In this document: piece after piece, positions 1 through 64,000 of the stretch
How the letters are laid out: every line of letters starts with the position of its first letter
Numbering within the stretch: position 1 is the first letter of the stretch
NCBI GenBank assembly: GCA_963666835.2
Contig: CAXXGO010000003.1
Span: forward strand, 512,001 to 576,000
Direction of reading: 5' to 3'
DNA length: 64,000 nucleotides
Origin: Phycisphaerae bacterium
GTDB lineage: Bacteria; Planctomycetota; Phycisphaerae; UBA1845
The notes under the pieces: model-generated
The model's input: only the letters and a program-made list of their open reading frames with translations
Database searches by the model: none
What the model was told of the DNA's origin: nothing
Translations under genes and position numbers: made by a program

Positions 1-2606
1 ACTGGGATGTTGTGGAGGGTCAGGGTGTACGACGTGCCCTCCGAAGTGTTATATGTGGCGGTCACCTCAATGACCTTCCGACCATCCGCGGACATGAGAC
101 CGGATATGGACTGACCCGGGTAGTTCGGGTCGGTGAGCGTGAAAGTGGCACCGGTCCAGATCGGCTCCCCGACCAGGGTCCAAGTGGGCATCCACCAGTA
201 GTAGTCCGGACCTACGTGGCCCTCCCACTCAGCCCATTCGCAGTTTCGCGAGGCCCATATGGCCCAACCGCCGAGGTCCGCCGACACGTCGATCGAGCGG
301 GCTTTCTTGACGTACGGGAGAATGGAATCGCCGGGGTCTTCCTCAACCGTAATAAGCACGGAAGTATCCAGGCTCGCCGTGTCGGCGCTCCCGCTGGCAA
401 TCTGGAGGTTCAACCATGCGGAACCCTCTGAGACGCCGGTAATCGACAAAGTGCCATTGGGGTACGTGCCGAACGGGGCAAACGCGGCAACGTCCGCCTT
501 GTCGATCGTAAACGTGCCCGGGTTGATCAACGTCAAATCCGGCTCAGTTGCGCGAGAGTCCAGCGGATTCGTGCTCATTGAAAACGTACCATAGATATGC
601 AAATCGCTTAGGGTCTCCCCCTTCTTCAACACCAGTTCGGTAGTCGCGGTGCCACGCGAAGTGCCAACGGTTATACCGTCCACCGCATTGAACGCGAGAT
701 TATCGATCGTAGCCGGTTCGGTGCCGGCAGCCGACCCCTCGGAGAATCCATGCACCTTGACAACCAACGACTGCGTTCCGCGCGCGGACGTGAAGCGGTA
801 GTTCGCCCACCTTCCGTCGACCGTTACCGGTTCCAGGACGCCTGCGCCGGAGGAACCATCGCCGACGATCAAGTCGGTAATCCGCGCCCCCAGCCATGCG
901 GTTCCTTTGTTACCCTCGGTGGTAACGGGAGCGCCCATCGCCACGGCCCGCGAATAGTAGGTGGGCGTCTCCGCTTCACGAACCGCAATCATCGTGCCGA
1001 CATCAAAGACGATATGATCGCCGCGCCGCACCGGTCCATCGTTGAGAATGGTTATGCTCTTGACGGCGTATCCCGTTCCGAACCAGTCAGTCGACAGCCC
1101 GATGTCGATACCGTCAGGGAGATCTTCCACCGACCGCAGTATCGGGTAGGACCGGTACGCAGAGAAGTCCCCGTTCTTGAGCCGCTTCAGCATTATAAGG
1201 TAGTTTTCCTTCTGCTGCTGCCAATTGTGGATTTGATCCAACGCCGCCCCAATCGCGTCGGAGGCGTGGTCGGCCCCGGGAACGATCTCGGCCGCTAGTT
1301 GAACAAAGCCCCACCCGACGGACGTCACCCCCCAGAAGGTCGACTTCGTGCGGCCGTTCTCGTAGTCGTCCGCAGTTTCCTTCGCGCTGACCACCATATC
1401 GCCCACCGTATACCACCAGGAAAGCGCGTCCCCTGTAACCGGTTTGGCTCCGATAGCGGAACCATAGGTATCCAGGGCAAGCTTGCCCGTATCCAACGTC
1501 GCCGTCATAAGCTCGCTATTGAACCGCTCGTTCACTTCCTGCCAAGTGTACATACCGCTGGCGTTTTGGACACGGGCGGTAAGAACTCCGTGCTTCTCAG
1601 CCACAGCCAGGGCGACGAGCTCATCGGGGTAAAGATTCCGGATCTTCCAGCTTCCATCGTGCAGGATCATCCAAAAAAGCGTCCCGGCCTCCTGGGTATC
1701 GGACACGCCATCTGCCGTGACCGTCATGGTGTGCCGACAGCGCACCAACGCCGACGTCCGCTCGGCATCATAGCCCGTAGCCAGATGGGTGAAGGAGTGG
1801 TCCGAGAGGGTAGCCCGATCGCGAATGACGTTCAGAGCCGCCTTCGATTCGGCAATGTCATCATCTGACATGAGGTGGAGGGCACAGAGGTCGAGCATAC
1901 CTTCCGTATCGCCCGCCACCTGCCTTTCGAAGAACTGTTCGGCAACCGCTTCCGGCGTGGATTCATCAACGTCATCCGGGTCGTCACCCCCGTCATCGTC
2001 CGCGTCGTTATCCGAATCGTCGTCCGCAAGATCGTCCGCGTCATCATTCGCGTCGTCTGCAGGATCGTCCGCGTCATCATCCGCGGTGTCGTCATCGCCG
2101 AGAGCTGACGCCATAATGCTGCAGATGCCGGCGTCACCTGAGGCGGAGTTGCAGGACCAGGTGGAGGGATCCGAATCTTCCACCGTATAGGTCCCCGCCG
2201 GAAGCTCGATGTTTGGCGTGCAGACCCAATAGAGGTTGGCGGGAGTGCCTTCCGATGGCTGGCCGGTACAGTTCCACGTGCCAACCAGGTTCCCGTTTGC
2301 GTCGCGTATGCTCACCGTACCGGGGGCGGCGGTACCCGCCCCCCCGTTCCAATGGTACGTTTCGATGGAGGCGATGCTCCGCGATTGCGTGATGGTGAAC
2401 TGCGTGGCCGCGGTGGGCCCGTTCCGCACGCCCTCAGAGTTGTTATTATCGAAGATCGAAACCGCCACGGGCCGACCACTCGAATCGTCACCGTCGTCGC
2501 CATCTTGGACAGGCGTAGTGGGTGTCGCACATCCACCTGCGAAAAGTGCCATCGACGTGCCGATCAAAACAACGACCACCGAGTGAAATGTGATTCTCTT
2601 CAACAT
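1..2606 (-). CDS. Large secreted lipoprotein of unknown function (3'-truncated by the window edge), with an Asp-rich linker
   Basis: Absent from the ORF track because there is no stop in the window. Manual translation from ATG at 2606 (AGGAGG RBS upstream) reads open to base 1: MLKRITFHSVVVVLIGTSMALFAGGC (lipobox), a small beta-rich domain, an Asp-rich tract at about 1965-2100, an NTF2-like segment, then beta-rich domains. Confidence 0.85.
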   Translation of the reverse strand, partial: MLKRITFHSVVVVLIGTSMALFAGGCATPTTPVQDGDDGDDSSGRPVAVSIFDNNNSEGVRNGPTAATQFTITQSRSIASIETYHWNGGAGTAAPGTVSIRDANGNLVGTWNCTGQPSEGTPANLYWVCTPNIELPAGTYTVEDSDPSTWSCNSASGDAGICSIMASALGDDDTADDDADDPADDANDDADDLADDDSDNDADDDGGDDPDDVDESTPEAVAEQFFERQVAGDTEGMLDLCALHLMSDDDIAESKAALNVIRDRATLSDHSFTHLATGYDAERTSALVRCRHTMTVTADGVSDTQEAGTLFWMILHDGSWKIRNLYPDELVALAVAEKHGVLTARVQNASGMYTWQEVNERFNSELMTATLDTGKLALDTYGSAIGAKPVTGDALSWWYTVGDMVVSAKETADDYENGRTKSTFWGVTSVGWGFVQLAAEIVPGADHASDAIGAALDQIHNWQQQKENYLIMLKRLKNGDFSAYRSYPILRSVEDLPDGIDIGLSTDWFGTGYAVKSITILNDGPVRRGDHIVFDVGTMIAVREAETPTYYSRAVAMGAPVTTEGNKGTAWLGARITDLIVGDGSSGAGVLEPVTVDGRWANYRFTSARGTQSLVVKVHGFSEGSAAGTEPATIDNLAFNAVDGITVGTSRGTATTELVLKKGETLSDLHIYGTFSMSTNPLDSRATEPDLTLINPGTFTIDKADVAAFAPFGTYPNGTLSITGVSEGSAWLNLQIASGSADTASLDTSVLITVEEDPGDSILPYVKKARSIDVSADLGGWAIWASRNCEWAEWEGHVGPDYYWWMPTWTLVGEPIWTGATFTLTDPNYPGQSISGLMSADGRKVIEVTATYNTSEGTSYTLTLHNIP

Positions 2607-3157
2607 TATGTGCCCCTCCTATGGACTGGGGAGCCGCAAGGACGTACGTATCCCGGTGCGGCATGCCGGCAGCCCGGTCTGGCCTCAGTATATGGCGCGC
2701 CCGGTTGTGCATCAAGGTGAAATCAGTTCGTGAAGCCGAAATCTGGTCTTCACGCCCGCATCATCCAGCAACTCGCACCCGTGATCCCAGGGTCGGTAAC
2801 CGCCTCCTGGCGCAAACCTGGAAACGCGGTCTATCGAATCACAACACAGCCGCTGAATGGCGACCGCACGTCCAATGGTACTGTCCAACCTCTGCGGGGC
2901 AGCGGGCGAGAATACCCCGCGATCTTGCGAATGGGTGTGACTGTGGAAGCTCGGATCCAATACACCTCCACCATGCAGAGCAGCTCCGCAGCCGGTAACG
3001 GAACTGGTATTCGCGGACCTTAACGCCCAGACCGGAATGGTCCTTACGCAACGCCGCCCGTCCCCGTATGAAACGAGAGTATTATCGGAGGATCGTCAGA
3101 AGCGGTGACGAGCCTGCGTCGGCACACACAACCGCGCATGCAGCCTGCGCCCACGCG

Positions 3158-4105
3158 CTATGATACCGGTTTGTCATAGGGGTGGTCGTCTCTCGGGCTC
3201 CCATCATTGCCGACAATTCCAACGCCGTAGTAGGACTCGGCTCGGAACCCGGCTTGGCGGATCAGGTTGGCAATGCGGTCCACGGACGAGTCGGGTAACG
3301 CCGCTACATGCTCCTCCGCCGGTCGCCGGGCGACGGTGTACACCTGCACATGGTCGACTCGCCCGCCGTCCTGAGTTATAGCGTTCAACCGCCCAAGATA
3401 AGCGGACAACTCCGCTTTGTCCGGCTCCACGCCGTCAAGTCGCGCGAACAGTGATTGAATAACGATAGGTCTGATCCGCGCGGCGGCGGTGATATTGGCC
3501 ACGATCTCGGCCAGGGTTATTGACGCGCGATTAACCTTGCGGAAGTACTCTTCCGTTCCAGCATCGAGCTTAGCCCATATTTGTCCGTTGTTGCGGTCCA
3601 TCACCGCGAGGCCGGCAACCACTTTCGGGTCGCTCAGGTGCCCGGCATTCGTTATCAACACGATCTTCGTATCTGTCCAGCCGGCTGCGCACCGCACCTC
3701 GGCTACTACATCAACGCATTCGGCAAACCTAGGACACTTGGTGGGTTCGGCATTGCCCGAGAAAGCGAAGTCGTTGACCGATCGGCGGTTTCGAGGGACA
3801 TCCGCGAAGGCCGGGGCCTTCCACAGGGCACCACTCTGCACGGCAACTACGATATCGTAAAGCTCTCGGCGGAGCCCGTCGGGATCCACCGCATCACTTT
3901 GCGCCTTCCGCGATCTGTCGACCTGGCAGTAAACACAGTTAAAGTCGCAAACCGCGGCCGGACTGAGGTTCACCCCGATGCTGAGTCCGCCACTGCGCCG
4001 CGAAATCACCGGATAGACGTATTGATTGTCGCACCAGTCGCGCGGATGGCTGCCATAGTGGCGTAACGACGGGTCGCGTGATTCATCGGTAGGCACGTTG
4101 TCCAA
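3158..4105 (-). CDS. Radical SAM Fe-S protein (TYW1/COG0731-like)
   Basis: CDFNCVYC (CxxxCxxC) motif, YVYPVISRRSGGLSIGVNL N-terminus, FSGNAEPT, KLDAGT. Confidence 0.9.
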   Translation of the reverse strand: MDNVPTDESRDPSLRHYGSHPRDWCDNQYVYPVISRRSGGLSIGVNLSPAAVCDFNCVYCQVDRSRKAQSDAVDPDGLRRELYDIVVAVQSGALWKAPAFADVPRNRRSVNDFAFSGNAEPTKCPRFAECVDVVAEVRCAAGWTDTKIVLITNAGHLSDPKVVAGLAVMDRNNGQIWAKLDAGTEEYFRKVNRASITLAEIVANITAAARIRPIVIQSLFARLDGVEPDKAELSAYLGRLNAITQDGGRVDHVQVYTVARRPAEEHVAALPDSSVDRIANLIRQAGFRAESYYGVGIVGNDGSPRDDHPYDKPVS

Positions 4106-4133
4106 CTAGTCCCGCAAGCGGTAATGTCCGCCC

Positions 4134-5807
4134 TTACTCGGTGGTCACGACGACGTTGTCATACTCCAGCAACGTCCCCTTGGCTCTTTCGAGCGCCACA
4201 ATCGCCATGTTGTAGTTGGTCAATATCTGAAGCATGGCCCGGCGCGTCTCGGCCAGGCTCCGGCGGGCGCTCAATTCGCTGTTGAGCGTGTTGATGTCCT
4301 TCCGCTCCGCCCGCGCCACAATGGACTCGACCTCGCGTTCCCGCGCCTCGGCCGACTCCAAACTCGGAGCGATCTGCTCATGCGACGTATTCAGCGCCCG
4401 GACGGCCTGATTTACTTCGAGAATGGTCTGCTCGATCTGCGTTTTCAGGGCAACCTTGGCTTGAGCGTACTCCAGCTCGCTCCGGCGTCTTACGGCGCGC
4501 GGACTGCGATTTCCGATCGGCACTTCAAACTGAACACCCACCACGTACGTCGTATAGTTGTGCCCGGAGACCTCATCAAACGACCGATCGGCCGTCCCCG
4601 CCAGCCCGGTAATTCGGTAAGTGAGCGACAGGTCAAGCTGCGGCAACTCGGCGTTGCGACTCTGCCCCACCTGGATCTTCGCATTCGCTATCTGCAGTTC
4701 CCCCTCGCGTATCTCCGGCCGGTTGTCCAACGCGGTTTGGGCCTCGGCGACGCGGTCCACGACAATCCTGGAAAGCGAAGGAAAATCCTCCGTGATAATC
4801 TCGATGTCATCGGCCAGGTTGATCTCCGGATCGTTCATCAGGGCAATCAGGTTGTCTTCGGCGTCGAACACCGCCGCCCGGGTCTGCACGAACTCCGCCC
4901 TACTCTGCTCCAGGTTGGCCTTGGTCGCCGCGAGCTGGACCGGGGTCACGTCAAACGATTGACGGGCCACCAGGTAATCGTAGATCCCCTCGAAATCCGC
5001 CAGGAGCCTCGCCGCAATCACCACCTCTCGCCGGGCCGACATCAACTCCCAGTAGAGCCTCTCCGCCTCCACCAGTGTGTCACGTATCTGACGCTGAAAC
5101 GCCAGATCGCTGATGCTGCGGTTATTCTTGCGCACATGGATCATCGACCTGTTCACGTCAATTCCAAATCCGCGCAACAACGGCTGCCGTAACTCCAACG
5201 CCAGATTGCTGGTATAGGCCGGATTGATCTCCTGGTATGACAGCGACGATTTTTCGCGTCTGAGGTTGTAGTAGGCCGAGATCTGCGCTCCGGTCGGCAA
5301 TAACTTGCGCACGCCACCGGTCAAGTCGAAGGAGTCCGACTCGTTGGCGTAAAGCTGAGAGGCCGTGGGCTGATCCACCTTGTTCTTGGTGAAGTCGGAG
5401 AAAAGGACCGCATCAAACGCCGCCTCCGCTTCGACCACCCGCGTGGCCTCGACCGCCGGATTGAAACTCTGCACCTCGATCGCATAGCTGTTGGCCAAGG
5501 TCCGCTGCAGCACATCCTGCAGGCTCAACCGCAGTTGTTGAGGACGGCGAATGCTGTCCACCCGCTCGTCCACCCGCTTCAGGTTATCAGCGGTGACCGT
5601 ATCGCCGTCACGGCGTGCCTGCTCCAGCCGTTGGGCTCCTTCTTGGCGGTGGAGATCCGGGTCTGGCACATGCCCCTTCACTCGATCAACCGAAACCACA
5701 AGCCCTTCGTCGGCCGCCGCTTCAGCGCCGGATTGCCCGTGAGCCGAAACGGGGATTGAAACCGCCACAAAGAACGCAATTGTGCAGATCGTTCGGTATC
5801 CCAGCAT
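4134..5807 (-). CDS. TolC-family outer membrane efflux protein
   Basis: Signal peptide; LSLQDVLQRTLANS, LRQPLLRGFG, ALDNRPEI, LPQLDLS, VGVQFEVPIGNR, LERAKGTLL are OEP-type repeat motifs. Confidence 0.9.
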   Translation of the reverse strand: MLGYRTICTIAFFVAVSIPVSAHGQSGAEAAADEGLVVSVDRVKGHVPDPDLHRQEGAQRLEQARRDGDTVTADNLKRVDERVDSIRRPQQLRLSLQDVLQRTLANSYAIEVQSFNPAVEATRVVEAEAAFDAVLFSDFTKNKVDQPTASQLYANESDSFDLTGGVRKLLPTGAQISAYYNLRREKSSLSYQEINPAYTSNLALELRQPLLRGFGIDVNRSMIHVRKNNRSISDLAFQRQIRDTLVEAERLYWELMSARREVVIAARLLADFEGIYDYLVARQSFDVTPVQLAATKANLEQSRAEFVQTRAAVFDAEDNLIALMNDPEINLADDIEIITEDFPSLSRIVVDRVAEAQTALDNRPEIREGELQIANAKIQVGQSRNAELPQLDLSLTYRITGLAGTADRSFDEVSGHNYTTYVVGVQFEVPIGNRSPRAVRRRSELEYAQAKVALKTQIEQTILEVNQAVRALNTSHEQIAPSLESAEAREREVESIVARAERKDINTLNSELSARRSLAETRRAMLQILTNYNMAIVALERAKGTLLEYDNVVVTTE

Positions 5808-6110
5808 GATCAGGTGGAGTCCCTATCGCGGATGATGTCCAAGACAACAAGGCCGAACAAAAGCCACCCTTGCTGCGATTGCGCTTCAACTCTTGCGGAC
5901 GCCCGCGCCGCGCCGCGCAACGCCCGTCGGAGCGGTATTATCGTACCAACGGGTCGCCGAACCCGTCAATCGGGCTAATCTCGGACCATCCCGGCACACA
6001 ACTTCCGACGGGGCTGCGAAGAGGCTGCTCACGGCACCTGGATGATAAGCGGCCTGTTTGCTATCATAATCTGCGGGCTTAAACACGAAATGCGAAGAGG
6101 AACGCCCATC

Positions 6111-6923
6111 GTGACACGATCGAGGGAATCCCGGCCGGAGGAATCGGGTGGATTGGCAATTGTGCGCGACTTCTTCGTCCAGCCCGGAAGGGAAATCTTG
6201 GCCTGCCTCGAACCGATCATGTCCGTTCGAAACCCGTTGCGGGCGATGGGGCCCATGCTGATAGCCATGGTGGTCTGCTGGTTCGTCTATGTCCCAATCC
6301 ACGAGTTGCTCCACTGTGCCGGCTGCGAGGTAACCGGGGGAGATGTCTCGCGGCTCGAGGTGGCACCGCGCTACGGGGCTGCCTTGCTGGCTAAGATCTT
6401 CCCGTTTGTCGTGTCGGGCAGCGACTACGCCGGGCAGTTGACTGGTTTTGACACGAAAGGCAGCGATCTTATCTACCTTGCCACAGACTTCGGCCCGTTC
6501 GTGCTGACGGTTCTGCTCGGCGTGCCCCTGATTCGGCTATGCACGCATCGCCGCCGACCGATCCTCTTCGGCATTGCCGTCGTGCTCGGACTGGCTTCGT
6601 TCTACAATATCCCGGGGGATTACTTCGAGATGGGCTCGATCATCACCACTCGGGTAGCGACGTTCGTCTCCGGCGCCGGCCCGGAGCCCATCTTCGCGGG
6701 CATCCGTTCAGACGATGTGTTCACTCTGCTTTCGGATATGGTCGCCGACCCGGCCAAGGTCGGCCTCCATGGCTGGAAGCAGATATCCATTGGTTCTGCG
6801 CTTGTTCTCGTCTCGTTGGTTGTAGACGTGTTCCTGGCTTTCGCAACTTACTTCCTGGGCAGTATCGTGGCCAACGTCGTAATCCGACCAGCCACGGTCC
6901 GCACCGCCCCCGCTGCAACCTGA
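6111..6923 (+). CDS. Integral membrane protein with HExxH motif (M50/zincin-like metalloprotease-like)
   Basis: Several hydrophobic helices; YVPIHELLHC at the end of TM1; GTG 6111 follows GAGGAA (start uncertain, ORF open from 6042). Confidence 0.65.
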   Translation: MTRSRESRPEESGGLAIVRDFFVQPGREILACLEPIMSVRNPLRAMGPMLIAMVVCWFVYVPIHELLHCAGCEVTGGDVSRLEVAPRYGAALLAKIFPFVVSGSDYAGQLTGFDTKGSDLIYLATDFGPFVLTVLLGVPLIRLCTHRRRPILFGIAVVLGLASFYNIPGDYFEMGSIITTRVATFVSGAGPEPIFAGIRSDDVFTLLSDMVADPAKVGLHGWKQISIGSALVLVSLVVDVFLAFATYFLGSIVANVVIRPATVRTAPAAT

Positions 6924-6925
6924 TC

Positions 6926-6944
6926 GCTCCGCTCGGAGCTTTTT
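6926..6944 (+). terminator. Short hairpin + T-tract, possible intrinsic terminator
   Basis: GCTCC-GCTC-GGAGC-TTTTT immediately after the stop at 6923. Confidence 0.45.
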
Positions 6945-7179
6945 CGCACCAAGACTATTCCTCGCCCCTGGGTCGCCCGTCACCCGTACATACTGTCCAG
7001 CAATCAAGCCCCAATACAAATGGCTGCTCCACTGCAATCCGGACCGTCAATTCGGTTACTCTACATGGGCGTACAATTACTGTCGATCAACTATTGGCAG
7101 ACTGCGATTTACATCTAGCCACGAGCCTTCCCGGACTGTAGGATGCGGTTCTGGACCAGTCGGAACGAATAGGAGGTCG

Positions 7180-7647
7180 TTGGCCGTGCCCGAGTCCCAA
7201 CAGACAATGGATGCCATGGCGGAGGAGGTTTTCGAGCTGTACCGAGTGATCGCCCTCGCGCGCTCGCGGCGGCCGGCCGGGCCCGACGACTTATCCGAAA
7301 CCGAGTTCGTCACCCTGGACGCACTCGCCAAGGAGGAACCACTGACCATCGGTGACGTCCAGAAGCGCGTCGGCGTCGTGCCGGCCCAGATGTCCAGGGT
7401 GGTTCGGGCAATGGAGGAGCAGGGAGGCAAAGGGTACATCCGCTGCGCGATAAACGCCACGGACCGGCGGAGAATCGATCTGTCGCTGACCGAAGCCGGC
7501 CGCGAGGCTTACGAGAAGTTTCGCTCGGTGCGACTTGCGAGCATGCATCACGTCCTCAAGGTGCTGGCTCCCGAGGACAGGCTGAACTTCATGAGGATGA
7601 TGCGACAACTCCGGTCGTCATTCGAAGAGAAGCTCAGCGGGTCATAG
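7180..7647 (+). CDS. MarR-family transcriptional regulator
   Basis: LSETEFVTLDAL, wHTH MSRVVRAME, DRRRIDLSLTEAG; AGGAGG RBS. Confidence 0.92.
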   Translation: MAVPESQQTMDAMAEEVFELYRVIALARSRRPAGPDDLSETEFVTLDALAKEEPLTIGDVQKRVGVVPAQMSRVVRAMEEQGGKGYIRCAINATDRRRIDLSLTEAGREAYEKFRSVRLASMHHVLKVLAPEDRLNFMRMMRQLRSSFEEKLSGS

Positions 7648-7704
7648 TCCCGCACCGGCGTGTGACGCCCTTTCGCCTCTGAATATCATCCGCCGGATTC
7701 GCAG

Positions 7705-10377
7705 CTACTCAACCCACACTCTGGCCAGGTCGGTATCAACGGGATCCTCCAGCCCGCGCAGGTGCTTGATGTAATCGATCAACTCCTCTTCCGACCGCTC
7801 CGCCATCTCCAGACGCAATCGCAGATCTTCGAGGTTGGGATACTCCTTCAGACCGTTCCGCCATGTCTCGACCGCCTTGGCCATGCTCTCTTCGTAGCCA
7901 CTTTCCCGGTTCTTTACGTAAGAATCCCCCAGGCCAACAAAGCCGAATCCGAAATACTCTCGCTGCTTCTCGGCGGGTAGTGATCTTTGTAGTTCGATCA
8001 GTTCCGTGAAGTCCTTGATCGCCAGTGGAGCGTGGTTCAGCTTTCGCGGCCAGTGCAGGTGGTTCATTCCGCGGATGAACTTCGCCGTCCAACAGCCGGG
8101 GTCGAGTTCGAGAATGATATCCAGCTCCGCCAGAGACCGGTTGGATAGCTTGCCCTGGCTTACGATGCCGAGCTTGGGGTACGGCATTTTGTCTACGTAA
8201 GCCAAGGCCTTGTTGAGCCTGGGCATGGTCTTTTTCGGATGCTGTTCAACCAGATCCTCAAAGAACCGAATCGAACGATCGAAGTAACGATGGCCGTACC
8301 GGCGGACGAGCATTCGGTATGTATTGGCATACAACATTGCGTCAGGGTCCAGTTGAATCGCCTTCTCCAGCTCGCCCAGAGCAGCACTCCGCCGACCACG
8401 TTTATCCAACAACATCGCAAACTCATAACGCCGCGCCGGATCACTCGGGTCCGTAAGGACGCTCTGTTTGAGGTCCAGGTACTCCTTCTTGAAGGCGGCT
8501 TGCTCTTCCCAACTCAGGTCCGGCTCTCCGGTATCGGCGGCCGCGGTAGATTCTTTCTCGCGTTCGCGCTCGAGCTGATAGGCTTCGATTTGGGCCTCTT
8601 TAAACAGCCGCCGCTCTTCCAGGAACGCCTTAGGCGTGTTTTCGGTGTATTTGACAAGCTGATTCGGCTTGACGTTCTCGAAGCGTTCTACGAAACCGGT
8701 CGGCCATCGAATCTCAAGATAGTCGATCTTCTCGCGCTGCCCCAAGCCGAAATGCAACCGGTACGGACACTGGCTGTGATCACCGTTGCCCCCGTCGAGC
8801 TCGCGAATCTGCGAAAGACCCTCGGAGACAACCTTCACTCGGGTGCCGATCGCGTCGCGATTGCAGTTGGTCCCTTGAAGCTCAACCTGCAACCAGTGGT
8901 TCTTGTTCCCAACATCGTTCCGGTAGAACACGCTGTCTTGACCCTGGTTGGATATGTAGACATCCAGGTCACCATCATTGTCGTAATCGGCAATCGCCAA
9001 GCCCCGCCCGTCATGCGTATCCGCCAGCCCCAAGCTCTCGGCCACCTCGGTGAAGACCTCGTTTCCCTCGTTACGCCAAACCCGCGATGGCTCATAGCCG
9101 GAGAATGTGGAATCGCCCATCATCGGCCAGTTCTGAGCTTCGATCGGGTCGAAGCCGGGTTTGGTCACCGATGTGGCCAGCTTCGTGAAATACTCGTCCT
9201 TGGGGTCCCCGGAGATGTAGCCGTTTGCTACGATGATGTCGAGATCACCGTCGTTATCGTAATCCCAGAACCGCCCGGCCCAGCACCAGCCGGCGTCATA
9301 CACGTTGGCTTCAAAGGAGATGTCGCTGAAAGTGCCATCCCCCATGTTTCGATAGAGCTGATTACCTTCTTTCACGTACTCCTTCGTCCAGATGTTCGTG
9401 ACGTAAAGATCGAGCCAGCCATCGTTGTTGTAGTCGCCGAATTCGACGTTCATTCCCTTGTGAGTATCCCACCCGATAGCCTCATCGGTCACGTTCGTGA
9501 AGGTCCCGTCGGCATTCACCCGGTAGAACCGGTCTTGTCCGAAGTCGTTGGCGTTAACGAGATCCTGATCACCGTCGTTGTCGTAGTCCGCGGCCCCGCA
9601 ATCGAGGGTCCAGCCCGTATCGTCAACACCCATCTCCTTCCCGACTTCCGTGAAGGTCCCGTCCCGGTTGTTACGGTAGAGTACGTTCGGGCCGGCGTCG
9701 CGCGCCGTCTCGAAGTCCTCGTGCATCTGCCGCGAGTCTTCGAGGTTCCACAAGTCGACGTACCTAAAATAGTTCCCGATGTAGAGATCCAGATAGCCGT
9801 CATCGTTGTAGTCGAACCAGATTCCCGCGTTGCCGTTGCCCTTATCACCGACTCCGGCCTCGTTGGTAACGTCAGTAAACGTGCCGTCACCGTTGGCGCG
9901 ATACAGTATGTTCCATCCCCATTTTACGACGTAGAGGTCGAGATGACCGTCGTTGTTGTAATCGCCCCACACCAAGTCCATCGACGTTCCGTGCGTTTCG
10001 TTCGCCCGAGCGATCCCGGCCTTCTCGGCAACATCCGTGAACGTCCCGTCACCGTTGTTTCGCAGGAGGCGGTTCGGTTTCCCCAGTTGCGAGTTCGTCG
10101 CGCATATGTCGACGTTCCCATCCCGATCGTAGTCAACCGCCGTCGCGGACGCCCCGACGGAAGCCATCCACGGCATGATGCAATCGAGCTTCTTATCCAA
10201 CACAGGCTTGTAATGGCGGTGCCGAACGCCGGCTCGATCCGTAATGTCGACGAAGGCGGGACCACCGTCCTTCGCACCGGAATCCGCTTGGGCGACGCCA
10301 CAGAGCCCCCCCAATGTGACGGCCGCAAGGCACGTCGCCAAAACAGCGTAAGTGTTGCGCAATCGATGTCCGCTCAT
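7705..10377 (-). CDS. CRTAC1/ASPIC-UnbV FG-GAP repeat protein fused to a C-terminal TPR-like domain
   Basis: Signal peptide; many DYxNDGxLDLY/NGDGTFTDV repeats; ASPIC motif NRDAIGTRV...LHFGLG...IRWP; helical TPR-like C-terminus. ATG 10377 follows GAGAGGG. Confidence 0.88.
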   Translation of the reverse strand: MSGHRLRNTYAVLATCLAAVTLGGLCGVAQADSGAKDGGPAFVDITDRAGVRHRHYKPVLDKKLDCIMPWMASVGASATAVDYDRDGNVDICATNSQLGKPNRLLRNNGDGTFTDVAEKAGIARANETHGTSMDLVWGDYNNDGHLDLYVVKWGWNILYRANGDGTFTDVTNEAGVGDKGNGNAGIWFDYNDDGYLDLYIGNYFRYVDLWNLEDSRQMHEDFETARDAGPNVLYRNNRDGTFTEVGKEMGVDDTGWTLDCGAADYDNDGDQDLVNANDFGQDRFYRVNADGTFTNVTDEAIGWDTHKGMNVEFGDYNNDGWLDLYVTNIWTKEYVKEGNQLYRNMGDGTFSDISFEANVYDAGWCWAGRFWDYDNDGDLDIIVANGYISGDPKDEYFTKLATSVTKPGFDPIEAQNWPMMGDSTFSGYEPSRVWRNEGNEVFTEVAESLGLADTHDGRGLAIADYDNDGDLDVYISNQGQDSVFYRNDVGNKNHWLQVELQGTNCNRDAIGTRVKVVSEGLSQIRELDGGNGDHSQCPYRLHFGLGQREKIDYLEIRWPTGFVERFENVKPNQLVKYTENTPKAFLEERRLFKEAQIEAYQLEREREKESTAAADTGEPDLSWEEQAAFKKEYLDLKQSVLTDPSDPARRYEFAMLLDKRGRRSAALGELEKAIQLDPDAMLYANTYRMLVRRYGHRYFDRSIRFFEDLVEQHPKKTMPRLNKALAYVDKMPYPKLGIVSQGKLSNRSLAELDIILELDPGCWTAKFIRGMNHLHWPRKLNHAPLAIKDFTELIELQRSLPAEKQREYFGFGFVGLGDSYVKNRESGYEESMAKAVETWRNGLKEYPNLEDLRLRLEMAERSEEELIDYIKHLRGLEDPVDTDLARVWVE

Positions 10378-10531
10378 GTTACGCCCTCTCTTCATCCACG
10401 CCCCGCGGTTCACCGCGCGAGGACTGCAAACTGCCTTGACCGGCCACGACCAAGATCCTAGATTGGAATGAACTTAAGGCTATTGATCCCCCTCACGGTC
10501 GTCAAGCCATTCGGGCCGGAGATGCTGTATC

Positions 10532-12916
10532 GTGGGTGTTTATTTTCGCTTCATCACATCTCGACCAATCCCCATACTTGTCATCATGGGAACCTTGGGA
10601 CTCGTTTCGAGCGCGTTCATCCTCCGTTTGAACCGTGAAACCAGCCCCGATGCTTTCATTCCGCAGAATCACCCGGCCCTGGCATTGAAGGAGAGTGTCG
10701 ACCAGCAGTTCGGACTGCGCGAACCGATCGCGATCGGGATCATCCGCGCGGAAGCAGACGGTGTTTTCAACCCCGACACTTTGAGGTTGATACGGAATCT
10801 GACGGAAGCAGTCCGGGCGCTTCCCGGGGTCCACTCCGGTGACGTCCTCAGTATCGCCACCGAGTACGGCGTCTACTTCGAGGATCGTGAACCCGGGTTC
10901 GACCGTCTCCTGCGAGAAATCCCCACGGACCACGCCGGATTGAATACCCTGCGCGAGGACATCCTAGGCTACGAGCTGTACCGCGGCACCTTGGTCGCCG
11001 AGGACGGCACCGCCGCGTGCGTCCTCCTTCGGCCGCAGGACGAAGCCCACGCGGACGCAAGGTACAAGGATCTGGTCCGTCTACTTGCGACGCCGGCGAT
11101 CTCTAAACAGACCTTACGTGGTGAGCAATTGGTCGTCGCCGGCGAAGCGGCCGTCCGCGCCTATATGGGGGCGGCGGTCTCCGACGACGCGTTGCGCATG
11201 AACTTCGTTTGCCCCGTCGTGATGGCCTTGCTGATCGTACTGGCGTATCGAACGGTTCGGGGTACCGTCCTCCCGCTGTGCGTGGTCGGCGGAGCCTCAG
11301 GCGCGGCTCTCGGTCTGATGGGCGCGACCGGGGTCCCCATCTATATCGTCACGAACGGTATTTTTGTCATCATCATGGCACTCGGAGTGGCCGACTCTTT
11401 GCACCTGCTGGGGCAGTACTACGAGGAACAGTTGGACTTGCGCGGGCGTAATCGCCGGCAAGTGGTTGTCGATGCCTGTCTCGCCCTGTGGTTCCCGTTA
11501 CTGGTCACGTCTCTGACCGACGTGGCTGGTTTCTTCGCACTCTATCTTGTGGGCGAGATGCCGCCGATCAGGTATTTCGGCCTCTTCACATGCGTAGGAG
11601 TGCTCGGTGCCCTGGCGTTTTCTTACACGGTCGTGCCGGCCGGTTTGGCGGTCCTTCCTCTCCGAACAAGCAACGCGTTCCTGCGAAGAAAAGCCGACGC
11701 AAACTCAACGGGCGGCCTGGACCCCACAAAGTCACTACTAGGCCGAGCCGGAGCATTGATATACGAGCGTCGCCGCGTCGTGCTTCTCACGGGCGCTGCC
11801 GTAACAGCCTTAGCCGGATGGGGAGCATCTCGCCTGATCGTCAACGACGCACGTATTCTGGCCTTCAAGAAACACCATCCGATTGTGAAGGCTACGAATG
11901 TCCTCAACGCCCGGTTCGACGGCACCGGACAGCTCAACATAGTCGTCACGGCCTCGGAGCAAGGGGCTATGCTCCGAAGTGACGTGCTCCGCAGAATCGA
12001 AGCTCTGGAGGCGTTTTCCGAGACGCTCCCTTTCGTCGGTGGAACACATTCTCTTGCCGGCTGGATTAAGCGCGCCCACCAGAAGATGAACGATGACGCC
12101 CCCGACTATTACGCGATCCCCGACGACCCGTTCGAAACGCAGTTCTATGTGGACGTCCTGGCCGACAAGAGAACCTCTCCTATGGCCCACCTGCTTCGCG
12201 AGGTCGTCGACGACACGTACACCCACGCGAACCTGATAGTCCGCATGAAGAGCAGCGAGTTCATTCACCAGCGCGACGTCATTCGCCAACTCGGTCAATA
12301 TCTGACCGACAGCTTCAACGACGAACTCCTGCACGCCGAGCTATCGGGGCGAGCCCACCTGGACTATCACTGGATGCGCATGATCCGGTCGAGCCATCTC
12401 CATAGCGTCGGTTTCTCGATCGGCTGTGTCCTGTTGTTAACCGGGCTGATGTTCCGCTCGGTCTTTGCCGGATTGCTTTGCACGGCAACGGTCGCCTTGG
12501 CCGTGCTGGTCAACTACGCCATCATGGGTTTTGCCGAGATCCCGCTTGGCGTCGGAACGTCCATGTTTGCCAGCATCGCCATCGGCGCAGGTGTGAACTT
12601 CCCGATCCACATTCTCGACCGCTTGCGCCATGCCTTGAACGCAACGGGGGCTGATCCAGCCCGGGTATTCTCGACGACCTTCGCTTTCACCGGGCGAGCC
12701 CTGTTCTTCACTGCCTTTGTAGTGGCAATCGGCTTCCTTCTGCTCTGCGTCTCGGAATTTCGCACTCTCATCCGCTTCGGTCTGCTGATCGGGGTAGCCA
12801 TGGTCGTCGGATTCCTGGCCAGCGTAACCGTGCTGCCCGCTGCGGTGGCCCTGTTGCGCCCCCGATTCATCTGGGGCGCTCGCCCAGACTCGTCTCCTCC
12901 GGAGAACAACACCTGA
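10532..12916 (+). CDS. MMPL/RND-superfamily transporter
   Basis: Two repeats of TM + periplasmic loop + 5 TM; ALGVADSLH, TSLTDVAGF, GAGVNFPIH, TGRALFFTA motifs. Confidence 0.9.
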   Translation: MGVYFRFITSRPIPILVIMGTLGLVSSAFILRLNRETSPDAFIPQNHPALALKESVDQQFGLREPIAIGIIRAEADGVFNPDTLRLIRNLTEAVRALPGVHSGDVLSIATEYGVYFEDREPGFDRLLREIPTDHAGLNTLREDILGYELYRGTLVAEDGTAACVLLRPQDEAHADARYKDLVRLLATPAISKQTLRGEQLVVAGEAAVRAYMGAAVSDDALRMNFVCPVVMALLIVLAYRTVRGTVLPLCVVGGASGAALGLMGATGVPIYIVTNGIFVIIMALGVADSLHLLGQYYEEQLDLRGRNRRQVVVDACLALWFPLLVTSLTDVAGFFALYLVGEMPPIRYFGLFTCVGVLGALAFSYTVVPAGLAVLPLRTSNAFLRRKADANSTGGLDPTKSLLGRAGALIYERRRVVLLTGAAVTALAGWGASRLIVNDARILAFKKHHPIVKATNVLNARFDGTGQLNIVVTASEQGAMLRSDVLRRIEALEAFSETLPFVGGTHSLAGWIKRAHQKMNDDAPDYYAIPDDPFETQFYVDVLADKRTSPMAHLLREVVDDTYTHANLIVRMKSSEFIHQRDVIRQLGQYLTDSFNDELLHAELSGRAHLDYHWMRMIRSSHLHSVGFSIGCVLLLTGLMFRSVFAGLLCTATVALAVLVNYAIMGFAEIPLGVGTSMFASIAIGAGVNFPIHILDRLRHALNATGADPARVFSTTFAFTGRALFFTAFVVAIGFLLLCVSEFRTLIRFGLLIGVAMVVGFLASVTVLPAAVALLRPRFIWGARPDSSPPENNT

Positions 12917-13035
12917 ACATGGACCCAGGCGATTGCCGTTCTCACTGGAACTCGTGACGGAACGCGGTCTGTGCGAATCTGACCGGCGTGCTCCCGCTCC
13001 GGTCCAGCCCGTCCTTTTGCAGAACACCTCGACGA

Positions 13036-13695
13036 TTACCCGTCGGCAATCTCGATGAACTGACTGACTGACAGGTCCGCTAGTTGGGCCACGACGAGGT
13101 CCGCGTCCCGCAGGGCATCGCGGGAGTGGTACATCAGAATGGCTATTACGTGGGCCCCCGCCGCGCGCGCCGCGGCGACTCCGACGGGCGCATCCTCAAC
13201 AACCACGCATCGCGATGGTGCCAACTCCAGCGCCTCACACGCCAACGTAAACACCTGCGGGTCCGGCTTACCCCGAGTAACATTGTCGCCACTGACGATC
13301 TTCGCGATCATGCTGCGTACACCCATCGCCTCGAGCACAAGTTCGATGTTCGCCAGCGGACCGGACGATCCGACGGCCAAAGCTACGCCGGCCTCGAAAA
13401 GGCCCCTAATCAGTTCCGGAGCTCCCGAGACAATCGGAGCATCCGCACGAATCAGATCGCGGTACAGTTCCTCCTTGCGCGCCGCCAGTTCGCAGACTTC
13501 GCTCGGCGTGGTGTTCCCAAAGATCTTCGGGATGATGTCATTATTGTGCTGGCCGAACGTCTCGGAGAACTGCGCCTCAGTAACGACGGTGTTGTTCTCC
13601 TTCGCCAGCAACTGCCAGCTTCTGAAATGCGGTGCGGCCGAGTCGACCAGCACGCCATCCATGTCAAATACCGCTCCGACCCTCTTGATGTCCAT
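13036..13695 (-). CDS. HAD-family phosphatase (beta-phosphoglucomutase-like)
   Basis: VFDMDGVLVDS motif I, GSSG motif II, GKPDP motif III, VVVEDAPVGV motif IV. Confidence 0.92.
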   Translation of the reverse strand: MDIKRVGAVFDMDGVLVDSAAPHFRSWQLLAKENNTVVTEAQFSETFGQHNNDIIPKIFGNTTPSEVCELAARKEELYRDLIRADAPIVSGAPELIRGLFEAGVALAVGSSGPLANIELVLEAMGVRSMIAKIVSGDNVTRGKPDPQVFTLACEALELAPSRCVVVEDAPVGVAAARAAGAHVIAILMYHSRDALRDADLVVAQLADLSVSQFIEIADG

Positions 13696-14127
13696 GTCAT
13701 GAAACGCCTGTGTCCTGGGCTGCACAATCCCCGCCGCCGGGCGGTACACTCGGACCGCGTGCACCGCAGCCTCGAATCCCGAAAACTCGATACTACCTCA
13801 CGAGGAACACCTTCGCACCCGTAGCGACTTCTGCCGTTCCGGCCCAGAACCGCCCCGCCGGAAACGTGGCAGGTGTCCGCGAACCCGGCCTCGCCGAACG
13901 TTGTTGGCGGTTTGTCGCAGCCCCAATCTCGAATGACCCCATCTCTCAGGCTTTCTTTCTTGCGTCGTTGCCGTTATACAGCCATAGACAAGTTGGCAGA
14001 CCGTACAGGAAGCTTCCCCGGCTGGGCGCGCTGGAGTCTGCCCCCGCCGGGAATCGGTCCTGAAGAGGTACCGGCCGCCGAAGCGGGCGGCTTGGACGAT
14101 AGCGTAACAAGGCTAGAATCACCGGAA

Positions 14128-16251
14128 ATGGGTGTAGGCAACAGACCTTTGGCAGCGAATCGCCGACCTCGCGGAGCGGTTACCACTTTCTGGCTCCAGG
14201 CGGAACTGGTCGCCGTAGTCATAGCCTCCTTCTGCTACTGTAATACGCTGATTAACGATTTCTGTGATGATGGCGTCCCGATTGTAAAGAACAACAGGAA
14301 AGTAAACGATCCAAACCAGTGGCTCGCCATCTGGACGACCGACTACTGGTCCGACACCAAGGACGCAACGCCCAATCGCGACCTCCTGCACCGTCCCGTC
14401 GCCCTCTCCTCGTATCGATTGGTGCGAATAATAGCGGGCACGGACCCTTTCCCCCACCTTCTCGTCAACGTTCTCCTGCACGCCATCAACAGCGCGCTGG
14501 TTGCCAGAATGTGCCGGCACATGCGTGGTTCAGAGGCCTCGGCTATGGTGGCCGGAGCGGTCTTTGCTACGCTGCCGATCCACACCGAAGTAATCAACAA
14601 CGTAGTGGGACGCGCCGACCTTCTGGTGGCGTTTGGAGTGCTGGCCGCTCTTCTGGCCCACCGCCGTTCGATGATCGCCACGACCTCCGGGGCTATCGTG
14701 CGGTGGCGGATACTCTCCGCCCTGGCAGCTTTCGTGGCTATGGGGTCCAAAGAGAACGGCGCCGCGGTCATACCGCTGATCGTCCTGCTCGACGGCTACT
14801 GGTATCAACCGTGGCGCGCCGCCAGTCGCGATCGGGCCTGGTGGAGCATCCGCTCACTCCTCCGGTTCACGTACCTCCTCATCCCGGCCGCCGTCTATTT
14901 AGGGCTGCGTTACTATGCCCTCGAAGGCGCCTTTCACCAGAAGCCCGCCCTGACCAAGACCGTAAACGTGCTGGTAGACGCCCCGCTGTGGCAACACCTT
15001 CTCGGCGTGATACAGCTCTGGGGAATGTACTGGGCCAAGACGTTCTGGCCTCAGGTGCTCTGCGTCAACTACTCGGTCAATACGATTCACCTCGCCACCG
15101 ACGTTTCGGATCCTCACGTGCTGATCGGGATCGTGATAACAGGTGGTCTATTGATCGCGTCGATTGTCGCTTGGCGGAAGAAGCGCCGGAGTGTCGCCTA
15201 CCTTTTCGGGGCAACGCTTCTTTCCTATGCCCTAACGTCCAATGCGTGGATTCTGATTCAGGTCTTCTTCGCCGAGCGCATCTGGTACCTGCCGTCGATC
15301 TGGATCGCGATTCTCGCCGCTCTTGCGGTCCTGAGAGTGGATTGGCGCCCGGTGTGGTGCCTCGTGGGTGCTGCCGTTGTTTTCGCGATGACCGAACGAT
15401 GTTGGACGCGCAATGCCGAGTGGAAAGACAATGAGACGCTTTACGCTTCAACGTACGAAGTCCACCGGCGCGCGGTGGGCGCTCTGCGTCTGTACGGTCA
15501 GACCCTGGTGGAGCAGGGTCGCCTTGCAGAGGGGATTAGCTTGCTCAAACAAGCACTCGACATTGATCTGGGCTTTACCGACGCTCATCGGTCACTTGGA
15601 CATGCGTACCTGCTGGCGCGGGATTACCAATCTGCTCTACGGCATCTTCAAATCGCAAACATGCAGGTGCCTGACCACCCCCCCACTGAACAGGCCCTCG
15701 CCTTTGTAAGCCAGAAGCTCTCGGAAAGAGATGAAACCGAACTGCAACGAATCCGGGCCGAAGCCGATGCTCACGAAGGCGATCCGGAGGCGGAGGCTGC
15801 CTTGGTCCGCATCCTCCGCGATCTTGCCCGGACGGACGAAGCGCTTGCCCGGCTCCAAGCTCACAATGGGCAGTTCGACGACAGCTTCTCATGGATGTAC
15901 GAGTACGCTGTGACTCTCGTCTATCTAAACGAGCGCGATCAGGCAATTGATCGGTATCGGCGATGCGCCGCCCTTGCCCCCGACGACGCCGACGTGATCG
16001 TGGAGTTGGCCATGTTGCTTTTTGAGCGCAGGGAGAACGACGATCTTGCCGAAGCCGAGCAGCTCGTTGACCGCGCTTCCGAGATGGCCCCCGGCGCCCC
16101 AACCGTGCTGGTATGCCGCGCCGAACTCGTCGCCTTGCAGGGCGATCTCGCTACTGCGGGCGAGCTTTACCGCCGGGCAATCGAAGCTCTGCCGCCGGGA
16201 AGTAACCAACGCCGGGTCTATCAGGAACGTGCCTCAGTACTCGGACATTAG
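14128..16251 (+). CDS. TMTC-like GT-C membrane glycosyltransferase with TPR repeats
   Basis: NDFCDDG acidic loop, HRPV, NVLLH, PIHTEVINNVVGRADL, SKENG, FAERIWYLP, RNAEWKD, then TPRs; start uncertain (ORF open from 13873). Confidence 0.85.
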   Translation: MGVGNRPLAANRRPRGAVTTFWLQAELVAVVIASFCYCNTLINDFCDDGVPIVKNNRKVNDPNQWLAIWTTDYWSDTKDATPNRDLLHRPVALSSYRLVRIIAGTDPFPHLLVNVLLHAINSALVARMCRHMRGSEASAMVAGAVFATLPIHTEVINNVVGRADLLVAFGVLAALLAHRRSMIATTSGAIVRWRILSALAAFVAMGSKENGAAVIPLIVLLDGYWYQPWRAASRDRAWWSIRSLLRFTYLLIPAAVYLGLRYYALEGAFHQKPALTKTVNVLVDAPLWQHLLGVIQLWGMYWAKTFWPQVLCVNYSVNTIHLATDVSDPHVLIGIVITGGLLIASIVAWRKKRRSVAYLFGATLLSYALTSNAWILIQVFFAERIWYLPSIWIAILAALAVLRVDWRPVWCLVGAAVVFAMTERCWTRNAEWKDNETLYASTYEVHRRAVGALRLYGQTLVEQGRLAEGISLLKQALDIDLGFTDAHRSLGHAYLLARDYQSALRHLQIANMQVPDHPPTEQALAFVSQKLSERDETELQRIRAEADAHEGDPEAEAALVRILRDLARTDEALARLQAHNGQFDDSFSWMYEYAVTLVYLNERDQAIDRYRRCAALAPDDADVIVELAMLLFERRENDDLAEAEQLVDRASEMAPGAPTVLVCRAELVALQGDLATAGELYRRAIEALPPGSNQRRVYQERASVLGH

Positions 16252-16313
16252 ACCCATTAGCCCGACAGACGGATACGCAAGGCCGCGTTTGAGAGTCCAT
16301 CAGGCAACGTAGC

Positions 16314-17384
16314 ATGCTCGCCACCGGCAAAAGTACCGGCCAAGGTCCTCACCAAACGCCCCTTATCGCGGTGCGAAACCTCACCAAACGTTTCTCCATT
16401 CGCCGAGGAGCGAGCAGCCGAGTCATCGGCACGCGGCTGGCGGTTGACGGGGTCGACTTCGACATTCCCCGCGGTACAACCCTTGCTCTTGTGGGCGAGA
16501 GCGGGTGCGGAAAGACGACGGTCGCCCGCACAATCATACGTCTGATCTCGCCAACCCGCGGCTCGGTCAAGCACGACGGGATCGATGTCCACGCTACATC
16601 CGGCGCACGGTTACGCCGTCTCCGCCGGAGCATGCAGATGGTCTTTCAAGACCCCTACGGCAGCCTCAATCCCCGGATAACCGTAGGGCGGACGGTCACC
16701 GAGCCATTGTGGATCCGTGGAGAGGTCTCTTCGAGAACGTCCGCGGACCGCGCCGCCGAGCTGCTCGACTTCGTGGGGCTGGAGCCCGGATATATCGATC
16801 GATACCCGCACGAGTTATCCGGGGGACAGCGTCAAAGGGTTGGCATTGCCCGAGCAATCGCGACGGAACCGGATTTCATTATCTGTGACGAACCGGTCAG
16901 TGCCCTTGATGTGTCCGTGCAGTCGCAAGTACTCAACCTGCTTACCGATCTGAAGCGTCGCCGCGAACTCACTTATCTGTTCATCACTCACAACCTGGCC
17001 GTGGTCAGACATGTCAGCGACATCGTCGCCGTTATGTACCAAGGCCGGATCGTCGAAACCGGCAGCACGTCCGCAATCTGCGAGACCCCGCGCCATCCCT
17101 ACACCGAGGCTCTCCTGGCCGCCGTCCTGCAACCCTGGTCCGATAGACGAACCTTCCGTACGGCCGGCCCTGGCAACGTCGTCGGCAACTCGGTCTCGCC
17201 GGCGGGATGCCCGTTCCACCCCCGTTGTCAATCGGCCACGGACGAGTGCCGTCAACTGTCACCGCCACTTCAGACAATCTCAAACGAAGCCCCACCGCAC
17301 ACGGTTGTCTGCTATCATCCCACCTTGGACCACGCCCAAGACTCGGATCGTCCGGTAACTTGCGATGGTGCGGCCGCAACCTGA
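16314..17384 (+). CDS. Oligopeptide/dipeptide ABC transporter ATP-binding subunit (OppF/DppF-type)
   Basis: GESGCGKTT, QMVFQDPYGSLNPR, LSGGQRQR, CDEPVSALD, HPYTEALL, GCPFHPRC C-terminal Cys cluster. Confidence 0.93.
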   Translation: MLATGKSTGQGPHQTPLIAVRNLTKRFSIRRGASSRVIGTRLAVDGVDFDIPRGTTLALVGESGCGKTTVARTIIRLISPTRGSVKHDGIDVHATSGARLRRLRRSMQMVFQDPYGSLNPRITVGRTVTEPLWIRGEVSSRTSADRAAELLDFVGLEPGYIDRYPHELSGGQRQRVGIARAIATEPDFIICDEPVSALDVSVQSQVLNLLTDLKRRRELTYLFITHNLAVVRHVSDIVAVMYQGRIVETGSTSAICETPRHPYTEALLAAVLQPWSDRRTFRTAGPGNVVGNSVSPAGCPFHPRCQSATDECRQLSPPLQTISNEAPPHTVVCYHPTLDHAQDSDRPVTCDGAAAT

Positions 17385-17459
17385 AATCGCAGCGGAATAA
17401 ACACAGCGTCAGCATGGCTGAAACGGGAACCCCCGCGACCATCGCGCGGCAGACGCATA

Positions 17460-17488
17460 TTGGACGTATCCGGACGGTTCGCTATAAT
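17460..17488 (+). promoter_or_regulatory. Putative sigma70 promoter of the multiheme cytochrome gene
   Basis: TTGGAC-17 nt-TATAAT about 130 nt upstream of ATG 17616. Confidence 0.5.
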
Positions 17489-17615
17489 ATCGACTCAACT
17501 GGAGTTTGAGTTCCCCCGCCCATGACGGGGCTTCGGAGGGGGAACAGGAGGCACTCATTTTCGCGGTGTTCCTCCAACCGGGCAACTAGGCCGACTCCGG
17601 GCTGGGGAGAGTAGC

Positions 17616-20600
17616 ATGTTAAGGTTCTGCGCCAAATATGTCGTTCTGATGTCACTCGTCGCCATTGGTACGCCCGTCGCGACCGGCACACCCGCCGTGG
17701 ACGACCAGTGGGATTTCGATGTTAATGGTTACGTCGATTTGACGGACTTTCGTTTCTTTGAGGAGTGTTTTGCGGTATCGGGGGTTCGGGACGAGATACC
17801 GCCGGTTTGTTTAGCGTTGTTTGACGCGGACCGCGACGGGGACGTCGACTTTGCCGACTTCGCCGGGTTTCAAAACGCCCGGGGGCATACGCCGATTCCC
17901 CTCAAGGACAGCCTCGGCAGCGCCATTACGATCAACTCCTCCGTGCCGTACAGCCCCCGCCAGACTTGCGGGGACTGCCACGACCATGACGCCGACGAAG
18001 TAGCCAACGGCGAGTGGTTCCAGCAAGGCAGAACCGACTTGGCCGGCAACGTCGATATGGCCGACGACTACTACGGAGACGGAAGATACTGGATCAAGAG
18101 CGCCGGCCGGTACGGCAAGTGGGGCCAGTCCTTCCAGTTCATGCTCGCCGCCAAGGACAACCACCGCGCTTCCGACATCGACCAGTCCGCCTACGCCTGG
18201 GTCCGCGACTGCAGCGGATGCCACTCCGGAGGCGGGCCGGGCGAGTTCGATCGCGACAACCAGCCCTTCTACGACGAAGCCTCCGGGCAGTTCGGATATG
18301 AGCTGCTCGGCTACAGCGCCGGCGATGTAACCCTCGACGGCGACTACTGCGTACTCGACAGAACCAGCGGCACGGTCAGCCCCGCACCCTGGGACGAAAC
18401 GGGACTCTCCGAGCCCGACTGCCTTTTGTGCCACCGGGCGGACCGCACCAACGGCGGATCCGACACGATCCAGGCCAACCGCAGCAACACCCTCGCGGCC
18501 GGCAACAGCCTCACCGACGGCGGCGGAGCTCCGGTCCCCGCGTTTGCCGCCGCCTCGACCGCCGGGCAGGGCTGGTATTCCAGTTTCAGCAAGCCCGCCT
18601 CCGCAATCGCCGCGACCGAAGGAATGACCACCGCGGACGTAGCGTTTCTCGAAGCCCACGATCAGAGCCGCGGGGGCATAGCCGCCGCGTCCACTCTGGA
18701 CATCAACTATAACACCGGCGTAACCGACGGCAGCCTGACCGTCGGCAACAACGACGAGGTCTTCCTCTCGCCGGACTCCGTATCCCTCAAAACCGCCGAT
18801 CGGGCCTGCGTTAGTTGTCACCCCTTGGCCGTGGTCGCCGGCGAAGTCTGGTTCGACGATCGTGACATCCACTACCGCAAGTTCAACAACCTCAACGACG
18901 AGGACCCTGACAACGACATCCCGGCGGAGCGGAGCACCGTCTGCTCCGAGTGCCATCCGACCGGCTTGGACCACAATGCGGCCAAGGGCAACTCCTTCCA
19001 GCTCCAGTATCGTAACGAGCTGGACTGGGAGAACTTCCGCTCCTGTCGCGATTGCCACCTGACCGACAGTCCGGTCCGTCATCCGGACGCCCCACACGTG
19101 CCCGGCACGCAGACGATCCACAACGTGCCTCCGTTCGATATTCTCTCGTGCCAGGCCTGCCACATACCTTACGCCCTGACCGCCGGTCTGCTCTTCCGCG
19201 ACATCACCGTTCCCGGCAGCGTCGGCTGGACCCACCAGTATTACTCCGAGAACCCGCTGGATCCGACGCTCGAAGACAGCGACAGCCGCTGGTATCCGCC
19301 CCTGCAGCTCAAAGAGGACAGCGACGGCGTGAAGCGGTGGTTCCCGGCCAGCGTATGGATCATGTTCTACTTCGGTGACTGGGACGATAACGGTACTCCG
19401 GGCGATCTGAGCGACGACGTAATCGCACCGATCTACACCTGGCGAACCGCCCAGGCGACGGCGAACGTCCCGGCCGGAGTACTCCAGGACGACGACGGCG
19501 ACGGACGCGGAGAGATCAATACTCCGGCGGAGATTCTGGCTTATCTTACCGCTCTCCGCGGCAACGACTCCAACGGCGTACCGTTCGCGGCGAACCCGGT
19601 TCTGGTTCGCGGACCGCGGGTCTTCTACGAAGACCCGGCCAATCCCGGCACGGTGCTCTCGTTCGAGCATGAAGGGACCGGCATCCCAATGACGTCCTAC
19701 CCCTATATCTGGGGCATGGACCACAACGTACTTCCTCAGGAAGAAGCTTGGGGCCACGCTGCCGATCCGTTCGCCGGATGTCTGGACTGCCACCCGGCCG
19801 ACGGCGAGCTCTCCCCGGTCTTCGATCGCCTCATCCTCGTCGATCCGTTGGATGAGCACGGTCAGACGATCTACAAAACCGTCAAGGAACTCACCGACCT
19901 CAATCCTCACCCGCAAATGGTCCTCAAGGACTCTTTGGGGAACCCGATCACGGTCGACTCGACGGTGCCTTACAGCCCGCGGCAGACCTGCGGCGGCTGC
20001 CATGACCACGAGGCCGACGAGGTAGCCAACGGCGAGTGGTTCCAGCAAGGTCGCACAGATGTAGACGGCAACGTCGACATGGCCGACGACTACTACGGCG
20101 ACGGGCGGTATTGGACTAAGAGTTCCGGCCGGTACGGTCAGTGGGGTCAGACGTTCCAGTTCATGCTGGCCGCCAAGGACAACACCCGTCCGTCCGACAT
20201 TGACCAGTCGACCTTCGCGTGGATCCGCGATTGCAGCGGCTGTCACGCCGGCGGCGGTCCGGGCGAGTTCGATCGTGACGATCAGCTCCTCTACAACGAA
20301 ATCACCGGCGAGTTCGGTTACGAGCTTTTGGGCAAAAGCGCCGGCGACGTCGCCCTCGACGGGGACTATTGCGTAGTGGACGGCTCTACGGGGCAAGCCA
20401 GTCTCGCCCCCTGGGACGAGACCGGTCTCTCCGAGCCCGACTGCCTCTTGTGCCACCGCGAGGACCGCGACAACGGCGGCTCCGATACGATCCAGGCCAA
20501 ACGCAGTAATACCCTCGCGGCCGCCAACAACCTGGTCAACGGTGCGGGCGAACCGGTTCCGGGCTTCGCCGCGGCACCTACCGCCGGGCAGGGCTGGTAC

Positions 20601-21956
20601 TCCGAATACGCGTTGGCCTCCCCGGCCATAGCTTCCGCCGACGGGCTCAGTGCTGCGGATGAAGCGTTCGTCAATCCGGTTCCGGAAGAATCGGGCGGGA
20701 TCGCGGCGGCGAGCACGCTGACGATCGATTACTCGGTCGGCGTAGCGGACGGCAGTTTGATCGTCGGGGAGAACGACGTGCTCTCGCTGGCGTTGTCGTC
20801 GCTGGCCTACCCGCCGAAGGACCAGGCTTGCACCAGTTGCCACCCGATGGCGGTGGTCGCGGGGATGGTATGGTTCGACGATCGGGACGTACACTATGCC
20901 AAGTTCAACAACCTCAACGACGAGGATCCTGAGAACGACATTCCCGCCAACGAGAGCCGAGTCTGTACGGAGTGTCACGAGGGCGAACTGGACCACAACG
21001 TGGGCAAGGGTAACGCCTTCAATCTCCAGTTCCGTGACGAGTTGGACTATGCGAACGATTTCCGGTCATGCCGCGAGTGCCACCTTTCGGACAGCCCGGT
21101 GCGTCACGAAGACGCTCCGGAAGTCCCCGGTGATTTGAACATTCACGCGGTGCCGCCGTACGAGGTCCTCGCCTGCCAGGCGTGCCACGTGCCTTACGCT
21201 TTGACCGCCGGTCTGCTCTTCAGAGACAGTACCGTTCCCGGCAGCGTCGGCTGGACCCACCAGTATTACTCGGAAGATCCGCTGAATCCGGCGGCGGTGG
21301 ACGGCGACAGTCGCTGGTATCCGCCGTTTATGCTCAAGAAGGACAGCGATGGAGTCGAGCGTTGGTTCCCGGCCAGTGTCTGGATCATGCACTACTTCGG
21401 TGATTGGGACACTAACGGTACCCCGGGCGACTACACCGACGACACCGTCACTCCGCTGTATACCTGGCGAGTGGCTCAGGCCATTGCCAACGCCGCCACC
21501 GATCCGTGGCTGGCGGTAACCGACGCGGACGGTGACGGGCGCAACGAGATCAACACGCCCGAGGAGATTCTGACGTTCATCCAGGCCCTCAAGGGTAACG
21601 ACGACAACGGCGTGCAGGTCGCGGCCAACCCGGTGCTGGTCCGCGGTAAGCGGTTCTTCTATCAGGACCCGGCCGACTCGCACAATGTGCTGTCCCTCAA
21701 TTACGTCGGCAAGGGCATCGCCATGGAGGAATGGTACCCGTACATCTGGGGCATGGACCACAACGTGCTGGCCAAGGAAGAGTCGTGGGGCTACGGATCG
21801 CTTCCGGAGCGGAGTTGCAACGACTGCCACCGGGCTCTGACCCACGATTCCCCGGTCTTCGCTCGTAAGATCCTGGTCGACCCGTGCGACGAGAACGGTC
21901 AAGCCGTCTACGAGACCATGACCGACTTCACCGGCCTGGACCCGGACAACCCCTAG
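17616..21956 (+). CDS. Secreted 16-heme c-type cytochrome (tandem duplicated octaheme unit) with N-terminal dockerin/EF-hand-like domain
   Basis: Signal peptide; DFDVNGYVDLTDF and DADRDGDVDFADF; unit 1 has CGDCH, CSGCH, CLLCH, CVSCH, CSECH, CRDCH, CQACH, CLDCH; unit 2 has CGGCH, CSGCH, CLLCH, CTSCH, CTECH, CRECH, CQACH, CNDCH. Confidence 0.93.
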   Translation: MLRFCAKYVVLMSLVAIGTPVATGTPAVDDQWDFDVNGYVDLTDFRFFEECFAVSGVRDEIPPVCLALFDADRDGDVDFADFAGFQNARGHTPIPLKDSLGSAITINSSVPYSPRQTCGDCHDHDADEVANGEWFQQGRTDLAGNVDMADDYYGDGRYWIKSAGRYGKWGQSFQFMLAAKDNHRASDIDQSAYAWVRDCSGCHSGGGPGEFDRDNQPFYDEASGQFGYELLGYSAGDVTLDGDYCVLDRTSGTVSPAPWDETGLSEPDCLLCHRADRTNGGSDTIQANRSNTLAAGNSLTDGGGAPVPAFAAASTAGQGWYSSFSKPASAIAATEGMTTADVAFLEAHDQSRGGIAAASTLDINYNTGVTDGSLTVGNNDEVFLSPDSVSLKTADRACVSCHPLAVVAGEVWFDDRDIHYRKFNNLNDEDPDNDIPAERSTVCSECHPTGLDHNAAKGNSFQLQYRNELDWENFRSCRDCHLTDSPVRHPDAPHVPGTQTIHNVPPFDILSCQACHIPYALTAGLLFRDITVPGSVGWTHQYYSENPLDPTLEDSDSRWYPPLQLKEDSDGVKRWFPASVWIMFYFGDWDDNGTPGDLSDDVIAPIYTWRTAQATANVPAGVLQDDDGDGRGEINTPAEILAYLTALRGNDSNGVPFAANPVLVRGPRVFYEDPANPGTVLSFEHEGTGIPMTSYPYIWGMDHNVLPQEEAWGHAADPFAGCLDCHPADGELSPVFDRLILVDPLDEHGQTIYKTVKELTDLNPHPQMVLKDSLGNPITVDSTVPYSPRQTCGGCHDHEADEVANGEWFQQGRTDVDGNVDMADDYYGDGRYWTKSSGRYGQWGQTFQFMLAAKDNTRPSDIDQSTFAWIRDCSGCHAGGGPGEFDRDDQLLYNEITGEFGYELLGKSAGDVALDGDYCVVDGSTGQASLAPWDETGLSEPDCLLCHREDRDNGGSDTIQAKRSNTLAAANNLVNGAGEPVPGFAAAPTAGQGWYSEYALASPAIASADGLSAADEAFVNPVPEESGGIAAASTLTIDYSVGVADGSLIVGENDVLSLALSSLAYPPKDQACTSCHPMAVVAGMVWFDDRDVHYAKFNNLNDEDPENDIPANESRVCTECHEGELDHNVGKGNAFNLQFRDELDYANDFRSCRECHLSDSPVRHEDAPEVPGDLNIHAVPPYEVLACQACHVPYALTAGLLFRDSTVPGSVGWTHQYYSEDPLNPAAVDGDSRWYPPFMLKKDSDGVERWFPASVWIMHYFGDWDTNGTPGDYTDDTVTPLYTWRVAQAIANAATDPWLAVTDADGDGRNEINTPEEILTFIQALKGNDDNGVQVAANPVLVRGKRFFYQDPADSHNVLSLNYVGKGIAMEEWYPYIWGMDHNVLAKEESWGYGSLPERSCNDCHRALTHDSPVFARKILVDPCDENGQAVYETMTDFTGLDPDNP
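17901..21944 (+). repeat. Intragenic tandem duplication, about 2.0 kb units (17901-19907 and 19923-21944)
   Basis: Both units start LKDSLG..IT..S.VPYSPRQTCG; offset 2022 nt; long identical DNA stretches such as gtagccaacggcgagtggttccagcaagg and ttcccggcagcgtcggctggacccaccagtattactc. Confidence 0.95.
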
Positions 21957-21973
21957 ACTTCGGCCGTCGTTCC

Positions 21974-22002
21974 CCGGCGCGGGGCCCCTCGCCCCGCGCC
22001 GG
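21974..22002. terminator. Perfect 12-bp GC hairpin just after the cytochrome stop codon
   Basis: CCGGCGCGGGGC-CCCTC-GCCCCGCGCCGG; no T-tract, so it may be a stabilising hairpin or REP-like element. Confidence 0.45.
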
Positions 22003-22105
22003 TAACGAGGCCCGACACCAACAGCACAACCCCAAACCCGTACAACCCGCGTACCGGTTGCCATGGTCCACGCTGGCGTGGCCATGCCGCCCAGGCGGCA
22101 GCCCG

Positions 22106-22193
22106 GTAGGGCACGGTCGAGGCACGAGACCTGCCACAACGATGCACGTCGCGCAAGGACCACGGCAGGTCTCGTTCCTCGACCATGCCCTAC
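22106..22193. repeat. GTAG-type REP inverted doublet (REPIN-like)
   Basis: GTAGGGCACGGTCGAGGCACGAGACCTGCC (22106-22135) and inverted copy at 22164-22193 (2 mismatches); a third direct copy lies at 22425-22453. Confidence 0.8.
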
Positions 22194-22373
22194 ACCTGCC
22201 GCGTGGCTCGCGGAACCAGCCCGCCAGGGCGGCAGGTCTGCCTAGCCCGCGGCTTACGCCGCGGGGCTGGAGGACCTACCGCCCCAAGGGACTTGATGCC
22301 ACCCTGCGATCTCCCAACTACGCCGACATCGACAAGCAAGCCGGTCCGCGGAGCGGCCCCTACCTGCTACGCG

Positions 22374-23771
22374 TCAAGCCCCACGGGTCAACAAGTTGAC
22401 CCGTGACACCCAGGTGTCATCCCGGTAGGGCACGGTCGAGGTACGAGACCTGCGTCGCGCAGGAACAATCCCGCCGTCTCGAATCGTCCCCAACGGCGCA
22501 ATCCGCCGGTTCTGTCCGTTCGAATCCCATTCAATCGTCCCGCCGACACCGGACCACGGACTCAATCCTCGAACGCTATCGCGAATCGCTTCACGATCGA
22601 GACCCGCGCGGCGGATCGCCGCGATGGTCAGAGTCATTGCGTCGTATGACAGCACGGCCGTGTAGTCCGGGGCAGCACCGAACCGGTCTCGAAACCGCTG
22701 TACGAAAGACGCCGCCTCGGCACCGGCGCCCGCTCCGTCCCACAACATCGGAAACACCAGGCCCCCGGCGGACTCCCCGGCCAGGCTGATGAAAAGCCGA
22801 TGCCCCATGCGCGGTCCGCCATAGACCGGCATCGAGAATCCGGCTTGGCGAAGAGTGATCAGGAACCGGGCCGCGTCTTCCGGGCCGGCGATTACTACGA
22901 GACCCTCCCAATCACGCCGCTTCGGGTAGCACAGGCTTCCAGCCTGCCCCTCTGCGCCCCCTTGACACGGGAGCAGGCTCTCAAACGACCTTGCCGAAGG
23001 CGGCACCGGTTCGGCATCCGGCGTCTGCTGCCCGATCGTCCCGCCATCGAACCCCGCGGCCGGGTCCGCTGACCCGTGAGCTTCTGCACCTCCAATACGA
23101 AGAGCCTCAAGCTGCGTACGAAAACCCGCAACCCCCGGCCTGAATTTCACATGACGAACCGGAAAGACCTTGCGATCCTGCAAAGCGGCAAGCAGCTCCG
23201 CCGTGAAGATCCGCGAGTCGTGATCGGTACAGGAAACTACGGCGACGCGGTCCGTATCATGCACAATGGCCTCGGCCAGAGCCTGTGCCAGAACATCGTC
23301 GCTGGGGGCACATGAAAACACCCACGGCACGTTGGCCAGGTTGGCGGTAGGATCAGTCGCCACCGGGCTGACGAAGGTAAGACGTGCCTTGGCCACGACC
23401 TGCTCGACCAGATGTGCCGAGGGCCCATCGGGCGCCCCGACTATGGCCCAGACCCCCTCGTCGTATGCCATCCGGGTGACCCCCACTATCCCCGAGCCCC
23501 ACGGATTCTGCGACCAGGAAGGCACAAGCCGAAACGGACGCCCTGCGAACCCCCCGCCCGCGTTAGCTTCCTCAACAGCCAGCTCGGCCGCGCCCCACAT
23601 CCCCCCTGCCAACGGGTGGTCCGCATCCGCCGGACCGTACCACCCGATCCGCACTTCGGAGTCTGCGGCCGGCCCGGCTCGCCCGGACGAGTCATCGCCG
23701 GCGCCCCCCGCCAGGAGTATTAAGACCGGCAAAGTCGCCCGCCCGTACCGGGATAGGCTCACAAAACGCAC
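22374..23771 (-). CDS. LivJ/LivK-like periplasmic binding protein (type I fold) with an insertion of about 59 aa
   Basis: VRIGWYGP, AAELAVEEANAGGG, VWAIVG, NVPWVFSCAPSD, FRDRFGAAPDYTAVLSYDA, GVGGTIEWDSNG. Confidence 0.85.
   Translation of the reverse strand: MRFVSLSRYGRATLPVLILLAGGAGDDSSGRAGPAADSEVRIGWYGPADADHPLAGGMWGAAELAVEEANAGGGFAGRPFRLVPSWSQNPWGSGIVGVTRMAYDEGVWAIVGAPDGPSAHLVEQVVAKARLTFVSPVATDPTANLANVPWVFSCAPSDDVLAQALAEAIVHDTDRVAVVSCTDHDSRIFTAELLAALQDRKVFPVRHVKFRPGVAGFRTQLEALRIGGAEAHGSADPAAGFDGGTIGQQTPDAEPVPPSARSFESLLPCQGGAEGQAGSLCYPKRRDWEGLVVIAGPEDAARFLITLRQAGFSMPVYGGPRMGHRLFISLAGESAGGLVFPMLWDGAGAGAEAASFVQRFRDRFGAAPDYTAVLSYDAMTLTIAAIRRAGLDREAIRDSVRGLSPWSGVGGTIEWDSNGQNRRIAPLGTIRDGGIVPARRRSRTSTVPYRDDTWVSRVNLLTRGA
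22382..22453. repeat. Palindromic REP-like elements overlapping the 3' end of the upstream CDS
   Basis: Perfect inverted repeat CACGGGTCAAC-AA-GTTGACCCGTG (22382-22405) plus a GTAGGGCACGGTCGAGG copy (22425-22453). Confidence 0.7.
22926..22947 (+). repeat. GTAG-type REP inside a coding region
   Basis: GTAGCACAGGCTTCCAGCCTGC; near-identical intergenic copy GTAACGCAGGCTTCCAGCCTGC at 51046-51067. Confidence 0.7.
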
Positions 23772-23787
23772 GGGCCGGCCCCTTCTT

Positions 23788-25293
23788 CTAACGGTCCGCC
23801 GCGACTGTCTTACGATTCACCCGGTCGCGGGGGTGAATAACACCTTGAGGAACCAGCCAATCCTCGCGGGAGTAGTATTGATAGGCTCCGTTTTCTACTC
23901 TGGCGAAGAAAACCTCCCCCGCGTCATCGAGGCAAGCGCTGAGCGGAATCTCCCCCGTGACTCCGACAAACGGTGCCGGCCGGTGGGCGATGACATCCCT
24001 GATCTTGGCCCGGTTCAGCCCAGCCGTCTGTACCGCCCAGATCAGCATATTCATGCCATCGTAGCCGTGGGCGGCGTAAGTGTCGGCGTCGGCGCCGAAG
24101 CGTTCCCGGAACTTGCGGTGGAACTCCGCAAGTAGCGGATCGTCACGCTGCGGATCCCACGGGTAGCCCCCGATCACGCCTTCCGCATTCGCCCCGGCCA
24201 GTCTGATGAACTCCTGGGATACGCACCGATCACACACGAAGAACGGCTGGTTCATCCCGCGCACCCGCATCTCGTTGAGAATATATGCCCCATCCTCGGC
24301 ATCGCCCCAATGGACGATCGCTTCGAGATTACTGTTATCAAGGCGATCCAACTGCAGGGTGTAATCGCCGCCCCCCACCTGATAGGCCATCTCGAGCACG
24401 ATGGGTTGCCCGAGTCGGCGGGCGCCGTCGCGAATCTCGCGCACGCCGAACCGCCCATACCGATTGCTCGCCCGGATGATCCCAACCCGGCGAAGCCCCA
24501 GCTTGCGGTAAATATAGTCCACCAGCATGTATCCCATTCGCCGGTCATCGCCGATGCATCGGATGACCCACGGAATGTTCGTTTCGATAAACGTCGGATC
24601 GGTATCCCCGCTGTTGACCATGACAACTTCAGCCTTCAATGCCACTCGAATGGCAATATGACTGTTGGCTCCGTCGATCGTGCCGAGAATGGCCCAGACC
24701 CCATCCCGGTAGGCCATCTTGACAATCTCGTTACCCGACGCCCCCCACAACCCGTTGTCGTTCGAGATCACCAGCTCGAACGGAATGTCACGTTTGCGGT
24801 ATCCGCCGGACTCGTTGGCCTGCTCAATCGCCAGCCGCGCCCCGCGGAGCATGGCAATCCCGAGAATCTCTTCATGGCTCTTGCCTCCCGTCGCCACGGA
24901 AACCGTCGACATGATCGGCCCGATGAAGCCGATTTTTACGGTATCCACGTCATCCGGCTCGGGGATCGCCCGGCCCGGCCCCGTATACTCCATCTGCTCG
25001 AGAAAATGCTCCTTGAACGGGGTGACATGTCGGAAGGGTTCCACATCGACGGACGATCCGCCGTAGTTGTTGTCCTTCTGAAGTTCGAGCTTCGGCACTT
25101 CGTAAGGTCCGACGTCGATGACCTCCAGAAGTTTCTCTATGCCGGCGTCCGGCGATTCACTTATATCACCGGTTGTTTTCGCCACCCCGGCGTTATCGCC
25201 TTCAGACGCAGAATCCGCGAAAGCTGAAGCCGCACTCATCAAGACCGACCCGATTCCGATGACGGCCCACACTGCCATTCTATTGGTGTTCAT
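23788..25293 (-). CDS. LivJ/LivK-like periplasmic binding protein with N-terminal extension
   Basis: Signal peptide; VKIGFIGP, GARLAIEQANESGG, VWAILG, YAAHGYDG, FVGVTGEI; ATGA overlap with the upstream gene. Confidence 0.88.
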   Translation of the reverse strand: MNTNRMAVWAVIGIGSVLMSAASAFADSASEGDNAGVAKTTGDISESPDAGIEKLLEVIDVGPYEVPKLELQKDNNYGGSSVDVEPFRHVTPFKEHFLEQMEYTGPGRAIPEPDDVDTVKIGFIGPIMSTVSVATGGKSHEEILGIAMLRGARLAIEQANESGGYRKRDIPFELVISNDNGLWGASGNEIVKMAYRDGVWAILGTIDGANSHIAIRVALKAEVVMVNSGDTDPTFIETNIPWVIRCIGDDRRMGYMLVDYIYRKLGLRRVGIIRASNRYGRFGVREIRDGARRLGQPIVLEMAYQVGGGDYTLQLDRLDNSNLEAIVHWGDAEDGAYILNEMRVRGMNQPFFVCDRCVSQEFIRLAGANAEGVIGGYPWDPQRDDPLLAEFHRKFRERFGADADTYAAHGYDGMNMLIWAVQTAGLNRAKIRDVIAHRPAPFVGVTGEIPLSACLDDAGEVFFARVENGAYQYYSREDWLVPQGVIHPRDRVNRKTVAADR

Positions 25294-26540
25294 GATCCAT
25301 GACTCCCCTCGCCCGATGAGGGCTTCTCTCGGTCGATGTGATTAGTGGCTCGCAGCCGCGGGTAGTAGCCCCGCCCTATCGCGTGCCCCAGTCCTTTGGA
25401 AGTGCCGAGCCAGGCGTCGTCGCCATCGAACTCAGCCCAGAGTACATAGTTGTGCGGCAGACTCATGCCGGTATCAACCTCGGCCAGCACTTCGGTACCG
25501 CGCTGAATGACCGCCTTCCCCCGGTGGTTGATCTGATCGCATGTATAGGTCACCCACGTGTCACTTTCGAAGTCAGCCACGACCCCGAGCCCTTTATCGG
25601 TGCAGAACCACGCCTCGTAGGCGGATCGCCCCTTGACGGCGTTGTTGAAGTCGCTGGGAAGCCCGCACTCGTGGGCGAAGTACCCGCGCCAGTGCCGCCC
25701 ATCGTACCGGCAGGCCCCGAAGTACGTGGTCACCCAGAGGATCTTCTCAACGTAGCTCACTCCCGTGGTGATTACGTGAACAACCCCGTCGTCGCGGTAC
25801 AGGTCGATCTCCATCTCACCATCCGGATCGAGATAATCCTTCCAGGTTCCCCGCTCAATGTCATATTCCAGCACCCCACTGCCCCAGATCCCCAGATAGA
25901 CCAACCCGTCCGCGTAGCAGCATCCGTAGTTCCAGATCTCTTCCATCGGAGCGTTTTTCTCGGTGAAGATCGACCATTCCCCGGTGACCGTGTTGTACCG
26001 GCTGGCCCCGGCCGTAGTAGCCGCCCAGATGTTGTCGTGCTCCACCGCAACGCCGTAGATCACATCATTAACCACCCCGCTGTTGAGCTGATGCCAGTGG
26101 TCGAAACGCCCCCCGCTAAAGCGGGCCAGCCCGCCCCCGAACATGCCGATCCAGACCTCTCCGGTACCGGGATGCACGTCAATTGCCGAGACGACCCGCC
26201 AGGGCAGCCCGTCCTCCTCGGTCCAGCTCTGTATCCTGCGGGTCTTCTTGTTGAGGCAGGCCAGCCCCCCTTCCGTACCGATCCACACCCGGTCGCCATC
26301 GACCTTAACAGCAAAAACGTGGTCGTTGGGCAGGCCGTCCTTCGTTGAGAACCGCTCCCACTCCGTGTACACGAACGGCAGGCCGAGCGCGTCCGCGGTT
26401 CCTCCCACAGCGGCGGCAGCGGCGGCCACCGGCCTCGCTTCCCCAGGCTCATCGGAATCTCCGCGCGCAGACGACACCGCAAGAAGTGCCACACAAACGC
26501 CCAATGCTCTGCTTCGGGTATGCTTAAACGAACTAATCAT
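25290..26540 (-). CDS. Secreted beta-propeller protein (two-component-regulator propeller-like repeats)
   Basis: Signal peptide; repeats DGLPNDHVFAV..WIGTEGGLA, DGLPWRVVSAI..WIGMFGGGLA, GLPSDF, SLPHNYV..WLGTSKGL. Confidence 0.8.
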   Translation of the reverse strand: MISSFKHTRSRALGVCVALLAVSSARGDSDEPGEARPVAAAAAAVGGTADALGLPFVYTEWERFSTKDGLPNDHVFAVKVDGDRVWIGTEGGLACLNKKTRRIQSWTEEDGLPWRVVSAIDVHPGTGEVWIGMFGGGLARFSGGRFDHWHQLNSGVVNDVIYGVAVEHDNIWAATTAGASRYNTVTGEWSIFTEKNAPMEEIWNYGCCYADGLVYLGIWGSGVLEYDIERGTWKDYLDPDGEMEIDLYRDDGVVHVITTGVSYVEKILWVTTYFGACRYDGRHWRGYFAHECGLPSDFNNAVKGRSAYEAWFCTDKGLGVVADFESDTWVTYTCDQINHRGKAVIQRGTEVLAEVDTGMSLPHNYVLWAEFDGDDAWLGTSKGLGHAIGRGYYPRLRATNHIDREKPSSGEGSHGS

Positions 26541-26608
26541 CTTACTGCCCTCCGGTTACTGCCGAGGCCGTTACCAAAAAGCGTGCTACGTTTCTTCTTC
26601 CCGAACCG

Positions 26609-29470
26609 CTAGAGTGTCTTAAGATACTCCATAAGGTCGTTCAACTGGTCCTTGGTCATATCGTTGGTTACCCCGTGTTCGTCGTACGGGTTGAACCTCG
26701 TCCAGATCTCCTCGAGAGTCTCGGCGGTTCCGTTGTGCAAATACGGCGCCGAGTCGTAAATGTTGTTAAGGTGAGGCACATCGAATTCGGCCTCGCGATC
26801 CATCATCATCTTCGTACCGACATCCCGCACCGTTCGATCCGTGAACAACGGCGCAAAGTGGCAAGTGGCACAGCGGTTCTCTTCGGGAATCACTTTCCCG
26901 TCGTTGCCGACGGTTCGCTCAAAGACGGCTTTGCCGCGCCTTTGCGCAGGAGTCAACTTCCCCCCCACCGGCCGATATCGGTTTGGCGGACGCGGGATCG
27001 TGCAGATGTAGTTGTCCAGCGCCGCCAGCTCCTCCGGGGTGAACGGGTCGATCCTGGTAAAGAACACGGCCAGTCGCGGACCGCATTGCCGTTGCAGACT
27101 CGGATTCGTCCCCTCCCATTTGAAAGGAGCGGTATCCAGGATTCCGCGCAGCGTACGGTTGTCCACGGGGCTGCTCCCGATTCCGTCCGGTTCAATGTCG
27201 TACGTCAGACCGTCAATATGCCCGTCCGGATGGCACGAATGGCAGGAGAACTGGCGGTGGAACGTCACGTCGGCACTATGAAAAAGCAGCTCACCCCAGC
27301 GCACCTTGGTAATCGTCTCCGGACCACCCAAGTCGATCCGCCCCGCCGCCTCCAAACGGGGTACGTCAATCACCGTGATGGAATCGTCCAACGCGTTGGC
27401 GACAAAGGCCAGCCGTCCGTCCTTCGAGAAGAGCACCCCTCGCGGGCTGTTCCTGGTTTCAATGTGCTTGAGAATGAACTCCGTCGGTTTTCCAAGATGG
27501 TTCGGGAGAACATGCTCCAACTCATACTGACTTGCCCCGCGGAGCATCGTAATCAGCTTATCGACATCGATAACCGCGACCCGATCGGACCCGCTGCTGG
27601 TTACGAAAGCCAGCTTACCGTCCGGGCTGATTGCCACACCGGCCGCATCCGGAAAACACAGGTGCGGCTCGTCAAGCAGAACCTGATTGACCCTCCCGTC
27701 GCGCCAGATCACGCCCATCCCATTGGTGATCGTCCAGCCCTGCAGTAGCCTAGTCATCGGAACGAGGTTCTTGGTTCGGTTCAGAGTAATCAGTGCAAAC
27801 TCCCCGGACGGGTGCCAGGCGATACCCTGCATCAAGTTAGCTCCCGGCACCGTTATCCGCTGCTCCACCGCCTCCCGCCGGGTGTTGATAATCGTGACTT
27901 CCGACAGCGACGGCTCACGGAACTCCACAAACCGCGAAAGGGTGTTGGTGCAAGCGATTCGCTCTCCGTCGGGGCTCAGTGCTGCGGCCCACGGTCCCCG
28001 ACTACCGGTCAGGCGCTTCTTTTCTGTCCCGGTATCCCCATCAATCACCGAGATGCTGTCCGCAGAGGTGTTCAATACGTAGACGACCCGACCGGCCTGG
28101 TCCATCAGAACCCCGTGCGGTTCGTCCCCAACTTCAACGGTTTTCAGAACCGTGCGGCTTTGCGTATCCACCACCACCATCGTGTCATCCAAGCGGTTCG
28201 TCACAAATGCGCGCGTCCCGTCCGGACTGAAGGCCACCCCGGTAGGCTGCCCTCCCGTTGTAATCTCCGCCACCGCTCGCCGTGACGCCACATCGACTAC
28301 CACCACGGAGTCGGACGCCTCGCATGCTACGTACAATTCAGTTCCATCTGGAGAAAGCGCGAGGTTTAGCGGCGTCTTGTAGCGTTGGGCTTGGGTCCCT
28401 TCCTTCAGTGTTTCCGCGCGCAACGGATGGCTGATCTTCTTCATCTTGGCGGTATAATCGAAAGACGATCCGTCATCTGAACCGTGGCACGGTGCGCACG
28501 TCTGCGCAGTAACGGGCAGCAGTCCGGCCTGCCGCGCGGCGGGCGGGTCGCGCATGACGGCTTCCACCGCGTAGTCACTGCCGGGTCCGTGACAGGCCTC
28601 ACACTGCACTCCGTCGAGCAGATCGAAACCGGGCAGCGCCGGGGCCGCCCCTTTGCGCACACCGGTTGCGTGGCATACCAGGCACTCCTGCAACTCCTGC
28701 GGAACGCCCCTTGCCCCGGCCTTCTCCGCCGCCTGATAGCCCGCCGGCGTGCCTAGCACCGCATAAGCTGCGGCATGCCCGCTGTCCCGCCACTTGCTGA
28801 ACTGGTAACCCATCATAGGCCCCTTGTGGCAGCCCGCGCATTTCATAACCCCGACGTATCCCCTTGTGCCTGAAGCCGGCTTATTCTCCGGGCGGGCTGT
28901 TGCCGCCGCCCCATCGTTGGGCGTCGGGTGGGCGATCTTCTTCATTCCCATCGCCACGTCCAACTGCGGCGCACTGAGCACCGCCACATGCGAGCCTTTC
29001 ACATTGTGGCACATCATGCAATCGCGCGGCCGCGGCATTCGCAGGCCCGCCATCATGGCCTTCTCCCGGTCCATCATTACTTCGTTGTTCGCATATTCGC
29101 TGCCAGGACCGTGACATGTCTCGCATTGCACCCCGTCTTCAAGAAGGAACTCGTCTTCCTTCTCCCACGCCTCCACCCTCGAGCCCGTAGCGTGGCACCC
29201 CAAGCACATGGCGGATTCCTGCGGTTCCTCGGGGATCCCGCTGAGCTCGGCGATCTTCTTGGACTGCGGGCTCCACAGGCAGGCGTAAGCTCCCGAATGG
29301 GCCGACGCCCGCCATAGACCGACCTGATGACCGGCCGCTTTTCCCGCGTGGCATTTGGCGCAGGCTCTGACACCTACGTATATGGGATGCCGGTCGTGGA
29401 CGCCGGGATCCGAAGCCGACGCCAAACTCGCCACGACCCCCACACAGACAACCAAAACGCCCAATCGCAT
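26609..29470 (-). CDS. 10-heme fusion: two c554-like tetraheme domains + YVTN beta-propeller + CcP/MauG-like diheme domain (HzsB/HzsC-like architecture)
   Basis: Signal peptide; CAKCH, CLGCH, CETCH, CMMCH; CAGCH, CLVCH, CEACH, CAPCH (each unit YVGV..C..CH, W..S.H..AY, GVQCE.CHGPGS.Y); YVACEASDSV/FVTNRLDDT/YVLNTSADSI propeller blades; WGELLF..SCHSCHPDG, RGKAVF..CATCH, PHLNNIYDSAPYLHNG. Confidence 0.88.
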   Translation of the reverse strand: MRLGVLVVCVGVVASLASASDPGVHDRHPIYVGVRACAKCHAGKAAGHQVGLWRASAHSGAYACLWSPQSKKIAELSGIPEEPQESAMCLGCHATGSRVEAWEKEDEFLLEDGVQCETCHGPGSEYANNEVMMDREKAMMAGLRMPRPRDCMMCHNVKGSHVAVLSAPQLDVAMGMKKIAHPTPNDGAAATARPENKPASGTRGYVGVMKCAGCHKGPMMGYQFSKWRDSGHAAAYAVLGTPAGYQAAEKAGARGVPQELQECLVCHATGVRKGAAPALPGFDLLDGVQCEACHGPGSDYAVEAVMRDPPAARQAGLLPVTAQTCAPCHGSDDGSSFDYTAKMKKISHPLRAETLKEGTQAQRYKTPLNLALSPDGTELYVACEASDSVVVVDVASRRAVAEITTGGQPTGVAFSPDGTRAFVTNRLDDTMVVVDTQSRTVLKTVEVGDEPHGVLMDQAGRVVYVLNTSADSISVIDGDTGTEKKRLTGSRGPWAAALSPDGERIACTNTLSRFVEFREPSLSEVTIINTRREAVEQRITVPGANLMQGIAWHPSGEFALITLNRTKNLVPMTRLLQGWTITNGMGVIWRDGRVNQVLLDEPHLCFPDAAGVAISPDGKLAFVTSSGSDRVAVIDVDKLITMLRGASQYELEHVLPNHLGKPTEFILKHIETRNSPRGVLFSKDGRLAFVANALDDSITVIDVPRLEAAGRIDLGGPETITKVRWGELLFHSADVTFHRQFSCHSCHPDGHIDGLTYDIEPDGIGSSPVDNRTLRGILDTAPFKWEGTNPSLQRQCGPRLAVFFTRIDPFTPEELAALDNYICTIPRPPNRYRPVGGKLTPAQRRGKAVFERTVGNDGKVIPEENRCATCHFAPLFTDRTVRDVGTKMMMDREAEFDVPHLNNIYDSAPYLHNGTAETLEEIWTRFNPYDEHGVTNDMTKDQLNDLMEYLKTL

Positions 29471-29499
29471 CGTACTGCACCCTCCCGGCCGGCCGGTAG

Positions 29500-31125
29500 T
29501 CAGCCCTTCTCCTGGATTACGCTGAGAATCTGCCTGCTCGCCACGTCCTTCAGTACGGTCGTTTCGCCGTTAGGCCAGCGGATCTCGACCCGGTCGACCT
29601 TGTTTGCATCCTTGAGCCCGAAGTGGGCCCGCGGATCGCTCCGCGAAAGATACCCGGTTACCCCCGCCACTTCGCACACCCGACGACTCTCGCCCACAAT
29701 CGCGGTGACCCGTGCGCCAATGGCGTCAGCCCCGCTCCCAGCGAGCTTCGGCGCGACGGTCAGCCAGTGGTTCCGATTGCCGCCGTCATTACGCAGGAGC
29801 CTGGCCGGTCCGTTGAGGTTCATCACAAGAATGTCAATGTCCCCGTCATTATCGTAATCCGCCACGGCCGCACCTCGGCCCACGTACTTCTCACGGAAGT
29901 AACTCCCCGACCGATCCGCAACATCGACGAACACCCCGTCGCCACGGTTTCTAACCAGGACGTCCTCCTCACTGTACTCGTGGTGGGCGTTGCCGTTGGC
30001 TACGAAAATATCTAATAAGCCATCGTTGTCGTAGTCCAACAGCCCGCCGCCCCAGCCGGTGTACTGCCCGCAGATGACCGCCAGATTGCTCGGAGCAGTC
30101 ACGTCAACGAACCAATCCCCCTTCCGCAACAGCAGACAACCGTACCCCATGTCAGGAATGTAAACGTCGAGCAGGCCGTCGCGATTCACGTCCCCGACGA
30201 CCGGGCCCATTGACGATGCCCCCTGTCCGCCTTCCCCAAACGCCAGCCCCCAATCCAACGTCTCGTTTCGAAAGGTCCCCTTACCGGTGTTGACAAAGTA
30301 CGCATTTGGCGTGGCATCGTTGGTGACGTAGAGGTCGATCAGACCATCGTCGTTCAGATCAGTCGCAACCGCGCTCATCGCCCGTCCGTCCGGATAGAAG
30401 ACTCCGACCTCTTTCGAAACTTCCGAGAAACTGCCGTCACCGTTGTTGCGGTAGAGTCGGTCGGGATGCGCTCGGTAGCTCAGCGGCCCCGGATAGCCGG
30501 CGGCCGGGTAGAAATCGCGGAACTGCCCTGCGTCGTACTCAAGGTAGTTGGCCACGTAGACATCCAGATCCCCGTCACCGTCATAATCCAGCCACGGGGC
30601 GGAGAGACTCCACAGCGGATCAGCCAAGCCCGATTCCGCAGAGGCGTCGGTGAACGTACCGTCGCCGTTATTGCGGTAGAGCACGTTGGGACCGTAGTTC
30701 AACACGTACAGATCAACATCGCCGTCGTTGTCATAATCCGCCGCCGATACGCCAATCCCATACCCCTGATCGCCCACCTTGGCCTTGTCTGTAACGTCGA
30801 CGAAAGTGCCGTCACCGTTGTTACGGTAGAGCCGATTCGACAGTTGGCCGCGCAAGTCGCGTCCCAGGTTATCGTTGACCTCGCGCCGCCAGCAGGCGTT
30901 CACCAGGTAGATGTCGAGAAGACCATCCCCGTCGAAATCGAAGAACGCTCCGCCCGGACCGGTCCCTTCGACGATATTGCTGAGGTTGCGGTCTCCGAAG
31001 CTGTGTTTGAACTCAAGGCCCGCCTGCTCGGTCACATCGGTGAAGACCGGCAGCGGAGCATCCTCTCCGGCCGCCGCACATGCCGCCAACATCGTGACAC
31101 ACCATGCCTTGCCGATGGTTCTCAT
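29500..31125 (-). CDS. CRTAC1/ASPIC-UnbV FG-GAP repeat protein
   Basis: FTDVTEQAGL, repeated DYDNDGDxDLYV, AIGARV, DPRAHFGL, VEIRWPNG; ATG 31125 overlaps the upstream TGA (ATGA). Confidence 0.9.
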   Translation of the reverse strand: MRTIGKAWCVTMLAACAAAGEDAPLPVFTDVTEQAGLEFKHSFGDRNLSNIVEGTGPGGAFFDFDGDGLLDIYLVNACWRREVNDNLGRDLRGQLSNRLYRNNGDGTFVDVTDKAKVGDQGYGIGVSAADYDNDGDVDLYVLNYGPNVLYRNNGDGTFTDASAESGLADPLWSLSAPWLDYDGDGDLDVYVANYLEYDAGQFRDFYPAAGYPGPLSYRAHPDRLYRNNGDGSFSEVSKEVGVFYPDGRAMSAVATDLNDDGLIDLYVTNDATPNAYFVNTGKGTFRNETLDWGLAFGEGGQGASSMGPVVGDVNRDGLLDVYIPDMGYGCLLLRKGDWFVDVTAPSNLAVICGQYTGWGGGLLDYDNDGLLDIFVANGNAHHEYSEEDVLVRNRGDGVFVDVADRSGSYFREKYVGRGAAVADYDNDGDIDILVMNLNGPARLLRNDGGNRNHWLTVAPKLAGSGADAIGARVTAIVGESRRVCEVAGVTGYLSRSDPRAHFGLKDANKVDRVEIRWPNGETTVLKDVASRQILSVIQEKG

Positions 31126-33104
31126 TCCGTAACTCCACGCGCTAGCCCGGCATCCGTGGCGGGCCCCACCTCTTGTTCTGGAATGCCATCCCAATGAGCA
31201 CCCAGATCAATCCACTCGATAAGTGTCGCCTTTTCGGCATTAGATAGCTGCTTGGCCTCCGCCGGCGGGCACTGCGAAACCGCTTGCCCGCTCCCCATCG
31301 CCGCATCCTCAGAACTCACGGTGTTCCGCCCGAAGAGCCGCCAGACCAGCGGACTGGTTCTGGCCTGTCCCGGGTGGATGTACTTGCCCCTGACCGGATC
31401 GCTCCCCGCTACCGAATCCTCTACACCTTCAAGAAGAGCAGCGTACACTTGATCGGCTCCCCCCGTCGGCTTTAGCTCCAGATCAAACTCACGGGCTGAA
31501 TCACCGTGGCACCCCATGCATTTCCGCTCGATAATCGGCATGACCTCGCGTCGAAAGTCAACGGTCCTTCGTTTCAGAGCCGGCAGGGTCAACCGCGTGG
31601 CCGGGCGTCGCAGAGCCGCCACGAGCCGGTTCTCCGGAGTCAGTTCCGGATCTTCGTGGCAGCCGATACAGCCCCGCGGCTCGCGATGCTTCACCCAGAT
31701 CCACCCGGAGCTTGCCAAAGCCAACCCGTCAGCATCCAACGTCTGCAACTGAACCGGCAGGTCAGCCGGTATTTCTATCTGAAAGGAGCCGTCCTCCTCA
31801 ATCGGCGCCACCCCCAACAGCCGCTTGCGCACCACCGGAGGCCACATCTGTAGCGAGTCGGAGATTCGTTCACCGGCCCGCGCGGGAACGCCCTCAATCA
31901 CGCGCAATGTTCGGGTCGTACCGGCCAGCATGCGTGGGGCAGCCGAGGGATCGGTAAGGTTTGCGTTCAGGCAATACAACTGGCCCGTCGGGTACTTCTC
32001 GTTAACTACGCTCGAACGTCCGTCCGGCTGACACCGCGGCGTCAACACCTTGGCGTGAATATCATGATAAACGGGATCATCGAAAAGAAGGTGGCTTCCG
32101 CCGGTACGCGGATCAAACTCCCATAACCCATGCGTCTCACTGGCATCGGCCGGCCGACGGGACACCACAATACTCCCGCCCGGAAGCGGCGTCGGAGAAT
32201 GGTACAACAGCGAAACATCGTTCGTTAGACTCCGGTAGGAGTGATGATTGCGTCGAACCGAGACGGCCGCAAGCTGCCCCGCTCCGTCCCAGCCGACCCG
32301 GTCCGCCTCGACGAACACCACCAGTCCGTCCTCGGTTGCGCAGGGCATGTGTTTGATTCGGCGCCCTTGATCGCCGCAGAACAGAGCGTAATCAGCGCCA
32401 TCCGTGTTCACTCCGAAAAGCGATATGCGTCCCCAGAAACCGCGACGCAAATCCGCCCGTTGGCCGCCGGCGTGCAGAACCCGCCCATCGTTCATCAGGA
32501 ACGGATCCAAGTCATCGCTGAGGTTCGCCGTCAACCGCCGCATCGATGTGCCATCCAACCGGCAACTGTAGAGGCTCATCGCGGCGCCGGAGCCCCACTC
32601 GTTCAACGCCCCCGCAGCATCGCTGGCGAACATCACCTGAAACCACGGTTCGGTCGAGACAATGGTGTAGAGCGTAGACTGATAGGCAGGCTGGCGGCAA
32701 TTGCCGTGATCTCGCGTGACTTGGCGCTTCCCAGTTCCGTCGGCGTTCATCTCCCAAATGTCCCAGGGATCCCCCTGCCGCCGTTTCGCCGCAAAGAGGA
32801 TCCGGTCGGCGTCAAACGAGACGTCCAACTCCCCCGCGCCGGCGAACTGCTCGGTAAGAACGCGCAGCCGCCCGTCCGGTTCCAGGCGAACGATTCGCCC
32901 GCCGTCACCATAATCGGCCCGGAGCATTCCCCCTGCCCGCCCGGACAGACCCCGGCTCGCCGTCACCGGAAGCTGCAGAAAGACCACCGGGTGCTCCAAG
33001 GGATAGTCAGAGCTCGGCAAAGCCTGCACCAGACCCGCCCCCGAACCGACGACAACAATCGCCGCAGCCAAGACGGACCGATATCCCTTCAACACTCCGC
33101 TCAT
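31122..33104 (-). CDS. Hydrazine synthase alpha-subunit-like protein (TolB-like propeller + HZS-alpha middle domain + 2 hemes)
   Basis: Signal peptide; DVSFDADRILFA, WDIWEMNADG, DLDPFLMNDGRVL; LLGVAPIEEDGSFQIEIPADLPVQLQTLDADGLAL...W...EPRGCIGCHE; TVDFRREVMPIIERKCMGCH; PGQARTSPL; LIEWIDLGA. Confidence 0.82.
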   Translation of the reverse strand: MSGVLKGYRSVLAAAIVVVGSGAGLVQALPSSDYPLEHPVVFLQLPVTASRGLSGRAGGMLRADYGDGGRIVRLEPDGRLRVLTEQFAGAGELDVSFDADRILFAAKRRQGDPWDIWEMNADGTGKRQVTRDHGNCRQPAYQSTLYTIVSTEPWFQVMFASDAAGALNEWGSGAAMSLYSCRLDGTSMRRLTANLSDDLDPFLMNDGRVLHAGGQRADLRRGFWGRISLFGVNTDGADYALFCGDQGRRIKHMPCATEDGLVVFVEADRVGWDGAGQLAAVSVRRNHHSYRSLTNDVSLLYHSPTPLPGGSIVVSRRPADASETHGLWEFDPRTGGSHLLFDDPVYHDIHAKVLTPRCQPDGRSSVVNEKYPTGQLYCLNANLTDPSAAPRMLAGTTRTLRVIEGVPARAGERISDSLQMWPPVVRKRLLGVAPIEEDGSFQIEIPADLPVQLQTLDADGLALASSGWIWVKHREPRGCIGCHEDPELTPENRLVAALRRPATRLTLPALKRRTVDFRREVMPIIERKCMGCHGDSAREFDLELKPTGGADQVYAALLEGVEDSVAGSDPVRGKYIHPGQARTSPLVWRLFGRNTVSSEDAAMGSGQAVSQCPPAEAKQLSNAEKATLIEWIDLGAHWDGIPEQEVGPATDAGLARGVTE

Positions 33105-33307
33105 TTCCTATGTCTGCCCCCCTGCAATACGGGGTTCCTGAACCAAAGCCGCGAACACACCCGCAAGGAGCGAGTCTGATAAGTTTACCCCAACCGCGCA
33201 AGCCGAACCAGCATTATCACCGCGGAGCCGTTACCACGAGTTGCGGGTTTACCTGGCCCCGATATGCGCCGGCGCCGAAGACACCGCACCGCACGAAAGC
33301 GCGGCAG

Positions 33308-33322
33308 GCCGGATTCGTGCCA
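33308..33322 (-). promoter_or_regulatory. Possible sigma54 -24/-12 promoter of the hzs-like operon
   Basis: Minus strand TGGCACG-AATC-CGGC: perfect -24 box, GG-N10-GC spacing, imperfect -12; about 200 nt upstream of ATG 33104. Confidence 0.35.
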
Positions 33323-33402
33323 GACTGTCCTCCGATTGCCGACGGGAGACGATCGAGCGCCACCGTTATCACTTGGCCTGTCCGCCCGGGTCCCATCATT
33401 CC

Positions 33403-35454
33403 CTATCGCGGACTGCTGATGTGCTCGGTGAAAACCCGGTAGTCAGACAGGTCAATGTCCTGGTCGTCGTCGAAATCGAACTTCAGCCAGTACTTCAGGT
33501 CCGGCTCCTCGTATTGGGGCCACTCCTTGCTACCGCTGAAGCCGGTTTGCATGACGGCGAAATCTCTCAGATCGAGATCGCCGTCATCGTTGAAGTCCCC
33601 AAGCAAACACCCCTCGCGGCAAGGATCGGCAATACAATCCGGAACGCCGTTCTGTAACACGCACAAGTCTGGCGGGTAGTCCATCAGACAGTAGGTTCCG
33701 TCACTCCAGCAGCACTCCCCAAACAGCGGGCAAACGCAGACCCCGCCGGCGGTAGTCTCCGGGCAGAGATCTAAGCAGTCGTCGAGCCCGTCACCGTCAG
33801 TATCCGCAGGAAAAACGCAATCGTCCGGGATTCCGTTGCCGTCACAGTCGTCCTCGCATCCGTCCGGAATCGTGTTGTCGTTGCAATCCCGGCACCACAA
33901 CGACTCATCACAGTCCCGAATATCGCATTGATCCGCGATGCCATTACCGTTGCAGTCCGGTTCGCACTCGTCCGGAACCACGTTATTGTTACAGTCGATA
34001 CTCCCGCCACAAGGCGGCTCGCAATCATCTGCATCGCAGTCGACGTCACACCGATCGGCAATACCGTTTCCGTTACAGTCAAGCGACTCGGGTCTTGGGC
34101 CGATACTGAGCCCCGTCATCTCCGCTGGTGATCCCGGCTTGAACAATCCGACCGTAACCGTAATCGGCCCGGGTACGATATTGGCATCAAAGGAGAAGCT
34201 ATACAGCGTACTGAAACGCAGAGCGTTGGCATTGGGATTCTCGGCGAAACTCTCGGTCGACCAGGTCAGCGCGCCGCCTTCTTCAACGCTTGGCCAGTCG
34301 TCACCGCTATATATCTCGCCGCTGTGATAATCTACATCGTGGAACGCTATGTTCGAGATAATCGCGCCCTCGGGAAGCGGTATGCTGAACGAACCGGCCG
34401 CCCGGTCGGTGTTCAGATTCTGCAATGCGTAGGAATACCGGTATTCGCCGGTCCCAAGGTCCACCGCCTTGGCCGCGAGAATCAGAAGCCCTTCACTGGG
34501 AATCTGTAGGTCCGTTTCGACCACGGCCGGGTCCGTATCTTGCCACGCGCGCACCGCCGGTTGTTCCCATTGCGTCTGTCCGGTCGGTGTCACTACGAAC
34601 TCGTGTGCTTCTGTCTTGGTCAACATGGCCGGGCGATACGAAGCGTTGTTAAAACCGTTCCCGGCCATGGCATCCGCCGCGGTCACATAGTGGCTTTGCA
34701 GGAAGTAAGCCGCACCAGCATTCAGAGCAGGATCCAGATCTTCTTCATGAACCTGCAGCCTCTTCCCGACGATCGGCTCCGGATCAGGCGCGGTCCATGG
34801 ATATGGAAAGTACCCGGTGAATACATTCACGTCCGACCGCCTACTCATATTGGTTTGGATACCGTTGATCGACGCAGAGTGCTCGTCAGAGCAACCTATT
34901 CCGAGCGCACTTCCGTCTGTCGGGTCTTCGCATTGCCCCGGCCAGTACCCACAGAAGTTCCACGACATGGCGTACAAACAATGCGAGCACCAACTCATTC
35001 CGATCTGTTGAAACTGATCGTTCTTGAGTTGGTACATGCTCTGCACGATGATTGGGTGGTTGTTGGTGTGCGCTACCCAGCTTACCCGAGCGTCCCCCAG
35101 ATTGCAGACACGCGTGCCGACAGCATAAGCGTGGATGTCCTCGTAGGCGCCGCTGCCGTGGCCGTAATACTGAACCGATTGAAGATCCGCGACGATGACA
35201 TCAGGGCCGCCCGTGCCGGCCACTCCGCCGACCCCGATAGACGGTTCCTCCGCTGCCGCGGCCCGTGAATCGAGCCTGCTCGTCTCAACGCGCTGCGGCT
35301 CAGTCGCTGTCTTCTCCGGAAGCGTATTGCTCGGGCTGAGTACGCCCGAATCCTCGTTGATCGCCCCGAGGCAAAGAGGCAGTCCGTACGACGCGGACAG
35401 ACCTGCCGCCAAGAGACTGATAACCACGCAGTCCAAACCGCAACGTCCCCTCAT
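33403..35454 (-). CDS. Secreted Cys-rich protein (GPDVIV core + DCNxNG repeats + C-terminal dockerin/EF-hand-like tag), paralog B
   Basis: AGGAG RBS, signal-like N-terminus, DCNGNGIADxCD repeats, GDFNDDGDLDLRDF...DFDDDQDIDLSDY. Confidence 0.85.
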   Translation of the reverse strand: MRGRCGLDCVVISLLAAGLSASYGLPLCLGAINEDSGVLSPSNTLPEKTATEPQRVETSRLDSRAAAAEEPSIGVGGVAGTGGPDVIVADLQSVQYYGHGSGAYEDIHAYAVGTRVCNLGDARVSWVAHTNNHPIIVQSMYQLKNDQFQQIGMSWCSHCLYAMSWNFCGYWPGQCEDPTDGSALGIGCSDEHSASINGIQTNMSRRSDVNVFTGYFPYPWTAPDPEPIVGKRLQVHEEDLDPALNAGAAYFLQSHYVTAADAMAGNGFNNASYRPAMLTKTEAHEFVVTPTGQTQWEQPAVRAWQDTDPAVVETDLQIPSEGLLILAAKAVDLGTGEYRYSYALQNLNTDRAAGSFSIPLPEGAIISNIAFHDVDYHSGEIYSGDDWPSVEEGGALTWSTESFAENPNANALRFSTLYSFSFDANIVPGPITVTVGLFKPGSPAEMTGLSIGPRPESLDCNGNGIADRCDVDCDADDCEPPCGGSIDCNNNVVPDECEPDCNGNGIADQCDIRDCDESLWCRDCNDNTIPDGCEDDCDGNGIPDDCVFPADTDGDGLDDCLDLCPETTAGGVCVCPLFGECCWSDGTYCLMDYPPDLCVLQNGVPDCIADPCREGCLLGDFNDDGDLDLRDFAVMQTGFSGSKEWPQYEEPDLKYWLKFDFDDDQDIDLSDYRVFTEHISSPR

Positions 35455-35561
35455 CACATCGCTCCTTCCAGGGACACGGGCCATCCCCCCGGCAACCTCA
35501 ACCCGCCCTCCGGTTGTCAGCGCCCGGCAACTCAGGGCAACGGCGCCGAGCTCATCAGCGA

Positions 35562-38159
35562 TTATCGCGGACTGCTCATGTGGTCGGTGTAGATGCCGTA
35601 GTCCGACAGGTCGATGTCTATATCCTCATCGAAATCAAACTTCAGCCAATAGTCCTGGATGGGTTCTTCGTACTGGACCCAGTCCTTGCTGCCGCTGAAC
35701 CCGATCTGCATGACGGCAAAATCCCGCATATCGAGATCACCGTCATCGTCGAAGTCTCCGATCAGACACCCCTGGCGACAAGGATCTGCAAGGCAATCCG
35801 GTACACCGTTCTGCGTCACGCACAGGTCCAGCGGGTAGTCCTGTAGACAGTAGCTCCCGTTATTCCAACAGCACTCTCCTGACGGCGGGCAGTAACACAC
35901 CGCCCCCGGAGTTGTCAACGGGCAGAGATCCGAACAGTCATCGAGCCCGTCACCGTCGGTATCCGCAGGCGGCACGCAATCATCGGGAATCCCGTTGCCG
36001 TCGCAGTCGGCCTCACAGCCGTCCGGGACCGTGTTGCTATTGCAGTCCTGGCACCACAGCGATTCATCACAGTCCTGAATGTCACATTCATCCGCAATGT
36101 CATTACCGTTGCAGTCGGGCTCGCACTCGTCCGGAACGACATTGTCGTTACAGTCGATACTGCCGCCACAAGGCGGCTCACAGCCATCTGCATTGCAGTC
36201 AACATCACACTGGTCCGCAATACCGTTCCGGTTGCAGTCGATCAGAGCGAGTTTCGGCCCGATGCTCACCCCCGTCACCTCGGTCGGCGATCCCGGCTTG
36301 AACAGGCCCACCGTGATTGTAGTCGAAGCGGGTTCCACGTTGGCGTCAAAATAGAAACTGTACAGCGTGCTGAAACGCAAGGCATTGGCGTTGGGATTCT
36401 CAGCGTAGGTCTCGGTCGACCAGGTGAGCACACCGTCTCCTTCAACACCGAGCCAATCTTCATTGCTATATACCTCGCCACTGTGATAGTCCACATCATG
36501 AAATGTGATGTTCGACAGCACCGCACCATCGGGAAGCGGTACGCTGAATGAACCTGCCGCCCGATCGGAGTTGAGATTCTGCAGAGCGTAAGAGTAGCGA
36601 TACTCGCCGGTTCCGAGATCCACGGCCTTGGCGGCCAGAATCAGAAGCCCTTCACCCGGAATCTGCAAGTCGGTCTCGACTACGTCAGGGTCATTATCCT
36701 GCCACGCGCGCACTGCAGGCTGCTCCCGGTGCGTCTGGCCCGATGGAGTCACCACAAACTCGTGCGTACTCGGCTTGCTCAACGTGGCAGGACGGTACGA
36801 GGCATTGTTGAAATGGTTTCCGACCAGAGCGTCACCCGGGGTCACGTAATGGCCTTGTAGGAAATAGGACGCACCGGGGTTGAGGTCAGGATCGAGATCG
36901 CTCTCATGAACTTGCAGACGTTTGCCGACCGTCGGCTCCGGATCAGGCGCGGTCCACGGATACGGGAAGTACCCGGTGAATGCGTTTACGTCTGACCGCC
37001 GACTCATGTTGCTCTGAACGCCGTTGAGCGATGCGGCGTACGGGTCAGAGCAGCCTACGCCCAGCGCACTTCCGTCGGTCGGATCCTCACACCCGTCCGG
37101 CCAGTACCCGCAGAAGTTCCAGGAGACGGCGTAGAAACCGTGTTTGACCCAGCTCATTCCAATCTGCTCGAAACGGTTGTCTTTGAGCCGGTACATGTTC
37201 TGCACGATGACCGGATGCTGGTTGGTGTATGACACCCAGCTTGCCCGAACGTCCCCGAGGTTGCAGGCATGCGTACCGATAGCGTACGCGTGAATGTCTT
37301 CGTAGTCTCCGCTGCCGTGCCCGTAGTACTCAACAGTTTGCAGATCGGCGACGATAACGTCTGGCCCACTGGCGCTGGCTACTCCACCTCTGGGCACCGC
37401 CAACTCCTCGAAGGTCGGCCCCGCGTCTACCGCATCCTCCGGCGAAGCGGGCATGGCAACACCGTCAACACGCAACGAACCGATCTCGACGCCGGCTGCC
37501 TCGTGGATTCCGGATTCCATTGCCCACGCTTCGTTGACAAGAAGATCGCCGATGATGCTGAGTTCCTGCGTCGCCGCCACGAAATCCACCATTACCGACA
37601 AGAGCCCGAAGGACGCGTATTCCCCTCTCTCCGCGTCGAGTGTGCTCAACACGCGGTAGGCGCCGGACTTGTCAGCAACCAGCGCCAGGTTCCCGATTAC
37701 GACACGATCGCCGGACTTGTCCAAAAGGAACGCCCCGCTTGTCTGGATCCTGCCGCCGATAATGCCGCGAAACGCCTTGCCGGTCGCGTCAATCTGCAGT
37801 GTCGAGTCCGGCTCTATGTTGAATGACACGTGGTGACCATCACTGCTCTCTTCAACCGCCCCGCGAGCCACAAACCCCAAACCCAACTCCTGCAAGGTAA
37901 CTGGGTTAAAATCGAATCTTACCGTTCCTCCGCGGACAACATAACGAGCCGTCTCCGCCGTCGCGGTCTGGGTATCGATGCCCCGCCCCCCCGCGGACCG
38001 CGGCTTCGCCGCCGCGCTCTGCAAGGTCGGTTTGCTCCGGCTCAGCCCCGCCAACTCGTCTTTTAGCTGTTTCGCGCCACCGGGTGACGCCTGCCACACC
38101 CAAACCCCAACCGCCAGGACACCAATAACTACGCCAGCCAAAGCCAAACGCCGCGTCAT
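35562..38159 (-). CDS. Secreted/anchored Cys-rich protein, paralog A, with an extra N-terminal beta-rich domain
   Basis: Same AGGAGCGATGT pre-start sequence as paralog B; collinear with it from GPDVIVADLQ to HMSSPR; QIGMSWVKHGFYA motif. Confidence 0.87.
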   Translation of the reverse strand: MTRRLALAGVVIGVLAVGVWVWQASPGGAKQLKDELAGLSRSKPTLQSAAAKPRSAGGRGIDTQTATAETARYVVRGGTVRFDFNPVTLQELGLGFVARGAVEESSDGHHVSFNIEPDSTLQIDATGKAFRGIIGGRIQTSGAFLLDKSGDRVVIGNLALVADKSGAYRVLSTLDAERGEYASFGLLSVMVDFVAATQELSIIGDLLVNEAWAMESGIHEAAGVEIGSLRVDGVAMPASPEDAVDAGPTFEELAVPRGGVASASGPDVIVADLQTVEYYGHGSGDYEDIHAYAIGTHACNLGDVRASWVSYTNQHPVIVQNMYRLKDNRFEQIGMSWVKHGFYAVSWNFCGYWPDGCEDPTDGSALGVGCSDPYAASLNGVQSNMSRRSDVNAFTGYFPYPWTAPDPEPTVGKRLQVHESDLDPDLNPGASYFLQGHYVTPGDALVGNHFNNASYRPATLSKPSTHEFVVTPSGQTHREQPAVRAWQDNDPDVVETDLQIPGEGLLILAAKAVDLGTGEYRYSYALQNLNSDRAAGSFSVPLPDGAVLSNITFHDVDYHSGEVYSNEDWLGVEGDGVLTWSTETYAENPNANALRFSTLYSFYFDANVEPASTTITVGLFKPGSPTEVTGVSIGPKLALIDCNRNGIADQCDVDCNADGCEPPCGGSIDCNDNVVPDECEPDCNGNDIADECDIQDCDESLWCQDCNSNTVPDGCEADCDGNGIPDDCVPPADTDGDGLDDCSDLCPLTTPGAVCYCPPSGECCWNNGSYCLQDYPLDLCVTQNGVPDCLADPCRQGCLIGDFDDDGDLDMRDFAVMQIGFSGSKDWVQYEEPIQDYWLKFDFDEDIDIDLSDYGIYTDHMSSPR

Positions 38160-38757
38160 GACATCGCTCCTTGTGGCGTCATAAGCCGACGCCGCCAATC
38201 TCAGTGCGCCCTTCTTACCCTCGCGTGATCTCGCTCCGCCTTGCGCTCGAGTCGTGCATCAGAACCATAACCCGTAGTCCCAGCCGAAACCCAACTGCAA
38301 ACTCGGCGTTACAACTGCGGAACACCTGCAGCAACCGGTCCAACGTACCAACTTCCGGATCGGCCCATTCTCCGGCCCTACGCACCCACACCCAACTGAT
38401 TCTTCGGCATAACTGCCGGCTACCGCCCAGCCAACGGCACGAGATGGGAACGGGGAGAAATAGCTCCGCCCCACTCGCGAAGCAGCCCACCCGGGTGTTC
38501 TTGCCAAACTACAACCAATAATAACAGTATTTACAGGTTTTCGCAACGATGATCCGCTCGCCCCACCTCGGCAAGCCTAATCTTGTCACCCTGCCGTCGG
38601 TGTCGCCCACGACCGCCTCGGTACCACCCTGTTCGTTATTATAGGACTATCCCCCAGCGCCCCCGTTCGCAGATCCGTCCGGTCCTCACCTTAATGTGCC
38701 GACGGCGAGCGACACGCGAAAACCACACGGTGCGTGCCTGGCGCACCTGGGTCAAGC

Positions 38758-39423
38758 TCAGCTCAGCGGAAGGGGCAAAAGGCCGGCTCGCACCATGTCG
38801 TCTGCTCCCGACGCCAACGAATCCAAGAACCCGCTCAGATTCGCGTAGACCACGTCGGCGCCGGCTTGGTGAAGCCGCGCGGCGGCACAGACTCCACCGC
38901 TAATCCCGACCGTGAACAACCCGGCCTCTTGCGCGGCACGGACCACCGAATCAGTGGCTGCCAGGACTATGCAACGCGGGTCGCCCGCTCCGAGCACTTT
39001 GAGTTCGCCCGGCCTGCGTCTGGGGTCCGCGTTCAACTGTTCGAACTCTCCGCAATCCGCCAGCGCCGCCCGTTCCAGGACCTGGATCCGCCCCGGTTTA
39101 TTAGATCCCAGCGTAAGCAGGCATTTCGCCCCATAATTGGCAAGTGCCTGCACTATGTTGCCTGCCTGATCCTGCAGCTTGGCCAATGCTACGGAGGCAT
39201 CATCCTCAACTTGCCGATCGTATTGCAGGAAGTACTGCTTTAGCTTGGTGGGTTTAGCCCCACGCAGCAGATCTGCCGCTCTTCCCTTCGTTCGCGTTAT
39301 CCGCCAGAAAGACCGTTCGTCCAGGCACGACCAGCCGACTGCGCGTGCGGCCTCCTGGTGCGCGCGGAAGTGCATTGCTGCGACATCAGCCACCGGCCCG
39401 TCAAACTCCAATAGAAACCTCAC
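38758..39423 (-). CDS. HAD-fold protein with degenerate catalytic motifs
   Basis: LLEFDGPVAD (motif I variant), AAQEAGLFTVGISGG, LHQAGADVV typical of Gph-like HADs. Confidence 0.7.
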   Translation of the reverse strand: MRFLLEFDGPVADVAAMHFRAHQEAARAVGWSCLDERSFWRITRTKGRAADLLRGAKPTKLKQYFLQYDRQVEDDASVALAKLQDQAGNIVQALANYGAKCLLTLGSNKPGRIQVLERAALADCGEFEQLNADPRRRPGELKVLGAGDPRCIVLAATDSVVRAAQEAGLFTVGISGGVCAAARLHQAGADVVYANLSGFLDSLASGADDMVRAGLLPLPLS

Positions 39424-39525
39424 CCGGCCTCTCCCTTTCTTCGTCTCGGAATCCGCCGGAAGGGTATCGCCAAGCCCGCGATGTCGCCAACATGTTCTCG
39501 GAAGCTCAACCTTGCAGGAGGGCGC

Positions 39526-39559
39526 AAAAACAGGGGCAACCCCACCGGGCTGCCCCTTG
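39526..39559 (-). terminator. Intrinsic terminator downstream of the basic protein gene
   Basis: Minus strand AGGGGCAGCCC-GGTG-GGGTTGCCCCT-GTTTTT. Confidence 0.75.
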
Positions 39560-39625
39560 ATGATTCGCTGGAAGGCTGACTGCCTCGGCGGGCACGCCTT
39601 CAGCTTCTACGGTGCTTTGCGAGTG

Positions 39626-40135
39626 CTACTTCGGGAAATTGAAGGTCTTGCCCTTCCACGTAGGCGACGTCGCAACCATGTAGGAACCACTCTTGGTCCG
39701 CGCGACGGCCTTAATCGTGTTCTTTCCGAACTTCGCATCCAGGACGTTCTTGCACGCCGCCGTGGTGCAGCTCTGAGGATTGAAGTTCTTGTGAGCCATG
39801 CGCGCCCACCGCATTAGCTGAGCCCGCGTGCAGGTCTGCACGACCGCGCCCTTGTTGATCCAATTCGCGAACGTATTCAACGTTGCGGGAGTCGGACGCG
39901 AGTACTTGGCCGGACCGCGAGTCTGATTGTACAGCGTCCGGTAAGAGTTAATCTTGGTGTTGAACGTATCATACACGGTCTTGTACTTCGAGGGGACGGC
40001 CGTCATCTTGGCCGTCTGCGTACGATTAGTCGTGGTGTGGCTCGTCCGCGTTCGTGAATAGGTGTTCCGTTTCCCCGTCGTCGTGGTCCTGCCCCGCGAC
40101 GTCCAACCGCTTCGTCCTCTTGTATTCGTTGCCAT
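39626..40135 (-). CDS. Small, very basic Thr/Arg/Lys-rich hypothetical protein
   Basis: GGAGA RBS before ATG 40135, own terminator, about 30 K+R versus 2 acidic residues in 169 aa. Confidence 0.8.
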   Translation of the reverse strand: MATNTRGRSGWTSRGRTTTTGKRNTYSRTRTSHTTTNRTQTAKMTAVPSKYKTVYDTFNTKINSYRTLYNQTRGPAKYSRPTPATLNTFANWINKGAVVQTCTRAQLMRWARMAHKNFNPQSCTTAACKNVLDAKFGKNTIKAVARTKSGSYMVATSPTWKGKTFNFPK

Positions 40136-40601
40136 TGGCTGTGTCTCCAAAAGTACACGCTACAGTCTTAATACCGACGTTGGCGTACATCGGAACAGAC
40201 CGGGGGGCTCTTGAGGTATTGGCGTAATCTACCCGCTGATCAGATCGCGATCTGCGCTGCCCATCCGCCGTCCAGCAGCCCAATGCGCCGGCCGCAAAGG
40301 CTCGGCGCAGTTTCGCGGGTGGCGCAGATTAACGCTTAAAACAAGTGGTTTCTGCGCATCAAGCCCGTCGAGGTTCGGTCGCCGCGACGCCCAGAAGCCA
40401 ACGCTTGCGAGCTAATCACCGCCGAAACAACTTCGAAAAAAAAAGATCTGCCCATCGATTTTTTCTCGGGAAAAGCGGTCGAAACAGGCGAATCGGAGAA
40501 TGCGGGCCAGTCGTCCGTCACCTACCCCGAAGCGTAGCGACGACCGATCATTCGCGCGATCGAGCGGCCCTCGCGCAAATCGCAGATACCACCGATACTC
40601 A

Positions 40602-41177
40602 CTATCCACCCAGCAGCGAATCGTGCTCCCGGAGTGCCTTGATTGCTTCGAACAGGCGAGACTTCACCACCGACTCGGATAGTTCGAGAATCTCCGCGAT
40701 TTCAGCCCGAGATAAGGCCTCGACATACCGCAACCGCAGCACCTCTCGTTGCGTATCCGGGAGTCTGCCGACCAACTCGGTGATCCGGCACCTCATCTCG
40801 CTCCGCACCAGTCTGGTGAGGTTGCCGGTCATGGTTGCCTCAACCTGGGAGGCGGCGGGCAATTCCTGCCGGTCTTTCCGGCGCCCCTTCGTCCGAATGA
40901 TGTTGAGGCATTGGTTTCGAGCTATCTTGTATAGCCAAGGTCTGAACCTCTCCGGCGCCCGCCCCGCCGTAAGGACCTTGTACCAAATGTCCTGGATCGC
41001 GTCCTCAGCCTCCTCCATGCTACCGAGATAGCCCCAGCAGAACCGCAAAAGGGACTCGCGATAGGCAGCATCTAACAGTTCGGCCGCCGCGGTGACGTCG
41101 CCGCCTCGCAGAGCCCGTACCAGCGCACCGGTTTGGTCCGTTTCTCGCTCCTGACGGTCGGGCCTCTCCTGATCCAC
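40602..41177 (-). CDS. ECF RNA polymerase sigma factor
   Basis: EEAEDAIQDIW, FRPWLYKIARNQCLN (region 2); LPDTQREVLRLRY..LSRAEIAEIL..SVVKSRLFEA (region 4); GTG 41177 follows GGAGGAG. Confidence 0.92.
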   Translation of the reverse strand: MDQERPDRQERETDQTGALVRALRGGDVTAAAELLDAAYRESLLRFCWGYLGSMEEAEDAIQDIWYKVLTAGRAPERFRPWLYKIARNQCLNIIRTKGRRKDRQELPAASQVEATMTGNLTRLVRSEMRCRITELVGRLPDTQREVLRLRYVEALSRAEIAEILELSESVVKSRLFEAIKALREHDSLLGG

Positions 41178-41349
41178 ACGCTCCTCCGCGATGCCGCCGC
41201 TACTGCCGAGCCCCGTTAACCACCACACCTGAACGAAGCTCCCGTTCCTCAGAATTCTCGGAAGTTCTGCAGGTTGTCAAGTCGGAGTCGTGATTCTTTG
41301 CAGGATCCTGCGGCTTGTTTGCGTGGTCGGCTTGGTCCTATTCGCCCGG

Positions 41350-43065
41350 CTATACCGAATCAGCGCCGATTTCTGCCGGCAGACCCGGCACATCCTCCTC
41401 GCGCCCTTCGGCGGGTGGCTTCTGCGACCCACTCGGAGCAGGTGAAGCTCCTTCAGGCGTGGTCACCTTCGCACTTTGAAGCTCCTCCAGGTCCGCCAGC
41501 TCCACATTGATCTCCTCCACCACCTCCGGGACGTTCCAGAAGGAGGGGCCGTACAGAATCCGAAGTGCCCGAAGGGCCTCACCGCGTTCCGCAAACCACC
41601 GCTCCTCTTTGCTACTTACGAACGCCTCCAGGGCATTCTCAAGGTCGTCTTCAGCAGCTTCCAAAGTCTCGTCCGAAACCTCATCTTCTTTCGAGGCCAT
41701 CGCCCGCTCTATGACGAGGAGCCCGCGGTTCAATAGCGCGACCCCGAAATGTCGAGGGTCCGTTCGCCCAACGCGGCGGAGGGTCTGGATCGACCGTGTG
41801 TAGAACGGCTCGGCCTCATCCAGCTTCCCCTGATCGTGCAGACTTCGAGCAAGCCTGACCTGCATGACCGCATATTTGAGATCACTCATGTTCGCGAGAT
41901 CGCCTTCACGGTCCTGGAATTCCCGCGCGGTCTCGTTCACCCAGAGTATCGAGGCACCCACCACCATGAACATCGCTGCGGTCACAGCAAAGACGGCCTT
42001 GTGCCGTATGACCATCTTGCGAAGCCGATAAAGGACCCCGGCTCGCCTGGCGAGGATCGGCTGATCAGTCAGATAACGTCCGATGTCCTCCGCCAAAGCC
42101 GCGGCGCTCTGGTACCTCCGGCCGCGTTCCTTCTCCAGCGCCTTTAGAGATATGGTATCCAAGTCCCCGCGGAGGCTCCGGTCTACCGACGACGGCCTTC
42201 GGGGCGGCTCTTCGCAGATTGTCTTGATAGCCTCCGGGAGCACGGCACGGCTAACGGTGTACGGCAACCTCCCCGTGATCATCTCGAAGAAGATCACTCC
42301 CAAGGCGTAAACATCACTTCGAACGTCGATCTCATCCGGATTCCCGCGGGCCTCCTCGGGACTCATGTACGGCAGTGTTCCCCGAATCTGCCCGATCTCG
42401 GTCCCGCTGATCGTCATCCCGTCTCCAGGCTCTCCAATCCGGGCCAATCCAAAATCCAGGATCTTGGGGTTCCCTTCGGCATCGATGAGGATATTGGACG
42501 GTTTGAGATCTCGGTGGATTACCCCGCGCAGGTGCGCGTAGTGAATCGCCTCGCATACTCTCTGGAACATCTTAAGGTACTCACGGCGGGGCAGCTCCCC
42601 GGCTCGCACGTACTCATCCAGCCGTACGCCCTGCACAAGCTCCATAGCGAAGAAATGTTGCCCGTCCCCTGTGCAGCCGGCGTCGTAGATCGCCGCGATC
42701 GCGGGGTGTTTCAAGCGGGCAAGCGTCTGTACTTCTCGCTGAAAGAGTTTAACGTGGTACTCGTCAACGAACTCCCCGCCTCGGACCACTTTCACCGCCA
42801 CCCGACGGTGAGGAGTTTGCTGCTGCCCCTCGTACACGATTCCCATGCCGCCTGCCCCCAGGCAACGATGGATGACGTAAGGTCCGATGTTACCCGGCAT
42901 CGGCGGACTTGCCGGAAGCGATGTGGCACGTACCGCGTCAATCGTGGTGCGAAACTGCGCGGCCCGCTCACGACACTCAGAGCACTTGGTTAAATGCTCT
43001 TCGATTTCCGGTGAGTTTCGGTCAATACCGCTCCAGAGCTCTTCTTCGGAGATATCGCAGCCCAT
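41350..43065 (-). CDS. Membrane Ser/Thr protein kinase with N-terminal ZAS-type zinc finger and C-terminal TPR
   Basis: EEHLTKCSEC (HxxxCxxC); LGAGGMG, VAVK, HRDLKPSN, DFG, GTLPYMSPE, DVYALG; one TM; HDQGKLDEAEPFY TPR. Confidence 0.93.
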   Translation of the reverse strand: MGCDISEEELWSGIDRNSPEIEEHLTKCSECRERAAQFRTTIDAVRATSLPASPPMPGNIGPYVIHRCLGAGGMGIVYEGQQQTPHRRVAVKVVRGGEFVDEYHVKLFQREVQTLARLKHPAIAAIYDAGCTGDGQHFFAMELVQGVRLDEYVRAGELPRREYLKMFQRVCEAIHYAHLRGVIHRDLKPSNILIDAEGNPKILDFGLARIGEPGDGMTISGTEIGQIRGTLPYMSPEEARGNPDEIDVRSDVYALGVIFFEMITGRLPYTVSRAVLPEAIKTICEEPPRRPSSVDRSLRGDLDTISLKALEKERGRRYQSAAALAEDIGRYLTDQPILARRAGVLYRLRKMVIRHKAVFAVTAAMFMVVGASILWVNETAREFQDREGDLANMSDLKYAVMQVRLARSLHDQGKLDEAEPFYTRSIQTLRRVGRTDPRHFGVALLNRGLLVIERAMASKEDEVSDETLEAAEDDLENALEAFVSSKEERWFAERGEALRALRILYGPSFWNVPEVVEEINVELADLEELQSAKVTTPEGASPAPSGSQKPPAEGREEDVPGLPAEIGADSV

Positions 43066-43510
43066 CACTACCCTCACGAGCATGGTGAGGCCGGAACCTC
43101 GCCGGCCCGGCTCTCCACCCACCTCGAAAGCCCCCTTCACCACATCTTAACGCGTTCGAATCCGCGCCGAGCAGTATCCGGCAACAAATATTCTGTTTTT
43201 TGTCCGTCGTTTCGTCTCCGGCGGTGTTGTAACAGATGGATACGGGGATTCTGACCGGTTGTTCGAGTTTCGCCCGGCTGGCAGCCAACCGTTTGAGTTC
43301 GCCTTGGGGATAGGACACGGTGGTCGTTAGATCGCCGGTTTTGCATGGTTGCCCGCCAGACGTCGGATGGGGCGGCGAGTGTTGACTATTGCACGGTTGT
43401 GTCGTTTGTGATGTAATGCGGAAGTTCGGACACTGATCTGAAGTGTCTGAGCCGGATCGCAGGGATTCGCGGTGCAGAGCACCCGAAATTACTTCAGAGG
43501 GACTGTTGTC

Positions 43511-44644
43511 ATGACTAGCATATTTGGACAAGGGCGTCGGCGTAACGGCCACCCGGCCGGGTTCACGCTTATCGAACTGTTGGTGGTAATCGCCATCATC
43601 GCGCTGCTGATTTCGATTCTGCTTCCGTCGCTTGAGGCGGCGCGACGGCAATCGAAGCAGTCGGCTTGCCTGTCGCATATCAAGAACATCGCGACCAGCA
43701 GCCGAGTGTACGAGGCGGATGATCCCAATGGCTGGGGCATTCCGGTGCACCCCCTCACGTACTGGCAGGATCCGAATGATCCTAGCTTCATCGGGGCGTA
43801 CGAGTGGGGCGGGAAGTCCGGGATCGGTTCAGAGGGCTTCTGCATTGGACCGTCAGGTCAGTACGCGTTCCTCACCAGCAAGTACGGGACGAAGGCCGGG
43901 TTCGGCCCGGCAACGCGGCCGATGAATGACATCTTGTACCCCGCGGGCTTCAAGGACAACCTCCATACCCCAACGGGGTGGATCCGTCAGGGCTGCATTG
44001 ACGACACGAAGCTGGATCTCTCGTTGTTCAGTTGTCCGGCAGACGAAGGCCCGCCGCGTGGTGCGCATTGCCCGACCTGGATTGCTCATAGCGAGCGGTC
44101 CTCGTACGACCACTTCGGCACCAGCTTTGCGGCCAACCTCTTCATGACGTCGTTCGTTGGTGGTGGCCCGGTTTATAGTAACTCGCCATACATGCGCCCG
44201 ACGTCTCGCGTACCCACGCCGGCTCGGACGCTGTACTACGAGGAGAACATTGGTCGCTGGGCGTGGTGCTGCAAGAACGAGAAGCCTGACTGCGAGAGCA
44301 CGATTCCGGGACTTGCGATCGATCCAGGACCAACCAAGGTCATCACCGGCTGGCACGGCAAGAACTGGACGTTCAACCGCGCGTTTGTTGATGGCCACGC
44401 TGAAAACCAGCGTATCTTGATCGAAGGGACGGAGGATTCGGCAGGTTACTCGGAGCACTACCGGACCGAGGTGGTCTGGCCCGACGACGAAGAACAGCAG
44501 GCCCGCTCGGTCTGCATCATCGTCCGAGGTCCGGGCTGGCAAAAAGACACCCTGCCTGCGGAGTCGATCTACACTGGGCTGACGTTTAATGGTGACGGGC
44601 GCTACTCCTTCGACAGATGTGTCGGCGACGGCGCCATATATTAG
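43511..44644 (+). CDS. Prepilin-type N-terminal cleavage/methylation protein with H-X9-DG motif (planctomycete DUF1559-like)
   Basis: [57 protein letters not shown]. Confidence 0.92.
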
Positions 44645-44729
44645 GTGCTTCGCCGCATGGGGTTGGGTGAAATCGGAGGCAGAGGTAATCCGACGACGAC
44701 CTCACAAGGCAGGCTCTGAATGACATTAC

Positions 44730-44770
44730 GAAGGCTGTCGGCGTTTGGCCGGCAGCCTTCTCCTTTTTTC
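44730..44770 (+). terminator. Intrinsic terminator
   Basis: GAAGGCTGTCGGC-GTTTG-GCCGGCAGCCTTC followed by TCCTTTTTT. Confidence 0.7.
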
Positions 44771-44833
44771 GCTCGGCTGCGCACACTGGCCGCCGTAGAT
44801 CAAACGCCTGAGCCGAAACCAACTGAGCTAGCA

Positions 44834-46993
44834 ATGCCAGAACAGCATGACAGCCCGGAAGAGGCCGGCCAGTGGCCTCGACCGCTGTTCTCGAGCTTCG
44901 GGCTGACGCGAGTCGCTCATCGCGTGACCATACTCGTCGTTATCGGCGTTACCTTGTACGCCTTCGCCGGTGTAGCGGCAAATGGTTTCGTAGATTGGGA
45001 TGACAACTTCGTCATAACGGAGAACGAAAGATACCGCGGGTTTGACACCGGCCATCTCACCTGGATGTTCACGACTGGATTCGCAGGGCACTACCAACCC
45101 CTTACCTGGCTCTCGTTTGCCGTTGATGCAAGGATCTGGGGGGTGAATGCCGCCGGATTCCACGTTACCAGTCTAGCCCTTCATGTGATTACATCTGTTG
45201 TATTCCTCCTGCTGTCGCACCGCCTTCTGGTAGCGGCCTTTCCGCATATTGCCGGGGATGGGATCGCGGTCGGAGCACTCGCGGGCGCTCTGCTCTTCGC
45301 GATCCACCCACTCCGGGTCGAGTCGGTTGCTTGGGCAACGGAGCGACGAGACGTACTCAGCGGAATGTGGCTGACTCTGACCGTCCTGTTCTATACGCGG
45401 GCGGTTGCCGCGGAGACAGGGCCGACGTATCGCCGTCTCTTCGCAGCCTCTCTGGTTTGCTACACCCTGTCTCTTCTCTCGAAGGCGGCCGGAATGACCA
45501 TCCCGATAGTGCTTCTCGTTCTTGATGCGTACCCATTTCGCCGCAATGACATCGCTGCGCGTACCGCAAACCGAACGCCCCTCTCCCGTATCCTCTGGGA
45601 GAAAGTCGCGTTTGCGGTTCCGGCTACTGCCGCGGCGTTGCTGGCGTTGTGGGCTCAGGGGCAGGCGGGAGCGCTGCGATCCTCCATCGATCACCCCCTG
45701 AGCCTCCGAGTTGCCCAGGCGTTCTACGGGATCGCCTTCTACATCGTTAAAACAGTCTGGCCCAGCAGCTTGAATCCGCTCTACGAGCAAAACCCGGAGG
45801 CCTCGCCGTGGGCCTATGCCAACATCATGTCCGCGGCCATCGTAATTGCGATTTCCATCGTGCTGTGGAGAGTACGGCGTCGTTGTCCGGGAATGGCTGC
45901 GGCATGGCTCGTGTATCTGACCCTGCTTGCTCCGGTTCTGGGTCTGGCCCAGAGCGGTCCCCAAGTCGTTGCCGATCGATACTCGTATCTATCCTGCATG
46001 GCCTGGGCGGTGCTAATGGGCGGCGGAGTGGCCCGACTCTGGCACACACCCCGCATGCGATACCCCGTGGTCATCGGACTCGTCATCTTGGTCGGGGCTC
46101 TCTCACTGCTGACGAAAGCGCAAGTCGGCGTGTGGAAGGACTCGGAGACTCTCTGGACAACAGTCCTGGATCGCGCTCCTCGCACCGGAACCGCTCATGC
46201 CAACCTCGCCGCGCTACGAAACAGCCAGGGACAGTATGCGGATGCACGGCGGCACAGTCGAGCCTGTCTGGATATTCTGCCGGGTAATCGGACGGCGCAT
46301 ATCGCGCTGGCCAGAAGTTCCGCCGAACTAGATGATCTGGGCACCGCTGAACAGCATTACGAGATCGCCCTGACCATTCGTCCTGATGATCCGCCGCGGC
46401 TGGTTGCTCTGGCCCACGTCAAGGACCGTATGAACCGACCTCAAGAAGCCGAGGCGCTCTACCGCCGGGTGATCGAGCTTGACCCCATGTCCCCGTTCGG
46501 GCATTACAACCTTGCGGGCTTCCTGGCGAACCGAGAAAAACTTGCCGAGGCAGAACGTCCGTTGCGGGAAGCGGCTCGCCTGGCTCCCACCGACCCGAAC
46601 ATCTGGCTCCGGTTGGCAGCCGTCTGTTCCGCGCTAAACCGACCCGCTGATGCCGTGACCGCATTGGAGACGGGCCTTCTCAATGTTCCAGGCGACGTGT
46701 CACTTTCGGCGCGACTTGCGTGGATCCTCGCCACGTGCCACGACGACGCTCTGCGTGACGGACGTCGGGCTCTTAGCTTAGCGCAGACTGCCGCCCGCTT
46801 GAGCGATCAGCCCGGTCCGATAGTTGTCGAGGCTATCGCCGCTGCCCACGCGGAGCTGGGCGACTTTGCCGCCGCCGCCGCGGTTATCGATAACCTCTTG
46901 AAAAGCAGCGTTTCTTCGCTATCCGAGAAAACGATACAACGACTCGAATCGCAGCGTAACCGCTACGAAGCCGGGCAACCCGCCAGAGAGTAA
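44834..46993 (+). CDS. TMTC-like GT-C membrane glycosyltransferase with TPR repeats
   Basis: NGFVDWDD, HYQPLTWLS, FAIHPLRVESVAWATERRDVL, LLSK, ADRYSYL, VWKDSETLW, then TPRs. Confidence 0.88.
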   Translation: MPEQHDSPEEAGQWPRPLFSSFGLTRVAHRVTILVVIGVTLYAFAGVAANGFVDWDDNFVITENERYRGFDTGHLTWMFTTGFAGHYQPLTWLSFAVDARIWGVNAAGFHVTSLALHVITSVVFLLLSHRLLVAAFPHIAGDGIAVGALAGALLFAIHPLRVESVAWATERRDVLSGMWLTLTVLFYTRAVAAETGPTYRRLFAASLVCYTLSLLSKAAGMTIPIVLLVLDAYPFRRNDIAARTANRTPLSRILWEKVAFAVPATAAALLALWAQGQAGALRSSIDHPLSLRVAQAFYGIAFYIVKTVWPSSLNPLYEQNPEASPWAYANIMSAAIVIAISIVLWRVRRRCPGMAAAWLVYLTLLAPVLGLAQSGPQVVADRYSYLSCMAWAVLMGGGVARLWHTPRMRYPVVIGLVILVGALSLLTKAQVGVWKDSETLWTTVLDRAPRTGTAHANLAALRNSQGQYADARRHSRACLDILPGNRTAHIALARSSAELDDLGTAEQHYEIALTIRPDDPPRLVALAHVKDRMNRPQEAEALYRRVIELDPMSPFGHYNLAGFLANREKLAEAERPLREAARLAPTDPNIWLRLAAVCSALNRPADAVTALETGLLNVPGDVSLSARLAWILATCHDDALRDGRRALSLAQTAARLSDQPGPIVVEAIAAAHAELGDFAAAAAVIDNLLKSSVSSLSEKTIQRLESQRNRYEAGQPARE

Positions 46994-47291
46994 TCCGTGT
47001 TCAGCGATCACAAGTCGTAAACTGCACAAGAGGGGCTCTCGCTTTCGAGGGGTTGCCGAAATCGCGGCTTTGCCATACATTCCGCAGCCTACCCGGCGCT
47101 CGCGAGAGGTTGATACGCGAGAGATTCGTTCGGACGTCGCGCACGCATCTTACCCGACGACCGGTCCGGCGCGCGAGCAATTGCTTGCCCCGAACTTGTC
47201 GCCGACTATGCTGGGCCGACCGAACCGTTTCGGTCAGGAATGCGTTTGCTTACTGGGACCTGTGGTTACTGAGAATGCTTGAGGAAAGGTT

Positions 47292-48620
47292 ATGGCTACG
47301 TCTTCGAAGAACCGGATAAAAGTGATCATTGTCGGGGCGGCCGGCCGCGATTTCCACGATTTCAATACCTTCTGGGGCAAGGACCCGCGGTATCAGGTCG
47401 TGGCATTTACCGCCGCGCAGATCCCCGATATCCACGGGCGCACGTACCCGCGCGTACTTGCCGGGAAGCGCTATCCGCGCGGTATCCCGATTGAGCCCGA
47501 AGAGAAACTCGCAGAACTGATCGAGAAGTATGATGTAGATCAGGTTGCCATGGCCTACTCCGATCTGCCGTACGAGCAGGTGATGCACAAAGCCGCCCTG
47601 GCCAACGCCGCCGGGGCGGATTTCCGGATTCTCGGCCCGCGCTACACGATGATCGAGTCGAAAAAGCCAGTCATCGCAGTTTGCGCCGTGCGGACCGGAT
47701 GCGGTAAGAGCCAGACCTCGCGGGCCGTCACCGAGGTTCTCAAGTCCATGGGCAAGCGGGTCGCGGCGATCCGCCATCCCATGCCGTACGGCGATCTGAC
47801 CAAGCAGATTTGCCAGCGGTTTGCCAAGTTGGAGGATCTCGACCTCCACGATTGCACGATCGAGGAACGCGAAGAATACGAACCGCACATTCAGGCAGGC
47901 AACATCGTTTTCGCCGGCGTGGACTACGGGAAGATCCTCAAGGCCGCCGAGAAGGAGGCTGACGTCATTCTCTGGGACGGCGGCAACAATGACACGGCCT
48001 TCTACAAGCCGGATCTGTACATTACCGTGGCCGACCCGCACAGGCCGGGACATGAGCTGTGCTACTATCCTGGCGAAACCAACGTCAGGCTCGCCGATAT
48101 CGTGGTCGTTAATAAGGTCGACACGGCCGATCCGAACGACGTCAAGCAGGTGGTGGCCAACGTCAAGTCGCTCAATAGCGACGCCAGGATCATCAAAGCT
48201 AAGTCCCCGGTCACGGTCAGCGATCCCGCAGCCGTCAAAGGGAAGCGCGTTCTCGTGGTGGAAGACGGTCCGACCCTCACTCACGGAGAAATGACCTTCG
48301 GTGCCGGTCATGTGGCGGCCAAGAAGTACGGTGCCCGGATGATCGTAGACCCGCGGCCGTTTGCCGTAGGCTCCATCAAAAAGACGTATCAGAAGTACAG
48401 CCACATGACGGAGATCCTCCCGGCCATGGGCTACGGCGCCAAGCAGATGAAGGAGCTCGAGCGGACGATCAACGCGGTGAAGTGCGATCTTGTCCTCATC
48501 GGCACGCCTATCGACCTGGCGCGGATGATGAAGATCAACAAGCCGAGCCTGCGAGTGAATTACGAACTGGGTAAGCCGGCGACCAGGGCGCTGCGCGACG
48601 CAATTGCGGAGGTCGTCTAG
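47292..48620 (+). CDS. arcE: Arginine synthetase ArcE-like P-loop enzyme (often annotated cyclic 2,3-diphosphoglycerate synthetase-like/GTPase)
   Basis: GAAGRDFHDFN, VVAFTAAQIP, AVRTGCGKSQT, RHPMPYGDL, TIEEREEYEPH, WDGGNND, VEDGPTLTHG, LPAMGY; adjacent to carbamate kinase and OTC. Confidence 0.8.
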   Translation: MATSSKNRIKVIIVGAAGRDFHDFNTFWGKDPRYQVVAFTAAQIPDIHGRTYPRVLAGKRYPRGIPIEPEEKLAELIEKYDVDQVAMAYSDLPYEQVMHKAALANAAGADFRILGPRYTMIESKKPVIAVCAVRTGCGKSQTSRAVTEVLKSMGKRVAAIRHPMPYGDLTKQICQRFAKLEDLDLHDCTIEEREEYEPHIQAGNIVFAGVDYGKILKAAEKEADVILWDGGNNDTAFYKPDLYITVADPHRPGHELCYYPGETNVRLADIVVVNKVDTADPNDVKQVVANVKSLNSDARIIKAKSPVTVSDPAAVKGKRVLVVEDGPTLTHGEMTFGAGHVAAKKYGARMIVDPRPFAVGSIKKTYQKYSHMTEILPAMGYGAKQMKELERTINAVKCDLVLIGTPIDLARMMKINKPSLRVNYELGKPATRALRDAIAEVV

Positions 48621-48645
48621 GGCCACCTCACGCCTCCAGGTTTTC

Positions 48646-48672
48646 GGGTGTGCCACTGCTCTTGAGCAGGGC
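48646..48672 (+). repeat. REP-like palindrome
   Basis: GGGTGTGCCA-CTGCTC-TT-GAGCAG; its GGGTGT lead resembles the minus-strand reading of the element at 22382-22411. Confidence 0.4.
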
Positions 48673-48797
48673 GGCGCCACGGTACGAATGGAACGCGAAC
48701 CTCCAGGCGTGACAAAGCGCTAGACTTCGACGCTGGGCAGCGAAGTGCAGGCTGCAATGCCACAGCCGCATCGCACTTGTTTGCTGATGAAGGCCAC

Positions 48798-48838
48798 GCC
48801 GGGGCCGCCTGTTTCGGGCGGCGCCCGGCGTTTCTTTT
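48798..48838 (+). terminator. GC-rich hairpin + T-tract between convergent genes
   Basis: GCCGGGGCCGCCTG-TTT-CGGGCGGCGCCCGGC followed by GTTTCTTTT. Confidence 0.55.
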
Positions 48839-48932
48839 GCATATGCCGGTTACGTTGCGCCGACTGGTCTGCGGCACGGCTCCGCGGTTTTTCAGAATCA
48901 CCGTGCGGTGCCTGCACCACGCGAGCAAACCG

Positions 48933-49895
48933 CTACTGCGCGGTGATTACGGTGCCGGCCTGCCCTACAATCGCTTGGGCGGCTTGGTCCAGAGACCCGA
49001 TGATCACCCGGGCATCGGCACGATCGGAACCACGTAGGAACTGGAGTGCCCCGGCGACCTTCGGCCCCATGGATCCCGCCCCGAACTGCCCGCTGTCGAG
49101 CCACTTCTGGGCCTCGTTGACGCTCAATCGGTCCAGCGCCTTCTCATCCGGCTTGCCGAAGTTGAGGCAGATTCGATCGACGTTGGTCAGGATCATCATG
49201 GTGTCGGCGCCCAACTCGCGGGCGAGCAGTGCGCTGGCGAGGTCCTTGTCGATTACCGCGCAGACCCCGTTCGTCCTGCCCTGCGAGTCTCGTACGACGG
49301 GGATCCCCCCGCCACCACAGGCGACCAGGAGGTCTCCAGCACGGACGGAACGCTTGATTAGCTCAATCTCCATCACGCGGCGGGGATGCGGTGACGGAAC
49401 CACTCGGCGAAACTTGCCCGGCTGAATTTCCTTGATGGTCCAACGCCCGTCACGGCGAAGTTCCTCGGCCTCCTCATCGCTCATGAAGCGACCGATGGGT
49501 TTGGTCGGCTCATCAAACGACGGATCGTCATGGTCGACCAGCACGGTCGTGATAATCGTATTCACCACGACGTTCTTGTGCCCGCGATCGCTTAATTCGT
49601 TGGCCAGGGTCTGGGCGATCATGAAGCCCATGCCGCCCTGGACGTGAGCTGAAGCCACCTCCATCGGCAACGGATAAACCGCCGTCGCTGCGGCATCGTT
49701 GCGGACCAGGAAGTTGCCGATCTGGGGGCCGTTGCCGTGAGTGACCACGAGTCGACACCCTCGCTCGACGAGATCGGCCAGCGGCTTCGCCGCCGCCCGG
49801 GAGTTGGCGAACTGGTCATCGACGTTCCCCTCCGAATCGGGGTCCGTAATTGCGTTTCCGCCGAGAGCTACGACTATCAGTTCGCCATCTGCCAT
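48933..49895 (-). CDS. arcC: Carbamate kinase
   Basis: VVALGGNA, THGNGPQIG, PTKPIG, RRVVPSP, CGGGGIPV, AVIDKD, GSMGPKV. Confidence 0.96.
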   Translation of the reverse strand: MADGELIVVALGGNAITDPDSEGNVDDQFANSRAAAKPLADLVERGCRLVVTHGNGPQIGNFLVRNDAAATAVYPLPMEVASAHVQGGMGFMIAQTLANELSDRGHKNVVVNTIITTVLVDHDDPSFDEPTKPIGRFMSDEEAEELRRDGRWTIKEIQPGKFRRVVPSPHPRRVMEIELIKRSVRAGDLLVACGGGGIPVVRDSQGRTNGVCAVIDKDLASALLARELGADTMMILTNVDRICLNFGKPDEKALDRLSVNEAQKWLDSGQFGAGSMGPKVAGALQFLRGSDRADARVIIGSLDQAAQAIVGQAGTVITAQ

Positions 49896-50070
49896 AAGCC
49901 CAACCCAGCCAATAGTGCCAACCGCCCCGCCTGCCCAGGAAGTAGCCGGGAGCGTAGTTGTTATCAGGCATCCCCGCAACGCTCCGCGGGGAGTACTTCG
50001 GCCGCATTGTCGTCAAAGTTGAACGGGGTGCGCCCGACCTATTCCCAGCTCCGATTCGTCCCCACCCGGA

Positions 50071-50994
50071 TTAGCCGGCCAGATGAACCATCAGAGCCTT
50101 CTGCGCGTGCATGCGGTTCTCCGCCTGATCGAAGATCGCGGAGTTCGGTAGCCGCGACGTGGCGTAATCGATTTCCTCATCGTAGTGGGCCGGCAGACAA
50201 TGCAGCACAACCGCATCGGGCGCGGCGATCTTCATAATCTCGCCGTCTATGCGGTACTTGGCGAACGCGGTCCGCCGCGCGGCCGCCTCGTTCTCCTGCC
50301 CCATTGACGCCCACACATCCGTATAAAGAACATCCGCCCCGCGTGCCGCGGACAAGTCATTAGCAATCGTTATCTTGGATCCGGTAGTTGCCGCGGCATC
50401 GTTAGCCAGGGCAACCACGTCCTTCTGCGGCTCGTGCCCCGGCGGGGTAATTACGGTCATGTTCATCCCCACCCGAGCAGCACCGAGCATCAGCGAATTG
50501 GCAACGTTGTTCCCGTCACCGATGAAGCACATAGTCACGCCGTCGAGTTTGCCCTTGCGCTCCAGGACCGTTTGGAAGTCGGCCATGATCTGGCACGGGT
50601 GCTCGTAGTCGCTTAAGCCGTTGATGACCGGTACGGTTGCATGCTTGGCGAGTTCCTGCACGGTATCATGGCCGAACACTCGGGCCATTATCACGTCCAC
50701 ATAACGGGAAAGGACCAGCGCGATATCCTCGGTGGTCTCGCGTTTTCCCAGGCTGATGTCCGCGGGAGCCAGATAAATCGCATGCCCGCCCAACTGGGTC
50801 ATCCCAGTCTCGAAGGAGACTCGTGTACGTAGCGACGGCTTCAGGAAGATCATCGCCAGAGTCTTGCCCTGCAAATGCGACGAACCGGTTCCGGCCTCCT
50901 TCAGCTTCCGCGCAGTCTCAAGAACTTCCAGAATCTCCTCGGCGGAGAAATCCAACATGGAAACAAAATTACGACCCTTTAAATTCACAGCCAC
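50071..50994 (-). CDS. argF: Ornithine carbamoyltransferase (argF/arcB)
   Basis: KPSLRTRVSFE, VINGLS, HPCQ, GDGNNVA, YTDVWASMG, HCLP, QAENRMH; GTG 50994 follows GGAG. Confidence 0.93.
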   Translation of the reverse strand: MAVNLKGRNFVSMLDFSAEEILEVLETARKLKEAGTGSSHLQGKTLAMIFLKPSLRTRVSFETGMTQLGGHAIYLAPADISLGKRETTEDIALVLSRYVDVIMARVFGHDTVQELAKHATVPVINGLSDYEHPCQIMADFQTVLERKGKLDGVTMCFIGDGNNVANSLMLGAARVGMNMTVITPPGHEPQKDVVALANDAAATTGSKITIANDLSAARGADVLYTDVWASMGQENEAAARRTAFAKYRIDGEIMKIAAPDAVVLHCLPAHYDEEIDYATSRLPNSAIFDQAENRMHAQKALMVHLAG

Positions 50995-51045
50995 GGCTAA
51001 TACTCCAGTCTTAGCCCTCCGCTCTGGGAGGGGCCAACCCCACTC

Positions 51046-51067
51046 GTAACGCAGGCTTCCAGCCTGC
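51046..51067 (+). repeat. REP element (same family as 22926-22947)
   Basis: GTAAC-GCAGGCT-TCC-AGCCTGC in the rocD-argF spacer. Confidence 0.65.
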
Positions 51068-51089
51068 ACCCACCAAACCGCGTCGCCGG

Positions 51090-52286
51090 TTACGACACCA
51101 CCTTGGCAATTCGCTCAACCGCCCAGTCAATATCATCCCGCGTAATGCACAACGGCGGAGCGAGACGCATGGTTTGCTCGTGCGTATCCTTGCACAGCAT
51201 ACCCTCGGCCTTCAGCTTCTCGCAGAAGTCCCGAGCCACGCCCGCCTCCGGGTGGAATTCAATCCCGAACCACAAGCCCCGTCCCCGGATCTCCTTGATC
51301 TTGTCTGTCTTGATCGCACGGAGTTTGCCCATCAGATACTCGCCGAGTTCCTTGGCGTTATCCTGGTATTTGTTGCTCTTGAGAATTTCGACGACCTTCC
51401 GGGCGACCGCACAAGCCAGAGGATTGCCGCCGAAGGTACTGCCATGACTCCCCGGGGTGAACACACTAAGTATGTCGCGAGATGAAACTACCGCGGAGAT
51501 CGGCATGATCCCGCCGCCCAGGGCTTTGCCCAAAATGTACATGTCCGGTTTGACGTCCTCGGTGTCGCAGCAGAAGGTCGCCCCACATCGCCCCAGACCG
51601 GCCTGAATCTCGTCGGCGATTAACAGGATGTTCTTCTCGGTGCATAACGTTCGCACTTGCTGCAGATAACCCGGCGGCGGCATGATGATCCCGGCCTCGC
51701 CCTGAATCGGCTCAACCAGAAACGCCACCGTATTGTCGTCGATCGCGTTGCGCAGGGCTTCGATATCACCGTATTCGACAATCTCGAATCCCGGCGTGAA
51801 CGGCCCGAACCCCTCGCGGCAGACCGGGTCCGTGCTGAAGCTGATGATCGTCGTGGTCCGCCCGTGGAAGTTGTCGCCGCAGCAGATCACTTTCGCCTGA
51901 TTCGCCGGGACCCCCTTCTTCTGGTACCCCCATCTCCGGGCGGTCTTGATCGCGGTCTCCACCCCTTCCGCGCCGGTGTTCATCGGCAGTACCATCTCCA
52001 TCCCGCACAGGGCCGCCAGCTCCCGGCACATCGGGCCGAGCTGATCGTTGTGAAAGGCCCGGGAGGTCAGGGTTACGCGGTCGAGCTGCAATCGAGCGGC
52101 CTCGATCAGCTCCTCGTGACCGTGCCCGAAGTTAACCGCCGAATAGGCCGCCAGCATGTCCATGTACCGGTTCCCGTCGACGTCCTCGACCCAGACCCCC
52201 TTGGCCTTGGAAACCACTACCGGCAGCGGGTGGTAATTGTGAGCGGCACACTCTTCGACCAACTCAATATGCTGCGACCCCGTCAT
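51090..52286 (-). CDS. rocD: Ornithine--oxo-acid aminotransferase
   Basis: AHNYHPLPVV, AYSAVNFGH, TLTSRAFHND, LPMNTGAE, FHGRT, EPIQGEAG, DEIQAGLGR, ILGKALGGG, HGSTFGGNPLA. Confidence 0.95.
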   Translation of the reverse strand: MTGSQHIELVEECAAHNYHPLPVVVSKAKGVWVEDVDGNRYMDMLAAYSAVNFGHGHEELIEAARLQLDRVTLTSRAFHNDQLGPMCRELAALCGMEMVLPMNTGAEGVETAIKTARRWGYQKKGVPANQAKVICCGDNFHGRTTTIISFSTDPVCREGFGPFTPGFEIVEYGDIEALRNAIDDNTVAFLVEPIQGEAGIIMPPPGYLQQVRTLCTEKNILLIADEIQAGLGRCGATFCCDTEDVKPDMYILGKALGGGIMPISAVVSSRDILSVFTPGSHGSTFGGNPLACAVARKVVEILKSNKYQDNAKELGEYLMGKLRAIKTDKIKEIRGRGLWFGIEFHPEAGVARDFCEKLKAEGMLCKDTHEQTMRLAPPLCITRDDIDWAVERIAKVVS

Positions 52287-52756
52287 TGCGACCTGCTCCT
52301 TCTGAGCCTGCGAATTCATCAAGAACCGTCCTTTCGTTCCGAAGCTTCTCACCGCCGGTGGCCGGCTACCCGATACGCCCGGGCCGGTCGCTCGGGCAGA
52401 CCTCAACGCTCCCGACACCCCCGAAACACCAGCAAGCGGCGGGAGTATACTCAACCCGGAACAGCCTAATCAAGCAGCCGAAAGCTCGGAAAACACTGCG
52501 AACCGAGCTACCCCCTCCTATCGCGTTTAAACCCTGATATGAACCCTGAAAGCCGCTGGATTCCCCCAAAAAAAGGCCGCTGGGGCCGTGATCTTCGCGA
52601 CGCCGGAGTCGTCTTCCCGACCGCCGGGCACGTCCACACCGGGTACCGTAGGTCGAGCCCGACCTACTTGCCTGGACCTACGTCAGCGGCGGCGTTCTTC
52701 GTGGTCGCAAGGAGCGTAATCGGGGGTGAGTCTGTCCGGAGATGTTCCACGCCGAT

Positions 52757-52828
52757 AGCCGACACAGGGAGTCGAACCCTGAACCTCAGCTTTACGAAAG
52801 CTGTGCTCTACCATTGAGCTATGTCGGC
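52757..52828 (-). tRNA. tRNA-Thr(CGT)
   Basis: GCCGACA acceptor stem, TAGCTCAATGGTAGAGC D-arm, CAGCT-TTCGTAA-AGCTG anticodon arm, GGTTCGACTCC T-arm; CCA not encoded. Confidence 0.95.
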
Positions 52829-52968
52829 AGCTACCCGAACTGCTGCTGCAAATCATGCATCAACAATCGCGGGCTGCACCGGTGCGGGCCACCAGCACCA
52901 AGTGACGGCTTCGCACTTGCCGCCATTTGTAGTAGTTTGCGCGCCTACGTCAATAGATCGGCAGCAGA

Positions 52969-53253
52969 TCACGTACGCTCCAGAGCGTATCGACTGACCC
53001 GATCGTACGTGGTGGCCAGGAAACCGACCAGGGGAAACCCCCCGCGCGGGAACGGGGACGGTCCCAACTGTTCGAGAAGTGCCAGCGAAGCGTCGGGCGG
53101 CTCGATTTTCACCTTAACGGTATCGAACTCGGGACCGGTCCGGGCGAAACGATCGAGCAAGTTTGCCGGCGGAGGCGAAGTCGGGTAGATCGTCGGCACG
53201 ATCTTCAAAGACGGCGGCATCTCATCGACGGTCTTGGGTGCGCGGTTCATCAT
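52969..53253 (-). CDS. Small hypothetical protein translationally coupled to the SNF2 gene
   Basis: ATG overlaps the SNF2 stop (TGATG); 94 aa, Pro-rich, EPPDASLALLEQLGPSPF. Confidence 0.6.
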   Translation of the reverse strand: MMNRAPKTVDEMPPSLKIVPTIYPTSPPPANLLDRFARTGPEFDTVKVKIEPPDASLALLEQLGPSPFPRGGFPLVGFLATTYDRVSRYALERT

Positions 53254-56200
53254 CAATCCTCCGCCACAGCTTCGCGAGACAAGGCAAACAGGTCGCGAAG
53301 AGCCTCGGTCGATAGTCCTGTGATCCAATCTTCGCCGGTTCCGATGATGTTCTTGGCTAAGCTGCGTTTCCGCTCAATAACGGCGCTGATTCGCTCCTCC
53401 AGCGTACCGATGCAGACGAACTTGTGAACTTGAACTTGCTTATCCTGCCCGATCCGATGGGCGCGATCCGTGGCTTGATCCTCCACGGCCGGGTTCCACC
53501 AGCGATCGTAGTGGAACACGTGATTCGCCGCCGTGAGGTTGAGCCCGACTCCGCCCGTCTTCAAAGACAGCAGGAAGACGGGGATGCTCTTACCCTCGGA
53601 CTGGAAGCGATCGACCATTTCCACCCGCGCCGCCTGGGGGGTCCCGCCGTGCATGAACGGGACATCCAACCCGAGCACGCTTTGAAGGTGCTGCTGGAGC
53701 AACCGGCCCATAACGCGGAACTGAGTGAACACCAAAGCGCGGTGTCCCTCGGCCAGAACCTCTTCGAGCATCTCGGTTACTCGATCGCACTTGCCGCTAC
53801 GATGCGGGAGCGGGCTATCATCCGCCAGGAAATGGGCGGGGTGGTTGCAGATCTGTTTGAGCTTGACGAGCGTGGCCAGAATCAACCCGCGTCGCTGAAT
53901 TCCGCCGGCTAAGTCGATCTGACCGAGCATCTCCCCTACGAGAGCTTCATAGAGCCCTGCCTGCTCACGGGTCAGGTTGCAGTAGACGATCATCTCGAGC
54001 TTCTCCGGCAGATCTACTGCGACCTTGGGGTCATCCTTCACACGGCGAAGCACGAGCGGGCGGATCAGATGCCGCAAACGTCGAGCCCGGTCCTCGTCGT
54101 GGTGACGCTCTACGGGCACGGCGAAGCGGCGTCGGAAATCGGAGGCGGTACCGAGATAGCCGGGATTCAGAAAGTCCATAATAGACCACAGCTCACTCAG
54201 ATGATTCTCGAGGGGGGTACCTGTTATTGCCACGCGCGTGATGCTGTTCAGCGCCCGGACGGCCATCGCCTGCTTGGCTGCCGAGTTTTTGATGTTCTGC
54301 GCCTCGTCGAGAGCAAGACGATGCCAGTCGACGCGGGCAAGGTGTTGAAGGTCGCGATGGGCGAGGCCGTACGTGCTTATGACAACGTCGTGGCGGCGGG
54401 CTTCCGCCGCAAAATCGTCACCGGTCAAGCGTTCCAGACCGTGGTGAACCATAACCTTCAAGGACGGAGCGAAGCGGGCGATCTCCCGCTGCCAGTTGCC
54501 CACCAGGGACATCGGTACGACCAGCAGGGTCGGACCCGGAGGATCCCCTTCCTCGCGTTCGTGCAGCCACAGCGCAATCATCTGAATGGTCTTTCCCAGC
54601 CCCATGTCATCTGCGAGGCACGCTCCCAACCCATGCCGCCCGAGAAAGCTCATCCACTGCAACCCGCTCAGTTGGTACGGGCGGAGGGTCCCGTGGAATT
54701 CCGTCGGAGGCGGGATGTGCTCGAGATGCTCCTCCATCTGCGATGCGTTGAGCAAACGCTCGATCCACCCATGGGCGTTCAGCCCGCCGACGGTCAGACC
54801 GGTATCCAGATCGTCCGCCGCATAACTCAAACGCAATGCTTCGAAGACGGTCATGCGCCCGCTCTGGTGGTTATCCAGAAAGCGCAGCGCGGCTTGCACA
54901 TCGGCAGCCTGAACCTCCGTCCAGTGTCCGCGCAAACGGACCAACGGGGCCTTGGTTTCGCTCAGCGATCTCAACTCGTCCAGCGAGAGTTCCTCTTCTC
55001 CCAGCGCGACTCGCCAGTCATAGGAAATCAACGCATCCAGCCCAATATTAGAGCTAACCGCCGCGGCCGAGTCCCCGAGCGGACGAATATCCAACTGCAT
55101 TCTGAGTCGCGGACGATCCTCATGCCACCATTGCGGCACCCAGACTCCGAATCCTTCCGCTCGAAGAACCGGAGCGGCATCACGGAGAAACAGATACGTT
55201 TCTTCGAGCGTCAGACGGCACTGAAGCGGACCGTCGGGCTCGGCACAGGGCTCCAACGGCGTGAAATGGCGGGCCGCCCGGGCAAGATCCGCCCGGAGCT
55301 GCTCGCGGGCGCGGGCAAACGGGCGTTTCAGGATGGCGGGGCCCTTGTGGTCTTCGTCCCACAGACGGGCAGCTTCGAGAATCTGCCGAGAATCCTCTGT
55401 GGCCTGAACGTGGAGGGTCAACCGCCATGGGCGCTCCGGATCCGTGTCTTCATTGGCTGCGGCGGGAGACTCCCGATACAACCGAAAGCACGTTCGACAT
55501 CGCAGCTCATCCGGAGGGGACTCCAGACCCGCCAGCCAGGACTGTACGGCCAGCACGACCGTTCGGCACTCTTCCGGTGTTCCCTCCATGACAGGGTCCG
55601 CACGTACCAAGGCGCGAAGCCATCGTATTTCGGAAGTGCGTGCCTCATCGGAGCGATCTTGCAAGGCATGAGCCAGCTCGTCCCCCTCCAAACAGCGCCG
55701 AACCAGCGCATCCACCGCCGTCCACAGGAAGTTCTCTACCAGAGTCGAAGCCTGAACGGGGGTATCGTCCACCGGGAATGACCGGCAAACCGGTGGCATG
55801 GAGACGATCAATGCCCGCAGCCGCTCAGAAGTTTCTGCATCATCTACAACAACGCGCCAATAGCCTCGATACTGCCCTCCGCCCGCATGCACCGCCGGCA
55901 CAAACCGCTGCTTACCCAGTAGCTCCAACGCCAACTGGGCGACCCGACACCAGTAGCGCAGCGAGTCGCCGGCCATTAGATCTTCGCGGGGTAAGACCGG
56001 TGCTGCGGCCAGCAAATCGACCGCGTCCGCGGGTCCGAATGTCAAAGTCGGGACGTCGAACGTCCGCAGGACGGCCCCCTCCGGCACCGCCTCAAACAGC
56101 GACACCGGATCGAGGTCAAGATGAGGCAAGTCCAGCGATAAGTGCGTTTCGCCGGCACCAAAGATCAGCAGGCTGTCCCAAAGGTCGCCGAGACTCCCGC

Positions 56201-56357
56201 GCAGCTCATCATGAGAGACCACCGCCAACTTAGCCGGACCACAACCCCCGCCGGTTTCTTGCGCGGGCTCATCCGTAGATTCCGTAGCCTGCGGAAAGAC
56301 GTGTTCGCCCCAGAGGTGCAAAGTTGCGTCAGCCCAGACAGCTTGCAGTGCGATCAT
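53253..56357 (-). CDS. SNF2/SWI2-family helicase-like ATPase (DUF3670-type N-terminus)
   Basis: LRPYQ, LADDMGLGKT, LDEAQNIKN, TGTPLEN, LKQICNHP, LVFTQF, GVGLNLTAA, DRWWNPAVEDQATDRAHRIGQ; start uncertain. Confidence 0.95.
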   Translation of the reverse strand: MIALQAVWADATLHLWGEHVFPQATESTDEPAQETGGGCGPAKLAVVSHDELRGSLGDLWDSLLIFGAGETHLSLDLPHLDLDPVSLFEAVPEGAVLRTFDVPTLTFGPADAVDLLAAAPVLPREDLMAGDSLRYWCRVAQLALELLGKQRFVPAVHAGGGQYRGYWRVVVDDAETSERLRALIVSMPPVCRSFPVDDTPVQASTLVENFLWTAVDALVRRCLEGDELAHALQDRSDEARTSEIRWLRALVRADPVMEGTPEECRTVVLAVQSWLAGLESPPDELRCRTCFRLYRESPAAANEDTDPERPWRLTLHVQATEDSRQILEAARLWDEDHKGPAILKRPFARAREQLRADLARAARHFTPLEPCAEPDGPLQCRLTLEETYLFLRDAAPVLRAEGFGVWVPQWWHEDRPRLRMQLDIRPLGDSAAAVSSNIGLDALISYDWRVALGEEELSLDELRSLSETKAPLVRLRGHWTEVQAADVQAALRFLDNHQSGRMTVFEALRLSYAADDLDTGLTVGGLNAHGWIERLLNASQMEEHLEHIPPPTEFHGTLRPYQLSGLQWMSFLGRHGLGACLADDMGLGKTIQMIALWLHEREEGDPPGPTLLVVPMSLVGNWQREIARFAPSLKVMVHHGLERLTGDDFAAEARRHDVVISTYGLAHRDLQHLARVDWHRLALDEAQNIKNSAAKQAMAVRALNSITRVAITGTPLENHLSELWSIMDFLNPGYLGTASDFRRRFAVPVERHHDEDRARRLRHLIRPLVLRRVKDDPKVAVDLPEKLEMIVYCNLTREQAGLYEALVGEMLGQIDLAGGIQRRGLILATLVKLKQICNHPAHFLADDSPLPHRSGKCDRVTEMLEEVLAEGHRALVFTQFRVMGRLLQQHLQSVLGLDVPFMHGGTPQAARVEMVDRFQSEGKSIPVFLLSLKTGGVGLNLTAANHVFHYDRWWNPAVEDQATDRAHRIGQDKQVQVHKFVCIGTLEERISAVIERKRSLAKNIIGTGEDWITGLSTEALRDLFALSREAVAED

Positions 56358-56531
56358 AAACGGTTCGCTTCCTGCCATGAGCCGGTCGACATCGGACTGC
56401 CGCCGTGAGTGCGCCCCGCACATGAGGCGACCCGCTTTCGTTCGCCCCCGAATCCCGGCAACTTCCCCCCAGCCTGTTGAGCCCGGTGGGTCCGCCGGCA
56501 ACGCGGTCGCAACCGGATGGCCCGCGGACGA

Positions 56532-57152
56532 TCAACGCTCGGAATCGGCGGGCACTATTTCGAAATCGATGCGATACGGCCAGTCGCCCTCGACATCGTT
56601 AACTTCGAACCGGACGATAAGCAACGACCCGCACGAGAAGTCTACCCCCAGCAGAGCCTCGAAGGGCGCAGCGAAGCCGCTGCTCTGCGGCTCGGCGGAG
56701 TCGTCATCCCCGTCCTCACCACCGATCTGAAAGAACTCAACGCCCTCCACCAAGGCGTCATCTCGCATCGTTACGTCCGTGAGGTTCTCTTCCATGAGCC
56801 GCAGTAGTTCCGGGCTCCCTATGCCGAACACTCGAGCACACGCGACGAAGCTCTCGTCTTCGTCCGATGCAAGAGAACTTTCGCTGTTGCCATCGAGGTG
56901 GCGAGCCGAGTCGCCCAAGCCAAACTGCGCGAAGTCGGGTCCGGAGAGCTGATCGGTCTGATCGTACGCACCATAGGTGAAGACCGCGCGGTCCGGCGTA
57001 TTGTTGATGAACAGTACGCGAACGCTCCCCCGCTCCCCCGCCGAGTCCCCGCCAAGGGTGGCCGTCTGATTGAGGAATAACTCGCCGCACCCACCGGCCA
57101 GCGGCAGGAACAGACCCGTGAGTATCGTTGTCAACAGCCGCCGTCTCATCAT
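56532..57152 (-). CDS. Hypothetical acidic lipoprotein
   Basis: MMRRRLLTTILTGLFLPLAGGC lipobox; FINNTPDRAVFTYG; GVDFSCGS. Confidence 0.75.
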   Translation of the reverse strand: MMRRRLLTTILTGLFLPLAGGCGELFLNQTATLGGDSAGERGSVRVLFINNTPDRAVFTYGAYDQTDQLSGPDFAQFGLGDSARHLDGNSESSLASDEDESFVACARVFGIGSPELLRLMEENLTDVTMRDDALVEGVEFFQIGGEDGDDDSAEPQSSGFAAPFEALLGVDFSCGSLLIVRFEVNDVEGDWPYRIDFEIVPADSER

Positions 57153-57330
57153 CCGCTGCAATCCTTTGAAACTGGGGCGAACGTCCCGCTCCGTATTCTA
57201 TCGGGCGGAACTCGCACGATGCGCCCGCCCATGTCCATCGACCGCCACGGCAACACGGCTTGAGTCTAGAGGATCTGGACGCCCTCGCAAGCGCCTTGAG
57301 CGACTTGTGCTGCGATCGACGACCGAATCC

Positions 57331-58140
57331 TCAGGATCGGCGGCTGCGAAGTTCTTCGATGTCTACGATGAAGACCTTCCGGAACAAGGCATCCGTGTAC
57401 ACGACGAAGTCCACGTGGCCTGCCCACATCCCCTGAGGGCTGGGATCATCGTAAGTAAACGGGAGATAGACCGGTTCTCCGACCGGCTCGAGGTTCTCCA
57501 CGTCGTACGCCTGGTGATAGAAGCGTTCCAATCTGGGACCGCCCCAACTCTGCATCGTCTCAAAGTCGTCTTGCATGCGATGGGCTGAGAGAATCGCAAC
57601 GAACTTCTCCTTCGTCTCCATCGACATTGCCATGTGGACGATCTCGGTCCCCACCGTCGGCACTTCGTGTCGTCCGAACCCCAGCTTACCCGAGGACCAA
57701 CTGACGTGGAGCCGCGACGGCACCCGTCGGACCTGCTGCAGGTCCCAAGTCCTCGGGCCGGTTGCGGCAAACCACGCTCGAAGGTCGACCACCTCGAGCT
57801 CAATAGGGTCCTCGACCGGATCGTACCGGTAAATCACCTCGTCGCTGTCAAGGTCCGGATCGAGAGTTTCTGCGCCGAACAGCTCGTTCATGCCCTCGTC
57901 CGTCGGGCGCTTGCGAAGGAGCACTACCCGGCTATCCTCGCTCTCCGTTGCCACCTGCAGCATGCCGCCTTCGCCAGCCCAAGCCGGAGTCTCGTATCGC
58001 TTCAGGGCGATGTGGTCAATCTTGTCCCGCTTGCAACCGGCCGTTACCGTAAGCAACATAGCGGCAACGACGCCTGTTAGAATGAACAGCTTCCCCACGG
58101 AGGCACCTCCCATTCTCATACGTTGATCTTCCGCGATCAT
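57331..58140 (-). CDS. Hypothetical lipoprotein
   Basis: Hydrophobic stretch ending LTVTAGC; 269-aa ORF codirectional with its neighbours. Confidence 0.65.
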   Translation of the reverse strand: MIAEDQRMRMGGASVGKLFILTGVVAAMLLTVTAGCKRDKIDHIALKRYETPAWAGEGGMLQVATESEDSRVVLLRKRPTDEGMNELFGAETLDPDLDSDEVIYRYDPVEDPIELEVVDLRAWFAATGPRTWDLQQVRRVPSRLHVSWSSGKLGFGRHEVPTVGTEIVHMAMSMETKEKFVAILSAHRMQDDFETMQSWGGPRLERFYHQAYDVENLEPVGEPVYLPFTYDDPSPQGMWAGHVDFVVYTDALFRKVFIVDIEELRSRRS

Positions 58141-58314
58141 CCTAAGCCCAACAGAATCTTGAGATAGGACCGCTGCGCGCGTGCGGCGCGAACATCAGGA
58201 AGCGGCCCCCGACACTCGAAGACCATACTAGCTCGATTGTCGAGATTATGAAAGAGGTTCGGGTCTTCGGCGATGCCGCACGTCGAGAACGACGGCAGAC
58301 CGCCGGGATTCTCG

Positions 58315-61239
58315 CTACACAACCTGCATAGCGGCTACTACGTTATCTCGCGAGGCGCGGCGCGCCGGGAGAAGACCGGCAACGAGACATGTCGCCACAG
58401 TCAATCCGATACCGATCGCAACGCTCCCGTATGGGATAATGAACTCCGGATAGAACCCTATTAGACCCGCGGTTATCCGATTATCGCTGAATGCCTCATG
58501 TAGGCCCAATGCCAGACCGGTCACGGCCCCCAGCAACCCTAGGGTAGCCGCCTCTGCCAGCACTAAGCGGATGACCTGAGATCTGAGGGCTCCAACAGCG
58601 CGAAGGACCGCAATCTGGCGGGCTCGAATATGCACGCTCACCATCATCAGATTCCCAATACCGATCGCAGCAACAGGCAGAAGAAGTGATGGCAACCACG
58701 TCAACACGAGCACTGCTCTGCGGATACTCCGATCAACATGCTGTTTCAGGCGACGGACAGACCCGGCAATTGCGTCAGGTCGTTCGATCTCCTGTGATAT
58801 CCGGGCAAGCGTGAGTCGTTCACGCAGCACGAGCCAGTTCTCATCTGCAGACCGGCGTCCCCACGTCCACCTGACATATCGCACCGCTTGGCCAAAACGA
58901 CGGAGGTCCGGAACGACCTCAGGCGGAACCGGCGTCCCTGTTTCGCTTTGCACCCAGCGGTCGATATGTTCCCGGGCCTCTTCCAAACGGCCGCGTTCAT
59001 TGGGCAGATGCTCGCCCCACCGAAGCAACGTGCGGGCGAGCGCTGGCTCGTCTACCGGATCAGGCAGGTCCTCGAAATCGAAATCGTCGGGGCGAGCGGC
59101 GTCGGGCAGGTCCAGATCGCAGAGGAACATCGAGGCCACATCCAAGGAGAATCTCTTCCGCAGATCGGCATTGGTCCCCAACATCGCGCTGGCTGCGGCG
59201 AATTGCATGTAACTCTCCGCCTGGAACGCCGTAACGGCCAGATCCAGCGCCGGAGACTGCACGACGCCGGCAATCTCGAACTGTGCCGCCAGCCCGCGTA
59301 CCGTAATGGTCACTTTGTCTCCCGCGTGCAGTCCTTTGCTTCGCGAGGTCTGCACGGGAATCAGAATATGGCCTCCGCGCGCGAGCTTTGCCTTGGCGTC
59401 CGCCGAATCCCCCTCGATGAAGCTCACTTTGAAGATCCTGAAGATCGCCTCGGGGTCGGCGGCAACAAACACCGGTCTGGTGACGCGTTGCACCAGTTTC
59501 TTCATCAGCTTGTCGGTCACGGACTGTTCCGGAGCATCCGGGTTCGCGATTTGGCAATCGACGTCGGTCACCACCGTTACGCTCTTCACTCCGGGTAGTT
59601 GCCGGACTCTTTCGATTGCGTCACCGGGAACGTACTGCGGCGACCACACGAAGGCCTCCGGGAGCCTGCCCGGGAAGTCCCAGACTGCGAGCATTGCTTC
59701 CGAACCGATCCCCAGGTACACGATGAGCGAAAGGGCCACCATGAGCACCCAGCACACTCCGGTGCATCGCCACGGCGCCCGCCCGAACTGATCGCACGCC
59801 AACTCCGGGCGTATACCGAGAAGCGGTCCCACCAATCGCGAAACCGGCGCGCCCAGCAGGCCCACCAGCGCGGGCGTCAGCAGGATGTACCCCAGATACA
59901 ATGACGTGACCCCGACGGTCGCAAACGAAGCCCCCAACCACTGAGTCTGGTCCGGATCGCGGACGATGCCTTCATGTACTAAGAGAAACCCGATCCCGAA
60001 GACACCGGAAAGGTATAGTCCGGCCTTCCGCGGCGCCCGAATGTCCGGATTCAAAGCTGCCAGGGGCGTCACCCGGCAGACCTGAAACAGCAAGAACGCC
60101 GTGCTGACCAGAGTCGTCAGAATGCCACTCGCGACCGCAAGCTGCACCCCCCACTTGCTCGCTACGATGGGCGCATGCCCGCTTGGCAGGCACACCGAGC
60201 AGAACTCGGTGACCGCCATGCCCAGCAGAACGCCGAGGACCGTACCGAACAGCCCCAGGGGGATCATCTCGATCGACAACAGCCAGGCCAATTGACCGCG
60301 CGTGCTCCCCACGCACCGCAGCACTCCCATGGACCTTCGACGTTCGAAGAGGCTCATGCTCATTGTCGTGAGAATGATGAAGAAGGAAGTGAGCAGAGCA
60401 ACAAAAGCCGTCAGAGAGAGCAGAATACGGCTAATCCGCTCCGCTTCGTCGAGCACTTGTTGGCGCGCTGCGGCCGATACAATGCGGCAGTGCCCAACAC
60501 CCGCCTTTTCAGCCAGCAGCTTCTCCAATTCTGTCTGCGTTTGCGCCAGGCTATTCGGCGAAGAGTCCTCCAGCATTATGTCAATGACCGACACCGCATT
60601 GGGGGCCAGCGCCAGCTCCTGAACATCTGCGATTGCCATGTACACGCTGGGCTTCTGAAACTCGGCAACTCTGCGGTCATCGAAGAGCCCGACGACCGAC
60701 ACAACCATAGCGGAACGATCCGGCGCGCCGGATATGCCTATCCGGCTTCCCAACTCCACTCCCCAGCTAGCCGCAACGGCTTTGGCGATCACCGCTACTT
60801 TTCGTTCAGCGGATGCAATAGGTCGGCCGATCAACCCGGGCAAATCGAGAAACGGCTGCTCCGTACCGGGGTCGATTCCAATAGCGTCAACGGCCTGCCG
60901 GTTCGTCTCGACTACGCGATCCGCGTCCTCGGCCGGCATCACTCGCATGCGGCGGCGCAGGCGCGACGTCACATGCCGCACGTTGTCAAGTTGGGATATT
61001 GGATCGACCAAAGAGGCGTCGAGGGCGCCCCAGTGAGCCCCCGGAGGATGAACCGTCAAATGTGCCGCCCCGAGCCATCGATTGACCACCTCATAGCGAA
61101 TCGCTCGCCGGGCCGTCTCGTAGAAGTTGGCGATTGTGACGACCGTGGCTACGCCCATTCCCACGGATATCACCGCAGCAAGAGCTCTCCCCGGGCTAGT
61201 CCGCCAGTTCCGCGTAGCAAGCTGCCACGTGCGCCGCAT
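58315..61239 (-). CDS. ABC transporter permease, duplicated FtsX/MacB-type
   Basis: Two MacB_PCD+FtsX halves; SLFERRRSMGVLRCVG and RARQIAVLRAVGA motifs. Confidence 0.9.
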   Translation of the reverse strand: MRRTWQLATRNWRTSPGRALAAVISVGMGVATVVTIANFYETARRAIRYEVVNRWLGAAHLTVHPPGAHWGALDASLVDPISQLDNVRHVTSRLRRRMRVMPAEDADRVVETNRQAVDAIGIDPGTEQPFLDLPGLIGRPIASAERKVAVIAKAVAASWGVELGSRIGISGAPDRSAMVVSVVGLFDDRRVAEFQKPSVYMAIADVQELALAPNAVSVIDIMLEDSSPNSLAQTQTELEKLLAEKAGVGHCRIVSAAARQQVLDEAERISRILLSLTAFVALLTSFFIILTTMSMSLFERRRSMGVLRCVGSTRGQLAWLLSIEMIPLGLFGTVLGVLLGMAVTEFCSVCLPSGHAPIVASKWGVQLAVASGILTTLVSTAFLLFQVCRVTPLAALNPDIRAPRKAGLYLSGVFGIGFLLVHEGIVRDPDQTQWLGASFATVGVTSLYLGYILLTPALVGLLGAPVSRLVGPLLGIRPELACDQFGRAPWRCTGVCWVLMVALSLIVYLGIGSEAMLAVWDFPGRLPEAFVWSPQYVPGDAIERVRQLPGVKSVTVVTDVDCQIANPDAPEQSVTDKLMKKLVQRVTRPVFVAADPEAIFRIFKVSFIEGDSADAKAKLARGGHILIPVQTSRSKGLHAGDKVTITVRGLAAQFEIAGVVQSPALDLAVTAFQAESYMQFAAASAMLGTNADLRKRFSLDVASMFLCDLDLPDAARPDDFDFEDLPDPVDEPALARTLLRWGEHLPNERGRLEEAREHIDRWVQSETGTPVPPEVVPDLRRFGQAVRYVRWTWGRRSADENWLVLRERLTLARISQEIERPDAIAGSVRRLKQHVDRSIRRAVLVLTWLPSLLLPVAAIGIGNLMMVSVHIRARQIAVLRAVGALRSQVIRLVLAEAATLGLLGAVTGLALGLHEAFSDNRITAGLIGFYPEFIIPYGSVAIGIGLTVATCLVAGLLPARRASRDNVVAAMQVV

Positions 61240-61936
61240 GCCCTTCTCCGTCCGGTCGCATCTCGCCGGCGATTCTCCCGTCCTTGATCATGATGACGCG
61301 GTCGGCGTATGCAGCGCCGGTCGGCTCGTGAGTGACCGCCAACACCGTTCGACCATCCCGGTTTGCCAGCCGCTTCAGCAGCGCCCAGATTGCTTCTCCA
61401 TGACGTGAATCGAGATTCCCGGTGGGCTCGTCGGCCAGCAACAAAGCCGGGTCGTTCATCAGAGCCCGAGCAATCGCCACTCTCTGCTGTTCGCCACCGG
61501 ACATTGCCTGGGGACGATGGCTACGGCGGTGGCCCAGGTCCACAAGCTCCAACAAATCCGCGGTGCGCTGGTCGACCATCGCAACCGGGACGCCGTCGAT
61601 GATCGCGGGGAGGGCGACGTTTTCCATGGCCGATAAATTCGGAAGGAGGTTGTATTGCTGAAACACGATGCCGAGCCGGCGACGCCTGAACAGAGTGCGT
61701 TGTCGGTCGGACATTCCTCCAAGATCCCGGCCTTCGATACGGATCGTCCCGGCCGTTGGCTTATCCAGACCGCCGACGAGGTGCAGCAAAGTGCTCTTTC
61801 CGGAGCCGCTGGCCCCCATGATCGCGAGAAACTCGCCCTCCTCGACAGTCAGGGAAACATCCGCCAAGGCTCGAACCGGTTCCCCACCCGAGTTGAAGTC
61901 CTTACGCAGAGAACTGACCTGTAGCGCCTGGTTCAT
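61196..61936 (-). CDS. ABC transporter ATP-binding protein (LolD/MacB-type)
   Basis: GASGSGKST, VFQQYNL, MSGGEQQRVAIARAL, LADEPTGNLD, VTHE. Confidence 0.94.
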   Translation of the reverse strand: MNQALQVSSLRKDFNSGGEPVRALADVSLTVEEGEFLAIMGASGSGKSTLLHLVGGLDKPTAGTIRIEGRDLGGMSDRQRTLFRRRRLGIVFQQYNLLPNLSAMENVALPAIIDGVPVAMVDQRTADLLELVDLGHRRSHRPQAMSGGEQQRVAIARALMNDPALLLADEPTGNLDSRHGEAIWALLKRLANRDGRTVLAVTHEPTGAAYADRVIMIKDGRIAGEMRPDGEGHAAHVAACYAELAD

Positions 61937-62101
61937 CCATCGCATTGTAAGCGCGTAGTCTCCCTCGTGCCAATGATGGCTCCCCCGCAAGAGAAAGAAC
62001 CGACGCTCGCCGCAAGGACGAGCGTCGGGGTTGTCTTCGCAGGTGGCGGGTGGACCCGGACCGAGCATTTCGGGGACTTATCCGGGACTCGCCCGAGCGA
62101 C

Positions 62102-62512
62102 CTATCCGAACATGGGCGGGCTATAATCCTGAGGCGCAAGTTCCTCGAACCGGTCCTCCGTCGGGTGCACCCAGGCTACCGGAGGGTGTTTCTCTTTCTT
62201 GATCTCGATCTTCATTCTGCCCTTCTTTCCTCTCTTCTTAAACGTCTTCTTTCTCATCCCATCAGACTTGTCGCGTCTCTTGCGGTCAATCTCCGCCGTG
62301 GTCTTATTGGTTCTGTCGTGGTGTTTCTTCGTCCTGGCCTTGTCATCAGACGCCGATGCACGCGTCTTCTTCCCTTTCACGACGCTCTGCTCTTCTATCC
62401 TCATCGCCTTCGAATCGGGCTCGCGCGAAACGAACCAGTACGTACTCCCTGCGCCCAGCACAAAAACACCCAGGATCACCGCCGAGATCATCTGCTTCTT
62501 GTCTTCAACCAT
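62102..62512 (-). CDS. Small membrane-anchored Lys/Arg-rich protein, paralog 1
   Basis: GGGAG RBS; N-terminal TM VILGVFVLGAGSTYWFV; basic tract; acidic tail WVHPTEDRFEEL. Confidence 0.75.
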   Translation of the reverse strand: MVEDKKQMISAVILGVFVLGAGSTYWFVSREPDSKAMRIEEQSVVKGKKTRASASDDKARTKKHHDRTNKTTAEIDRKRRDKSDGMRKKTFKKRGKKGRMKIEIKKEKHPPVAWVHPTEDRFEELAPQDYSPPMFG

Positions 62513-63008
62513 GATTGCTATCTCCCAAGAGGTGTGACTGTTCTTCCTGCTTTGCGTCCCTACCGGCATTGCACGACATGACGGCTACGCAAGCCGCCTC
62601 GACTTTGTGTCTCCACAGTGTCAGCAACACCGAATCAACACTTGATTGGACGTGCGGCTGTCCGGGAAGTTCCCGGACTACCCGAACCCGGACCGAGGCG
62701 GGTCGAATTGAGTCTGTCGGACGTCCAGAAGTAACGCCGCCCCCTTGTAGCCGGCCTCACAGCGACGCCGCGAGCTTACACGCCAGGGACTAGCCCCGGC
62801 GCTACAGTAATTCGCGGCCTGAACTGTGCTTCGGCAGATAATTCGGGCTGGCAGTGAATGCAGAGTCGGCTCGGGAGACGGCCGGGCGCACCGGCCAATA
62901 GAAAACCGGCGCTCGTCGAGGTGACGAGCGCCGGTCTTATCTTCATGGAGAGAACGGGGACCGCTACCGACGTTTGGACGCCCGAATCAGCAAGGTCCTC
63001 GATGCTGC

Positions 63009-63425
63009 CTACGCGAAGCTGGGCGGCCGGAAATCCTGAATCTCCAGTTCCTCGAACCAGTCCTCCTGCGGAGGCATCCAAGCAGCCGGCGGGAGCTCCT
63101 TCTTCTTCTTCTCGATCTTCCTTCCGCCCCTGCTCCTTCTCTTCTTGGTAGTCTTCTTCTTCTCTCTATCGGATCTGTCGCGTGTTTTGCGCTCGACCCT
63201 CTCTGCCTTCGCCTCAGTCCTGTCGCGTGTTTTCTTCTTCTTCTTGGACTTATCGTCGTCTTCCGAAGAACGTCTCTTCTTCTTCTCCGTCGAGCTGGGG
63301 CCCTCCTTCAGCTTCATAGTCTGCGGACCGGTGTCACGAAGAACGAACCAGTAGGTGCTGCCCGCGCCCAATACAAGCACCCCCAGCACCCCCAGCATAA
63401 CCGTCTGTCTCTTATTGTCAGCCAC
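63009..63425 (-). CDS. Small membrane-anchored Lys/Arg-rich protein, paralog 2
   Basis: GGGAGG RBS before GTG; TM GVLGVLVLGAGSTYWFV; basic tract; tail WMPPQEDWFEEL. Confidence 0.75.
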   Translation of the reverse strand: MADNKRQTVMLGVLGVLVLGAGSTYWFVLRDTGPQTMKLKEGPSSTEKKKRRSSEDDDKSKKKKKTRDRTEAKAERVERKTRDRSDREKKKTTKKRRSRGGRKIEKKKKELPPAAWMPPQEDWFEELEIQDFRPPSFA

Positions 63426-63817
63426 GATAGCGACCTCCCATGAAGCAATACCGTACTTATCCTGCCCCCTGTAGCTGTATTCGACCAGTATGCGTGGTCG
63501 ATTCAGTCTCGTCAAGGAGCGTCGCCGGGCGGGCGCCGCGTCGCTGGCAAAGTCCGCCCTAATAATAAGACGCCCGGGGCGTATTCCTGGTTCCACACAT
63601 TCTCGCGGGATGACCAGCAGTACGCCCGCGTCCGGTTTTCACACCCCTCTGCGATCGGCCCTCCGGAATAAGTTCGCTCGTGAGCGAAAACGGTGCTGCG
63701 ACGGCGTGTTGATTCGACAATCTGATCTGCTAACCTGCGTTCGGTCTTGTTATTGCATGCAGTCCCGCGGGTTGAACGTGGGCCCGTGTAACTAATAATT
63801 CAAGGGTGACAGTCGCC

Positions 63818-64000
63818 ATGAAGATCGGATTCAGCTCGGTTGTGTGTCCGGATTGGGACCTTGAGACCATTTTGTCCAAGGCCGTGGAAGCAGGGTTCAC
63901 CGGGGTCGAGTTGCACGTTTCGGAAGGCAAGACCCCGCTAGGCGAGTTGGCCCGTGATCCGGATGATGTGCGGCGGAGATTCGCGGAGAAGAACGTCGAA
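63818..64000 (+). CDS. Sugar phosphate isomerase/epimerase (xylose isomerase-like TIM barrel), 3'-truncated by the window edge
   Basis: Manual translation MKIGFSSVVCPDWDLETILSKAVEAGFTGVEL..., open to the window end. Confidence 0.75.
   Translation, partial: MKIGFSSVVCPDWDLETILSKAVEAGFTGVELHVSEGKTPLGELARDPDDVRRRFAEKNVE

Follow-up and report, generated by a model that had tools for sequence, protein, structure and literature searches.

Six co-oriented genes at positions 22374–33104 of the window (the whole stretch of 64,000 nucleotides from a Phycisphaerae bacterium that was analysed) form one conserved unit, and the locus is very probably one more copy of the 'clade I' cassette of non-anammox homologues of hydrazine synthase (HZS), and not an HZS. 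To our knowledge, hydrazine synthase was long believed to be without relatives. The cassette represents its closest non-anammox kin, and its carriers comprise at least several hundred species of bacteria that are abundant in soil and sediment.

Clade I was described by Hagglund et al. (2025, Genome Biol Evol; PMC12758564) in hosts that include Thermogutta terrifontis, Aquisphaera giovannonii, Syntrophobacter fumaroxidans and Paludibaculum fermentans, and was judged there not to be a hydrazine synthase. The assignment of the present locus to clade I is made by gene order, domain architecture and residues. The cluster type is neither rare nor new, having been published in 2023 and 2025 (PMC10732223 and PMC12758564, respectively) and having relatives in at least 546 GTDB species, and the window copy is an ordinary member of it.

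Organization and conservation of the six genes

The ORFs of the cassette all lie on the minus strand, in the order A-B-C-D-E-F. Gene A (31122–33104, 660 aa) is HzsA-like; B (29500–31125, 541 aa from the ATG) encodes a CRTAC1-type FG-GAP/ASPIC-UnbV propeller protein; C (26609–29470, 953 aa) is a decahaem fusion; D (25290–26540, 416 aa) is a propeller of the type found in hybrid two-component sensors (HTCS); and E (23788–25293, 501 aa) and F (22374–23771, 465 aa, GTG start) are binding proteins of the LivJ/HAAT type. The ORF listed for B, with a TTG start, extends to 31194. An earlier note on this DNA had described six tightly spaced genes with two ATGA overlaps, all apparently secreted, and the coordinates, overlaps and gaps were all verified. 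The overlaps join the stop of A to the start of B and the stop of D to the start of E, and the remaining gaps are 29, 68 and 16 nt. Each of the six proteins begins with a hydrophobic stretch that is consistent with the suggested secretion. Promoter and terminator scans of 21800–33600 gave sites no more numerous than in shuffled sequence.

The related loci were found by a motif taken from A, and the conservation counts given here cover the best 80 of the 546, and hence the closer relatives, each gene being counted only in loci with enough flank. Gene B is present in 70 of 70 such loci, the N-terminus, β part and γ part of C in 61/61, 58/58 and 56/56, respectively, D in 55/55 (median identity 70%), E in 50/50, and F in 44 of 46 (median identity 45%). 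All 44 complete loci among the best 80, in four phyla, are collinear for A-B-C-D-E-F. This order recurs wherever the flank of a related locus is long enough, far beyond what chance would give, and the synteny check proposed in the earlier note thus finds the homologous genes together in other genomes. By record title, the best 80 loci comprise 53 in Planctomycetota, 21 in Acidobacteriota, three in Verrucomicrobiota, one in Anaerolineales and two without a label. Conservation peaks in the γ domain, at a median identity of 80% versus 50% for A.

The convergent 16-haem cytochrome adjoining F (17616–21956) was considered as a partner and rejected, since a single weak match in one of 80 related loci places it outside the unit. 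Two paralogues upstream of A (33403–38198), which have no Pfam match, are likewise unmatched in those loci.

Homology to hydrazine synthase and departures from it

As judged from profile and structure-database searches, homology to HzsA runs through each of the three domains of the product of A, namely an N-terminal propeller, the HZS_alpha middle domain (Pfam, E = 3.8e-21) and a region with two c-haem motifs (C479IGCH and C529MGCH). Its match to PDB 5c2v_A (E = 8.1e-48) extends over four stretches that cover all of these domains. The AlphaFold2 model of A is of low confidence (mean pLDDT 57, from a shallow alignment of 16 rows).

The same kind of comparison divides the product of C into three parts: an octahaem wire, a propeller of the HzsB type and a dihaem domain of the HzsC type. 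The first part (residues 1–350; 28421–29470) consists of a putative signal peptide and two tandem c554-like tetrahaem modules (Pfam Cytochrome_C554, E = 1e-27), which carry eight of the ten CXXCH motifs of the protein and are 45% identical to each other (E = 8e-38). The second (residues 351–705; 27356–28420) is a seven-bladed YVTN propeller with a blade-six loop at 565–584; residues 365–702 match PDB 5c2v_B (E = 1.3e-41), and YNCE/YVTN propeller family profiles are matched as well. The third (residues 706–953; 26609–27355) is a MauG/CcP-like domain that matches 5c2v_C (E = 7.4e-21) and contains the haem motifs C743HSCH and C867ATCH, together with Trp785 and Cys796. Pfam CCP_MauG (PF03150) scores 30.1 bits on the whole protein against a cut-off of 25.6, with no single stretch passing by itself. 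Of the three families named for the search in the earlier note, HZS_alpha was matched in A and Cytochrome_C554 in C, and CCP_MauG in C by its whole-protein score; the note had recognized the fusion of propeller and dihaem domain in C correctly but had overlooked the octahaem module, with its eight additional CXXCH motifs, at the N-terminus. The best Foldseek match of the model of C is 5c2v_B (E = 1.2e-30, TM 0.89 by target length), and, because of the low confidence of that model (mean pLDDT 58, from a shallow alignment of 11 rows), the propeller is its sole usable part.

The cassette therefore contains homologues of all three HZS subunits, which upholds the proposal of a periplasmic complex homologous to HZS in a non-anammox planctomycete. 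It shares with the HZS of Kuenenia stuttgartiensis (5c2v) a three-domain α subunit with two c-haems, a seven-bladed β propeller with a blade-six loop, and a MauG/CcP-like dihaem γ part in which the position of the third haem-binding Cys is kept (Cys796). A predicted contact between α and β-γ at the loop is likewise shared. In the predicted complex of A with the β-γ part of C, which the earlier note had expected to interact, residues 476–494 of A, just after α haem I, face the blade-six loop of C (565–582). The score is 0.77, versus 0.00 for the best control; of the reference cases, 116 of 157 solved complexes reach this mark, as do 2 of 215 mismatched pairs. At least 70% of contacts are shared between runs, with a partner pLDDT of 69 or more. 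This model supports docking of the two proteins as in HZS, although the pass may reflect likeness only, since the like complex 5c2v has already been solved.

In contrast, several features set the cassette apart from the Kuenenia enzyme. The proteins are only about 25–31% identical, the gene order is reversed, an octahaem module and four conserved partner genes are added, and the host lacks hydrazine dehydrogenase. In HZS, Tyr591 is the proximal ligand of α haem I, and His587 and Cys303 form a zinc site (PMC12607021, PMC12758564). In an alignment with three anammox HzsA sequences, A has no counterpart to αSer590/Tyr591, αCys303 or αHis772, and A and ten relatives read CIGCH-EDPE. The invariance of CIGCHED among the related loci is partly circular, because the loci were found and the ORFs chosen by that motif, and only alignment A1 shows it independently. 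The loss of the α-haem-I Tyr/Zn site weakens the earlier guess of N-N coupling. For α haem II, His/Cys ligation with Cys612 of A on the distal side was weighed and rejected; the Cys612 column is mixed across relatives (Met 43, Ile 14, Cys 9, His 3, others 4; n = 73), and no ligand can therefore be assigned.

In C, the loop Glu pair of Kuenenia β lies opposite Arg574 and Leu576, Trp785 aligns with γHis144 and Cys796 with γCys165. Both Trp785 and Cys796 are present in 51 of 51 relatives.

The scores of the NCBIfam equivalogs (NF052339, NF052340, NF052341 and NF052342) are about one quarter or less of their cut-offs: 202.5 bits versus 800 for hydrazine_alpha, 214.6 versus 1250 for the BC fusion, 165.7 versus 560 for β and 90.4 versus 625 for γ. 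In a β-γ tree of the window, 50 related loci and three anammox sets, a phylogeny that the earlier note had called for, a very long branch stands between the cassette family and anammox HZS. The note had also mentioned an uncharacterised hzs-paralogue cluster of Kuenenia; no such cluster was found in the three anammox genomes searched, where the only additional copies, of hzsB/hzsC and of hzsA, score equally and each show about 31% identity to the window protein.

Published relatives, partner genes and carrier genomes

The locus agrees with clade I as described in PMC12758564 in having α upstream and a CRTAC1 FG-GAP gene between α and the fused β-γ, two c554 domains with eight additional haem motifs at the N-terminus of β-γ, both α haem motifs, and two substrate-binding-protein genes downstream. 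The same losses are described there (Tyr591/Ser590, Cys303, His772 and the β-loop Glu), as are the Trp in place of γHis144 and the retained γCys165. The host here is a MAG-type genome of the Phycisphaerae, whereas the sole Phycisphaerae example in that description carried clade IV.

Genes resembling hzsA and a fused hzsBC were also reported in UBA1845 MAGs of the Phycisphaerae by Dalcin Martins et al. (2023; PMC10732223). These MAGs, compared here by their description, share with the present locus the host class, an α-like gene upstream of a fused β-γ-like gene, and the reported lack of hdh. Their BLAST scores to the Kuenenia subunits are 89–163 bits, and the phmmer scores here are 77–167 bits. 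They differ in that hzsA is described as 'immediately upstream' of hzsBC, whereas the FG-GAP gene intervenes here. That paper weighs a possible new anammox lineage, a reading that is rejected for the present locus. Within the literature searched, a query for functional work on the cassette family led only to PMC10732223 and PMC12758564.

The domain calls made in the earlier note for the other four genes all have Pfam matches. B matches FG-GAP_3 in six stretches (E = 7e-52) and UnbV_ASPIC (E = 6.7e-21); a possible lipobox (LAAC) was spotted in it by eye. D has a weak Reg_prop match and is predicted to be a secreted single propeller. It resembles the periplasmic domain of Bacteroides hybrid two-component sensors (PDB 4a2l_A, E = 6.5e-27; 3v9f_A, E = 1.9e-17) and is single-copy within its own genome. 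A term search of the main text of PMC12758564 found no mention of such a propeller gene; gene D and further taxa may already be included in the figures and supplements of that paper.

E matches Peripla_BP_6 (E = 1.5e-34) and LivJ-like chains including PDB 4mlc_A (E = 2.9e-17), and has an N-terminal extension of about 110 aa. F, whose sole paralogue in the genome is E, matches the same family (E = 2.1e-36) and chain (E = 3.5e-16), but is more divergent than E and carries a low-complexity insert. No permease gene occurs in the cassette, and six of 27 carrier genomes, including two closed genomes (G401 and G402, from the chromosome-titled loci L014 and L016), lack a BPD_transp_2 permease. Therefore, in view of the missing cassette permease and of carriers without LivHM-type permeases, it appears that E and F are not parts of an importer.

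Over the published work, the present analysis adds the collinearity of six genes across phyla, an always-present fourth gene (propeller D), the very high conservation of the γ domain, and this evidence on E and F.

The host genome (92% complete) has no match to PF13447 (HAO/HDH family), while the positive controls, anammox genomes G132 and G281, gave 13 and 10 matches. Having neither a true HZS nor any HAO/HDH-family gene, the host is non-anammox, as the earlier note had supposed. It has no nirK, nirS or NorB/COX1-family gene, no NrfA above cut-off and no haem-copper oxidase. Among the 27 carrier genomes, none has nirK above cut-off and only 12 have separate HAO-like genes. Thus, no known pathway of NO or hydroxylamine metabolism is consistently linked to the cassette. 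Haem-copper oxidases occur in 14 of the 27, and the cassette is therefore not tied to anoxic nitrogen cycling.

Possible reactions of the cassette

It is tentatively proposed, from the residues and domains described, that the cassette may handle small nitrogen-oxygen species of the NO or hydroxylamine type. The identity of the cassette and its distinction from HZS are very probable, whereas this N-oxide chemistry by itself has a modest probability; blended into a single judgement, the whole is on balance favoured. Electrons would move between the periplasmic cytochrome pool and haem γ-I through the fused octahaem chain and haem γ-II. Haem γ-I, cross-linked to Cys, would be the catalytic haem, and a small product would pass the propeller loop to the α haem, which here would have an ordinary His ligand followed by the invariant Glu-Asp. 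The reaction would be a multi-electron conversion of an NO- or hydroxylamine-type species other than hydrazine synthesis, with a substrate that originates outside the cell and not in denitrification by the host. B, D, E and F would be obligatory secreted partners, with E and F as ligand-binding subunits and not importer components. Identification of the substrate would indicate the evolutionary origin of HZS and might uncover a sink, so far overlooked in both anoxic and oxic habitats, for NO, hydroxylamine or peroxide.

A more specific form, in which external NO would be reduced to hydroxylamine at the Cys-linked γ haem, and the hydroxylamine would then, at the α haem, be either reduced to ammonium or coupled to an amine presented by E/F, the cassette being the living relative of the HZS ancestor, is improbable. 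If true, it would mean that NO or hydroxylamine is consumed, or N-N/N-X bonds are formed, by a new route outside anammox, and that the cassette is an undescribed periplasmic nitrogen-cycle enzyme of common heterotrophs (Planctomycetota, Acidobacteriota and Verrucomicrobiota).

The Trp at the γHis144 position is the state of CcP and MauG (PMC12758564), and peroxide or radical chemistry therefore fits as well. The cassette might, with a rather modest probability, be a MauG/CcP-type oxidant that uses peroxide or oxygen, or a dehydrogenase that exports electrons through the octahaem wire, acting on an organic or protein substrate such as an amine or amino acid bound to E/F or, as a step of cofactor maturation, on a residue of A, B or D. 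Trp785 restores the inter-haem Trp described for both enzymes (PMC12758564), and the dihaem domain also resembles them in its two c-haems, in the region of a C-terminal PYxHxG-type motif, and in its family matches (CCP_MauG, RoxA-like, MbnH and MauG), which are mostly weak. The two LivJ-type proteins without a dedicated permease, the haem-copper oxidases of 14 of the 27 carriers, the lack of a link to nirK or HAO genes, and a chorismatase/RidA-like gene directly upstream of A in 11 of 27 loci with full upstream flank are also in keeping with such an oxidant. However, the HZS-specific third haem-binding Cys (Cys796), a predicted extra Cys-haem link, is invariant and the whole α/β/γ architecture with its propeller loop is retained, both of which are absent from known MauG/CcP; a propeller and an octahaem module are joined to the domain, within an HZS-like complex; the cassette encodes no candidate small substrate protein; and the host shows no haem-copper oxidase.

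The resemblance of D to a ligand-binding sensor domain, together with the lack of an importer partner for E and F, suggests a further reading, that of a periplasmic sensor or scaffold in which B, D, E and F would bind a ligand from the environment and the haem-bearing proteins would report or respond to redox state, with no net metabolic turnover. This is very improbable, because the cassette encodes neither a kinase nor a transducer nor a membrane anchor, and twelve haems and a catalytic-type domain conserved at 80% would be costly for sensing.

A true hydrazine synthase in a cryptic anammox bacterium, as raised for the UBA1845 MAGs in PMC10732223, is hardly credible: homologues of all three subunits are co-located and β-γ fusion occurs in some Scalindua (PMC10732223, PMC12758564), but the equivalog scores, the missing Tyr591/Zn site, the lack of any HAO/HDH-family gene with working positive controls and the very long branch in the β-γ tree all argue against it, and PMC12758564 likewise rejects HZS identity for clade I.

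Gene layout and homology to hydrazine synthase

The cassette comprises six minus-strand genes: A (31122-33104), B (29500-31125, with its start taken at the ATG overlapping the stop of A), C (26609-29470), D (25290-26540), E (23788-25293) and F (22374-23771). The earlier note had described them as co-oriented, with two ATGA overlaps and other gaps under 70 nt, and direct reading of the sequence confirms this: the overlaps are at A/B and D/E, and the remaining gaps are 29, 68 and 16 nt. The starts of most of the six genes are preceded by purine-rich stretches. All six products, claimed to be secreted, have a hydrophobic N-terminal segment, a reading made from sequence alone. The GC content of the operon (61.7%) matches that of the genome (61.2%), and thus there is no sign of recent import.

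Domain searches found the HZS_alpha middle domain in A (E = 3.8e-21), FG-GAP_3 in six stretches together with UnbV_ASPIC in B, Cytochrome_C554, a YNCE/YVTN propeller and CCP_MauG in C, a weak Reg_prop match in D, and Peripla_BP_6 in both E and F. The domains named in the earlier note are thus recovered, including the HZS-alpha domain that it had proposed to look for, but it had omitted the octahaem part of C. Eight of the ten CXXCH motifs in C lie within its first 330 residues, and this N-terminal part consists of two tandem tetrahaem modules (45% mutual identity, E = 8e-38).

Protein A matches chain A of the Kuenenia hydrazine synthase (HZS) structure 5c2v in four stretches across the propeller, middle and C-terminal domains (E = 8.1e-48). 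Residues 365-702 of C match chain B over its full length (E = 1.3e-41), and residues 721-953 match chain C (E = 7.4e-21). In the AlphaFold model of C, only the propeller is confident (pLDDT about 90 over residues 360-720), and the best Foldseek match of the model is 5c2v_B (E = 1.2e-30, TM 0.89 by target length). The window thus encodes a homologue of each HZS subunit, those of beta and gamma being joined in one protein; the feature is real, and its first interpretation was right.

The alpha/beta-gamma interface, which the earlier note had also proposed to check, is predicted when C 351-953 (the beta-gamma part) is paired with A 355-660 (the middle and C-terminal domains). The score is 0.77, against 0.00 for the best control, a mark that 116 of 157 solved complexes and 2 of 215 mismatched pairs also attain; contact agreement among runs is at least 70%, and partner pLDDT is at least 69. 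The confident predicted contacts lie between A 476-494, which comprises the haem-I motif followed by an invariant Glu-Asp-Pro-Glu tail, and two segments of C: 565-582, which corresponds to the blade-six loop of HZS, and 653-660. Because 5c2v is already solved, the pass may reproduce that structure, and the predicted complex shows likeness to HZS, not proof of binding. Residue 612 of A (about 31269-31271), a candidate position for the distal ligand of alpha haem II, is Cys in the window and its eight closest loci and Met in most relatives (Met 43, Ile 14, Cys 9, His 3 and others 4 among 73), and is followed by an invariant Pro-Pro.

Published relatives, and departures from hydrazine synthase

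The NCBIfam equivalog scores are far below their cut-offs, at 202.5 against 800 bits for alpha and 214.6 against 1250 bits for the BC fusion. For alignment, true hzsA, hzsB and hzsC were taken from three anammox genomes within a 401-genome sample of the phylum, and one of these sets reproduces exactly the published Kuenenia numbering (alpha C303, H587, S590, Y591 and H772; gamma C102, H106, H144 and C165). The sequence CIGCH-EDPE is shared by the window and ten relatives, with a gap opposite alpha Ser590/Tyr591, and all of them lack both the Cys at alpha 303 and the His at alpha 772. In the window, the gammaHis144 position is occupied by Trp785, while gammaCys165 is retained as Cys796, as are both gamma haem motifs. 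The Glu pair of the Kuenenia beta loop lies opposite Arg574 and Leu576 of C. Roles have been assigned to the HZS residues in PMC12607021 and PMC12758564, and the two-step mechanism is newly corroborated according to bioRxiv 10.64898/2026.02.25.707902, which also offers a direct LC-MS assay for hydrazine. Judged by these scores and residues, the cassette is not a hydrazine synthase.

In the host genome (6.02 Mb, 7 contigs, 92% complete) A, C and D are each single-copy. In this 92% complete assembly there are no matches to PF13447 (HAO/HDH), which has 13 and 10 matches in two anammox genomes, no nirK or COX1/NorB-family gene was found, and neither NrfA nor NirS scored above cut-off. The true anammox genomes belong to the same phylum as the window and none to the same class; the nearest homologues of A carry a Phycisphaerales label. 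The anammox hzs loci have a GC content of 45-54%.

Hagglund et al. 2025 (PMC12758564) divide the co-located alpha and beta-gamma homologues of non-anammox organisms into four clades, and judge the proteins of clade I unable to make hydrazine. Cultured carriers of clade I named there include Thermogutta terrifontis, Paludibaculum fermentans and Opitutus terrae. As described there, clade I shares with the window cassette an upstream alpha gene that keeps both haem sites, a CRTAC1 FG-GAP gene between alpha and beta-gamma, a beta-gamma fusion extended at its N-terminus by eight haem motifs (two c554 domains), two downstream genes for ABC substrate-binding proteins (E and F in the window), and exactly the same residue losses and retentions. 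In contrast, gene D, which is conserved in window-type loci, is not mentioned in the main text of that paper. Dalcin Martins et al. 2023 (PMC10732223) report hzsA-like genes, together with fused hzsBC-like ones, in UBA1845 MAGs of the Phycisphaerae, and propose a broader family of HZS-like enzymes with different substrates. The name 'HzsA-related protein' is already in use at NCBI, and no functional study of the family turned up in the literature searched. The cluster type is already published and widespread, and the window copy is another example of it.

An uncharacterised hzs-paralogue cluster, mentioned in the earlier note for Kuenenia, did not appear: the three anammox genomes hold equal-scoring copies only (two or three of hzsB/hzsC and two of hzsA), and in none of them did a divergent paralogue nearer to the window proteins turn up. 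These counts agree with PMC12758564, according to which the two copies in Brocadiaceae are identical. One of the genomes, G132, has three equal-scoring hzsB/hzsC copies but only two of hzsA. In the sampled genome of the anammox family f91, hzsB and hzsC are separate ORFs of 378 and 341 aa with a 62-nt gap, and thus not every member of that family has beta and gamma fused.

Distribution, synteny and flanking genes

Homologues of A number 1678 at E <= 1e-5 in a word-indexed protein search (8000 scored candidates), and 4985, 2145 and 454 at E <= 1e-3, 1e-10 and 1e-30, respectively, in an exhaustive search over representatives clustered at 50% identity. When one genome per GTDB species was scanned with a motif from A, at least 596 pattern matches came up, at least 546 of them encoding a relative. 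The best 80 of these, all MAGs, are labelled Planctomycetota (53), Acidobacteriota (21), Verrucomicrobiota (3) and Anaerolineales (1), with two unlabelled. An A-like gene (E <= 1e-30) occurs in 19 of 301 sampled genomes of the window's class, its own included. Of 12 genomes in its own family, 5 contain a match but only two an orthologue (63% identity), so the distribution is patchy.

The window proteins were compared by tblastn with the same best 80 of at least 546 loci; as these are the closest ones and were found by the A motif, the counts describe this clade only. Where downstream sequence suffices, B is present in 70/70 loci (median identity to the window 67%), the C N-terminus in 61/61 (51%), C beta in 58/58 (65%), C gamma in 56/56 (80%), D in 55/55 (70%), E in 50/50 (68%) and F in 44/46 (45%; not found at L045 and L056), the query A itself having a median of 50% over all 80. 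All 44 complete loci are collinear. The genes thus co-occur in other genomes, a point on which the earlier reading had been made to depend. C gamma, with the highest median identity, is the most constrained part of the cassette, which fits a putative catalytic role. In a FastTree phylogeny of the beta-gamma region (window, 50 loci and three anammox sets), a very long branch leads to the anammox sets, and the family is ordered approximately by phylum, the window falling beside Phycisphaerales MAGs.

Convergent to F, 17616-21956 (+) encodes a secreted protein of 1446 aa whose 16 CXXCH motifs are arranged in two tandem 8-haem halves. It weakly matches MtrC/MtrF domains and the octahaem tetrathionate reductase family; it was rejected as a conserved neighbour, with one weak match in 80 loci. 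Among the 27 loci with a full upstream flank, 13 have further CRTAC1/TPR paralogues nearby and 11 a chorismatase/RidA-like gene directly upstream of A, a position where the window has none. CRTAC1-type FG-GAP/ASPIC paralogues occur at 7705-10413 (-) in the window (902 aa) and elsewhere in the genome at 1465156-1467591 on contig C6 (45% identical to B), the latter adjoining a RidA-like match. Tandem paralogous secreted proteins of 693 and 878 aa (33403-35484 and 35562-38198, both -), with C-terminal Cys- and Asp-rich repeats of the 'DCNGNGIADxCD' kind, have no match in Pfam, NCBIfam or the related loci. Genes for arginine biosynthesis (amino-acid kinase, ornithine carbamoyltransferase and class-III aminotransferase) form an ordinary run at 48933-52454 (-).

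Candidate chemistry and accessory proteins

The most likely reaction, tentatively, would be a multi-electron N-O conversion of a small molecule. In its favour are the retention of the HZS-type Cys-haem site, the c554-like wire and the preserved two-site architecture. Against it, nirK is above cut-off in none of 27 carrier genomes, haem-copper oxidases occur in 14 of 27, and separate HAO-like genes in 12 of 27, many of the 15 matches over cut-off being the cassette's own C gene. The Trp at the site also counts against it, being of CcP/MauG type, and an oxidation of that type is the main rival, only slightly less probable.

E and F are distant LivJ/HAAT-type proteins and each other's sole paralogues in the host genome. 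There is no permease gene within the cassette, and BPD_transp_2 permeases are absent from 6 of 27 carrier genomes, including G401 and G402, reached from the chromosome-titled loci L014 and L016; we therefore read E and F as probable ligand-binding partners rather than importer parts. The host genome has three such permeases, on contigs other than that of the cassette. Protein D matches 4a2l, a periplasmic propeller domain from the hybrid two-component sensors of Bacteroides (E = 6.5e-27).
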